Positions 1 to 64,000 of a stretch of 64,000 nucleotides of DNA are shown piece by piece. The DNA is from Azolla caroliniana (lineage: Eukaryota > Plantae > Polypodiophyta): the NCBI GenBank assembly GCA_043228905.1, contig JBHGNT010000023.1, positions 248,001 to 312,000 on the forward strand, given 5' to 3'. A model generated the notes under the pieces. That model was not told where the DNA came from. It saw only the letters and a program-made list of their open reading frames with translations, and searched no databases. The position numbers and the translations under genes are program-made. Numbering within the stretch: the first letter of the stretch is position 1; every line of letters begins with the position of its first letter.

Positions 1-99
1 TTTTGTGTTCAAACATGCGAATCGAAGCTAACAACACTAGCTAGGATATGGAATTAAAAAATCAAGATTTTGAAACTTGGGTCGAGAGACATGAAGAAA

Positions 100-3000
100 T
101 TAGTAAATTAGAGGAGGGCGTTGAGAAGAGCGTGTGAGTAAATTAAAATGATCATAGCTGGCTCGTGTTATATCGGATTTAAGTGTTCAAATATGCGAAT
201 CGAAGCTAACAACACTAGCTATGATATGGACCTAAAAAATTAATATTTTGAAACTCAGGTCGAGAGACATGAAGAAATTAGTAAATTAGAGGAGGGTGTT
301 GACAATAGCGCGTGAGTAAATTAAAATGTTCATAGCTGGCTAGTGTGATATCGGATTTTTGTGTTCAAGCATGCATATCGAAGCTAACAACACTAGCTAG
401 GATATGGAATTAAAAAATCAAGATTTTGAAACTCAGGTCGAGAGATATGAAGAAATTAGTAAATTAGAGAAGGGAGTTGACAAGATCGCGTGAGTAAATT
501 AAAATGTTCATAGCTGGATCGTGTGATATCGGATTTTAGTGTTCAAACATGCGAATCGAAGCTAACAACACTAGCTAGGATATGGAATTAAAAAATCAAG
601 ATTTTGAAACTTGGGTCGAGAGACATGAAGAAATTAATAAATTAGAGGAGGGTGTTGACGAGAGCGCGTGAGTAAATTAAAATGTTCATAGCTGGCTCGT
701 GTGATCCCGGATTTTTGTTTTCAAACATGCGAATCGAAGCTAACAACACTAGCTAGGATATGGAGTTAAAAAATCAAGATTTTGAAACTCAGGTCGAGAG
801 ACATGAAGAAATTAGTAAATTAGGGGAGGGCGTTGACAAGAGGGCGTGAGTAAATGAAAATGTTCATACCTGGCTCGTGTGATCCCGGATTTTTGTGTTC
901 AAAGATCCGAATCGAAGCTAACAACACTAGCTATAAGATGGAATTAAAAAATCGAGCTTTTGAAACTCAGGTCGAGAGACATGAAGAAATTAGTAAATTA
1001 GAGGAGGGAGTTGAGAAGAGCGCGTGAGTAAATTAAAATGTTCATAGCTGGCTCGTGTGATATCGGATTTTTGTGTTGAAACATGCGAATCGAAGCAAAC
1101 AACACTAGCTATGATATGGAATTAGAAAATCAAGATTTTGAAACTCAGGTCGAGAGACATGAAGAATTTAGTAAATTAGAGGAGGGAGTTGAGAAGAGCG
1201 CGTGAGTAAATTAAAATGTTCATAGCTGGCTCGTGTGATATCGAATTTTAGTGTTCAAACATGTGAATCGAAGCTAACAACACTAGCCAGGATATGGAAT
1301 TAAAAAATCAAGATTTTGAAACTCAGGTCGAGAGACATGAAGAAATTAGTAAATTAGGGGAGGGAGTTGATAAGAGCGCGTGAGTAAATTAAAATGTTCA
1401 TACCTGGCTGGTGTGATCCCGGGATTTTGTGTTCAAACATGCGAATCGAAGCTAACAACACTAGCTATGATATGCAATTAAAAAATCAATATTTTGAAAC
1501 TCAGGTCGACAGACATGAAGAAATTAGTAAATTAGAGGAGGGTGTTGACAAGAGCGCGTGAGTAAATTAAAATGTTCATACCTGGCTCGTGTGATCCCGG
1601 ATTTTTGTGTTCAAAGATGCCAATCGAAGCTAACAACACTTGCTAGGATATGGAATTAAAAAATCAAGATTTTGAAACTCAGGTCGAGAGACATGAAAAA
1701 ATTAGTAAATTAGAGGAGGGCGTTGAGAAGAGCGTGTGAGTAAATTAAAATGTTCATAGCTGGCTCGTGTTATATCGGATTTAAGTGTTCAAATATGCGA
1801 ATCGAAGCTAACAACACTAGCTATGATATGGACCTAAAAAATTAATATTTTGAAACTCAGGTCGAGAGACATGAAGAAATTAGTAAATTAGAGGAGGGTG
1901 TTGACAATAGCGCGTGAGTAAATTAAAATGTTCATAGCTGGCTAGTGTGATATCGGATTTTTGTGTTCAAGCATGCATATCGAAGCTAACAACACTAGCT
2001 AGGATATGGAATTAAAAAATCAAGATTTTGAAACTCAGGTCGAGAGATATGAAGAAATTAGTAAATTAGAGAAGGGAGTTGACAAGATCGCGTGAGTAAA
2101 TTAAAATGTTCATAGCTGGATCGTGTGATATCGGATTTTAGTGTTCAAACATGCGAATCGAAGCTAACAACACTAGCTAGGATATGGAATTAAAAAATCA
2201 AGATTTTGAAACTTGGGTCGAGAGACATGAAGAAATTAATAAATTAGAGGAGGGTGTTGACGAGAGCGCGTGAGTAAATTAAAATGTTCATAGCTGGCTC
2301 GTGTGATCCCGGATTTTTGTTTTCAAACATGCGAATCGAAGCTAACAACACTAGCTAGGATATGGAGTTAAAAAATCAAGATTTTGAAACTCAGGTCGAG
2401 AGACATGAAGAAATTAGTAAATTAGGGGAGGGCGTTGACAAGAGGGCGTGAGTAAATGAAAATGTTCATACCTGGCTCGTGTGATCCCGGATTTTTGTGT
2501 TCAAAGATCCGAATCGAAGCTAACAACACTAGCTATAAGATGGAATTAAAAAATCGAGCTTTTGAAACTCAGGTCGAGAGACATGAAGAAATTAGTAAAT
2601 TAGAGGAGGGAGTTGAGAAGAGCGCGTGAGTAAATTAAAATGTTCATAGCTGGCTCGTGTGATATCGGATTTTTGTGTTGAAACATGCGAATCGAAGCAA
2701 ACAACACTAGCTATGATATGGAATTAGAAAATCAAGATTTTGAAACTCAGGTCGAGAGACATGAAGAATTTAGTAAATTAGAGGAGGGAGTTGAGAAGAG
2801 CGCGTGAGTAAATTAAAATGTTCATAGCTGGCTCGTGTGATATCGAATTTTAGTGTTCAAACATGTGAATCGAAGCTAACAACACTAGCCAGGATATGGA
2901 ATTAAAAAATCAAGATTTTGAAACTCAGGTCGAGAGACATGAAGAAATTAGTAAATTAGGGGAGGGAGTTGATAAGAGCGCGTGAGTAAATTAAAATGTT

Positions 3001-4920
3001 CATACCTGGCTGGTGTGATCCCGGGATTTTGTGTTCAAACATGCGAATCGAAGCTAACAACACTAGCTATGATATGCAATTAAAAAATCAATATTTTGAA
3101 ACTCAGGTCGACAGACATGAAGAAATTAGTAAATTAGAGGAGGGTGTTGACAAGAGCGCGTGAGTAAATTAAAATGTTCATACCTGGCTCGTGTGATCCC
3201 GGATTTTTGTGTTCAAAGATGCCAATCGAAGCTAACAACACTTGCTAGGATATGGAATTAAAAAATCAAGATTTTGAAACTCAGGTCGAGAGACATGAAA
3301 AAATTAGTAAATTAGAGGAGGGCGTTGAGAAGAGCGTGTGAGTAAATTAAAATGTTCATAGCTGGCTCGTGTTATATCGGATTTAAGTGTTCAAATATGC
3401 GAATCGAAGCTAACAACACTAGCTATGATATGGACCTAAAAAATTAATATTTTGAAACTCAGGTCGAGAGACATGAAGAAATTAGTAAATTAGAGGAGGG
3501 TGTTGACAATAGCGCGTGAGTAAATTAAAATGTTCATAGCTGGCTAGTGTGATATCGGATTTTTGTGTTCAAGCATGCATATCGAAGCTAACAACACTAG
3601 CTAGGATATGGAATTAAAAAATCAAGATTTTGAAACTCAGGTCGAGAGATATGAAGAAATTAGTAAATTAGAGAAGGGAGTTGACAAGATCGCGTGAGTA
3701 AATTAAAATGTTCATAGCTGGATCGTGTGATATCGGATTTTAGTCTTCAAACATGCGAATCGAAGCTAACAACACTAGCTAGGATATGGAATTAAAAAAT
3801 CAAGATTTTGAAACTTGGGTCGAGAGACATGAAGAAATTAATAAATTAGAGGAGGGTGTTGACGAGAGCGCGTGAGTAAATTAAAATGTTCATAGCTGGC
3901 TCGTGTGATCCCGGATTTTTGTTTTCAAACATGCGAATCGAAGCTAACAACACTAGCTAGGATATGGAGTTAAAAAATCAAGATTTTGAAACTCAGGTCG
4001 AGAGACATGAAGAAATTAGTAAATTAGGGGAGGGCGTTGACAAGAGGGCGTGAGTAAATGAAAATGTTCATACCTGGCTCGTGTGATCCCGGATTTTTGT
4101 GTTCAAAGATGCGAATCGAAGCTAACAACACTAGCTATAAGATGGAATTAAAAAATCGAGCTTTTGAAACTCAGGTCGAGAGACATGAAGAAATTAGTAA
4201 ATTAGAGGAGGGAGTTGAGAAGAGCGCGTGAGTAAATTAAAATGTTCATAGCTGGCTCGTGTGATATCGGATTTTTGTGTTGAAACATGCGAATCGAAGC
4301 AAACAACACTAGCTATGATATGGAATTAGAAAATCAAGATTTTGAAACTCAGGTCGAGAGACATGAAGAAATTAGTAAATTAGAGGAGGGAGTTGAGAAG
4401 AGCGCGTGAGTAAATTAAAATGTTCATAGCTGGCTCGTGTGATATCGAATTTTAGTGTTCAAACATGTGAATCGAAGCTAACAACACTAGCCAGGATATG
4501 GAATTAAAAAATCAAGATTTTGAAACTCAGGTCGAGAGACATGAAGAAATTAGTAAATTAGGGGAGGGAGTTGATAAGAGCGCGTGAGTAAATTAAAATG
4601 TTCATACCTGGCTGGTGTGATCCCGGGATTTTGTGTTCAAACATGCGAATCGAAGCTAACAACACTAGCTATGATATGCAATTAAAAAATCAATATTTTG
4701 AAACTCAGGTCGACAGACATGAAGAAATTAGTAAATTAGAGGAGGGTGTTGACAAGAGCGCGTGAGTAAATTAAAATGTTCATACCTGGCTCGTGTGATC
4801 CCGGATTTTTGTGTTCAAAGATGCCAATCGAAGCTAACAACACTTGCTAGGATATGGAATTAAAAAATCAAGATTTTGAAACTCAGGTCGAGAGACATGA
4901 AAAAATTAGTAAATTAGAGG
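100..4920 (+). repeat. 9-monomer higher-order repeat (1602 bp), about 3 copies
   Basis: The diagnostic variant ctataagatgg...atcgagctttt occurs at 931, 2533 and 4135. Spacing is 1602 = 9x178. Boundaries are approximate. Confidence 0.9.
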
Positions 4921-7900
4921 AGGGTGTTGACAAGAGCGCGTGAGTAAATTAAAATGTTCATAGCGCGTGAGTAAATTAAAATGTTCATAGCTGGCTAGTG
5001 TGATATCGGATATTTGTGTTCAAGCATGCAAATCGAAGCTAACAACACTACCTATAAAGAAATTAGTAAATTAGAGGAGGGTGTTGACAAGAGCGCATGA
5101 GTAAATTAAAATGTTCATACCTGGCTCGTGTGATATCGGATTTTAGTGTTCAAACATGTGAATCGACGCTAACAACACTAGCTAGGATATGGAATTAAAA
5201 AATCAAGATTTTGAAACTTGGGTCGAGAGACATGAAGAAATTAATAAATTAGAGGAGGGTGTTGACGAGAGCGCGTGAGTAAATTAAAATGTTCATAGCT
5301 GGCTCGTGTGATCCCGGATTTTTGTTTTCAAACATGCGAATCGAAGCTAAGAACACTAGCTATGATATGGAATTAAAAAATCAAGATTTTGAAACTTGGG
5401 TCCGGAGACATGAAGAAATTAGTAAATTAGAGGAGGGAGTTGAGAAGAGCGCGTGAGTAAATTAAAATGTTCATAGCTGGCTCGTGTGATATCGGATTTT
5501 AGTGTTCAAACATGCGAATCGAAGCTAGCAACACTAGCTAGGATATGGAATGAAAAAATCGAGATTTTGAAACTCAGGTCGAGAGACATGAAGAAATTAG
5601 TAAATTACAGGAGGGAGTTGAGAAGAGCGAGTGAGTAAATTAAAATGTTCATAGCTGGCTCGTGTGATCCCAGATTTTTGTTTTCAAAGATGCCAATCGA
5701 ACCTAACAAGACTAGCTATGATATGGAATTAAAAAATCAAGATTTTGAAACTCAGGTCGAGAGACATGAAGAAATTAGTAAATTAGAGGAGGGCGTTGAG
5801 AAGAACGTGTCAGTAAATTAAAATGTTCATAGCTGGCTCGTGTGATATCGGATTTAAGTGTTCGAATATGCGAATCGAAGCTAACAACACTAGCTATGAT
5901 ATGGACCTAAAAAATCAATATTTTGAAACTCAGGTCGAGAGACATGAAGAAATTAGTAAATTAGAGGAGGGTGTTGACAATAGCGCGTGAGTAAATTAAA
6001 ATGTTCATAGCTGGCTAGTGTGATATTGGATTTTTGTGTTCAAGCATGCATATCGAAGCTAACAACACTAGCTAGGATATGGAATTAAAAAATCAAGATT
6101 TTGAAACTCAGGTCGAGAGATATGAAGAAATTAGTAAATTAGAGAAGGGAGTTGACAAGATCGCGTGAGTAAATTAAAATGTTCATAGCTGGATCGTGTG
6201 ATATCGGATTTTAGTGTTCAAACATGCGAATCGAAGCTAACAACACTAGCTAGGATATGGAATTAAAAAATCAAGATTTTGAAACTTGGGTCGAGAGACA
6301 TGAAGAAATTAATAAATTAGAGGAGGGTGTTGACGAGAGCGCGTGAGTAAATTAAAATGTTCATAGCTGGCTCGTGTGATCCCGGATTTTTGTTTTCAAA
6401 CATGCGAATCGAAGCTAACAACACTAGCTAGGATATGGAGTTAAAAAATCAAGATTTTGAAAGTCAGGTCGAGAGACATGAAGAAATTAGTAAATTAGGG
6501 AAGGGCGTTGACAAGAGGGCGTGAGTAAATGAAAATGTTCATACCTGGCTCGTGTGATCCCGGATTTTTGTGTTCAAAGATGCGAATCGAAGCTAACAAC
6601 ACTAGCTATGATATGGAATTAAAAAATCAAGATTTTGAAACTTGAGTCCGGAGACATGAAGAAATTAGTAAATTAGAGGAGGGAGCTAAGAAGAGCGCAT
6701 GAGTAAATTAAAATGTTCATAGTTGGCTCGTGTGATATCGGATTTTAGTGTTGAAACATGCGAATCGAAGCTAACAACACTAGCTATGATATGGAATTAA
6801 AAAATCAAGATTTTGAAACTTGGGTCCAACGACATGAAGAAATTAGTAAATTAGAGGAGGGAGCTAAGAAGAGCGCATGAGTAAATTAAAATGTTCATAG
6901 CTGGCTCGTGTGATATCGGATTTTAGTGTTGAAACATGCGAATCGAAGCTAACAACACCAGCTTGGAATTAAAAAATCAAGATTTTGAAACTCAGGTCGA
7001 GAGACATAAAGAAATTAGTAAATTAGAGGAGGGTGTTGACGAGAGCGCGTGAGTAAATTAAAATATTCATAGCTGGCTCGTGTGATCCCGGATTTTTGTT
7101 TTCAAACATGCGAATCGAAGCTAACAACACTAGCTAGGATATGGAGTTAAAAAATCAAGATTTTGAAACTCAGGTCGAGAGACATGAAGAAATTAGTAAA
7201 TTAGGGGAGGGAGTTGACAAGAGGGCGTGAGTAAATTAAAATGTTCATAGGTGGCTCGTTTGATATCCGATTTTTGTGTTCAAACATGCGAATCGAAGCT
7301 AACAACAGTAGCTAGGATATGGAATTAAAAAATCAAGATTTTGAAACTGAGGTCGAGAGATATAAAGAAATTAGTAAATTAGAGGAGGGAGTTGAGAAGA
7401 GCGCGTGAGTAAATTAAAATGTTCATAGCTGGATCGTGTGATATTGGATTTTTGTGTTCAAACATGCGAATCGAAGCTAACAACACTAGCTAGGATATGG
7501 AATTAAAAAATCAAGATTTTGAAACTTGGGTCGAGAGACATGAAGAAATTAGTAAATTAGAGGAGGGCGTTGAGAAGAGCGTGTGAGTAAATTAAAATGA
7601 TCATAGCTGGCTCGTGTTATATCGGATTTAAGTGTTCAAATATGCGAATCGAAGCTAACAACACTAGCTATGATATGGACCTAAAAAATCAATATTTTGA
7701 AACTCAGGTCGAGAGACATGAAGAAATTAGTAAATTAGAGGAGGGTGTTGACAATAGCGCGTGAGTAAATTAAAATGTTCATAGCTGGCTAGTGTGATAT
7801 CGGATTTTTGTGTTCAAGCATGCATATCGAAGCTAACAACACTAGCTAGGATATGGAATTAAAAAATCAAGATTTTGAAACTCAGGTCGAGAGATATGAA

Positions 7901-10900
7901 GAAATTAGTAAATTAGAGAAGGGAGTTGACAAGATCGCGTGAGTAAATTAAAATGTTCATAGCTGGATCGTGTGATATCGGATTTTAGTGTTCAAACATG
8001 CGAATCGAAGCTAACAACACTAGCTAGGATATGGAATTAAAAAATCAAGATTTTGAAACTTGGGTCGAGAGACATGAAGAAATTAGTAAATTAGGGAAGG
8101 GCGTTGACAAGAGGGCGTGAGTAAATGAAAATGTTCATACCTGGCTCGTGTGATCCTGGATTTTTGTGTTCAAAGATGCCAATCGAACCTAACAAGACTA
8201 GCTATGATATGGAATTAAAAAATCAAGATTTTGAAACTCAGGTCAAGAGACATGAAGAAATTAGTAAATTAGAGGAGGGAGTTGAGAAGAGCGCGTGAGT
8301 AAATTAAAATGTTCATAGCTGGATCGTGTGATATCGGATTTTAGTGTTGAAACATGCGAATCGAAGCTAACAACACTAGCTTGGAATTAAAAAATCAAGA
8401 TTTTGAAACTCAGGTCGAGAGACATAAAGAAATTAGTAAATTAGAGGAGGGTGTTGACGAGAGCGCGTGAGTAAATTAAAATGTTCATACCTGGCTGGTG
8501 TGATCCCGGGATTTTGTGTTCAAACATGCGAATCGAACCTAACAACACTAGCTCTGATATGGAATTAAAAAATCAATATTTTGAAACTCAGGTCGAGAGA
8601 CATGAAGAAATTAGTAAATTAGAGGAGGGTGTTGACGAGAGCGCGAGAGTAAATTAAAATGTTCATACCTGGCTCGTGTGATCCCGGATTTTTGCGTTCA
8701 GAGATGCCAATCGAAGCTAACAACACTAGCTTTAATATGGAATTAAAAAATCAAGATTTTGAAACTTAGGTTGAGAGACATGAAGAAATTAGTAAATTAG
8801 TGGAGGGAGTTGAGAAGAGCGCGTGAGTAAATTAAAATGTTCATACCTGGCTCGTGTGATATTGGATTTTAGTGTTCAAACATGCGAATCTACGCTAACA
8901 ACACTACGTATAATATAGAATTAAAGAATCAAGATTTTAAAACTCAGGTCGAGAGACATGAAGAAATTAGTAAATTACAGGAGGGAGTTGAGAAGAGCGC
9001 GTGAGTAAATTAAAATGTTCATAGCTGGATCGTGTGATATCGGATTTTTGTGTTCAGAGATGCGAATCGAAGCTACTAACACCAGCTATGATATGGATTT
9101 AAAAAATCAAGATTTTGAAACTCAGGTCGAGAGACATGAAGAAATTAGTAAATTAGGGGAGGGAGTTGACAAGAGGGCGTGAGTAAATGAAAATGTTCAT
9201 ACCTGGCTCGTGTGATATCGGATTTTTGTGTTCAGAGATGCGAATCGAAGCTAACAACACTAGCTATAATATGGAATTAAAAAATCAAGATTTTGAAACT
9301 TGGGTCGAGAGACATGAAGAAATTAGTAAATTAGAGGAGGGTGTTGACGAGAGCGCGTGAGTAAATTAAAATGTTCATAGCTGGCTCGTGTGATATCGGA
9401 TTTTAGTGTTGAAACATGGGAATCGAAGCTAACAACACTAGCTATGATATGGAATTAAAAAATCAAGATTTTGAAACTTGGGTCCAAAGACATGAAGAAA
9501 TTAGTAAATTAGAGAAGGGATCAAAGAAGAGCGCATGAGTAAATTAAAATGTTCATAGCTGGCTCGTGTGATATCGGATTTTAGTGTTGAAACATGCGAA
9601 ACGAAGATAACAACACTAGCTATAATATGGAATTAAAAAATCAAGATTTTGAAACTTGGGTCGAGGACCGGAAGAAACTAGTAAATTAGATGAGGGTGTT
9701 GACGAGAGCGCGTGAGTAAATTAAAATGTTCATACCTGGCTCGTCTGATCCCGGATTTTTGTGTTCAAGCATGCGAATCGAACCTAACAACACTAGCTAG
9801 GATATGGAATTAAAAAATAAAGATTTTGAAACTTAGGTCTAGAGATATGAAGAAATTAGTAAATTATAGGAGGGAGTTGACAAGAGCGCGTGAGTAAATT
9901 AAAATGTTCATAGCTGGATCGTGTGATATCGGATTTTTGTGTTCAGAGATGCGAATCGAAGCTAACAACACTAGCTATGATATGGAATTAAAAAATCAAT
10001 ATTTTGAAACTTGGGTCGAGAGACATGAAGAAATTAGTAAATTAGGGGAGGGAGTTGAGAAGAGCGCGTGAGTAAATTAAAATGTTCATAGCTGGCTCGT
10101 GTCATATCGGATTTTAGTGTTCAAACATGCGAATCGAAGCTAGCAACACTAGCTACGATATGGAATTAAAAAAGAAAGATTTTGAAACTCAGGTCGAGAG
10201 ACATGAAGAAATTAGTAAATTAGGGGAGGGAGTTGATAAGAGCGCGTAAGTAAATTAAAATGTTCATACCTGGCTCGTGTGATCCCTGGATTTTGTGTTC
10301 AAAGATGCGAATCAAAGCTAACAACACTAGCTATGATATGGAATTAAAAAATCAAGATTTTGAAACTCAGGTCGAGAGACATGAAGAAATTAGTAAATTA
10401 GAGGAGGGTGTTGACAATAGCGCGTGAGTAAATTAAAATGTTCATAGCTGGCTAGTGTGATATCGGATTTTTGTGTTCAAGCATGCATATCGAAGCTAAC
10501 AACACTAGCTAGGATATGGAATTAAAAAATCAAGATTTTGAAACTCAGGTCGAGAGATATGAAGAAATTAGTAAATTAGAGAAGGGAGTTGACAAGATCG
10601 CGTGAGTAAATTAAAATGTTCATAGCTGGATCGTGTGATATCGGATTTTAGTCTTCAAACATGCGAATCGAAGCTAACAACACTAGCTAGGATATGGAAT
10701 TAAAAAATCAAGATTTTGAAACTTGGGTCGAGAGACATGAAGAAATTAATAAATTAGAGGAGGGTGTTGACGAGAGCGCGTGAGTAAATTAAAATGTTCA
10801 TAGCTGGCTCGTGTGATCCCGGATTTTTGTTTTCAAACATGCGAATCGAAGCTAACAACACTAGCTAGGATATGGAGTTAAAAAATCAAGATTTTGAAAC

Positions 10901-13900
10901 TCAGGTCGAGAGACATGAAGAAATTAGTAAATTAGGGGAGGGCGTTGACAAGAGGGCGTGAGTAAATGAAAATGTTCATACCTGGCTCGTGTGATCCCGG
11001 ATTTTTGTGTTCAAAGATGCGAATCGAAGCTAACAACACTAGCTATAAGATGGAATTAAAAAATCGAGCTTTTGAAACTCAGGTCGAGAGACATGAAGAA
11101 ATTAGTAAATTAGAGGAGGGAGTTGAGAAGAGCGCGTGAGTAAATTAAAATGTTCATAGCTGGCTCGTGTGATATCGGATTTTTGTGTTGAAACATGCGA
11201 ATCGAAGCAAACAACACTAGCTATGATATGGAATTAGAAAATCAAGATTTTGAAACTCAGGTCGAGAGACATGAAGAAATTAGTAAATTAGAGGAGGGAG
11301 TTGAGAAGAGCGCGTGAGTAAATTAAAATGTTCATAGCTGGCTCGTGTGATATCGAATTTTAGTGTTCAAACATGTGAATCGAAGCTAACAACACTAGCC
11401 AGGATATGGAATTAAAAAATCAAGATTTTGAAACTCAGGTCGAGAGACATGAAGAAATTAGTAAATTAGGGGAGGGAGTTGATAAGAGCGCGTGAGTAAA
11501 TTAAAATGTTCATACCTGGCTGGTGTGATCCCGGGATTTTGTGTTCAAACATGCGAATCGAAGCTAACAACACTAGCTATGATATGCAATTAAAAAATCA
11601 ATATTTTGAAACTCAGGTCGACAGACATGAAGAAATTAGTAAATTAGAGGAGGGTGTTGACAAGAGCGCGTGAGTAAATTAAAATGTTCATACCTGGCTC
11701 GTGTGATCCCGGATTTTTGTGTTCAAAGATGCCAATCGAAGCTAACAACACTTGCTAGGATATGGAATTAAAAAATCAAGATTTTGAAACTCAGGTCGAG
11801 AGACATGAAAAAATTAGTAAATTAGAGGAGGGTGTTGACAAGAGCGCGTGAGTAAATTAAAATGTTCATAGCGCGTGAGTAAATTAAAATGTTCATAGCT
11901 GGCTAGTGTGATATCGGATATTTGTGTTCAAGCATGCAAATCGAAGCTAACAACACTACCTATAAAGAAATTAGTAAATTAGAGGAGGGTGTTGACAAGA
12001 GCGCATGAGTAAATTAAAATGTTCATACCTGGCTCGTGTGATATCGGATTTTAGTGTTCAAACATGTGAATCGACGCTAACAACACTAGCTAGGATATGG
12101 AATTAAAAAATCAAGATTTTGAAACTTGGGTCGAGAGACATGAAGAAATTAATAAATTAGAGGAGGGTGTTGACGAGAGCGCGTGAGTAAATTAAAATGT
12201 TCATAGCTGGCTCGTGTGATCCCGGATTTTTGTTTTCAAACATGCGAATCGAAGCTAAGAACACTAGCTATGATATGGAATTAAAAAATCAAGATTTTGA
12301 AACTTGGGTCCGGAGACATGAAGAAATTAGTAAATTAGAGGAGGGAGTTGAGAAGAGCGCGTGAGTAAATTAAAATGTTCATAGCTGGCTCGTGTGATAT
12401 CGGATTTTAGTGTTCAAACATGCGAATCGAAGCTAGCAACACTAGCTAGGATATGGAATGAAAAAATCGAGATTTTGAAACTCAGGTCGAGAGACATGAA
12501 GAAATTAGTAAATTACAGGAGGGAGTTGAGAAGAGCGAGTGAGTAAATTAAAATGTTCATAGCTGGCTCGTGTGATCCCAGATTTTTGTTTTCAAAGATG
12601 CCAATCGAACCTAACAAGACTAGCTATGATATGGAATTAAAAAATCAAGATTTTGAAACTCAGGTCGAGAGACATGAAGAAATTAGTAAATTAGAGGAGG
12701 GCGTTGAGAAGAACGTGTCAGTAAATTAAAATGTTCATAGCTGGCTCGTGTGATATCGGATTTAAGTGTTCGAATATGCGAATCGAAGCTAACAACACTA
12801 GCTATGATATGGACCTAAAAAATCAATATTTTGAAACTCAGGTCGAGAGACATGAAGAAATTAGTAAATTAGAGGAGGGTGTTGACAATAGCGCGTGAGT
12901 AAATTAAAATGTTCATAGCTGGCTAGTGTGATATTGGATTTTTGTGTTCAAGCATGCATATCGAAGCTAACAACACTAGCTAGGATATGGAATTAAAAAA
13001 TCAAGATTTTGAAACTCAGGTCGAGAGATATGAAGAAATTAGTAAATTAGAGAAGGGAGTTGACAAGATCGCGTGAGTAAATTAAAATGTTCATAGCTGG
13101 ATCGTGTGATATCGGATTTTAGTGTTCAAACATGCGAATCGAAGCTAACAACACTAGCTAGGATATGGAATTAAAAAATCAAGATTTTGAAACTTGGGTC
13201 GAGAGACATGAAGAAATTAATAAATTAGAGGAGGGTGTTGACGAGAGCGCGTGAGTAAATTAAAATGTTCATAGCTGGCTCGTGTGATCCCGGATTTTTG
13301 TTTTCAAACATGCGAATCGAAGCTAACAACACTAGCTAGGATATGGAGTTAAAAAATCAAGATTTTGAAAGTCAGGTCGAGAGACATGAAGAAATTAGTA
13401 AATTAGGGAAGGGCGTTGACAAGAGGGCGTGAGTAAATGAAAATGTTCATACCTGGCTCGTGTGATCCCGGATTTTTGTGTTCAAAGATGCGAATCGAAG
13501 CTAACAACACTAGCTATGATATGGAATTAAAAAATCAAGATTTTGAAACTTGAGTCCGGAGACATGAAGAAATTAGTAAATTAGAGGAGGGAGCTAAGAA
13601 GAGCGCATGAGTAAATTAAAATGTTCATAGTTGGCTCGTGTGATATCGGATTTTAGTGTTGAAACATGCGAATCGAAGCTAACAACACTAGCTATGATAT
13701 GGAATTAAAAAATCAAGATTTTGAAACTTGGGTCCAACGACATGAAGAAATTAGTAAATTAGAGGAGGGAGCTAAGAAGAGCGCATGAGTAAATTAAAAT
13801 GTTCATAGCTGGCTCGTGTGATATCGGATTTTAGTGTTGAAACATGCGAATCGAAGCTAACAACACCAGCTTGGAATTAAAAAATCAAGATTTTGAAACT

Positions 13901-16900
13901 CAGGTCGAGAGACATAAAGAAATTAGTAAATTAGAGGAGGGTGTTGACGAGAGCGCGTGAGTAAATTAAAATATTCATAGCTGGCTCGTGTGATCCCGGA
14001 TTTTTGTTTTCAAACATGCGAATCGAAGCTAACAACACTAGCTAGGATATGGAGTTAAAAAATCAAGATTTTGAAACTCAGGTCGAGAGACATGAAGAAA
14101 TTAGTAAATTAGGGGAGGGAGTTGACAAGAGGGCGTGAGTAAATTAAAATGTTCATAGGTGGCTCGTTTGATATCCGATTTTTGTGTTCAAACATGCGAA
14201 TCGAAGCTAACAACAGTAGCTAGGATATGGAATTAAAAAATCAAGATTTTGAAACTGAGGTCGAGAGATATAAAGAAATTAGTAAATTAGAGGAGGGAGT
14301 TGAGAAGAGCGCGTGAGTAAATTAAAATGTTCATAGCTGGATCGTGTGATATTGGATTTTTGTGTTCAAACATGCGAATCGAAGCTAACAACACTAGCTA
14401 GGATATGGAATTAAAAAATCAAGATTTTGAAACTTGGGTCGAGAGACATGAAGAAATTAGTAAATTAGAGGAGGGCGTTGAGAAGAGCGTGTGAGTAAAT
14501 TAAAATGATCATAGCTGGCTCGTGTTATATCGGATTTAAGTGTTCAAATATGCGAATCGAAGCTAACAACACTAGCTATGATATGGACCTAAAAAATCAA
14601 TATTTTGAAACTCAGGTCGAGAGACATGAAGAAATTAGTAAATTAGAGGAGGGTGTTGACAATAGCGCGTGAGTAAATTAAAATGTTCATAGCTGGCTAG
14701 TGTGATATCGGATTTTTGTGTTCAAGCATGCATATCGAAGCTAACAACACTAGCTAGGATATGGAATTAAAAAATCAAGATTTTGAAACTCAGGTCGAGA
14801 GATATGAAGAAATTAGTAAATTAGAGAAGGGAGTTGACAAGATCGCGTGAGTAAATTAAAATGTTCATAGCTGGATCGTGTGATATCGGATTTTAGTGTT
14901 CAAACATGCGAATCGAAGCTAACAACACTAGCTAGGATATGGAATTAAAAAATCAAGATTTTGAAACTTGGGTCGAGAGACATGAAGAAATTAGTAAATT
15001 AGGGAAGGGCGTTGACAAGAGGGCGTGAGTAAATGAAAATGTTCATACCTGGCTCGTGTGATCCTGGATTTTTGTGTTCAAAGATGCCAATCGAACCTAA
15101 CAAGACTAGCTATGATATGGAATTAAAAAATCAAGATTTTGAAACTCAGGTCAAGAGACATGAAGAAATTAGTAAATTAGAGGAGGGAGTTGAGAAGAGC
15201 GCGTGAGTAAATTAAAATGTTCATAGCTGGATCGTGTGATATCGGATTTTAGTGTTGAAACATGCGAATCGAAGCTAACAACACTAGCTTGGAATTAAAA
15301 AATCAAGATTTTGAAACTCAGGTCGAGAGACATAAAGAAATTAGTAAATTAGAGGAGGGTGTTGACGAGAGCGCGTGAGTAAATTAAAATGTTCATACCT
15401 GGCTGGTGTGATCCCGGGATTTTGTGTTCAAACATGCGAATCGAACCTAACAACACTAGCTCTGATATGGAATTAAAAAATCAATATTTTGAAACTCAGG
15501 TCGAGAGACATGAAGAAATTAGTAAATTAGAGGAGGGTGTTGACGAGAGCGCGAGAGTAAATTAAAATGTTCATACCTGGCTCGTGTGATCCCGGATTTT
15601 TGCGTTCAGAGATGCCAATCGAAGCTAACAACACTAGCTTTAATATGGAATTAAAAAATCAAGATTTTGAAACTTAGGTTGAGAGACATGAAGAAATTAG
15701 TAAATTAGTGGAGGGAGTTGAGAAGAGCGCGTGAGTAAATTAAAATGTTCATACCTGGCTCGTGTGATATTGGATTTTAGTGTTCAAACATGCGAATCTA
15801 CGCTAACAACACTACGTATAATATAGAATTAAAGAATCAAGATTTTAAAACTCAGGTCGAGAGACATGAAGAAATTAGTAAATTACAGGAGGGAGTTGAG
15901 AAGAGCGCGTGAGTAAATTAAAATGTTCATAGCTGGATCGTGTGATATCGGATTTTTGTGTTCAGAGATGCGAATCGAAGCTACTAACACCAGCTATGAT
16001 ATGGATTTAAAAAATCAAGATTTTGAAACTCAGGTCGAGAGACATGAAGAAATTAGTAAATTAGGGGAGGGAGTTGACAAGAGGGCGTGAGTAAATGAAA
16101 ATGTTCATACCTGGCTCGTGTGATATCGGATTTTTGTGTTCAGAGATGCGAATCGAAGCTAACAACACTAGCTATAATATGGAATTAAAAAATCAAGATT
16201 TTGAAACTTGGGTCGAGAGACATGAAGAAATTAGTAAATTAGAGGAGGGTGTTGACGAGAGCGCGTGAGTAAATTAAAATGTTCATAGCTGGCTCGTGTG
16301 ATATCGGATTTTAGTGTTGAAACATGGGAATCGAAGCTAACAACACTAGCTATGATATGGAATTAAAAAATCAAGATTTTGAAACTTGGGTCCAAAGACA
16401 TGAAGAAATTAGTAAATTAGAGAAGGGATCAAAGAAGAGCGCATGAGTAAATTAAAATGTTCATAGCTGGCTCGTGTGATATCGGATTTTAGTGTTGAAA
16501 CATGCGAAACGAAGATAACAACACTAGCTATAATATGGAATTAAAAAATCAAGATTTTGAAACTTGGGTCGAGGACCGGAAGAAACTAGTAAATTAGATG
16601 AGGGTGTTGACGAGAGCGCGTGAGTAAATTAAAATGTTCATACCTGGCTCGTCTGATCCCGGATTTTTGTGTTCAAGCATGCGAATCGAACCTAACAACA
16701 CTAGCTAGGATATGGAATTAAAAAATAAAGATTTTGAAACTTAGGTCTAGAGATATGAAGAAATTAGTAAATTATAGGAGGGAGTTGACAAGAGCGCGTG
16801 AGTAAATTAAAATGTTCATAGCTGGATCGTGTGATATCGGATTTTTGTGTTCAGAGATGCGAATCGAAGCTAACAACACTAGCTATGATATGGAATTAAA

Positions 16901-17300
16901 AAATCAATATTTTGAAACTTGGGTCGAGAGACATGAAGAAATTAGTAAATTAGGGGAGGGAGTTGAGAAGAGCGCGTGAGTAAATTAAAATGTTCATAGC
17001 TGGCTCGTGTCATATCGGATTTTAGTGTTCAAACATGCGAATCGAAGCTAGCAACACTAGCTACGATATGGAATTAAAAAAGAAAGATTTTGAAACTCAG
17101 GTCGAGAGACATGAAGAAATTAGTAAATTAGGGGAGGGAGTTGATAAGAGCGCGTAAGTAAATTAAAATGTTCATACCTGGCTCGTGTGATCCCTGGATT
17201 TTGTGTTCAAAGATGCGAATCAAAGCTAACAACACTAGCTATGATATGGAATTAAAAAATCAAGATTTTGAAACTCAGGTCGAGAGACATGAAGAAATTA
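3450..17300 (+). repeat. Near-identical tandem duplication of a 6908-bp (39-monomer) block
   Basis: Rare variants recur at an exact 6908 offset: gacaat 3505/10413, tagtcttc 3741/10649, the 27-bp duplication 4961/11869, tccctgg 10283/17191. 39x178 minus net indels (+27, -48, -6, -6, -1) = 6908. Confidence 0.92.
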
Positions 17301-20300
17301 GTAAATTAGGGGAGGGAGTTGAGAAGAGCGCGTGAGTAAATTAAAATGTTCATACCTGGCTCGTGTGATATTGGATTTTAGTGTTCAAAGATACGAATCG
17401 AAGCTAACAACACTAGCTATGATATGGAATTAAAAAATCAAGATTTTGAAACTCAGGTCGAGAGACATGAAGAAATTAGTAAATTAGGGGAGGGAGTTGA
17501 GAAGAGCGCGTGAGTAAATTAAAATGTTCATACCTGGCTCGTGTGATATTGGATTTTAGTGTTCAAAGATGCGAATCGAAGCTAACAACACTAGCTATGA
17601 TATGGAATTAAAAAATCAAGATTTTGAAACTCAGGTCGAGAGACATGAAGAAATTAGTAAATTACAGGAGGGGGTTGAGAAGAGCGCGTGAGTAAATTAA
17701 ACTGTTCATACCTGGCTCGTGTGATCCCGGAATTTTGTGTTCAAAGATGCGAATCGAAGCTAACAACACTAGCTATGATATGGAATTAAAAAATCAAGAT
17801 TTTGAAACTTGGGTCAAGAAACATGAAGAAATTAGTAAATTAGAGGAGGGAGCTAAGAAGAGCGCGTGAGTAAATTAAAATGTTCAGAGCTGGCTCGTGT
17901 GATATCGGATTTTAGTGTTCAAACATGCGAATCGAAGCTAACAACACTAGCTCGGATATGGAATTAGAAAATGAAGATTTTGAAACTCAGGTCGAGAGAC
18001 ATGAAAAAATTACTAAATTAGGGGAGGGAGTTGATAAGAGCGCGTGAGTAAATTAAAATATTCATACCTGGCTCGTGTGATATCGGATTTTAGTGTTCAA
18101 ACATGCGAATCGAAGCTAACAACACTAGCTACGATATGGAATTAAAAAATCAAGATTTTGAAACTTGGGTCGAGAGACATGAAGAAATTAGTAAATTAGA
18201 GGAGGGTGTTGACGAGAGCGCGTGAGTAAATTAAAATGTTCATAGCTGGCTCGTGTGATATCAGATTTTAGTGTTCAAACATGCGAGTCGAAGCTAACAA
18301 CACTAGCTACGATATGGAATTAAAAAATCAAGATTTTGAAACTCAGGTCGACAGATATGAAGAAATTAGTAAATTAGACGAGGGAGTTGAGAAGAGCGCG
18401 TGAGTAAATTAAAAAGTTCATAGCTGGATCGTGTGATATTGGATTTTTGTGTTCAAACATGCGAATCGAAGCTAACAACACTAGCTAGGATATGGAATTA
18501 AAAAATCAAAATTTTGAAACTAAGGTCGAGAGATAGGAAGAAATTAGTAAATTAGCGGAGGGAGTTGAGAAGAGCGCGTGAGTAAATTAATATGTTCATA
18601 GCTGGCTCGTGTGATATCGGATTTTACTGTTCAAACATGCGAATCGAAGCTAACAACACTAGCTATGATATGGATTTAAAAAATCAAGATTTTGAAACTC
18701 AGGTCGACAGACATGAATAAATTAGTATATTAGAGGAGGGTGTTGATCAGAGCGGGTGAGTAAATTAAAATGTTCATAGCTTGCTCGTGTGATATCGGAT
18801 TTTAGTGTTCAAACATGCGAATCGAAGCTAACAACACTTGCTATGATATGGAATTAAAAAATCAAGATTTTGACACTTGGGCCAAGAGACATGAAGAAAT
18901 TAGTAAATTACAGGAGGGAGCTAGGAAGAGCGCGTGAGTAAATTAAAATGTTCATAGCTGGTTCGTGTGATCCCGGATTTTTGTGTTCAAAGATGCCAAT
19001 CGAAGCTAACAACACTAGCTACGATATGGAATTAAAAAATCAAGATTTTGAAACTCAGGTCGAGAGATATGAAGAAATTAGTAAATTAGCGGAGGGAGTT
19101 GAGAAGAGCGCGTGAGTAAATTAAAATGTTCATAGCTGGCTCCTGTGATCCCGGATTTTTGTGTTCAACCATGCGAATCGAAGCTAACAACACTAGCTAG
19201 GATATGGATTTAAAAAATCAAGATTTTGAAATTCAGGTCGAGAGATATGAAGAAATTAGTAAATTAGAGGAGGGAGTTGAGAAGAGCGTATGAGTAAATT
19301 AAAATGTTCATAGCTGGCTCGTGTGATATCGGATTTTAGTGTTCAAACATGCGAATCGAAGCTAACAACACTAGCTATGATATGAAATTAAAAAATCAAG
19401 ATTGTGAAACTCAGGTCGAGAGACATGAAGAAATTAGTAAATTAGGGGAGGGAGTTGACAAGAGCGCGAGAGTAAATTAAAATATTCATAGCTAGCTCGT
19501 GTGATCCCGGATTTTTGTGTTCAAAGATGCCAATCGAAGCTCACAACACTAGCTTTAATATGGAATTAAAAAATCAAGATTTTGACACTTGGGTCGAGAG
19601 ACATGAAGAAATTAGTAAATTAGAGGAGGGAGCTAAGAAGAGCGCGTGAGTAAATTAAAATGTTCATAGCTGGCTCGTGTGATATCGGATTTTAGTGTTC
19701 AAAAATGCGAATCGAAGCTAACAACACTAGCTAGGATATGGAATTAAAAAATCAGAATTTTCAAACTCAGGTCGAGAGATATAAAGAAATTAGTAAATTA
19801 GAGGAGGGAGTTGAGAAGAGCGCGTGAGTAAATTAAAATGTTCATAGTTGGCTCGTGTGATATCGGATTTTAGTGTTCAAACATGCGAATCGAAGCTAGC
19901 AACACTAGCTACGATATGGAATTAAAAAAGAAAGATTTTGAAACTCAGGTCGAGAGACATGAAGAAATTAGTAAATTAGGGGAGGGAGTTGATAAGAGCG
20001 CGTAAGTAAATTAAAATGTTCATACCTGGCTCGTGTGATCCCTGGATTTTGTGTTTAAAGATGCGAATCAAAGCTAACAACACTAGCTATGATATGGAAT
20101 TAAAAAATCAAGATTTTGAAACTCAGGTCGAGAGACATGAAGAAATTAGTAAATTAGGGGAGTGAGTTGAGAAGAGCGCGTGAGTAAATTAAAATGTTCA
20201 TAGCTGGCTCCTATGATATCGGATTTTTGTGTTCCAACATGCGAATCGAAGCTAACAACACTAGCTAGGATATGGAATTCAAAAATCAAGATTTTGAAAC

Positions 20301-20919
20301 TCAGGTCGACAGATATGAAGAAATTAGTAAATTAGAGGAGGGAGTTGAGAAGAGCGCGTGAGTAAATTAAAATGTTCATAGCTGGCTCGTGTTATATCGG
20401 AATTTTGTGTTCAAACATGCGAATCGAAGCTAACAACACTAGCTATGATATGGATTTAAAAAATCAAGATTTCGAAACTCAGGTCGACAGACATGAATAA
20501 ATTAGTATGTTAGAGGAGGGTGTTGACAAGAGCGCATGAGTAAATTAAAATGTTCATACCTGGCTCGTGTGATATCGGATTTTTGTTTTCAAACATGCGA
20601 ATCGAAGCTAACAACACTAGCTAGGATAAGGAATTCAAAAATCAAGATTTTGAAACTCAGGTCGACAGATATGAAGAAATTAGTAAATTAGAGGAGGGAG
20701 TTGAGAAGAGCGCATGAGTAAATTAAAATGTTCATAGCTGGATCGTGTGATATCGGATTTTAGTGTTCAAACATGCGAATCGAAGCTAACAACACTAGCT
20801 ACCAAATGGAATTAAAAAATCAACATCTTGAAACTTGGGTCGAGAGACATGAAGAAATTAGTAAATTAGAGAAGGGTGTTGACGAGAGCGCGTGAGTAAA
20901 TTAAAATGTTCATAGCTGG

Positions 20920-23900
20920 CTCCTGTGATATCGGATTTTTGTGTTCCAACATGCGAATCAAAGCTAACAACACTAGCTAGGATATGGAATTCAAAAATCA
21001 AGATTTTGAAACTCAGGTCGACAGATATGAAGAAATTAGTAAATTAGAGGAGGGAGTTGAGAAGAGCGCGTGAGTAAATTAAAATGTTCATAGCTGGCTC
21101 GTGTGATATCGGAATTTTGTGTTCAAACATGCGAATCGAAGCTAACAACACTAGCTATGATATGGATTTAAAAAATCAAGATTTCGAAACTCAGGTCGAC
21201 AGACATGAATAAATTAGTATGTTAGAGGAGGGTGTTGATAAGAGCGGGTGAGTAAATTAAAATGTTCATAGCTGGCTCGTGTGATATCGGATTTTAGTGT
21301 TCAAACATACGAATCGAGGCTAACAACACTTGCTATGATATGGAATTAAAACATCAAGATTTTGACACTTGGGCCGAGAGACATGAAGAAATTAGTAAAT
21401 TAGAGGAGGGAGCTAGGAAGAGCGCGTGAGTAAATTAAAATGTTCATAGCTGGCTCGTGTGATATCGGAATTTTGTGTTCAAACATACGAATCGAAGCTA
21501 ACAACACTAGCTATGATATGGATTTAAAAAATCAAGATTTTGAAACTCAGGTCGAGAGACATGAAGATATTAGTAAATTAGAGGTGACGAGAGCGCGTGA
21601 GTAAATTAAAATGTTCATACCTGGCTCGTGTGATATCCTATTTTTGTGTTCAAAGATGCCAATGGAAGCTCACAACACTAGCTAGGATATGGAATTCAAA
21701 CATCAAGATTTTGAAACTCAGGTCGACAGATATGAAGAAATTAGTAAATTAGAGGAGGGAGTTGAGAAGAGCGCTTGAGTAAATTAAAATGTTCATAGCT
21801 GGATCGTGTGATATCGGATATTAGTGTTCAAGCATGCGAATCGAAGCTAACAACACTAGCTATGATATGGAATTAAAACATCAAGATTTTGAAACTCAGG
21901 TCGAGAAACATGAAGAAATTAGTAAATTAGAGGAGGGAGCTAAGAAGAGCGCGTGAGTAAATTAAAATGTTCATACCTGGCTGGTGTGATCCCGGATTTT
22001 TGTGTTCAAAGATGCCCATCGAAGCTAACAACACTAGCTAGGATATGGAATTAAAAAATCAAGATTTTGAAACTCAGGTCCAGAGACATGAAGAAGTTAG
22101 TAAATTAGGGGAGGGAGTTGACAAGAGCGCGAGAGTAAATAAAAATGTTCATACCTGGCTCGTGTGATCCCGGATTTTTGTCTTCAAACATGGGAATCGA
22201 AGCTAACAACAGTAGCTAGGATATGGAATTAAAAAATCAAGATTTTGAAACTCAGGTCTACAGATATGAAGAAATTAGTAAATTAGAGGAGGGAGTTGAG
22301 AAGAGCGTGTGAGTAAATTAAAATGTTCATAGCTGGCTCGTGTGATATCGGATGTTTGTGTTCAAAGATGCGAATCGAAGCTAACAACACTAGGTATAAT
22401 ATGGAATTAAAAAATCAAGATTTTGAAACTTGGGTCGAGAGACATGGAGAAATTAGTATATTAGGGGAGGGAGTTGAGAAGAGCGCGTGAGTAAATTAAA
22501 ATGTTCATAGCTGGCTCGTGTGATCCCGGATTTTTGTGTTCAACCATGCGAATCGAAGCTAACAACACTAGCTAGGATATGGATTTAAAAAATCAAGATT
22601 TTGAAATTCAGGTCGACAGATATGAAGAAATTAGTAAATTAGAGGAGGGAGTTGAGAAGAGCATATGAGTAAATTAAAATGTTCATAGCTGGCTCGTGTG
22701 ATATCGGATTTTTGTGTTCCAACATGCGAATCAAAGCTAACAACACTAGCTATCGGATTTTGAAACTCAGGTCGAGAGACATGAAGAAATTAGTAAATTA
22801 GAGGAGGGAGCTAAGAAGAGCGCGTGAGTAAATTAAAATGTTCATACCTGGCTCGTGTGATCCCGGATTTTTGTGTTCAAAGATGCCCATCGAAGCTAAC
22901 AACACTAGCTAGGATATGGAATTAAAAAATCAAGATTTTGAAACTCAGGTCCAGAGACATGAAGAAGTTAGTAAATTAGGGGAGGGAGTTGACAAGAGCG
23001 CGAGAGTAAATAAAAATGTTCATACCTGGCTCGTGTGATCCCGGATTTTTGTCTTCAAACATGGGAATCGAAGCTAACAACAGTAGCTAGGATATGGAAT
23101 TAAAAAATCAAGATTTTGAAACTCAGGTCTACAGATATGAAGAAATTAGTAAATTAGAGGAGGGAGTTGAGAAGAGCATATGAGTAAATTAAAATGTTCA
23201 TAGCTGGCTCGTGTGATATCGGATGTTTGTGTTCAAAGATGCGAATCGAAGCTAACAACACTAGGTATAATATGGAATTAAAAAATCAAGATTTTGAAAC
23301 TTGGGTCGAGAGACATGGAGAAATTAGTATATTAGGGGAGGGAGTTGAGAAGAGCGCGTGAGTAAATTAAAATGTTCATAGCTGGCTCGTGTGATCCCGG
23401 ATTTTTGTGTTCAACCATGCGAATCGAAGCTAACAACACTAGCTAGGATATGGATTTAAAAAATCAAGATTTTGAAATTCAGGTCGACAGATATGAAGAA
23501 ATTAGTAAATTAGAGGAGGGAGTTGAGAAGAGCATATGAGTAAATTAAAATGTTCATAGCTGGCTCCTGTGATATCGGATTTTTGTGTTCCAACATGCGA
23601 ATCAAAGCTAACAACACTAGCTAGGATATGGAATTCAAAAATCAAGATTTTGAAACTCAGGTCGACAGATATGAAGAAATTAGTAAATTAGAGGAGGGAG
23701 TTGAGAAGAGCGCGTGAGTAAATTAAAATGTTCATAGCTGGCTCGTGTGATATCGGAATTTTGTGTTCAAACATGCGAATCGAAGCTAACAACACTAGCT
23801 ATGATATGGATTTAAAAAATCAAGATTTCGAAACTCAGGTCGACAGACATGAATAAATTAGTATGTTAGAGGAGGGTGTTGATAAGAGCGGGTGAGTAAA

Positions 23901-24520
23901 TTAAAATGTTCATAGCTGGCTCGTGTGATATCGGATTTTAGTGTTCAAACATACGAATCGAAGCTAACAACACTTGCTATGATATGGAATTAAAACATCA
24001 AGATTTTGACACTTGGGCCGAGAGACATGAAGAAATTAGTAAATTAGAGGAGGGAGCTAGGAAGAGCGCGTGAGTAAATTAAAATGTTCATAGCTGGCTC
24101 GTGTGATATCGGAATTTTGTGTTCAAACATACGAATCGAAGCTAACAACACTAGCTATGATATGGAATTAAAAAATCAAGATTTTGAAACTCAGGTCGAG
24201 AGACATGAAGATATTAGTAAATTAGAGGTGACGAGAGCGCGTGAGTAAATTAAAATGTTCATACCTGGCTCGTGTGATATCCTATTTTTGTGTTCAAAGA
24301 TGCCAATGGAAGCTCACAACACTAGCTAGGATATGGAATTCAAACATCAAGATTTTGAAACTCAGGTCGACAGATATGAAGAAATTAGTAAATTAGAGGA
24401 GGGAGTTGAGAAGAGCGCTTGAGTAAATTAAAATGTTCATAGCTGGATCGTGTGATATCGGATTTTAGTGTTCAAGCATGCGAATCGAAGCTAACAACAC
24501 TAGCTATGATATGGAATTAA
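20920..24520 (+). repeat. Duplicated satellite block at 2644-bp (15-monomer) offset
   Basis: The 7-bp-deletion monomer gaggtgacgag occurs at 21581 and 24225, with shared flanking variants (gatatcctattt, ccaatggaagctcac). 15x178 - 7 - 19 = 2644. Only part of the interval is duplicated. Confidence 0.8.
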
Positions 24521-27500
24521 AAAATCAAGAGTTTGAAACTCAGGTCGAGAGACATGAAGAAATTAGTATATTAGAGGAGGGTGTTGATAAGAGCGCGTGA
24601 GTAAATTAAAATGTTCATACCTGGCTCCTGTGATCCCGGATTTTTGTGTTCAAAGATGCCAATCGAAGCTAACAACACTAGCTACGATATGGAATTAAAA
24701 AATCAAGAATTTGAAACTCAGGTCGAGAGACATGAAGAAATTAGTAAATTAGAGGAGGGTGTTGACGAGAGCGCGTGAGTAAATTAAAATGTTCATACGT
24801 GGCTCGTGTGATATCGGATTTTAGTGTTCAAACATGCGAATCGAAGCTAACAATACTAGCTACGATATGAAATTAAAAAATCAAGATTTTGAAACTCAGG
24901 TCGAGAGACATGAAGAAATTAGTAAATTAGAGGAGGGTGTTGACGAGAGCGCGTGAGTAAATTAAAATGTTCATACCTGGCTCGTGTGATATCGGATTTT
25001 AGTGTTCAAACATGCGAATCAAAGCTAACAACACTAGCTACGATATGGAATTAAAAAAGAAAGATTTTGAAACTCAGGTCGAGAGACATGAAGAAATTAG
25101 TAAATTAGGGGAGGGAGTTGACAAGAGCGCGAGAGTAAATTAAAATGTTCATACCTGGCTCGTGTGATATCGGATTTTAGTGTTCAAAGATGCGAATCGA
25201 AGCTAACAACACTAGCTATAATATGGAATTAAAAAATCAAGATTTTGAAACTTAGGTCGAGAGACAAGAAGAAATTAGTAAATTACAGGAGGGGGTTGAG
25301 AAGAGCGCGTGAGTAAATTAAACTGTTTATACCTGGCTCGTGTAATCCCGAAATTTTGTGTTTAAAGATGCGAATCGAAGCTAACAACACGAGCTATGAT
25401 ATGGAATTAAAAAATCAAGATTTTGAAACTTGGGTCGAGAGACATGAAGAAATTAGTAAATTAGAGGAGGGAGCTAAGAAGAGCGTGTGAGTAAATTAAA
25501 ATGTTCATAGCTGGCTCGTGTGATATCGGATTTTAGTGTTCAAAAATGCGAATCGAAGCTAACAACACTAGCTAGGATATGGAATTAAAAAATCAGCATT
25601 TTCAAACTCAGGTCGAGAGATATAAAGAAATTAGTAAATTAGGGGAGGGAGTTGAGAAGAGCGCGTGAGTAAATTAAAATGTTCATAGTTGGCTCGTGTG
25701 ATATCGGATTTTAGTGTTCAAACATGCGAATCGAAGCTAGCAACACTAGCTACGATATGGAATTAAAAAAACAAGATTTTGAAACTCAGGTCGAGAGATA
25801 TGAAGAAATTAGTAAATTAGAGGAGGGAGTTGAGAAGAGCGCATGAGTAAATTAAAATGTTCATAGCTGGATCGTGTGATATCGGATTTTAGTGTTCAAA
25901 CATGCGAATCGAAGCTACCAACACTAGCTATGATATGGAATTAAAACATCAAGATTTTGAAACTCAGGTCGAGAGACATGAAGAAATTAGTAAATTAGAG
26001 GAGGGAGCTAAGAAGAGCGCGTGAGTAAATTAAAATGTTCATACCTGGCTCGTGTGATCCCGGATTTTTGTGTTCAAAGATGCCCATCGAAGCTAACAAC
26101 ACTAGCTAGGATATGGAATTAAAAAATCAAGATTTTGAAACTCAGGTCCAGAGACATGAAGAAGTTAGTAAATTAGGGGAGGGAGTTGACAAGAGCGCGA
26201 GAGTAAATAAAAATGTTCATACCTGGCTCGTGTGATCCCGGATTTTTGTCTTCAAACATGGGAATCGAAGCTAACAACAGTAGCTAGGATATGGAATTAA
26301 AAAATCAAGATTTTGAAACTCAGGTCTACAGATATGAAGAAATTAGTAAATTAGAGGAGGGAGTTGAGAAGAGCGTGTGAGTAAATTAAAATGTTCATAG
26401 CTGGCTCGTGTGATATCGGATGTTTGTGTTCAAAGATGCGAATCGAAGCTAACAACACTAGGTATAATATGGAATTAAAAAATCAAGATTTTGAAACTTG
26501 GGTCGAGAGACATGGAGAAATTAGTATATTAGGGGAGGGAGTTGAGAAGAGCGCGTGAGTAAATTAAAATGTTCATAGCTGGCTCGTGTGATCCCGGATT
26601 TTTGTGTTCAACCATGCGAATCGAAGCTAACAACACTAGCTAGGATATGGATTTAAAAAATCAAGATTTTGAAATTCAGGTCGAGAGATATGAAGAAATT
26701 AGTAAATTAGAGGAGGGAGTTGAGAAGAGCGTATGAGTAAATTAAAATGTTCATAGCTGGCTCGTGTGATATCGGATTTTTGTGTTCAAACATGCGAATC
26801 GAAGCTAACAACACTAGCTATGATATGAAATTAAAAAATCAAGATTTTGAAACTCAGGTCGAGAGACATGAAGAAATTAGTAAATTAGGGGAGGGAGTTG
26901 ACAAGAGCGCGAGAGTAAATTAAAATATTCATAGCTAGCTCGTGTGATCCCGGATTTTTGTGTTCAACCATGCGAATCGAAGCTAACAACACTAGCTAGG
27001 ATATGGAATTAAAAAAACAAGATTTTGAAACTCAGGTCGAGAGATATGAAGAAATTAGTAAATTAGAGGAGGGAGTTGAGAAGAGCGCATGAGTAAATTA
27101 AAATGTTCATAGCTGGATCGTGTGATATCGGATTTTAGTGTTCAAACATGCGAATCGAAGCTACCAACACTAGCTATGATATGGAATTAAAACATCAAGA
27201 TTTTGAAACTCAGGTCGAGAGACATGAAGAAATTAGTAAATTAGAGGAGGGAGCTAAGAAGAGCGCGTGAGTAAATTAAAATGTTCATACCTGGCTGGTG
27301 TGATCCCAGATTTTAGTGTTCAAAGATGCCCATCGAAGCTAACAACACTAGCTAGGATATGGAATTAAAAAATCAAGATTTTGAAACTCAGGTCCAGAGA
27401 CATGAAGAAGTTAGTAAATTAGGGGAGGGAGTTGACAAGAGCGCGAGAGTAAATAAAAATGTTCATACCTGGCTCGTGTGATTCCGGATTTTTGTCTTCA

Positions 27501-29299
27501 AACATGGGAATCGAAGCTAACAACAGTAGCTAGGATATGGAATTAAAAAATCAAGATTTTGAAACTCAGGTCTACAGATATGAAGAAATTAGTAAATTAG
27601 AGGAGGGAGTTGAGAAGAGCGTGTGAGTAAATTAAAATGTTCATAGCTGGCTCGTGTGATATCGGATGTTTGCGTTCAAAGATGCGAATCGAAGCTAACA
27701 ACACTAGGTATAATATGGAATTAAAAAATCAAGATTTTGAAACTTGGGTCGAGAGACATGGAGAAATTAGTATATTAGGGGAGGGAGTTGAGAAGAGCGC
27801 GTGAGTAAATTAAAATGTTCATAGCTGGCTCGTGTGATCCCGGATTTTTGTGTTCAACCATGCGAATCGAAGCTAACAACACTAGCTAGGATATGGATTT
27901 AAAAAATCAAGATTTTGAAATTCAGGTCGACAGATATGAAGAAATTAGTAAATTAGAGGAGGGAGTTGAGAAGAGCATCTGAGTAAATTAAAATGTTCAT
28001 AGCTGGCTCGTGTGATATCGGATTTTAGTGTTCAAACATGCGAATCGAAGCTAACAACACTAGCTATGATATGAAATTAAAAAATCAAGATTTTGACACT
28101 CAGGTCGAGAGACATGAAGAAATTAGTAAATTAGGGGAGGGAGTTGACAAGAGCGCGAGAGTAAATTAAAATATTCATAGCTAGCTCGTGTGATCCCGGA
28201 TTTTTGTGTTCAACCATGCGAATCGAAGCTAACAACACTAGCTAGGATATGGAATTAAAAAAACAAGATTTTGAAACTCAGGTCGAGAGATATGAAGAAA
28301 TTAGTAAATTAGAGGAGGGAGTTGAGAAGAGCGCATGAGTAAATTAAAATGTTCATAGCTGGATCGTGTGATATCGGATTTTAGTGTTCAAACATGCGAA
28401 TCGAATCTACCAACACTAGCTATGATATGGAATTAAAACATCAAGATTTTGAAACTCAGGTCGAGAGACATGAAGAAATTAGTAAATTAGAGGAGGGAGC
28501 TAAGAAGACCGCGTGAGTAAATTAAAATGTTCATACCTGGCTCGTGTGATCCCGGATTTTTGTGTTCAAAGATGCCCATCGAAGCTAACAACACTAGCTA
28601 GGATATGGAATTAAAAAATCAAGATTTTGAAATTCAGGTCGAGAGATATGAAGAAATTAGTAAATTAGAGGAGGGAGTTGAGAAGAGCGTATGAGTAAAT
28701 TAAAATGTTCATAGCTGGCTCGTGTGATATCGGATTTTAGTGTTCAAACATGCGAATCGAAGCTACCAACACTAGCTATGATATGGAATTAAAACATCAA
28801 GATTTTGAAACTCAGGTCGAGAGACATGAAGAAATTAGTAAATTAGAGGAGGGAGCTAAGAAGACCGCGTGAGTAAATTAAAATGTTCATACCTGGCTCG
28901 TGTGATCCCGGATTTTTGTGTTCAAAGATGCCCATCGAAGCTAACAACACTAGCTAGGATATGGAATTAAAAAATCAAGATTTTGAAACTTGGGTCGATA
29001 GACATGAAGAAATTAGTAACTTAGAGGAGGGAGTTGAGAAGAGCGCATGAGTAAATTAAAATGTTCATAGCTGGCTCGTGTGATATCGGATTTTAGTGTT
29101 CAAACATGCGAATCGAAGCTAACAACAGTAGCTACGATATGGAATTAAAAAATCAAGATTTTGAAACTTGGGTCGAGAGACATGAAGAAATTAGTAAATT
29201 AGAGGAGGGTGTTGACAAGAGCGCGTGAGTAAATTAAAATGTTCATACCTGGCTCGTGTGATCCCGGATTTTTGTGTTCAAAGATGCCCATCGAAGCTA

Positions 29300-32200
29300 A
29301 CAACACTAGCTAGGATATGGAATTAAAAAATCAAGATTTTGAAACTTGGGTCGAGAGACATGAAGAAATTAGTAACTTAGAGGAGGGAGTTGAGAAGAGC
29401 GCATGAGTAAATTAAAATGTTCATAGCTGGCTCGTGTGATATCGGATTTTAGTGTTCAAACATGCGAATCGAAGCTAACAACAGTAGCTACGATATGGAA
29501 TTAAAAAATCAAGATTTTGAAACTCAGGTCGACAAATATGAAGAAATTAGTAAATTAGAGGAGGGAGTTGAGAAGAGCGCGTGAGTAAATTAAAATGTTC
29601 ATAGCTGGCTCGTGTGATATCGGATTTTAGTGTTCAAACATGGGAATCGAATCTAACAACAGTAGCTAGGATATGGAATTAAAAAATCAAGATTTTGAAA
29701 CTCAGGTAGAGAGACATGAAGAAGTTAGTAAATTAGGGGAGGGAGTTGACAAGAGCGCGTGAGTAAATTAAAATGTTCATACCTGGCTCGTGTGATCCCG
29801 GATTTTTGTGTTCAAAGATGCCCATCGAAGCTAACAACAGTAGCTATGATATGGAATTAAAAAATCAAGATTTTGAAACTTGGGTCGAGAGACATGAGGA
29901 AATTAGTAAATTAGAGGAGGGAGCTAAGAAGAGCGCGTGAGTAAATTAAAATGTTCATAGCTGGCTCGTGTGATCCCGGATTTTTGTGTTCAACCATGCG
30001 AATCGAAGCTAACAACACTAGCTAGGATATGGATTTAAAAAATCAAGATTTTGAAATTCAGGTCGAGAGATATGAAGAAATTAGTAAATTAGAGGAGGGA
30101 GTTGAGAAGAGCGTATGAGTAAATTAAAATGTTCATAGCTGGCTCGTGTGATATCGGATTTTAGTGTTCAAACATGCGAATCGAAGCTACCAACACTAGC
30201 TATGATATGGAATTAAAACATCAAGATTTTGAAACTCAGGTCGAGAGACATGAAGAAATTAGTAAATTAGAGGAGGGAGCTAAGAAGACCGCGTGAGTAA
30301 ATTAAAATGTTCATACCTGGCTCGTGTGATCCCGGATTTTTGTGTTCAAAGATGCCCATCGAAGCTAACAACACTAGCTAGGATATGGAATTAAAAAATC
30401 AAGATTTTGAAACTCAGGTCGAGAAACATGAAGAAATTAGTAAACTAGAGGAGGGAGCTAGGAAGAGCGCGTGAGTAAATTAAAATGTTCATAGCTGGCT
30501 CGTGTGATATCGGATTCTAGTGTTCAAACATGCAAATCGAAGCTAACAATACTAGCTACGATATGGAATTAAAAAATCAAGATTTTGAAACTCAGGTCGA
30601 GAGACATGAAGAAATTAGTAAATTAGAGGAGGGTGTTGACAAGAGCGCGTGAGTAAATTAAAATGTTCATACCTGGCTCGTGTGATCCCGGATTTTTGTG
30701 TTCAAAGATGCCCATCGAAGCTAACAACACTAGCTAGGATTAGGGGAGGGAGTTGACAAGAGCGCGAGAGTAAATTAAAATATTCATAGCTAGCTCGTGT
30801 GATCCCGGATTTTTGTGTTCAACCATGCGAATCGAAGCTAACAACACTAGCTAGGATATGGAATTAAAAAAACAAGATTTTGAAACTCAGGTCGAGAGAT
30901 ATGAAGAAATTAGTAAATTAGAGGAGGGAGTTGAGAAGAGCGCATGAGTAAATTAAAATGTTCATAGCTGGATCGTGTGATATCGGATTTTAGTGTTCAA
31001 ACATGCGAATCGAAGCTACCAACACTAGCTATGATATGGAATTAAAACATCAAGATTTTGAAACTCAGGTCGAGAGACATGAAGAAATTAGTAAATTAGA
31101 GGAGGGAGCTAAGAAGAGCGCGTGAGTAAATTAAAATGTTCATAGCTGGCTCGTGTGATATCGGATTTTAGTGTTCAAACATGCGAATCGAATCTAACAA
31201 CAGTAGCTAGGATATGGAATTAAAAAATCAAGATTTTGAAACTCAGGTCCAGAGACATGAAGAAGTTAGTAAATTAGGGGAGGGAGTTGACAAGAGCGCG
31301 AGAGTAAATTAAAATGTTCATACCTGGCTCGTGTGATCCCGGATTTTTGTCTTCAAACATGGGAATCGAAGCTAACAACAGTAGCTAGGATATGGAATTA
31401 AAAAATCAAGATTTTGAAACTCAGGTCGACAGATATGAAGAAATTAGTAAATTAGAGGAGGGAGTTGAGAACAGCGTGTGAGTAAATTAAACTGTTCATA
31501 GCTGGCTCGTGTGATATCGGATGTTTGTGTTCAAAGATGCGAATCGAAGCTAACAACACTAGGTATAATATGGAATTAAAAAGTCAAGATTTTGAAACTT
31601 GGGTCGAGAGACATGGAGAAATTAGTATATTAGGGGAGGGAGTTGAGAAGAGCGCGTGAGTAAATTAAAATGTTCATAGCTGGCTCGTGTGATCCCGGAT
31701 TTTTGTGTTCAACCATGCGAATCGAAGCTAACAACACTAGCTAGGATATGGATTTAAAAAATCAAGATTTTGAAATTCAGGTCGAGAGATATGAAGAAAT
31801 TAGTAAATTAGAGGAGGGAGTTGAGAAGAGCGTATGAGTAAATTAAAATGTTCATAGCTGGCTCGTGTGATATCGGATTTTAGTGTTCAAACATGCGAAT
31901 CGAAGCTAACAACACTAGCTATGATATGAAATTAAAAAATCAAGATTTTGAAACTCAGGTCGAGAGACATGAAGAAATTAGTAAATTAGGGGAGGGAGTT
32001 GACAAGAGCGCGTGAGTAAATTAAAATGTTCATACCTGGCTCGTGTGATCCCGGATTTTTGTGTTCAAAGATGCCCATCGAAGCTAACAACACTAGCTAG
32101 GATATGGAATTAAAAAATCAAGATTTTGAAACTTGGGTCGAGAGACATGAAGAAATTAGTAACTTAGAGGAGGGAGTTGAGAAGAGCGCATGAGTAAATT

Positions 32201-35200
32201 AAAATGTTCATAGCTGGCTCGTGTGATATCGGATTTTAGTGTTCAAACATGCGAATCGAAGCTAACAACAGTAGCTACGATATGGAATTAAAAAATCAAG
32301 ATTTTGAAACTCAGGTCGACAAATATGAAGAAATTAGTAAATTAGAGGAGGGAGTTGAGAAGAGCGCGTGAGTAAATTAAAATGTTCATAGCTGGCTCGT
32401 GTGATATCGGATTTTAGTGTTCAAACATGGGAATCGAATCTAACAACAGTAGCTAGGATATGGAATTAAAAAATCAAGATTTTGAAACTCAGGTAGAGAG
32501 ACATGAAGAAGTTAGTAAATTAGGGGAGGGAGTTGACAAGAGCGCGTGAGTAAATTAAAATGTTCATACCTGGCTCGTGTGATCCCGGATTTTTGTGTTC
32601 AAAGATGCCCATCGAAGCTAACAACAGTAGCTATGATATGGAATTAAAAAATCAAGATTTTGAAACTTGGGTCGAGAGACATGAGGAAATTAGTAAATTA
32701 GAGGAGGGAGCTAAGAAGAGCGCGTGAGTAAATTAAAATGTTCATAGCTGGCTCGTGTGATCCCGGATTTTTGTGTTCAACCATGCGAATCGAAGCTAAC
32801 AACACTAGCTAGGATATGGATTTAAAAAATCAAGATTTTGAAATTCAGGTCGAGAGATATGAAGAAATTAGTAAATTAGAGGAGGGAGTTGAGAAGAGCG
32901 TATGAGTAAATTAAAATGTTCATAGCTGGCTCGTGTGATATCGGATTTTAGTGTTCAAACATGCGAATCGAAGCTACCAACACTAGCTATGATATGGAAT
33001 TAAAACATCAAGATTTTGAAACTCAGGTCGAGAGACATGAAGAAATTAGTAAATTAGAGGAGGGAGCTAAGAAGACCGCGTGAGTAAATTAAAATGTTCA
33101 TACCTGGCTCGTGTGATCCCGGATTTTTGTGTTCAAAGATGCCCATCGAAGCTAACAACACTAGCTAGGATATGGAATTAAAAAATCAAGATTTTGAAAC
33201 TTGGGTCGATAGACATGAAGAAATTAGTAACTTAGAGGAGGGAGTTGAGAAGAGCGCATGAGTAAATTAAAATGTTCATAGCTGGCTCGTGTGATATCGG
33301 ATTTTAGTGTTCAAACATGCGAATCGAAGCTAACAACAGTAGCTACGATATGGAATTAAAAAATCAAGATTTTGAAACTCAGGTCGACAAATATGAAGAA
33401 ATTAGTAAATTAGAGGAGGGTGTTGACAAGAGCGCGTGAGTAAATTAAAATGTTCATACCTGGCTCGTGTGATCCCGGATTTTTGTGTTCAAAGATGCCC
33501 ATCGAAGCTAACAACACTAGCTAGGATATGGAATTAAAAAATCAAGATTTTGAAACTTGGGTCGAGAGACATGAAGAAATTAGTAACTTAGAGGAGGGAG
33601 TTGAGAAGAGCGCATGAGTAAATTAAAATGTTCATAGCTGGCTCGTGTGATATCGGATTTTAGTGTTCAAACATGCGAATCGAAGCTAACAACAGTAGCT
33701 ACGATATGGAATTAAAAAATCAAGATTTTGAAACTCAGGTCGACAAATATGAAGAAATTAGTAAATTAGAGGAGGGAGTTGAGAAGAGCGCGTGAGTAAA
33801 TTAAAATGTTCATAGCTGGCTCGTGTGATATCGGATTTTAGTGTTCAAACATGGGAATCGAATCTAACAACAGTAGCTAGGATATGGAATTAAAAAATCA
33901 AGATTTTGAAACTCAGGTAGAGAGACATGAAGAAGTTAGTAAATTAGGGGAGGGAGTTGACAAGAGCGCGTGAGTAAATTAAAATGTTCATACCTGGCTC
34001 GTGTGATCCCGGATTTTTGTGTTCAAAGATGCCCATCGAAGCTAACAACAGTAGCTATGATATGGAATTAAAAAATCAAGATTTTGAAACTTGGGTCGAG
34101 AGACATGAGGAAATTAGTAAATTAGAGGAGGGAGCTAAGAAGAGCGCGTGAGTAAATTAAAATGTTCATAGCTGGCTCGTGTGATCCCGGATTTTTGTGT
34201 TCAACCATGCGAATCGAAGCTAACAACACTAGCTAGGATATGGATTTAAAAAATCAAGATTTTGAAATTCAGGTCGAGAGATATGAAGAAATTAGTAAAT
34301 TAGAGGAGGGAGTTGAGAAGAGCGTATGAGTAAATTAAAATGTTCATAGCTGGCTCGTGTGATATCGGATTTTAGTGTTCAAACATGCGAATCGAAGCTA
34401 CCAACACTAGCTATGATATGGAATTAAAACATCAAGATTTTGAAACTCAGGTCGAGAGACATGAAGAAATTAGTAAATTAGAGGAGGGAGCTAAGAAGAC
34501 CGCGTGAGTAAATTAAAATGTTCATACCTGGCTCGTGTGATCCCGGATTTTTGTGTTCAAAGATGCCCATCGAAGCTAACAACACTAGCTAGGATATGGA
34601 ATTAAAAAATCAAGATTTTGAAACTCAGGTCGAGAAACATGAAGAAATTAGTAAACTAGAGGAGGGAGCTAGGAAGAGCGCGTGAGTAAATTAAAATGTT
34701 CATAGCTGGCTCGTGTGATATCGGATTCTAGTGTTCAAACATGCAAATCGAAGCTAACAATACTAGCTACGATATGGAATTAAAAAATCAAGATTTTGAA
34801 ACTCAGGTCGAGAGACATGAAGAAATTAGTAAATTAGAGGAGGGTGTTGACAAGAGCGCGTGAGTAAATTAAAATGTTCATACCTGGCTCGTGTGATCCC
34901 GGATTTTTGTGTTCAAAGATGCCCATCGAAGCTAACAACACTAGCTAGGATTAGGGGAGGGAGTTGACAAGAGCGCGAGAGTAAATTAAAATATTCATAG
35001 CTAGCTCGTGTGATCCCGGATTTTTGTGTTCAACCATGCGAATCGAAGCTAACAACACTAGCTAGGATATGGAATTAAAAAAACAAGATTTTGAAACTCA
35101 GGTCGAGAGATATGAAGAAATTAGTAAATTAGAGGAGGGAGTTGAGAAGAGCGCATGAGTAAATTAAAATGTTCATAGCTGGATCGTGTGATATCGGATT

Positions 35201-38200
35201 TTAGTGTTCAAACATGCGAATCGAAGCTACCAACACTAGCTATGATATGGAATTAAAACATCAAGATTTTGAAACTCAGGTCGAGAGACATGAAGAAATT
35301 AGTAAATTAGAGGAGGGAGCTAAGAAGAGCGCGTGAGTAAATTAAAATGTTCATAGCTGGCTCGTGTGATATCGGATTTTAGTGTTCAAACATGCGAATC
35401 GAATCTAACAACAGTAGCTAGGATATGGAATTAAAAAATCAAGATTTTGAAACTCAGGTCCAGAGACATGAAGAAGTTAGTAAATTAGGGGAGGGAGTTG
35501 ACAAGAGCGCGAGAGTAAATTAAAATGTTCATACCTGGCTCGTGTGATCCCGGATTTTTGTCTTCAAACATGGGAATCGAAGCTAACAACAGTAGCTAGG
35601 ATATGGAATTAAAAAATCAAGATTTTGAAACTCAGGTCGACAGATATGAAGAAATTAGTAAATTAGAGGAGGGAGTTGAGAACAGCGTGTGAGTAAATTA
35701 AACTGTTCATAGCTGGCTCGTGTGATATCGGATGTTTGTGTTCAAAGATGCGAATCGAAGCTAACAACACTAGGTATAATATGGAATTAAAAAGTCAAGA
35801 TTTTGAAACTTGGGTCGAGAGACATGGAGAAATTAGTATATTAGGGGAGGGAGTTGAGAAGAGCGCGTGAGTAAATTAAAATGTTCATAGCTGGCTCGTG
35901 TGATCCCGGATTTTTGTGTTCAACCATGCGAATCGAAGCTAACAACACTAGCTAGGATATGGATTTAAAAAATCAAGATTTTGAAATTCAGGTCGAGAGA
36001 TATGAAGAAATTAGTAAATTAGAGGAGGGAGTTGAGAAGAGCGTATGAGTAAATTAAAATGTTCATAGCTGGCTCGTGTGATATCGGATTTTAGTGTTCA
36101 AACATGCGAATCGAAGCTAACAACACTAGCTATGATATGAAATTAAAAAATCAAGATTTTGAAACTCAGGTCGAGAGACATGAAGAAATTAGTAAATTAG
36201 GGGAGGGAGTTGACAAGAGCGCGTGAGTAAATTAAAATGTTCATACCTGGCTCGTGTGATCCCGGATTTTTGTGTTCAAAGATGCCCATCGAAGCTAACA
36301 ACACTAGCTAGGATATGGAATTAAAAAATCAAGATTTTGAAACTTGGGTCGAGAGACATGAAGAAATTAGTAACTTAGAGGAGGGAGTTGAGAAGAGCGC
36401 ATGAGTAAATTAAAATGTTCATAGCTGGCTCGTGTGATATCGGATTTTAGTGTTCAAACATGCGAATCGAAGCTAACAACAGTAGCTACGATATGGAATT
36501 AAAAAATCAAGATTTTGAAACTCAGGTCGACAAATATGAAGAAATTAGTAAATTAGAGGAGGGAGTTGAGAAGAGCGCGTGAGTAAATTAAAATGTTCAT
36601 AGCTGGCTCGTGTGATATCGGATTTTAGTGTTCAAACATGGGAATCGAATCTAACAACAGTAGCTAGGATATGGAATTAAAAAATCAAGATTATGAAACT
36701 CAGGTAGAGAGACATGAAGAAGTTAGTAAATTAGGGGAGGGAGTTGACAAGAGCGCGTGAGTAAATTAAAATGTTCATACCTGGCTCGTGTGATCCCGGA
36801 TTTTTGTGTTCAAAGATGCCCATCGAAGCTAACAACAGTAGCTATGATATGGAATTAAAAAATCAAGATTTTGAAACTTGGGTCGAGAGACATGAGGAAA
36901 TTAGTAAATTAGAGGAGGGAGCTAAGAAGAGCGCGTGAGTAAATTAAAATGTTCATAGCTGGCTCGTGTGATCCCGGATTTTTGTGTTCAACCATGCGAA
37001 TCGAAGCTAACAACACTAGCTAGGATATGGATTTAAAAAATCAAGATTTTGAAATTCAGGTCGAGAGATATGAAGAAATTAGTAAATTAGAGGAGGGAGT
37101 TGAGAAGAGCGTATGAGTAAATTAAAATGTTCATAGCTGGCTCGTGTGATATCGGATTTTAGTGTTCAAACATGCGAATCGAAGCTACCAACACTAGCTA
37201 TGATATGGAATTAAAACATCAAGATTTTGAAACTCAGGTCGAGAGACATGAAGAAATTAGTAAATTAGAGGAGGGAGCTAAGAAGACCGCGTGAGTAAAT
37301 TAAAATGTTCATACCTGGCTCGTGTGATCCCGGATTTTTGTGTTCAAAGATGCCCATCGAAGCTAACAACACTAGCTAGGATATGGAATTAAAAAATCAA
37401 GATTTTGAAACTCAGGTCGAGAAACATGAAGAAATTAGTAAACTAGAGGAGGGAGCTAGGAAGAGCGCGTGAGTAAATTAAAATGTTCATAGCTGGCTCG
37501 TGTGATATCGGATTCTAGTGTTCAAACATGCAAATCGAAGCTAACAATACTAGCTACGATATGGAATTAAAAAATCAAGATTTTGAAACTCAGGTCGAGA
37601 GACATGAAGAAATTAGTAAATTAGAGGAGGGTGTTGACAAGAGCGCGTGAGTAAATTAAAATGTTCATACCTGGCTCGTGTGATCCCGGATTTTTGTGTT
37701 CAAAGATGCCCATCGAAGCTAACAACACTAGCTAGGATTAGGGGAGGGAGTTGACAAGAGCGCGAGAGTAAATTAAAATATTCATAGCTAGCTCGTGTGA
37801 TCCCGGATTTTTGTGTTCAACCATGCGAATCGAAGCTAACAACACTAGCTAGGATATGGAATTAAAAAAACAAGATTTTGAAACTCAGGTCGAGAGATAT
37901 GAAGAAATTAGTAAATTAGAGGAGGGAGTTGAGAAGAGCGCATGAGTAAATTAAAATGTTCATAGCTGGATCGTGTGATATCGGATATTAGTGTTCAAAC
38001 ATGCGAATCGAAGCTACCAACACTAGCTATGATATGGAATTAAAACATCAAGATTTTGAAACTCAGGTCGAGAGACATGAAGAAATTAGTAAATTAGAGG
38101 AGGGAGCTAAGAAGAGCGCGTGAGTAAATTAAAATGTTCATAGCTGGCTCGTGTGATATCGGATTTTAGTGTTCAAACATGCGAATCGAATCTAACAACA

Positions 38201-38950
38201 GTAGCTAGGATATGGAATTAAAAAATCAAGATTTTGAAACTCAGGTCCAGAGACATGAAGAAGTTAGTAAATTAGGGGAGGGAGTTGACAAGAGCGCGAG
38301 AGTAAATTAAAATGTTCATACCTGGCTCGTGTGATCCCGGATTTTTGTCTTCAAACATGGGAATCGAAGCTAACAACAGTAGCTAGGATATGGAATTAAA
38401 AAATCAAGATTTTGAAACTCAGGTCGACAGATATGAAGAAATTAGTAAATTAGAGGAGGGAGTTGAGAACAGCGTGTGAGTAAATTAAACTGTTCATAGC
38501 TGGCTCGTGTGATATCGGATGTTTGTGTTCAAAGATGCGAATCGAAGCTAACAACACTAGGTATAATATGGAATTAAAAAGTCAAGATTTTGAAACTTGG
38601 GTCGAGAGACATGGAGAAATTAGTATATTAGGGGAGGGAGTTGAGAAGAGCGCGTGAGTAAATTAAAATGTTCATAGCTGGCTCGTGTGATCCCGGATTT
38701 TTGTGTTCAACCATGCGAATCGAAGGTAACAACACTAGCTAGGATATGGATTTAAAAAATCAAGATTTTGAAATTCAGGTCGAGAGATATGAAGAAATTA
38801 GTAAATTAGAGGAGGGAGTTGAGAAGAGCGTATGAGTAAATTAAAATGTTCATAGCTGGCTCGTGTGATATCGGATTTTAGTGTTCAAACATGCGAATCG
38901 AAGCTAACAACACTAGCTATGATATGAAATTAAAAAATCAAGATTTTGAA
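29300..38950 (+). repeat. 16-monomer HOR (2787 bp) marked by a 61-bp-deleted monomer; one unit expanded to 24 monomers (4211 bp)
   Basis: The deletion junction ctaggat|taggggaggg occurs at 30741, 34952 and 37739. Spacings are 4211 = 24x178-61 and 2787 = 16x178-61. Boundaries are approximate. Confidence 0.88.
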
Positions 38951-41900
38951 ACTCAGGTCGAGAGACATGAAGAAATTAGTAAATTAGGGGAGGGAGTTGA
39001 CAAGAGCGCGAGAGTAAATTAAAATATTCATAGCTAGCTCGTGTGATCCCGGATTTTTGTGTTCAACCATGCGAATCGAAGCTAACAACACTAGCTAAGA
39101 TATGGAATTAAAAAAACAAGATTTTGAAACTCAGGTCGAGAGATATGAAGAAATTAGTAAATTAGAGGAGGGAGTTGAGAAGAGCGCATGAGTAAATTAA
39201 AATGTTCATAGCTGGATCGTGTGATATCGGATTTTAGTGTTCAAACATGCGAATCGAAGCTACCAACACTAGCTATGATATGGAATTAAAACATCAAGAT
39301 TTTGAAACTCAGGTCGAGAGACATGAAGAAATTAGTAAATTAGAGGAGGGAGCTAAGAAGAGCGCGTGAGTAAATTAAAATGTTCATACCTGGCTCGTGT
39401 GATCCCGGATTTTTGTGTTCAAAGATGCACATCGAAGCTAACAACACTAGCTAGGATATGGAATTAAAAAATCAAGATTTTGAAACTTGGGTCGAGAGAC
39501 ATGAAGAAATTAGTAAATTAGAGGAGGGAGCTAGGAAGAGCGCGTGAGTAAATTAAAATGTTCATACATGGCTCGTGTGATATCGGATTTTAGTGTTCAA
39601 ACATGCAAATCGAAGCTAACAATACTAGCTACGATATGGAATTAAAAAATCAAGATTTTGAAACTCAGGTCGAGAGACATGAAGAAATTAGTAAATTAGA
39701 GGAGGGTGTTGACAAGAGTGCGTTAGTAAATTAAAATGTTCATACCTGGCTCGTGTGATCCCGGATTTTTGTGTTCAAAGATGCCCATCGAAGCTAACAA
39801 CACTAGCTAGGATATGGAATTAAAAAATCAAGATTTTGAAACTTGGGTCGAGAGACATGAAGAAATTAGTAAATTAGAGGAGGGAGTTGATACGAGCGCC
39901 TGAGTAAATTAAAATGTTCATAGCTGGCTCGTGTGATATCGGATTTTAGTGTTTAAACATGCGAATCGAAGCTAACAACAGTAGCTACGATATGGAATTA
40001 AAAAATCAAGATTTTGAAACTCAGGTCGACAAATATGAAGAAATTAGTAAATTAGAGGAGGGAGTTGAGAAGAGCGCGTGAGTAAATTAAAATGTTCATA
40101 GCTGGCTCGTGTGATATCGGATTTTAGTGTTCAAACATGGGAATCGAATCTAACAACAGTAGCTAGGATATGGAATTAAAAAATCAAGATTTTGAAACTC
40201 AGGTAGAGAGACATGAAGAAGTTAGTAAATTAGGGGAGGGAGTTGACAAGAGCGCGTGAGTAAATTAAAATGTTCATACCTGGCTCGTGTGATCCCGGAT
40301 TTTTGTGTTCAAAGATGCCCATCGAAGCTAACAACAGTAGCTATGATATGGAATTAAAAAATCAAGATTTTGAAACTTGGGTCGAGAGACATGAAGAAAT
40401 TAGTAAATTAGAGGAGGGAGCTAAGAAGAGCGCGTGAGTAAATTAAAATGTTCATAGCTGGCTCGTGTGATCCCGGATTTTTGTGTTCAACCATGCGAAT
40501 CGAAGCTAACAACACTAGCTAGGATATGGATTTAAAAAATCAAGATTTTGAAATTCAGGTCGAGAGATATGAAGAAATTAGTAAATTAGAGGAGGGAGTT
40601 GAGAAGAGCGTATGAGTAAATTAAAATGTTCATAGCTGGCTCGTGTGATATCGGATTTTAGTGTTCAAACATGCGAATCGAAGCTACCAACACTAGCTAT
40701 GATATGGAATTAAAACATCAAGATTTTGAAACTCAGGTCGAGAGACATGAAGAAATTAGTAAATTAGAGGAGGGAGCTAAGAAGACCGCGTGAGTAAATT
40801 AAAATGTTCATACCTGGCTCGTGTGATCCCGGATTTTTGTGTTCAAAGATGCCCATCGAAGCTAACAACACTAGCTAGGATATGGAATTAAAAAATCAAG
40901 ATTTTGAAACTCAGGTCGACAGATATGAAGAAATTAGTAAATTAGAGGAGGGAGTTGAGAACAGCGTGTGAGTAAATTAAACTGTTCATAGCTGGCTCGT
41001 GTGATATCGGATGTTTGTGTTCAAAGATGCGAATCGAAGCTAACAACACTAGGTATAATATGGAATTAAAAAGTCAAGATTTTGAAACTTGGGTCGAGAG
41101 ACATGGAGAAATTAGTATATTAGGAGAGGGAGTTGAGAAGAGCGCGTGAGTAAATTAAAATGTTCATAGCTGGCTCGTGTGATCCCGGATTTTTGTGTTC
41201 AACCATGCGAATCGAAGCTAACAACACTAGCTAGGATATGGATTTAAAAAATCAAGATTTTGAAATTCAGGTCGAGAGATATGAAGAAATTAGTAAATTA
41301 GAGGAGGGAGTTGAGAAGAGCGTATGAGTAAATTAAAATGTTCATAGCTGGCTCGTGTGATATCGGATTTTAGTGTTCAAACATGCGAATCGAAGCTAAC
41401 AACACTAGCTATGATATGAAATTAAAAAATCAAGATTTTGAAACTCAGGTCGAGAGACATGAAGAAATTAGTAAATTAGGGGAGGGAGTTGACAAGAGCG
41501 CGAGAGTAAATTAAAATATTCATAGCTAGCTCGTGTGATCCCGGATTTTTGTGTTCAACCATGCGAATCGAAGCTAACAACACTAGCTAAGATATGGAAT
41601 TAAAAAAACAAGATTTTGAAACTCAGGTCGAGAGATATGAAGAAATTAGTAAATTAGAGGAGGGAGTTGAGAAGAGCGCATGAGTAAATTAAAATGTTCA
41701 TAGCTGGATCGTGTGATATCGGATTTTAGTGTTCAAACATGCGAATCGAAGCTACCAACACTAGCTATGATATGGAATTAAAACATCAAGATTTTGAAAC
41801 TCAGGTCGAGAGACATGAAGAAATTAGTAAATTAGAGGAGGGAGCTAAGAAGAGCGCGTGAGTAAATTAAAATGTTCATACCTGGCTCGTGTGATCCCGG

Positions 41901-43300
41901 ATTTTTGTGTTCAAAGATGCCCATCGAAGCTAACAACACTAGCTAGGATATGGAATTAAAAAATCAAGATTTTGAAACTTGGGTCGAGAGACATGAAGAA
42001 ATTAGTAAATTAGAGGAGGGAGCTAGGAAGAGCGCGTGAGTAAATTAAAATGTTCATACATGGCTCGTGTGATATCGGATTTTAGTGTTCAAACATGCAA
42101 ATCGAAGCTAACAATACTAGCTACGATATGGAATTAAAAAATCAAGATTTTGAAACTCAGGTCGAGAGACATGAAGAAATTAGTAAATTAGAGGAGGGTG
42201 TTGACAAGAGTGCGTTAGTAAATTAAAATGTTCATACCTGGCTCGTGTGATCCCGGATTTTTGTGTTCAAAGATGCCCATCGAAGCTAACAACACTAGCT
42301 AGGATATGGAATTAAAAAATCAAGATTTTGAAACTTGGGTCGAGAGACATGAAGAAATTAGTAAATTAGAGGAGGGAGCTAGGAAGAGCGCGTGAGTAAA
42401 TTAAAATGTTCATACATGGCTCGTGTGATATCGGATTTTAGTGTTCAAACATGCAAATCGAAGCTAACAATACTAGCTACGATATGGAATTAAAAAATCA
42501 AGATTTTGAAACTCAGGTCGAGAGACATGAAGAAATTAGTAAATTAGAGGAGGGTGTTGACAAGAGTGCGTTAGTAAATTAAAATGTTCATACCTGGCTC
42601 GTGTGATCCCGGATTTTTGTGTTCAAAGATGCCCATCGAAGCTAACAACACTAGCTAGGATATGGAATTAAAAAATCAAGATTTTGAAACTTGGGTCGAG
42701 AGACATGAAGAAATTAGTAAATTAGAGGAGGGAGTTGATACGAGCGCGTGAGTAAATTAAAATGTTCATAGCTGGCTCGTGTGATATCGGATTTTAGTGT
42801 TTAAACATGCGAATCGAAGCTAACAACAGTAGCTACGATATGGAATTAAAAAATCAAGATTTTGAAACTCAGGTCGACAAATATGAAGAAATTAGTAAAT
42901 TAGAGGAGGGAGTTGAGAAGAGCGCGTGAGTAAATTAAAATGTTCATAGCTGGCTCGTGTGATATCGGATTTTAGTGTTCAAACATGGGAATCGAATCTA
43001 ACAACAGTAGCTAGGATATGGAATTAAAAAATCAAGATTTTGAAACTCAGGTAGAGAGACATGAAGAAGTTAGTAAATTAGGGGAGGGAGTTGACAAGAG
43101 CGCGTGAGTAAATTAAAATGTTCATACCTGGCTCGTGTGATCCCGGATTTTTGTGTTCAAAGATGCCCATCGAAGCTAACAACAGTAGCTATGATATGGA
43201 ATTAAAAAATCAAGATTTTGAAACTTGGGTCGAGAGACATGAGGAAATTAGTAAATTAGAGGAGGGAGCTAAGAAGAGCGCGTGAGTAAATTAAAATGTT
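38400..43300 (+). repeat. 14-monomer HOR (2492 bp) x2, second copy with an internal dimer duplication
   Basis: ctagctaagat occurs at 39091 and 41583 (offset 2492 = 14x178). The variant gagtgcgttagta occurs once in the first copy (~39720) and twice, 356 bp apart, in the second (~42210, ~42570). Confidence 0.8.
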
Positions 43301-46068
43301 CATACCTGGCTCGTGTAATCCCGGGATTTTGTGTTCAAATATGCGAATCGAAGCTAACAACACTAGCTTTAATATGGAATTAAAAAATCAAGATTTTGAA
43401 ACTCAGGTCGAGAGACATGAACAAATTAGTAAATTAGGGGAGGGAGTTGACAAGAGCGCGTGAGTAAATTAAAATGTTCATACCTGGCTCATGTGATCCC
43501 GGATTTTTGTGTTCAAAGATGCGAATCGAAGCTAACAACAGTAGCTATGATATGGAATTAAAAAATCAAGATTTTGAAACTTGGGTCGAGAGACATGAAG
43601 AAATTAGTAAATTAGAGGAGGGAGCTAAGAAGAGCGCGTGAGTAATGTAAAATGTTCATAGCTGGCTCGTGTGATATCGGATTTTAGTGTTCAAACACTA
43701 GCTATGATATGAAATGAAAAAATAAAGATTTTGAAACTCAGGTCGAGAGACACGAAGAAATTAGTAAATTAGAGGAGGGTGTTGACAAGAGCGCGTAAGT
43801 AAATTAAAATGTTCATACCTAGCTCGTGTGATATCGGATATTAGTGTTCAAAGATGCGAATCGAAGCTAACAACACTAGCTATGATATGGAATTAAAAAA
43901 TCGAGATTTCGAAACTTGGGTCGAGAGACATGAAGAAATTAGTAAATTAGGGGAGGGAGTCTAGAAGAGCGCGTGAGTAAATTAAAATGTTCATACCTGG
44001 CTCGTGTGATCCCGGATTTTTGTGTTCAAAGATGCGAATCGAAGCTAACAACACTAGCTATGATATGGAATTAAAAAATCAAGATTTTGAAACTTGGGTC
44101 GAGAGACATGAAGAAATTAGGAAATTAGAGGAGGGAGCTAAGAAGAGCGCGTGAGTAAATTAAAATGTTCATACCTGGCTCGTGTGATCCCGGGATTTTG
44201 TGTTCAAAGATGTGAATCGAAGCTAACAACACTAGCTATGATATGGAATTAAAAAATGAAGATTTTGAAACTTAGGTTGAGAGACATGAAGAAATTAGTA
44301 AATTAGAGGAGGGAGCTAAGAAGAGCGCGTGAGTAAATTAAAATCAAGATTTTGCTGGCTCGTGTGATATCGGATTTTTGTGTTGAAGCATGTGAATCGA
44401 AGCTACCAACACTAGCAAGGATATGGAATTAAAAAATCAAGATTTTGAAACTCAGGTCGAGAGACATGAAGAAATTAGTAAATTAGGGGAGGGAGTTGAT
44501 AAGAGCGTGTAAGTAAATTAAAATGTTCATACCTGGCTCGTGTGATTCCGGGATTTTGTGTTCAAAGATGCGAATCGAAGCTAACAACACTAGCTGTGAT
44601 ATGGAATTAAAAAATCAAGATTTTGAAAATCAGGTCCAGAGACATGAAGAAGTTAGTAAATTAGAGGAGGGTGTTGACAAGAGCGCGTGAGTAAATTAAA
44701 ATGTTCATACCTGGCTCGTGTGATCCCGGATTTTTGTGTTCAAAGATGCCAATCGAAGCTAACAACACTAGCTATGATATGGAATTAAAAAATCAAGATT
44801 TTGAAACTTGGGTCGAGAGACATGAAGAAATTAGTAAATTAGGGGAGGGAGTTGAGAAGAGCGCGTGAGTAAATTAAAATGTTCATAGCTGGCTCGTGTA
44901 ATATCGGATTTTAGTGTTCAAACATGCAAATCGAAGCTAACAATACTTGCTACGATATGGAATTAAAAAATCAAGATTTTGAAACTTGGGTCGAGAGACA
45001 TGAAGAAATTAGTAAATTAGAGGAGGGAGCTAAGAAGAGCGCGTGAGTAAATTAAAATGTTCATACCTGGCTCGTGTAATCCCGGGATTTTGTGTTCAAA
45101 GATGCGAATCGAAGCTAACAACACTAGCTATGATATGGAATTAAAAAATCAAGATTTTGAAACTCAGGTCGAGAGACATGAAGAAATTAGTAAATTAGAG
45201 GAGGGAGCTAAGAAGAGCGCGTGAGTAAATTAAAATGTTCATACCTGGCTCGTGTGATCCCGGATTTTTGTGTTCAAAGATGCCCATCGAAGCTAACAAC
45301 ACTAGCTAGGATATGGAATTAAAAAATCAAGATTTTGAAACTTGGGTCGAGAGACATGAAGAAATTAGTAAATTAGAGGAGGGAGCTAAGAAGAGCGCGT
45401 GAGTAAATTAAAATGTTCATAGCTGGCTCGTGTGATATCGGATTTTAGTGTTCAAACACTAGCTATGATATGAAATGAAAAAATAAAGATTTTGAAACTC
45501 AGGTCGAGAGACACGAAGAAATTAGTAAATTAGAGGAGGGTGTTGACAAGAGCGCGTGAGTAAATTAAAATGTTCATACCTAGCTCGTGTGATATCGGAT
45601 ATTAGTGTTCAAAGATGCCAATCGAAGCTAACAACACTAGCTATGATATGGAATTAAAAAATCGAGATTTCGAAACTTGGGTCGAGAGACATGAAGAAAT
45701 TAGTAAATTAGGGGAGGGAGTTGAGAAGAGCGCGTGAGTAAATTAAAATGTTCATACCTGGCTCGTGTGATCCCGGATTTTTGTGTTCAAAGATGCGAAT
45801 CGAAGCTAACAACACTAGCTATGATATGGAATTAAAAAATCAAGATTTTGAAATTCAGGTCGAGAGACATGAACAAATTAGTAAATTAGGGGAGGGAGTT
45901 GACAAGAGCGCGTGAGTAAATTAAAATGTTCATACCTGGCTCGTGTGATCCTGGATTTTTGTGTTTTACTAGGACCAAATGGTCGAAACAAGGAGTGCGT
46001 AGAGATAGGCACAAGACGATTAGAGGGTGCTTAAGCTAAACAAGAGAAAGTAGGCAACATACACTAAT

Positions 46069-46094
46069 GAGAGAGAGAGAGAGAGAGAGAGAGA
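46069..46094 (+). repeat. (GA)13 microsatellite in the PLE 3' region
   Basis: Read directly from the sequence. Confidence 0.95.
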
Positions 46095-46139
46095 TGTTTT
46101 TAATTCAAAGAGGGAGAGATGTTTTTAATTCAAAGAGGG
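46089..46139 (+). repeat. 25-bp direct repeat x2 (gagagatgtttttaattcaaagagg)
   Basis: atgtttttaattcaaagaggg occurs at 46094 and 46119. Confidence 0.92.
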
Positions 46140-46142
46140 TGG

Positions 46143-46197
46143 TGGTCTTAGGCAAACTAGTTTCGCTCAATAGTGGAGCTCTTCAGTGCAAAGACCA
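46143..46197 (-). ncRNA. Minimal type I hammerhead ribozyme (PLE-associated)
   Basis: The minus strand reads UGGUCUU-U-GCA CUGAAGA GCUC-cacuauu-GAGC GAAA C-ua-G UU/ UGC-CU-AAGACCA. It has the full CUGANGA and GAAA cores, a 4-bp stem II, a 3+7-bp stem I with an internal loop, and a very short stem III inside the palindrome AAACUAGUUU. Predicted cleavage after GUU, between 46155 and 46154. Confidence 0.9.
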
Positions 46198-46307
46198 TTA
46201 CAACAAGAGAATGTGATTTATAAAGGGGTGGGAAGGAAGAGGGAGTGAGAGAAAAAGGAGTGGGGAGGATTTGATTTGTGTAGTAGATGAGAGAGAATAG
46301 AATGTGG

Positions 46308-46311
<4 letters not shown>

Positions 46312-46353
<42 letters not shown>
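46312..46353 (+). repeat. (GA)21 microsatellite in the PLE 3' region
   Basis: Read directly from the sequence. Confidence 0.95.
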
Positions 46354-46356
<3 letters not shown>

Positions 46357-46459
46357 GTGTGTAGGAAAGTGATAGGGAATGAGAGAAGGGAAATTAGTAT
46401 AATGATGATGGTGAGGGGGGAGTTTTTAATGTGATGAAAAAGGGGGATTTGGGATAATA

Positions 46460-46663
46460 TTAAGTGGGGGATGTGGGTGAATTATTTGAAAACTTAGTGT
46501 TAAGTGGGGGATTTGGGTGGATTGTTTGAAACTTTAGTCTTAAGTGGGGGATTTGGGTGGATTGTTTGAAAATTTAGTCTTAAGTGGGGGATTTTGGTGG
46601 ATTGTTTGAAAACTTAGTTTTAAGTGGGGGATTTTGGTGGATTTTTTGAAAACTTGGTCTTAA
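46460..46663. repeat. 40-bp minisatellite x5 overlapping the RT stop codon
   Basis: taagtgggggatttkggtggattgtttgaaaacttagtct-like units start at 46461, 46501, 46541, 46581 and 46621. Confidence 0.95.
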
Positions 46664-47501
46664 CTAGGAGGGCATGTAAGGACTTAGATTTTGTCCAACA
46701 TACGAAAGGGCGTGAGATGCTTGTAAGCTCGGGATCTAACATTAAGTCATTATAGAGATTTTTTAGAAAACTATGAATGCCTAGTTTTGGGGTATGTTTG
46801 GTGTATCTAAGTTTAAAGATTGTGGGGTTAAGGGAAGTAATAGTTTTGGGTTGATATAGGAGTGTTTTTCTAAGACTAAAAGGTATTTTCTTATAGCTTT
46901 TTAGTATAAAGGATGGAGGGTAACCACGGTTAACTAGTCTATTGAAAAAGAGTTTTTTCATTTGGTAGAAACCTAATGGGGTGCTTTCTCTAATAAGATA
47001 TCTCTTCACTTCATTAGTGATAAAGTGTTGTTTCGTATGGGAAGGATGATCCGATGAAAAAGGCAAGTATTGGTATGAATTGAGATGTTTTTGAAAACAA
47101 TTGAATAAGAAAGATGAATTTTCGAGGTTGATCCATATGTCTAAAAAAGGTAGCCGAAAGGGGGAAGTTTGAATGGTAAGCTTGATGGAGTTATTTGTGT
47201 GTGAAGGGTAAAAGTCGAGATATTCTAAAAGTTGAGATTTGGTGCCTGTCCAGACCCCAAATGCATCATCAATATAGCGGGTGAAGTAGAAGAGATGGGG
47301 GGGCGATGGTTGTAAGTTTTCGAGATATACTAAAAAGAGGCATGCATATACGACTGAAAAGTTGCTACCCATGGCCGTACCTTTTATTTGTTGGTAAACT
47401 ACGTCATCGAAAGTGAGATAGTGATATTCTAAAATAAGGGCACTAAGGGTATAGATGAGATTTGTTTTCGAAGGGGAAAACATGCAAATCGAAGCTAACA
47501 A
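46620..47501 (-). CDS. Penelope-like reverse transcriptase, C-terminal half (motifs B' to E plus thumb). 5'-truncated; the first ~8 codons are satellite-derived; no C-terminal GIY-YIG domain
   Basis: PLE signature motifs: YQQIKGTAMGSNFS..YACLFL (B'), FTRYIDDAFGVW (C), LPFLDI (E), FQK...YQYLPFSSDHP..TK, LVNRGYPPSFI, SLHALLV. Motif A and the fingers are absent. The frame has no internal stops. The ORF-track start is a TTG inside the satellite; an in-frame ATG at 47483 is also satellite sequence. Probably non-functional. Confidence 0.88.
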   Translation of the reverse strand: MLASICMFSPSKTNLIYTLSALILEYHYLTFDDVVYQQIKGTAMGSNFSVVYACLFLVYLENLQPSPPHLFYFTRYIDDAFGVWTGTKSQLLEYLDFYPSHTNNSIKLTIQTSPFRLPFLDIWINLENSSFLFNCFQKHLNSYQYLPFSSDHPSHTKQHFITNEVKRYLIRESTPLGFYQMKKLFFNRLVNRGYPPSFILKSYKKIPFSLRKTLLYQPKTITSLNPTIFKLRYTKHTPKLGIHSFLKNLYNDLMLDPELTSISRPFVCWTKSKSLHALLVKTKFSKNPPKSPT

Positions 47502-49928
47502 TACTAGCTACGATATGGAATTAAAAAATCAAGATTTTGAAACTCAGGTCGAGAGACATGAAGAAATTAGTAAATTAGAGGAGGGAGTTGAGAAGAGCGC
47601 GTGAGTAAATTAAAATGTTCATAGCTGGATCGTGTGATATCGGATTTTAGTGTTCAAACATGCGAATCGAAGCTAACAACACTAGCTATGATATGGAATT
47701 AAAAAATCAAGATTTTGAAACTCAGGTCGAGAGACATGAAGAAATTAGTATATTAGAGGAGGGTGTTGATAAGAGCGCGTGAGTAAATTAAAATGTTCAT
47801 ACCTGGCTCGTGTGATCCCGGATTTTTGTGTTCAAAGATGCCCATCGAAGCTAACAACACTAGGTATAATATGGAATTAAAAAATCAAGATTTTGAAACT
47901 TGGGTCGAGAGACATGGAGAAATTAGTAAATTAGGGGAGGGAGTTGAGAAGAGCGCGTGAGTAAATTAAAATGTTCATACCTGGCTCGTGTGATCCCGGA
48001 TTTTTGTGTTCAACCATGCGAATCGAAGCTAACAACACTAGCTAGGATATGGAATTAAAAAATCAAGATTTCGAAACTCAGGTCGAGAGATATGAAGAAA
48101 TTAGTAAATTAGAGGAGGGAGTTGAGAAGAGCGCATGAGTAAATTAAAATGTTCATAGCTGGATCGTGTGATATCAGATTTTAGTGTTCAAACATGCGAA
48201 TCGAAGCTAACAATACTAGCTACGATATGGAATTAAAAAATCAAGATTTTGAAACTTGGGTCGAGAGACATGAAGAAATTAGTAAATTAGAGGAGGGAGC
48301 TAAGAAGAGCGCGTGAGTAAATTAAAATGTTCATACCTGGCTCGTGTAATCCCGGGATTTTATGTTCAAAGATGCGAATCGAAGCTAACAACACTAGCTT
48401 TAATATGGAATTAAAAAATGAAGATTTTGAAACTCAGGTTGAGAGACATGAACAAATTAGTAAATTAGGGGAGGGAGTTGACAAGAGCGCGTGAGTAAAT
48501 TAAAATGTTCATACCTGGCTCGTGTGATCCCGGATTTTTGTGTTCAAAGATGCGAATCGAAGCTAACAACAGTAGCTATGATATGGAATTAAAAAATCAA
48601 GATTTTGAAACTTGGGTCGAGAGACATGACCAAATTAGTAAATTAGAGGAGGGAGTTGAGAAGAGCGCATGAGTAAATTAAAATGTTCATAGCTGGATCG
48701 TGTGATATCAGATTTTAGTGTTCAAACATGCGAATCGAAGCTAACAATACTAGCTACGATATGGAATTAAAAAATCAAGATTTTGAAACTTGGGTCGAGA
48801 GACATGAAGAAATTAGTAAATTAGAGGAGGGAGCTAAGAAGAGCGCGTGAGTAAATTAAAATGTTCATACCTGGCTCGTGTAATCCCGGGATTTTATGTA
48901 CAAAGATGCGAATCGAAGCTAACAACACTAGCTTTAATATGGAATTAAAAAATCAAGATTTTGAAACTCAGGTCGAGAGACATGAACAAATTAGTAAATT
49001 AGGGGAGGGAGTTGACAAGAGCGCGTGAGTAAATTAAAATGTTCATACCTGGCTCGTGTGATCCCGGATTTTTGTGTTCAAAGATGCGAATCGAAGCTAA
49101 CAACAGTAGCTATGATATGGAATTAAAAAATCAAGATTTTGAAACTTGGGTCGAGAGACATGACGAAATTACGAAATTAGAGGAGGGAGCTAAGAAGAGC
49201 GCGTGAGTAAATTAAAATGTTCATACCTGGCTCGTGTGATCCCGGATTTTTGTGTTCAAAGATGCGCATCGAAGCTAAAAACAGTAGCTATGATATGGAA
49301 TTAAAAAATCAAGATTTTGAAACTCAGGTCGAGAGACACGAAGAAATTAGTAAATTAGAGGAGGGTGTTGACAAGAGCGCGTAAGTAAATTAAAATGTTC
49401 ATACCTAGCTCGTGTGATATCGGATATTAGTGTTCAAAGATGCCAATCGAAGCTAACAACACTAGCTATGATATGGAATTAAAAAATCGAGATTTCGAAA
49501 CTTGGGTCGAGAGACATGAAGAAATTAGCAAATTAGGGGAGGGAGTTGAGAAGAGCGCGTGAGTAAATTAAAATGTTCATACCTGGCTCGTGTGATCCCG
49601 GATTTTTGTGTTCAAAGATGCGAATCGAAGCTAAAAACAGTAGCTATGATATGGAATTAAAAAATCAAGATTTTGAAACTTGGGTCGAGAGACATGAAGA
49701 AATTAGTAAATTAGAGGAGGGAGATGAGAAGAGCGCGTGAGTAAATTAAAATGTTCATAGCTGGATCGTGTGATATCGGATTTTAGTGTTCAAACATGCG
49801 AATCGAAGCTAACAACACTAGCTATGATATGGAATTAAAAAATCAAGATTTTGAAACTCAGGTCGAGAGACATGAAGAAATTAGTATATTAGAGGAGGGT
49901 GTTGATAAGAGCGCGTGAGTAAATTAAA

Positions 49929-50045
49929 GTTGCTACCCATGGCCGTACCTTTTATTTGTTGGTAAACTACGTCATCGAAAGTGAGATAGTGATATTCTAA
50001 AATAAGGGCACTAAGGGTATAGATGAGATTTGTTTTCGAAGGGGA
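49929..50045 (-). mobile_element. 117-bp PLE RT fragment, copy 1 (equals 47361-47477)
   Basis: gttgctacccatggcc...ttttcgaagggga matches the 5'-most end of the truncated PLE and has the same right junction. Confidence 0.95.
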
Positions 50046-51428
50046 AAACATGCAAATCGAAGCTAACAATACTAGCTACGATATAGAATTAAAAAATCAA
50101 GATTTTGAAACTCAGGTCGAGAGACATGAAGAAATTAGTAAATTAGAGGAGGGAGTTGAGAAGAGCGCGTGAGTAAATTAAAATGTTCATAGCTGGATTG
50201 TGTGATATCGGATTTTAGTGTTCAAACATGCGAATCGAAGCTAACAACACTAGCTATGATATGGAATTAAAAAATCAAGATTTTGAAACTCAGGTCGAGA
50301 GACATGAAGAAATTAGTATATTAGAGGAGGGTGTTGATAAGAGCGCGTGAGTAAATTAAAATATTCATACCTGGCTCGTGTGATCCCGGATTTTTGTGTT
50401 CAAAGATGCCCATCGAAGCTAACAACACTAGGTATAATATGGAATTAAAAAATCAAGATTTTGAAACTTGGGTCGAGAGACATGGAGAACTTAGTAAATT
50501 AGGGGAGGGAGTTGAGAAGAGCGCGTGAGTAAATTAAAATGTTCATAGCTGGCTCGTGTGATCCCGGATTTTTGTGTTCAACCATGCGAATCGAAGCTAA
50601 CAACACTAGCTAGGATATGGAATTAAAAAATCAAGATTTCGAAACTCAGGTCGAGAGATATGAAGAAATTAGTAAATTAGAGGAGGGAGTTGAGAAGAGC
50701 GCATGAGTAAATTAAAATGTTCATAGCTGGATCGTGTGATATCAGATTTTAGTGTTCAATCATGCGAATCGAAGCTAACAATACTAGCTACGATATGGAA
50801 TTAAAAAATCAAGATTTTGAAACTTGGGTCGAGAGACATGAAGAAATTAGTAAATTAGAGGAGGGAGCTAAGAAGAGCGCGTGAGTAAATTAAAATGTTC
50901 ATACCTGGCTCGTGTAATCCCGGGATTTTGTGTTCAAAGATGCGAATCGAAGCTAACAACACTAGCTTTAATATGGAATTAAAAAATCAAGATTTTGAAA
51001 CTCAGGTCGAGAGACATGAACAAATTAGTAAATTAGGGGAGGGAGTTGAGAAGAGCGCGTGAGTAAATTAAAATGTTCATACCTGGCTCGTGTGATCCCG
51101 GATTTTTGTGTTCAAAGATGCGAATCGAAGCTAACAACAGTAGCTATGATATGGAATTAAAAAATCAAGATTTTGAAACTTGGGTCGAGAGACATGAAGA
51201 CATTAGTAAATTAGAGGAGGGAGTTGAGAAGAGCGCGTGAGTAAATTAAAATGTTCATAGCTGGATCGTGTGATATCGGATTTTAGTGTTCAAACATGCG
51301 AATCGAAGCTAACAACACTAGCTATGATATGGAATTAAAAAATCAAGATTTTGAAACTCAGGTCGAGAGACATGAAGAAATTAGTATATTAGAGGAGGGT
51401 GTTGATAAGAGCGCGTGAGTAAATTAAA

Positions 51429-51545
51429 GTTGCTACCCATGGCCGTACCTTTTATTTGTTGGTAAACTACGTCATCGAAAGTGAGATAGTGATATTCCAA
51501 AATAAGGGCACTAAGGGTATAGATGAGATTTGTTTTCGAAGGGGA
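51429..51545 (-). mobile_element. 117-bp PLE RT fragment, copy 2
   Basis: Same junctions, 1500 bp after copy 1. Carries the SNP attccaa instead of attctaa. Confidence 0.95.
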
Positions 51546-52928
51546 AAACATGCAAATCGAAGCTAACAATACTAGCTACGATATGGAATTAAAAAATCAA
51601 GATTTTGAAACTCAGGTCGAGAGACATGAAGAAATTAGTAAATTAGAGGAGGGAGTTGAGAAGAGCGCGTGAGTAAATTAAAATGTTCATAGTTGGATCG
51701 TGTGATATCGGATTTTAGTGTTCAAACATGCGAATCGAAGCTAACAACACTAGCTATGATATGGAATTAAAAAATCAAGATTTTGAAACTCAGGTCGAGA
51801 GACATGAAGAAATTAGTATATTAGAGGAGGGTGTTGATAAGAGCGCGTGAGTAAATTAAAATGTTCATACCTGGCTCGTGTGATCCCAGATTTTTGTGTT
51901 CAAAGATGCCCATCGAAGCTAACAACACTAGGTATAATATGGAATTAAAAAATCAAGATTTTGAAACTTGGGTCGAGAGACATGGAGAAATTAGTAAATT
52001 AGGGGAGGGAGTTGAGAAGAGTGCGTGAGTAAATTAAAATGTTCATACCTGGCTCGTGTGATCCCGGATTTTTGTGTTCAACCATGCGAATCGAAGCTAA
52101 CAACACTAGCTAGGATATGGAATTAAAAAATCAAGATTTCGAAACTCAGGTCGAGAGATATGAAGAAATTAGTAAATTAGAGAAGGGAGTTGAGAAGAGC
52201 GCATGAGTAAATTAAAATGTTCATAGCTGGATCGTGTGATATCAGATTTTAGTGTTCAAACATGCGAATCGAAGCTAACAATACTAGCTACGATATAGAA
52301 TTAAAAAATCAAGATTTTGAAACTTGGGTCGAGAGACATGAAGAAATTAGTAAATTAGAGGAGGGAGCTAAGAAGAGCGCGTGAGTAAATTAAAATGTTC
52401 ATACCTGGCTCGTGTAATCCCGGGATTTTGTGTTCAAAGATGCGAATCGAAGCTAACAACACTAGCTTTAATATGGAATTAAAAAATCAAGATTTTGAAA
52501 CTCAGGTCGAGAGACATGAACAAATTAGTAAATTAGGGGAGGGAGTTGAGAAGAGCGCGTGAGTAAATTAAAATGTTCATACCTGGCTCGTGTGATCCCG
52601 GATTTTTGTGTTCAAAGATGCGAATCGAAGCTAACAACAGTAGCTATGATATGGAATTAACAAATCAAGATTTTGAAACTTGGGTCAAGAGACATGAAGA
52701 AATTAGTAAATTAGAGGAGGGAGTTGAGAAGAGCGCGTGAGTAAATTAAAATGTTCATAGCTGGATCGTGTGATATCGGATTTTAGTGTTCAAACATGCG
52801 AATCGAAGCTAACAACACTAGCTATGATATGGAATTAAAAAATCAAGATTTTGAAACTCAGGTCGAGAGACATGAAGAAATTAGTATATTAGAGGAGGGT
52901 GTTGATAAGAGCGCGTGAGTAAATTAAA

Positions 52929-53045
52929 GTTGCTACCCATGGCCGTACCTTTTATTTGTTGGTAAACTACGTCATCGAAAGTGAGATAGTGATATTCCAA
53001 AATAAGGGCACTAAGGGTATAGATGAGATTTGTTTTCGAAGGGGA
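52929..53045 (-). mobile_element. 117-bp PLE RT fragment, copy 3
   Basis: Same junctions, 1500 bp after copy 2. Shares the attccaa SNP with copy 2. Confidence 0.95.
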
Positions 53046-54427
53046 AAACATGCAAATCGAAGCTAACAATACTAGCTACGATATGGAATTAAAAAATCAA
53101 GATTTTGAAACTCAGGTCGAGAGACATGAAGAAATTAGTAAATTAGAGGAGGGAGTTGAGAAGAGCGCGTGAGTAAATTAAAATGTTCATAACTGGATCG
53201 TGTGATATCGGATTTTAGTGTTCAAACATGCGAATCGAAGCTAACAACACTAGCTATGATATGGAATTAAAAAATCAAGATTTTGAAACTCAGGTTGAGA
53301 GACATGAAGAAATTAGTATATTAGAGGAGGGTGTTGATAAGAGCGCGTGAGTAAATTAAAATGTTCATACCTGGCTCGTGTGATCCTAGATTTTTGTGTT
53401 CAAAGATGCCCATCGAAGCTAACAACACTAGGTATAATATGGAATTAAAAAATCAAGATTTTGAAACTTGGGTCGAGAGACATGGAGAAATTAGTAAATT
53501 AGGGGAGGGAGTTGGGAAGAGCGCGTGAGTAAATTAAAATGTTCATACCTGGCTCGTGTGATCCCGGATTTTTGTGTTCAACCATGCGAATCGAAGCTAA
53601 CAACACTAGCTAGGATATGGAATTAAAAAATCAAGATTTCGAAACTCAGGTCGAGAGATATGAAGAAATTAGTAAATTAGAGAAGGGAGTTGAGAAGAGC
53701 GCATGAGTAAATTAAAATGTTCATAGCTAGATCGTGTCATATCAGATTTTAGTGTTCAAACATGCGAATCGAAGCTAACAATACTAGCTACGATATAGAA
53801 TTAAAAAATGAAGATTTTGAAACTTGGGTCGAGAGACATTAAGAAATTAGTAAATTAGAGGAGGGAGCTAAGAAGAGCGCGTCAGTAAATTAAAATGTTC
53901 ATACCGGGCTCGTGTAATCCCGGGATTTTGTGTTCAAAGATGCGAATCGAAGCTAACAACACTAGCTTTAATATGGAATTAAAAAATCAAGATTTTGAAA
54001 CTCAGGTCGAGAGACATGAACAAATTAGTAAATTAGGGGAGGGAGTTGACAAGAGCGCGTGAGTAAATTAAAATGTTCATACCTGGCTCGTGTGATCCCG
54101 GATTTTTGTGTTCAAAGATGCGAATCGAAGCTAACAACAGTAGCTATGATATGGAATTAAAAAATCAAGATTTTGAAACTTGGGTCGAGAGACATGAAGA
54201 AATTAGTAAATTAGAGGAGGGAGTTGAGAAGAGCGCGTGAGTAAATTAAAATGTTCATAGCTGGATCGTGTGATATCGGATTTTAGTGTTCAAACATGCG
54301 AACGAAGCTAACAACACTAGCTATGATATGGAATTAAAAAATCAAGATTTTGAAACTCAGGTCGAGAGACATGAAGAAATTAGTATATTAAAGGAGGGTG
54401 TTGATAAGAGCGCGTGAGTAAATTAAA

Positions 54428-54544
54428 GTTGCTACCCATGGCCGTACCTTTTATTTGTTGGTAAACTACGTCATCGAAAGTGAGATAGTGATATTCTAAA
54501 ATAAGGGCACTAAGCGTATAGATGAGATTTGTTTTCGAAGGGGA
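54428..54544 (-). mobile_element. 117-bp PLE RT fragment, copy 4
   Basis: Same junctions, 1499 bp after copy 3 because of a 1-bp deletion near 54302. Private SNP taagcgtata. Confidence 0.95.
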
Positions 54545-55299
54545 AAACATGCAAATCGAAGCTAACAATACTAGCTACGATATGGAATTAAAAAATCAAG
54601 ATTTTGAAACTCAGGTCGAGAGACATGAAGAAATTAGTAAATTAGAGGAGGGAGTTGAGAAGAGCGCGTGAGTAAATTAAAATGTTCATAGCTGGATCGT
54701 GTGATATCGGATTTTAGTGTTCAAACATGCGAATCGAAGCTAACAACACTAGCTATGATATGGAATTAAAAAATCAAGATTTTGAAACTCAGGTCGAGAG
54801 ACATGAAGAAATTAGTATATTAGAGGAGGGTGTTGATAAGAGCGCGTGAGTAAATTAAAATGTTCATACCTGGCTCGTGTGATCCCGGATTTTTGTGTTC
54901 AAAGATGCCCATCGAAGCTAACAACACTAGCTAGGATATGGAATTAAAAAATCAAGATTTCGAAACTCAGGTCGAGAGATATGAAGAAATTAGTAAATTA
55001 GAGGAGGGAGTTGAGAAGAGCGCATGAGTAAATTAAAATGTTCATAGCTGGATCGTGTGATATCAGATTTTAGTGTTCAAACATGCGAATCGAACCTAAC
55101 AACACTAGCTATGATATGGAATTGAAAAATCAAGATTTTGAAACTCAGGTCGAGAGACATGAAGAAATTAGTATATTAGAGGAGGGTGTTGATAAGAGCG
55201 TGTGAGTAAATTAAAATGTTCACACCTGGCTCGTGTGATCCCGGATTTTTGTGTTCAAAAATGCCCATCGAAGCTAACAACACTAGCTAGGATATGGAA

Positions 55300-58200
55300 T
55301 TAAAAAATCAAGATTTTGAAACTTGGGTCGAGAGACATGAAGAAATTAGTAAATTAGAGGAGGGAGCTAGGAAGAGCGCGTGAGTAAATTAAAATGTTCA
55401 TAGCTGGCTCGTGTGATATCGGATTTTAGTGTTCAAACATGCAAATCGAAGCTAACAATACTAGCTACGATATGGAATTAAAAAATCAAGATTTTGAAAC
55501 TTGGGTCGAGAGACATGAAGAAATTAGTAAATTAGAGGAGGGAGCTAAGAAGAGCGCGTGAGTAAATTAAAATGTTCATACCTGGCTCGTGTAATCCCGG
55601 GATTTTCTGTTCAAAGATGCGAATCGAAGCTAACAACACTAGCTATGATATGGAATTAAAAAATCAAGATTTTGAAACTCAGGTCGAGAGACATGAAGAA
55701 ATTAGTAAATTAGAGGAGGGAGCTAAGAAGAGCGCGTGAGTAAATTAAAATGTTCATACCTGGCTCGTGTGATCCCGGATTTTTGTGTTCAAAGATGCCC
55801 ATCGAAGCTAACAACACTAGCTAGGATATGGAATTAAAAAATCAAGATTTTGAAACTTGGGTCGAGAGACATGAAGAAATTAGTAAATTAGAGGAGGGAG
55901 CTAAGAAGAGCGCGTGAGTAAATTAAAATGTTCATAGCTGGCTCGTGTGATATCGGATTTTAGTGTTCAAACACTAGCTATGATATGAAATGAAAAAAAT
56001 AAAGATTTTGAAACTCAGGTCGAGAGACACGAAGAAATTAGTAAATTAGAGGAGGGTGTTGACAAGAGCGCGTGAGTAAATTAAAATGTTCATACCTAGC
56101 TCGTGTGATATCGGATATTAGTGTTCAAAGATGCCAATCGAAGCTAACAACACTCGCTATGATATGGAATTAAAAAATCGAGATTTCGAAACTTGGGTCG
56201 AGAGACATGGAGAAATTAGTAAATTAGGGGAGGGAGTTGAGTAGAGCGCGTGAGTAAATTAAAATGTTCATACCTGGCTCGTGTGATCCCGGATTTTTGT
56301 GTTCAAAGATGCGAATCGAAGCTAACAACACTAGCTATGATATGAAATTAAAAAATCAAGATTTTGAAACTTGGGTCGAGAGACATGAAGAAATTAGGAA
56401 ATTAGAGGAGGGAGCTAAGAAGAGCGCGTGAGTAAATTAAAATGTTCATACCTGGCTCGTGTGATCCCGGGATTTTGTGTTGAAAGATGTGAATCAAAGC
56501 TAACAACACTAGCTATGATATGGAATTAAAAAATCAAGATTTTGAAACTTAGGTCGAGAGACATGAAGAAATTACTAAATTAGAGGAGGGAGCTAAGAAG
56601 AGCACGTGAGTAAATTAAAATGTTCATACCTGGCTCGTGTAATCCCGGGATTTTGTGTTCAAAGATGCGAATCGAAGCTAACAACACTAGCTATGATATG
56701 GAATTAAAAAATCAAGATTTTGAAACTCAGGTCGAGAGACATGAAGAAATTAGTAAATTAGAGGAGGGAGCTAAGAAGAGCGCGTGAGTAAATTAAAATG
56801 TTCATACCTGGCTCGTGTGATCCCGGATTTTTGTGTTCAAAGATGCCCATCGAAGCTAACAACACTAGCTAGGATATGGAATTAAAAAATCAAGATTTTG
56901 AAACTTGGGTCGAGAGACATGAAGAAATTAGTAAATTAGAGGAGGGAGCTAAGAAGAGCGCGTGAGTAAATTAAAATGTTCATAGCTTGCTCGTGTGATA
57001 TCGGATTTTTGTGTTCAAACATGCGAATCGAAGCTAACAACACTTTCTATGATATGGAATTAAAAAATCAAGATTTCGAAACTTGGGTCGAGAGACATGA
57101 AGAAATTAGTAAATTAGAGGAGGGTGTTGACAAGAGCGCGTGAGTAAATTAAAATGTTCATTCCTGGCTCGTGTGATCCCGGATTTTTGTGTTCAAAGAT
57201 GCGAATCGAAGCTAAGAACACTACGTATTATATGGAATGAAAAAACCAAGATTTTGAAACTTGGGTCGAGAGACATGAAGAAATTAGTAAATTAGAGGAG
57301 GGAGCTAGGAAGAGCGCGTGAGTAAATTAAAATGTTCATAACTGGCTCGTGTGATATCGGATTTTTGTGTTCAAACATGCAAATCGAAGCTAACAATACT
57401 AGCTACGATATGGAATTAAAAAATCAAGATTTTGAGACTTGGGTCGAGAGACATGAAGAAATTAGTAAATTAGAGGAGGGAGCTAAGAAGAGCGCGTGAG
57501 TAAATTAAAATGTTCATACCTGGCTCGTGTAATCCCGGGATTTTGTGTTCAAAGATGCGAATCGAAGCTAACAACACTAGCTACGATATGGAATTAAAAA
57601 ATCAAGATTTTGAAACTCAGGTCGAGAGACATGAAGAAATTAGTAAATTAGAGGAGGGAGCTAAGAAGAGCGCGTGAGTAAATTAAAATGTTCATACCTG
57701 GCTCGTGTGATCCCGGATTTTTGTGTTCAAAGATGCCCATCGAAGCTAACAACACTAGCTAGGATATGGAATTAAAAAATCAAGATTTCGAAACTTGGGT
57801 CGAGAGACATGAAGAAATTAGTAAATTAGAGGAGGGAGCTAAGAAGAGCGCGTGAGTAAATTAAAATGTTCATAGCTGGCTCGTGTGATATCGGATTTTA
57901 GTGTTCAAACACTAGCTATGATATGAAATGAAAAAAATAAAGATTTTGAAACTCAGGTCGAGAGACACGAAGAAATTAGTAAATTAGAGGAGGGTGTTGA
58001 CAAGAGCGCGTGAGTAAATTAAAATGTTCATACCTAGCTCGTGTGATATCGGATATTAGTGTTCAAAGATGCCAATCAAAGCTAACAACACTCGCTATGA
58101 TATGGAATTAAAAAATAGAGATTTCGAAACTTGGGTCGAGAGACATGAAGAAATTAGTAAATTAGGGGAGGGAGTTGAGAAGAGCGCGTGAGTAAATTAA

Positions 58201-61200
58201 AATGTTCATACCTGGCTCGTGTGATCCCGGATTTTTGTGTTCAAAGATGCGAATCGAAGCTAACAACACTAGCTATGATATGGAATTAAAAAATCAAGAT
58301 TTTGAAACTTGGGTCGAGAGACATGAAGAAATTAGGAAATTAGAGGAGGGAGCTAAGAAGAGCGCGTGAGTAAATTACAATGTTCATACCTGGCTCGTGT
58401 AATCCCGGGATTTTGTGTTCAAAGATGTGAATCAAAGCTAACAACACTAGCTATGATATGGAATTAAAAAATCAAGATTTTGAAACTTAGGTCGAGAGAC
58501 ATGAAGAAATTACTAAATTAGAGGAGGGAGCTAAGAAGAGCACGTGAGTAAATTAAAATGTTAATACCTGGCTCGTGTAATCCCGGGATTTTGTGTTCAA
58601 AGATGCGAATCGAAGCTAACAACACTAGCTATGATATGGAATTAAAAAATCAAGATTTTGAAACTCAGGTCGAGAGACATGAAGAAATTAGTAAATTAGA
58701 GGAGGGAGCTAAGAAGAGCGCGTGAGTAAATTAAAATGTTCATACCTGGCTCGTGTGATCCCGGATTTTTGTGTTCAAAGATGCCCATCGAAGCTAACAA
58801 CACTAGCTAGGATATGGAATTAAAAAATCAAGATTTTGAAACTTGGGTCGAGAGACATGAAGAAATTAGTAAATTAGAGGAGGGAGCTAAGAAGAACGCG
58901 TGAGTAAATTAAAATGTTCATAGCTTGCTCGTGTGATATCGGATTTTTGTGTTCAAACATGCGAATCGATGCTAACAACACTTTCTATGATATGGAATTA
59001 AAAAATCGAGATTTCGAAACTTGGGTCGAGAGACATGAAGAAATTAGTAAATTAGAGGAGGGTGTTGACAAGAGCGCGTGAGTAAATTAAAATGTTCATT
59101 CCTGGCTCGTGTGATCCCGGATTTTTGTGTTCAAAGATGCGAATCGAAGCTAAGAACACTACGTATTATATGGAATGAAAAAACCAAGATTTTGAAACTT
59201 GGGTCGAGAGACATGAAGAAATTAGTAAATTAGAGGAGGGAGCTAGGAAGAGCGCGTGAGTAAATTAAAATGTTCATAACTGGCTCGTGTGATATCGGAT
59301 TTTTGTGTTCAAACATGCAAATCGAAGCTAACAATACAAGCTACGATATGGAATTAAAAAATCAAGATTTTGAGACTTGGGTCGAGAGACATGAAGAAAT
59401 TAGTAAATTAGAGGAGGGAGCTAAGAAGAGCGCGTGAGTAAATTAAAATGTTCATACCTGGCTCGTGTAATCCCGGGATTTTGTGTTCAAAGATGCGAAT
59501 CGAAGCTAACAACACTAGCTATGATATGGAATTAAAAAATCAAGATTTTGAAACTCAGGTCGAGAGACATGAAGAAATTAGTAAATTAGAGGAGGGAGCT
59601 AAGAAGAGCGCGTGAGTAAATTAAAATGTTCATACCTGGCTCGTGTGATCCCGGATTTTTGTGTTCAAAGATGCCCATCGAAGCTAACAACACTAGCTAG
59701 GATATGGAATTAAAAAATCAAGATTTTGAAACTTGGGTCGAGAGACATGAAGAAATTAGTAAATTAGAGGAGGGAGCTAAGAAGAGCGCGTGAGTAAATT
59801 AAAATGTTCATACCTGGCTCGTGTGATCCCGGATTTTTGTGTTCAAAGATGCCCATCGAAGCTAACAACACTAGCTAGGATATGGAATTAAAAAATCAAG
59901 ATTTTGAAACTTGGGTCGAGAGACATGAAGAAATTAGTAAATTAGAGGAGGGAGCTAAGAAGAGCGCGTGAGTAAATTAAAATGTTCATAGCTGGCTCGT
60001 GTGATATCGGATTTTAGTGTTCAAACACTAGCTATGATATGAAATGAAAAAAATAAAGATTTTGAAACTCAGGTCGAGAGACACGAAGAAATTAGTAAAT
60101 TAGAGGAGGGTGTTGACAAGAGCGCGTGAGTAAATTAAAATGTTCATACCTAGCTCGTGTGATATCGGATATTAGTGTTCAAAGATGCCAATCGAAGCTA
60201 ACAACACTAGCTATGATATGGAATTAAAAAATCGAGATTTCGAAACTTGGGTCGAGAGATATGAAGAAATTAGTAAATTAGGGGAGGGAGTTGAGAAGAG
60301 CGCGTGAGTAAATTAAAATGTTCATACCTGGCTCGTGTGATCCCGGATTTTTGTGTTCAAAGATGCGAATCGAAGCTAACAACACTAGCTATGATATGGA
60401 ATTAAAAAATCAAGATTTTGAAACTTGGGTCGAGAGACATGAAGAAATTAGGAAATTAGAGGAGGGAGCTAAGAAGAGCGCGTGAGTAAATTAAAATGTT
60501 CATACCTGGCTCGTGTGATCCCGGGATTTTGTGTTCAAAGATGTGAATCAAAGCTAACAACACTAGCTATGATATGGAATTAAAAAATCAAGATTTTGAA
60601 ACTTAGGTCGAGAGACATGAAGAAATTACTAAATTAGAGGAGGGAGCTAAGAAGAGCACGTGAGTAAATTAAAATGTTCATACCTGGCTTGTGTAATCCC
60701 GGGATTTTGTGTTCAAAGATGCGAATCGAAGCTAACAACACTAGCTATGATATGGAATTAAAAAATCAAGATTTTGAAACTCAGGTCGAGAGACATGAAG
60801 AAATTAGTAAATTAGAGGAGGGAGCTAAGAAGAGCGCGTGAGTAAATTAAAATGTTCATACTTGGCTCGTGTGATCCCGGATTTTTGTGTTCAAAGATGC
60901 CCATCGAAGCTAACAACACTAGCTAGGATATGGAGTTAAAAAATCAAGATTTTGAAACTTGGGTCGAGAGACATGAAGAAATTAGTAAATTAGAGGAGGG
61001 AGCTAAGAAGAGCGCGAGAGTAAATTAAAATGTTCATAGCTTGCTCGTGTGATATCGGATTTTTGTGTTCAAACATGCGAATCGAAGCTAAAAACACTTT
61101 CTATGATATGGAATTAAAAAATCGAGATTTCGAAACTTGGGTCGAGAGACATGAAGAAATTAGTAAATTAGAGGAGGGTGTTGACAAGAGCGCGTGAGTA

Positions 61201-61250
61201 AATTAAAATGTTCATTCCTGGCTCGTGTGATCCCGGATTTTTGTGTTCAA
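55300..61250 (+). repeat. 11-monomer HOR (1938 bp) x3, third copy with one extra monomer
   Basis: cactttctat occurs at 57041, 58979 and 61095. Spacings are 1938 = 11x178-20 and 2116 = 1938+178. Each unit carries the 21-bp-deleted monomer (~55970, ~57910, ~60025). Confidence 0.88.
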
Positions 61251-64000
61251 AGATGCGATTCGAAGCTAACAACACTAGCTATGATATGGAATTAAAAAAT
61301 CAAGATTTTGAAACTTGGGTCGAGAGACATGAAGAAATTAGTAAATTAGAGGAGGGAGCTAAGAAGAGCGCGTTAGTAAATTAAAATGTTCATACCTGGC
61401 TCGTGTGATCCCGGGATTTTGTGTTCAAAGATGTGAATCGAAGCTAACAACACTAGCTATGATATGGAATTAAAAAATCAAGATTTTGAAACTCAGGTCG
61501 AGAGACATGAAGAAATTAGTAAATTAGAGGAGGGAGCTAAGAAGAGCGCGTGAGTAAATTAAAATCAAGATTTTGCTGGCTCGTGTGATATCGGATTTTT
61601 GTGTTGAAGCATGTGAATCCAAGCTACCAACACTAGCTAGGATATGGAATTATAAAATCAAGATTTTGAAACTCAGGTCGAGAGACATGAAGAAATTAGT
61701 AAATTAGGGGAGGGAGTTGATAAGAGCGTGTAAGTAAATTAAAATGTTCATACATGGCTCGTGTGATCCCGGGATTTTGTGTTCAAAGATGCGAATCGAA
61801 GCTAACAACACTAGCTGTGATATGGAATTAAAAAATCAAGATTTTGAAAATCAGGTCGAGAGACATGAAGAAGTTAGTAAATCAGAGGAGGGTGTTGACA
61901 AGAGCGCGTGAGTAAATTAAAATGTTCATACCTGGCTCGTGTGATCCCGGATTTTTGTGTTCAAAGATGCCAATCGAAGCTAACAACACTAGCTATGATA
62001 TGGAATTAAAAAATCAAGATTTTGAAACTTGGGTCGAGAGACATGAAGAAATTAGTAAATTAGGGGAGGGAGTTGAGAAGAGCGCGTGAGTAAATTAAAA
62101 TGTTCATAGCTGGCTCGTGTGATATCGGATTTTAGTGTTCAAAGATGCGAATCGAAACTTACAACACGAGCTATGATATGGAATGAAAAAATCAAGATTT
62201 TGAAACTCACGTCGAGAGACATGAAGAAATTAGTAAATTAGAGGAGGGGGTTGAGAAGAGCACGTGAGTAAATTAAAATGTTCATACCTGGCTCGTGTGA
62301 TCCCGGATTTTTATGTTCAAAGATGCGAATCGAAGCTAAGAACACTACGTATTATATGGAATGAAAAAACCAAGATTTTGAAACTTGGGTCGAGAGACAT
62401 GAAGAAATTAGTAAATTAGAGGAGGGAGCTAGGAAGAGCGCGTGAGTAAATTAAAATGTTCATAACTGGCTCGTGTGATATCGGATTTTTGTGTTCAAAC
62501 ATGCAAATCGAAGCTAACAATACTAGCTACGATATGGAATTAAAAAATCAAGATTTTGAGACTTGGGTCGAGAGACATGAAGAAATTAGTAAATTAGAGG
62601 AGGGAGCTAAGAAGAGCGCGTGAGTAAATTAAAATGTTCATACCTGGCTCGTGTAATCCCGGGATTTTGTGTTCAAAGATGCGAATCGAAGCTAACAACA
62701 CTAGCTATGATATGGAATTAAAAAATCAAGATTTTGAAACTCAGGTCGAGAGACATGAAGAAATTAGTAAATTAGAGGAGGGAGCTAAGAAGAGCGCGTG
62801 AGTAAATTAAAATGTTCATACCTGGCTCGTGTGATCCCGGATTTTTGTGTTCAAAGATGCCCATCGAAGCTAACAACACTAGCTAGGATATGGAATTAAA
62901 AAATCAAGATTTTGAAACTTGGGTCGAGAGACATTAAGAAATTAGTAAATTAGAGGAGGGAGCTAGGAAGAGCGCGTGAGTAAATTAAAATGTTCATAGC
63001 TGGCTCGTGTGATATCAGATTTTAGTGTTCAAACAGGCAAATCGAAGCTAACAATACTAGCTACGATATGGAATTAAAAAATCAAGATTTTGAAACTCAG
63101 GTCGAGAGACATGAAGAAATTAGTAAATTAGAGGAGGGTGTTGACAAGAGCGCGTGAGTAAATTAAAACGTTCATACCTGGCTAACAATACTAGCTATGA
63201 TATGGAATTAAAAAATCAAGATTTTGAAACTCAGGTCAAGAGACATGAACAAATTAGTAAATTAGAGGAGGGAGTTGACAAGAGCGCGTGAGTAAATTAA
63301 AATGTTCATACCTGGCTCGTGTGATCCCGGATTTTTGTGTTCAAAGATGCGAATCGAAGCTAACAACAGTAGCTATGATATGGAATTAAAAAATCAAGAT
63401 TTTGAAACTTGGGTCAGGAGACATGAAGAAATTAGTAAATTAGAGGAGGGAGCTAAGAAGAGCGCGTGAGTAAATTAAAATGTTCATAGCTGGCTCGTGT
63501 GATATCGGATTTTAGTGTTCAAACACTAGCTATGATATGAAATGAAAATATAAAGATTTTGAAACTCAGGTCGAGAGACATGAAGAAATTAGTAAATTAG
63601 AGGAGGGTGTTGACAAGAGCGCGTGAGTAAATTAAAATGTTCATAGCTGGCTCGTGTGATATCGGATTTTTGTGTTCAAACATGCGAATCGAAGCTAACA
63701 ACACTAGCTATGATATGGAATTAAAAAATCACGATTTTGAAACTCAGGTCGAGAGACATGAAGAAATTAGTAAATTAGGGGAGGGAGTTGAGAAGAGCGC
63801 GAGAGTAAATTAAAATGTTCATACCTGGCTCGTGTGATGCCGGATTTTTGTGTTCAAAGATGCGAATCGAAGCTAACAACACTAGCTGTGATATGAAATT
63901 AAAAAATCAAGATTTTGAAACTTGGGTCGAGAGACATGAAGAAATTAGTAAATTACATGAGGGAGTTGAGAAGAGCGCGTGAGTAAATTAAAATGTTCAT

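What the first reader, a model, noticed from the sequence alone, without database searches (positions are those of the whole stretch)
45966..47477. Young Penelope-like retroelement without a C-terminal endonuclease inside a centromere-like satellite array
Seen: the only non-satellite DNA in 64 kb is a PLE-type RT with an unbroken ~285-codon frame, which suggests a recent insertion. The ORF stops just after the thumb/linker (SLHALLVKTKF...), where Penelope, Poseidon, Neptune and Naiad elements continue into GIY-YIG. I see no GIY-YIG remnant in the low-complexity 3' region. Known: PLEs lacking a C-terminal EN are either EN-deficient telomeric types (Athena, Coprina) or permuted N-terminal-EN types (Chlamys). 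The well-known satellite colonisers are LTR elements or LINEs (ATHILA, CRM, Zepp-like, G2/Jockey-3). Inference: this could be a satellite- or centromere-resident PLE family with an N-terminal or absent EN. One copy cannot demonstrate targeting.
Basis: partly seen in the sequence, partly recalled or inferred. Interest (0 to 1): 0.85.

Follow-up and report, generated by a model that had tools for sequence, protein, structure and literature searches.

The report
Endonuclease-less Penelope copy stranded in satellite
This is a broken-off, little-mutated copy of a plant jumping gene in whose full-length relatives no DNA-cutting enzyme was found; nearly all flanks seen for those relatives are not satellite, so it likely patched a chance break in the satellite rather than targeting it, and the array holds four more copies of one of its ends.

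Summary
The insert is real: 45966-47477, minus strand, a 5'-truncated Penelope-like (PLE) RT with 285 open codons in a 178-bp satellite. It is not the only non-satellite DNA: its 5' 117 bp recur four times at 1.5-kb spacing. Full-length relatives (up to 98% DNA identity) settle the architecture: ~5-kb tandem units with a helical ORF1, a predicted -1 frameshift, an RT that ends where the window ORF ends, and a 3' hammerhead motif. No GIY-YIG was found at either end. The RT groups with Selaginella, Ginkgo and Cryptomeria RT-only proteins and matches the known endonuclease-less 'Selagine1', not Chlamys. Satellite targeting is not supported: 1 of 40 junctions of relatives is satellite, 2 are telomeric, 37 neither (short-read contigs, biased against satellite). 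Unlike the telomeric archetype, this subfamily has no telomere-complementary letters at its 3' end, while a sister subfamily that has them joins telomere repeats. Best reading: endonuclease-independent insertion at a chance break, then array turnover. The scan noted this family before on other DNA of this genome (e1-10619883, e1-10599046). Centromere identity is untested. Interest 0.33.

The parts
1..64000 (+). 178-bp satellite array, two alternating monomer types with higher-order repeats; 62,020 of 64,000 bases; no TTTAGGG or CCCTAAA heptamer in the window
45966..47477 (-). 5'-truncated endonuclease-less Penelope-like insertion; no target duplication; one base (C) of the monomer missing; 3-nt microhomology (47478-47480) at the 5' junction
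   Evidence: 97.8% identical over 1,512 bp to L004
46620..47477 (-). 3' half of ORF2 (RT): motif B QIKGTAMGSNF, motif C YIDD at 47276-47265, thumb, natural stop at 46622-46620; lacks ORF1 and about 335 N-terminal RT residues including motif A
   Evidence: 93% identical to 622-aa P0002
46460..46663 (-). 40-bp tandem repeat (5.1 copies) spanning the stop codon, also present in L004
46144..46196 (-). type I hammerhead motif with palindromic short helix III (ACTAGT); predicted cut after 46155, 189 nt from the element's 3' end
   Evidence: Rfam HH9 only weakly, E 2.8; core invariant and 93.9% of cells paired in 12 family sequences, 4 pairs with two-sided change; cleavage untested
45973..45999 (-). 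conserved CGCACTCC motif plus GACC-ATTT-GGTC hairpin; in tandem units it lies 52-57 nt before the ORF1 ATG; 3' ends of copies cluster just behind it (likely RT start signal)
49929..50045 (-). copy 1 of the insert's 5' 117 bp, first of the ~1.5-kb higher-order units; left junction has AAA microhomology
   Evidence: junction seen in run X7
51429..51545 (-). copy 2 of the 117-bp fragment (1 mismatch)
52929..53045 (-). copy 3 of the 117-bp fragment (1 mismatch)
54428..54544 (-). copy 4 of the 117-bp fragment (1 mismatch)

Best explanation
The insert is a 5'-truncated copy of a two-ORF Penelope-like retroelement with no detectable endonuclease, from the land-plant lineage of Selaginella 'Selagine1', which was likely reverse-transcribed onto a pre-existing DNA break in the satellite rather than onto a site it chose. 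Shown: family anatomy (ORF1, RT, hammerhead motif, head-to-tail units of 4.7-6.1 kb), absence of a detectable GIY-YIG, the blunt 3' junction, 3-nt microhomology at the 5' junction, no target duplication, and dispersal of relatives. Inferred: ORF1 and RT are made as a fusion by -1 frameshifting; the hammerhead cuts tandem transcripts to unit length; the RT starts just behind the CGCACTCC hairpin, using the + strand 3' end ...GGATTTTTGTGTT as primer, copies across the hammerhead site (so the template was uncut, circular or jumped), stops in mid-RT and is joined by microhomology. Afterwards a template switch at AAA duplicated the 5' junction, and array turnover amplified it into four 1.5-kb units. 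The copy lacks ORF1 and motif A and is predicted to be dead.
For: Full-length RTs of 577-636 aa end where the window ORF ends, 11 of 12 hits; Pfam finds GIY-YIG only in the 27% outlier P0013. A GIY-YIG profile built from 14 fetched EN+ relatives finds 11 held-out proteins at E<=1.3e-6 but nothing better than E 0.093 in six frames of 61 loci and the window region. ORF1: no nuclease family in 10 ORF1s, core predicted all-helical, pLDDT 84, no PDB match. A AAA AAC slip site in frame 117-120 nt before the RT ATG, followed by a stem-loop, in 32 of 34 loci examined. RT tree: 100% SH-like clade of 33 RT-only rows with Selaginella, Ginkgo, Cryptomeria. 44 of 76 residues identical to Selagine1 across motifs A-B, counted by eye from Fig. 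S1 of PMC8557442. Junctions: 37 of 40 neither satellite nor telomere, 6 of 6 for L001-L004. 9 of 20 3' junctions, and the window's, end 26-46 nt after the conserved motif. No CCCTAAA between hammerhead and 3' end in 21 of 26 cases, including the window's subfamily; the subfamily that has them (L024, L025, L031) includes a copy joined to (CCCTAAA)n.
Against: No whole genome was held, so insertion sites come from short-read contigs that collapse satellites; 60 of 61 loci carry assembly names of one series and are not independent hosts. 2 of 61 loci do touch a related satellite (L014, L057), and one mixed loose-end consensus in run X8 holds an 11-nt satellite match. The two flanks are in register but of a monomer combination seen in only 3 of 183 typed junctions, which a simple single break does not require. 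11 of 20 3' ends do not lie at the motif. Junction boundaries were picked by hand and some may be internal divergence. The tree holds no named Coprina, Athena or Chlamys reference. Frameshifting, cleavage and priming are untested.
Confidence: 0.74

Rival explanations
1. The subfamily is drawn to the satellite or centromere: ORF1 tethers the RNP to centromeric chromatin, or the RT prefers the telomere-like G/T-rich stretch GGATTTTTGTGTT exposed at satellite breaks.
For: This copy; L014 and L057 touch a related satellite; an 11-nt satellite match in a mixed X8 loose end; one X4 contig carries TTTAGGG-type letters inserted 7 bp from the same monomer phase; another copy's 3' flank is (GT)n (X5).
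Against: 37 of 40 junctions and 6 of 6 for the closest loci are not satellite; of 11 junction-like loose-end rows in four runs none is clearly satellite by eye (24 of 44 rows shown); L014 lies in the opposite orientation and at another phase.
Confidence: 0.09
2. The element lacks its own endonuclease but is inserted at nicks made in trans by another element's or a host nuclease, i.e. ordinary target-primed reverse transcription with a borrowed enzyme.
For: The subfamily has many near-identical dispersed copies, a lot for chance breaks; an L1-type element with an AP endonuclease flanks L019/L021; the two flanks here join in register.
Against: No target duplication here; no shared target motif is apparent in the printed junctions; none of the 33 rows of the plant clade carries a GIY-YIG.
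Confidence: 0.1
3. The copy was added to a broken chromosome end, as telomeric EN- PLEs are, and was later internalised by fusion or recombination with more satellite.
For: Sister subfamilies join telomere repeats (L031, L032); satellite and TTTAGGG letters meet in one contig; the flanks may come from different monomers.
Against: No telomere heptamer in 64 kb; both flanks are on the same strand and in register to within 1 bp.
Confidence: 0.05
4. It is a Chlamys, Naiad or PLE-X element whose N-terminal endonuclease or CxC region was cut off by 5' truncation.
For: PLE-X families are EN-, carry hammerheads and occur in early-diverging plants (PMC8557442 section 9); this was my reading.
Against: Motif A to B spacing 58 aa, as in canonical PLEs, so no IFD; no CxC in P0002; no GIY-YIG upstream; closest printed sequence is Selagine1.
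Confidence: 0.02

Closest known systems
Selaginella moellendorffii EN- PLE 'Selagine1' (Sm1/Sm2 of Gladyshev & Arkhipova 2007; that paper not seen, names Sm1/Sm2 and their filing under Coprina come from earlier scan notes and recall; sequence seen in Fig. S1 of PMC8557442)
   Same: RT signature GTAMGSNF[AS]VVYAC, no IFD, no EN; canonical type I hammerhead in the repeat (PMC4209133, passages); two ORFs and 4-6 kb size of EN- PLEs (PMC6431247 section 8).
   Different: The window's subfamily has no reverse-complement telomere repeats next to the hammerhead and is seen at internal sites; the host is another plant (a fern by earlier notes, not tested here).
Conifer EN(-) PLEs (Lin et al. 2016; paper not held, seen only as cited in PMC9033089 passages)
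   Same: EN-less plant PLEs; Cryptomeria and Ginkgo RT-only proteins fall in the same 100% clade at 38-41% identity.
   Different: Their chromosomal distribution could not be read, so internal insertion may already be described for them.
Athena/Terminon elements of bdelloid rotifers (PMC6431247 section 8; PMC8557442 Fig. 1 legend)
   Same: EN-, coiled-coil-type ORF1, frameshift with downstream structure, 3' hammerhead, head-to-tail chains.
   Different: Telomere-attached through C-rich repeats beside the ribozyme; giant units; not placed in my tree.
PLE-X families of Chara and Selaginella (Chlamys group; PMC8557442 section 9)
   Same: EN- with hammerhead, insert away from telomeres (genome-wide in Chara, 28S rDNA in Selaginella) by an unknown route.
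   Different: They carry CxC and CxCx1-8C motifs and belong to the IFD-bearing Chlamys group; this RT has neither CxC nor IFD.

Membership tests
Penelope-like elements | RT of the PLE clade | tested here: met
   All named and GIY-YIG-bearing hits are PLE-type RTs; 44 of 76 residues identical to Selagine1; DK motif SDKNMG. No non-PLE outgroup was in the tree.
Penelope-like elements | 5' truncation and partial tandem (pseudo-LTR) arrangement with hammerhead | tested here: met
   Window copy truncated in RT; tandem units in L002, L009, L011, L017, L022 and others; hammerhead core on the sense strand in 39 of 61 loci
EN+ PLEs (Penelope/Poseidon, Neptune, Nematis, Hydra) | C-terminal GIY-YIG endonuclease | tested here: not met
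   Full-length relatives stop at the same residue; Pfam and custom profile negative with positive controls
Chlamys / Naiad | N-terminal GIY-YIG endonuclease | tested here: not met
Chlamys / Naiad / PLE-X | IFD between RT motifs A and B; CxC motif | tested here: not met
   A-B spacing 58 aa against 59-60 in EN+ P0013 and P0059; no CxC in P0002; compare Fig. S1
Telomere-associated EN- PLEs (Selagine1/Coprina/Athena type) | No EN; ORF1 plus RT ORF, optionally joined by a frameshift with downstream structure | tested here: met
Telomere-associated EN- PLEs (Selagine1/Coprina/Athena type) | Reverse-complement telomere repeats next to the 3' hammerhead | tested here: not met
   None in the window or in L002-L004; absent in 21 of 26 cases, present in sister subfamilies L022, L024, L025, L029, L031
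Telomere-associated EN- PLEs (Selagine1/Coprina/Athena type) | Location at or near chromosome ends | tested here: inconclusive
   No telomere heptamer in the window; 2 of 40 junctions of relatives telomeric; chromosome position of the window unknown
Coprina clade (formal placement) | Groups with fungal Coprina RTs in a reference PLE tree | not testable with these tools
   No named Coprina, Athena or Chlamys protein was available to the tree tool; only the printed A-B segment could be compared by eye
Centrophilic retroelements (CRM, ATHILA type behaviour) | Independent copies enriched in centromeric satellite | tested here: inconclusive
   1 of 40 junctions and 2 of 61 loci touch satellite, which speaks against strong targeting, but the contigs are biased against satellite
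Centrophilic retroelements (CRM, ATHILA type behaviour) | Array is CENH3-bound | not testable with these tools
   no ChIP data

The most novel reading that the evidence does not exclude
A plant lineage of telomere-type, endonuclease-less Penelope elements has left the telomere by losing the telomere-complementary letters at a fixed RT start site. Subfamilies that keep them prime on telomeres; those that lost them spread through the genome as break-patching RTs and compete with telomerase for G/T-rich 3' ends, including a fragile spot in this satellite where a telomere-repeat insert lies 7 bp away. This would give a natural paired system for how a retroelement inserts inside chromosomes with no endonuclease.
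Probability: 0.3. Interest if true: 0.6.

Novelty: new variant of a known kind. Interest (0 to 1): 0.33.

Why it matters
EN- PLEs are described as generally restricted to chromosome ends, and how EN-less families insert internally is stated as open in PMC8557442 (section 9, for PLE-X). This family is young, multi-copy, has intact full-length members, and comes as sister subfamilies with and without telomere letters at the same 3' position, so the priming rule can be tested on genomes and in vitro. The satellite-targeting idea that gave the finding its score is not supported, and EN- PLEs are already known from Selaginella and conifers, so the gain is modest. The four amplified junction fragments are a clean small example of satellite turnover absorbing element DNA.

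Tried and rejected
Whole-genome survey: no genome held. Pfam on the window ORF alone: 0 families. PDB sequence search with P0002: 0 hits. Rfam: hammerhead only below threshold. Maximum-likelihood tree with the default method did not finish; FastTree was used (P0049 dropped for low coverage, 121 of 122 rows). ORF1: Atlas gave no usable hit, homolog search only 3 close family members, fold search no match, weak pairwise similarity to the N-terminal part of Ginkgo P0033 (E 6e-4). Host naming from the L003 flanking homeodomain: Atlas hits under 0.9, uninformative. Expression: no RNA holder listed, no evidence either way. Summed contig depths were not used as copy numbers. A shared TT at 3' junctions was considered and dropped (4 of about 16 contigs, rows selected by that feature). 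Chlamys/PLE-X reading rejected. Two primary papers were not held (PMC5850863, PMC4860704), and Gladyshev & Arkhipova 2007 was not requested. Scan look-ups by sequence, by nearby place and by one word set returned nothing.
Full report
Observation. The window is one 178-bp satellite array on a single strand; 62,020 of 64,000 bases match a monomer, and 214 full monomers average 92% identity. The insert lies at 45966-47477 as stated. Its minus strand holds 285 open codons of RT ending at 46622-46620. It is not the only foreign DNA: four 117-bp pieces at 49929, 51429, 52929 and 54428 are copies (0-1 mismatch) of the insert's 5' end together with the satellite that follows it.

Full-length family. 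A search for longer relatives gave 12 proteins; 11 are RT-only proteins of 577-636 aa, the best (P0002, 622 aa) 93% identical, and they end at the same place as the window ORF. Only the 27% outlier P0013 has a GIY-YIG (8 proteins scanned). Run X1 holds a 2,070-bp contig that matches 885 bp of the insert with 3 differences and runs on 1,185 bp upstream, so longer near-identical copies exist in the same species label. A scan of metagenome contigs gave 61 loci; L004 is 97.8% identical over the whole insert and differs at 5 of 861 ORF bases, 3 silent. About 8 positions separate the window copy from the majority of contigs in the runs, roughly 0.5%: young, but not brand new.

Architecture. The loci show head-to-tail units of 4.7-6.1 kb (three loci measured): ORF1 of about 810 aa, then the RT ORF overlapping it in the -1 frame. 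In 32 of the 34 loci examined (those of the 61 whose match reaches the RT start) an A AAA AAC heptamer lies in frame 117-120 nt before the RT ATG and is followed by a stem-loop of -17 to -34 kcal/mol; programmed frameshifting is inferred from established -1 frameshift signals. ORF1 has a conserved core and long Asn-Pro and Pro-rich tracts. Pfam finds no nuclease in 10 ORF1s; the core folds as long helices only, pLDDT 84, with no PDB match. A GIY-YIG profile built from 14 fetched EN+ proteins detects 11 held-out proteins at E<=1.3e-6 and nothing under E 0.093 in six frames of the 61 loci and window 44001-49000. So no endonuclease is detectable at either end.

RNA signals. A type I hammerhead core is present on the sense strand in 39 of 61 loci and at window 46144-46196. 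Rfam alone scores it below threshold, but across 12 family sequences the core is invariant, 93.9% of cells pair and 4 of 15 pairs change on both sides (related sequences, so this is support, not proof). Behind it lies a conserved CGCACTCC motif with a small hairpin, 52-57 nt before the ORF1 ATG of the next unit. 9 of 20 hand-picked 3' junctions, and the window's, end 26-46 nt after this motif; 11 end elsewhere.

Placement. Named relatives are from Cryptomeria (38-41%), Selaginella (39%), Ginkgo (39%) and Closterium (30-38%) (best 120 of 266 listed). In a FastTree tree of 121 rows the window RT sits in a 100% clade of 33 rows with the three land-plant sets, none with a GIY-YIG. Motifs A and B are 58 residues apart, as in canonical PLEs, and there is no CxC, which excludes Chlamys, Naiad and PLE-X as defined in PMC8557442 (parts 1-2 of 10, section 9, passages and supplement part 54 read). 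The one supplement row with this RT's motif-B signature is Selagine1, listed with Athena and Coprina among IFD-less PLEs; 44 of 76 residues are identical by eye. The host is a land plant by inference: TTTAGGG letters joined to the satellite in one contig and the plant relatives. 'Fern' comes from earlier unchecked notes and was not tested.

Targeting test. I took 40 element/host junctions from 28 of the 61 loci (for boundaries, for the test; boundaries picked by hand). One flank is satellite (L014, a 194-bp repeat 70% like the window's, in the opposite orientation and another phase), two are telomere repeats (L031 3', L032 5'), 37 are neither. For the four closest loci it is 6 of 6 neither; flanks include a homeodomain gene. 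Whole-locus BLAST adds a 44-bp satellite match at the end of L057, so 2 of 61 loci touch satellite. Laying four runs on the insert (24 of 44 loose-end rows shown) gave 11 rows that look like junctions of other copies; by eye none is clearly satellite, one is (GT)n, and one mixed consensus of 7 contigs in X8 holds an 11-nt satellite match. These are short-read contigs that under-sample satellite, and 60 of 61 loci come from one series of assemblies, so mild enrichment is not excluded; strict targeting is.

Telomere link. Telomeric EN- PLEs carry reverse-complement telomere repeats beside the hammerhead (PMC6431247 section 8; PMC8557442). Here 21 of 26 hammerhead-to-3'-end segments have none, including the window's subfamily; five have them. 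In the L024/L025/L031 subfamily the letters right behind the hairpin are telomere-like, and L031 joins (CCCTAAA)n exactly there. The contrast rests on one telomere-joined 3' end.

Junctions and mechanism. There is no target duplication; the monomer's C at gtgtt|c|aaa is missing; the 5' junction shares TTT with the element; the 3' junction is blunt. This fits endonuclease-independent insertion at a break (established for other retroelements; recalled). The copy spans the predicted ribozyme cut by 189 nt, so its template was uncut, circular or jumped; circular templates for PLEs are proposed in PMC4209133 (part 1 of 4 and passages). The flanks are in register but of a type combination seen in 3 of 183 typed monomer junctions, so loss of whole monomers cannot be excluded. 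One X4 contig has AGGGTTTAGGGTTT inserted after window-equivalent 45780, 7 bp from the same phase: a single hint that this stretch breaks or primes telomerase-family enzymes.

Later history. The fragments' left junction uses AAA shared by satellite and element; the units differ by 13-22 of 1,290 bases, and spacings of 2,568 and 1,500 bp differ by six monomers. Run X7 holds this junction. One template switch followed by array expansion explains all four.

What is known. EN- PLEs are listed for Selaginella and conifers (PMC9033089 passages; PMC12477314 passages). A centromere atlas notes Penelope in satellite arrays of chordates and names LTR lineages for plants (bioRxiv 10.64898/2026.09.17.752431, passages). 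I found no paper on fern PLEs or plant PLEs in satellites in ten searches of the held library (listings only, one guessed genus name among the terms). Lin et al. 2016 and Arkhipova et al. 2017 were not held and Gladyshev & Arkhipova 2007 was not seen; they, and supplements I could not read, may already describe internal EN- insertions.

Verdict. A real, young, dead copy of an EN-less plant PLE, a non-telomeric variant of the Selagine1 type, lying in the satellite most likely by chance. New variant of a known kind; interest 0.33.

Noticed in passing
   Followed up: yes
run X4, window-equivalent 45780 (table 5c): Satellite contig with two telomere repeats (AGGGTTTAGGGTTT) inserted, depth 175, 7 bp from the phase of the PLE insertion; looks like telomerase healing of a satellite break.
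   Followed up: partly
L031:6192-6302 and L032:1-106: Sister subfamily with CCCTAAA letters behind the 3' hairpin: one copy's 3' end joins (CCCTAAA)n, another is capped by (CCCTAAA)n at its truncated 5' end.
   Followed up: partly
L014:5503-6096: 194-bp satellite about 70% like the window's 178-bp monomer over 115 bp, joined to a tandem copy's ORF1; suggests an old satellite family with variable monomer length.
   Followed up: partly
L003:1222-3651 and relatives: ORF1 encodes long Asn-Pro runs from (AACCCT)n, which read like vertebrate-type telomere repeats in DNA but are in frame and vary in length between subfamilies.
   Followed up: no
L001:5506 and 5761: Two hammerhead regions in tandem about 255 bp apart, the second with a mutated core (CTTAAGA); a possible short dimer-forming or retrozyme-like derivative.
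   Followed up: no
P0036-P0038 (Closterium, 1,028-1,043 aa) and P0033 (Ginkgo): Annotated as single long proteins with a helical-looking N-terminal half before the RT; may be ORF1-RT fusions of the same lineage (weak match to L048 ORF1, E 6e-4).
   Followed up: partly
window 4935-4991, 11843-11899; 30622-30857, 34833-35068, 37620-37855; 157/158-bp monomers: Repeated internal duplications and deletions in monomers mark larger higher-order units of about 6.9, 4.2, 2.8 and 1.9-2.1 kb in the array.
   Followed up: no
L019/L021:1-2900, minus strand: An L1-type element (zinc-knuckle ORF1, AP endonuclease ORF2) lies head-to-head against the 5' end of a PLE copy.
   Followed up: no
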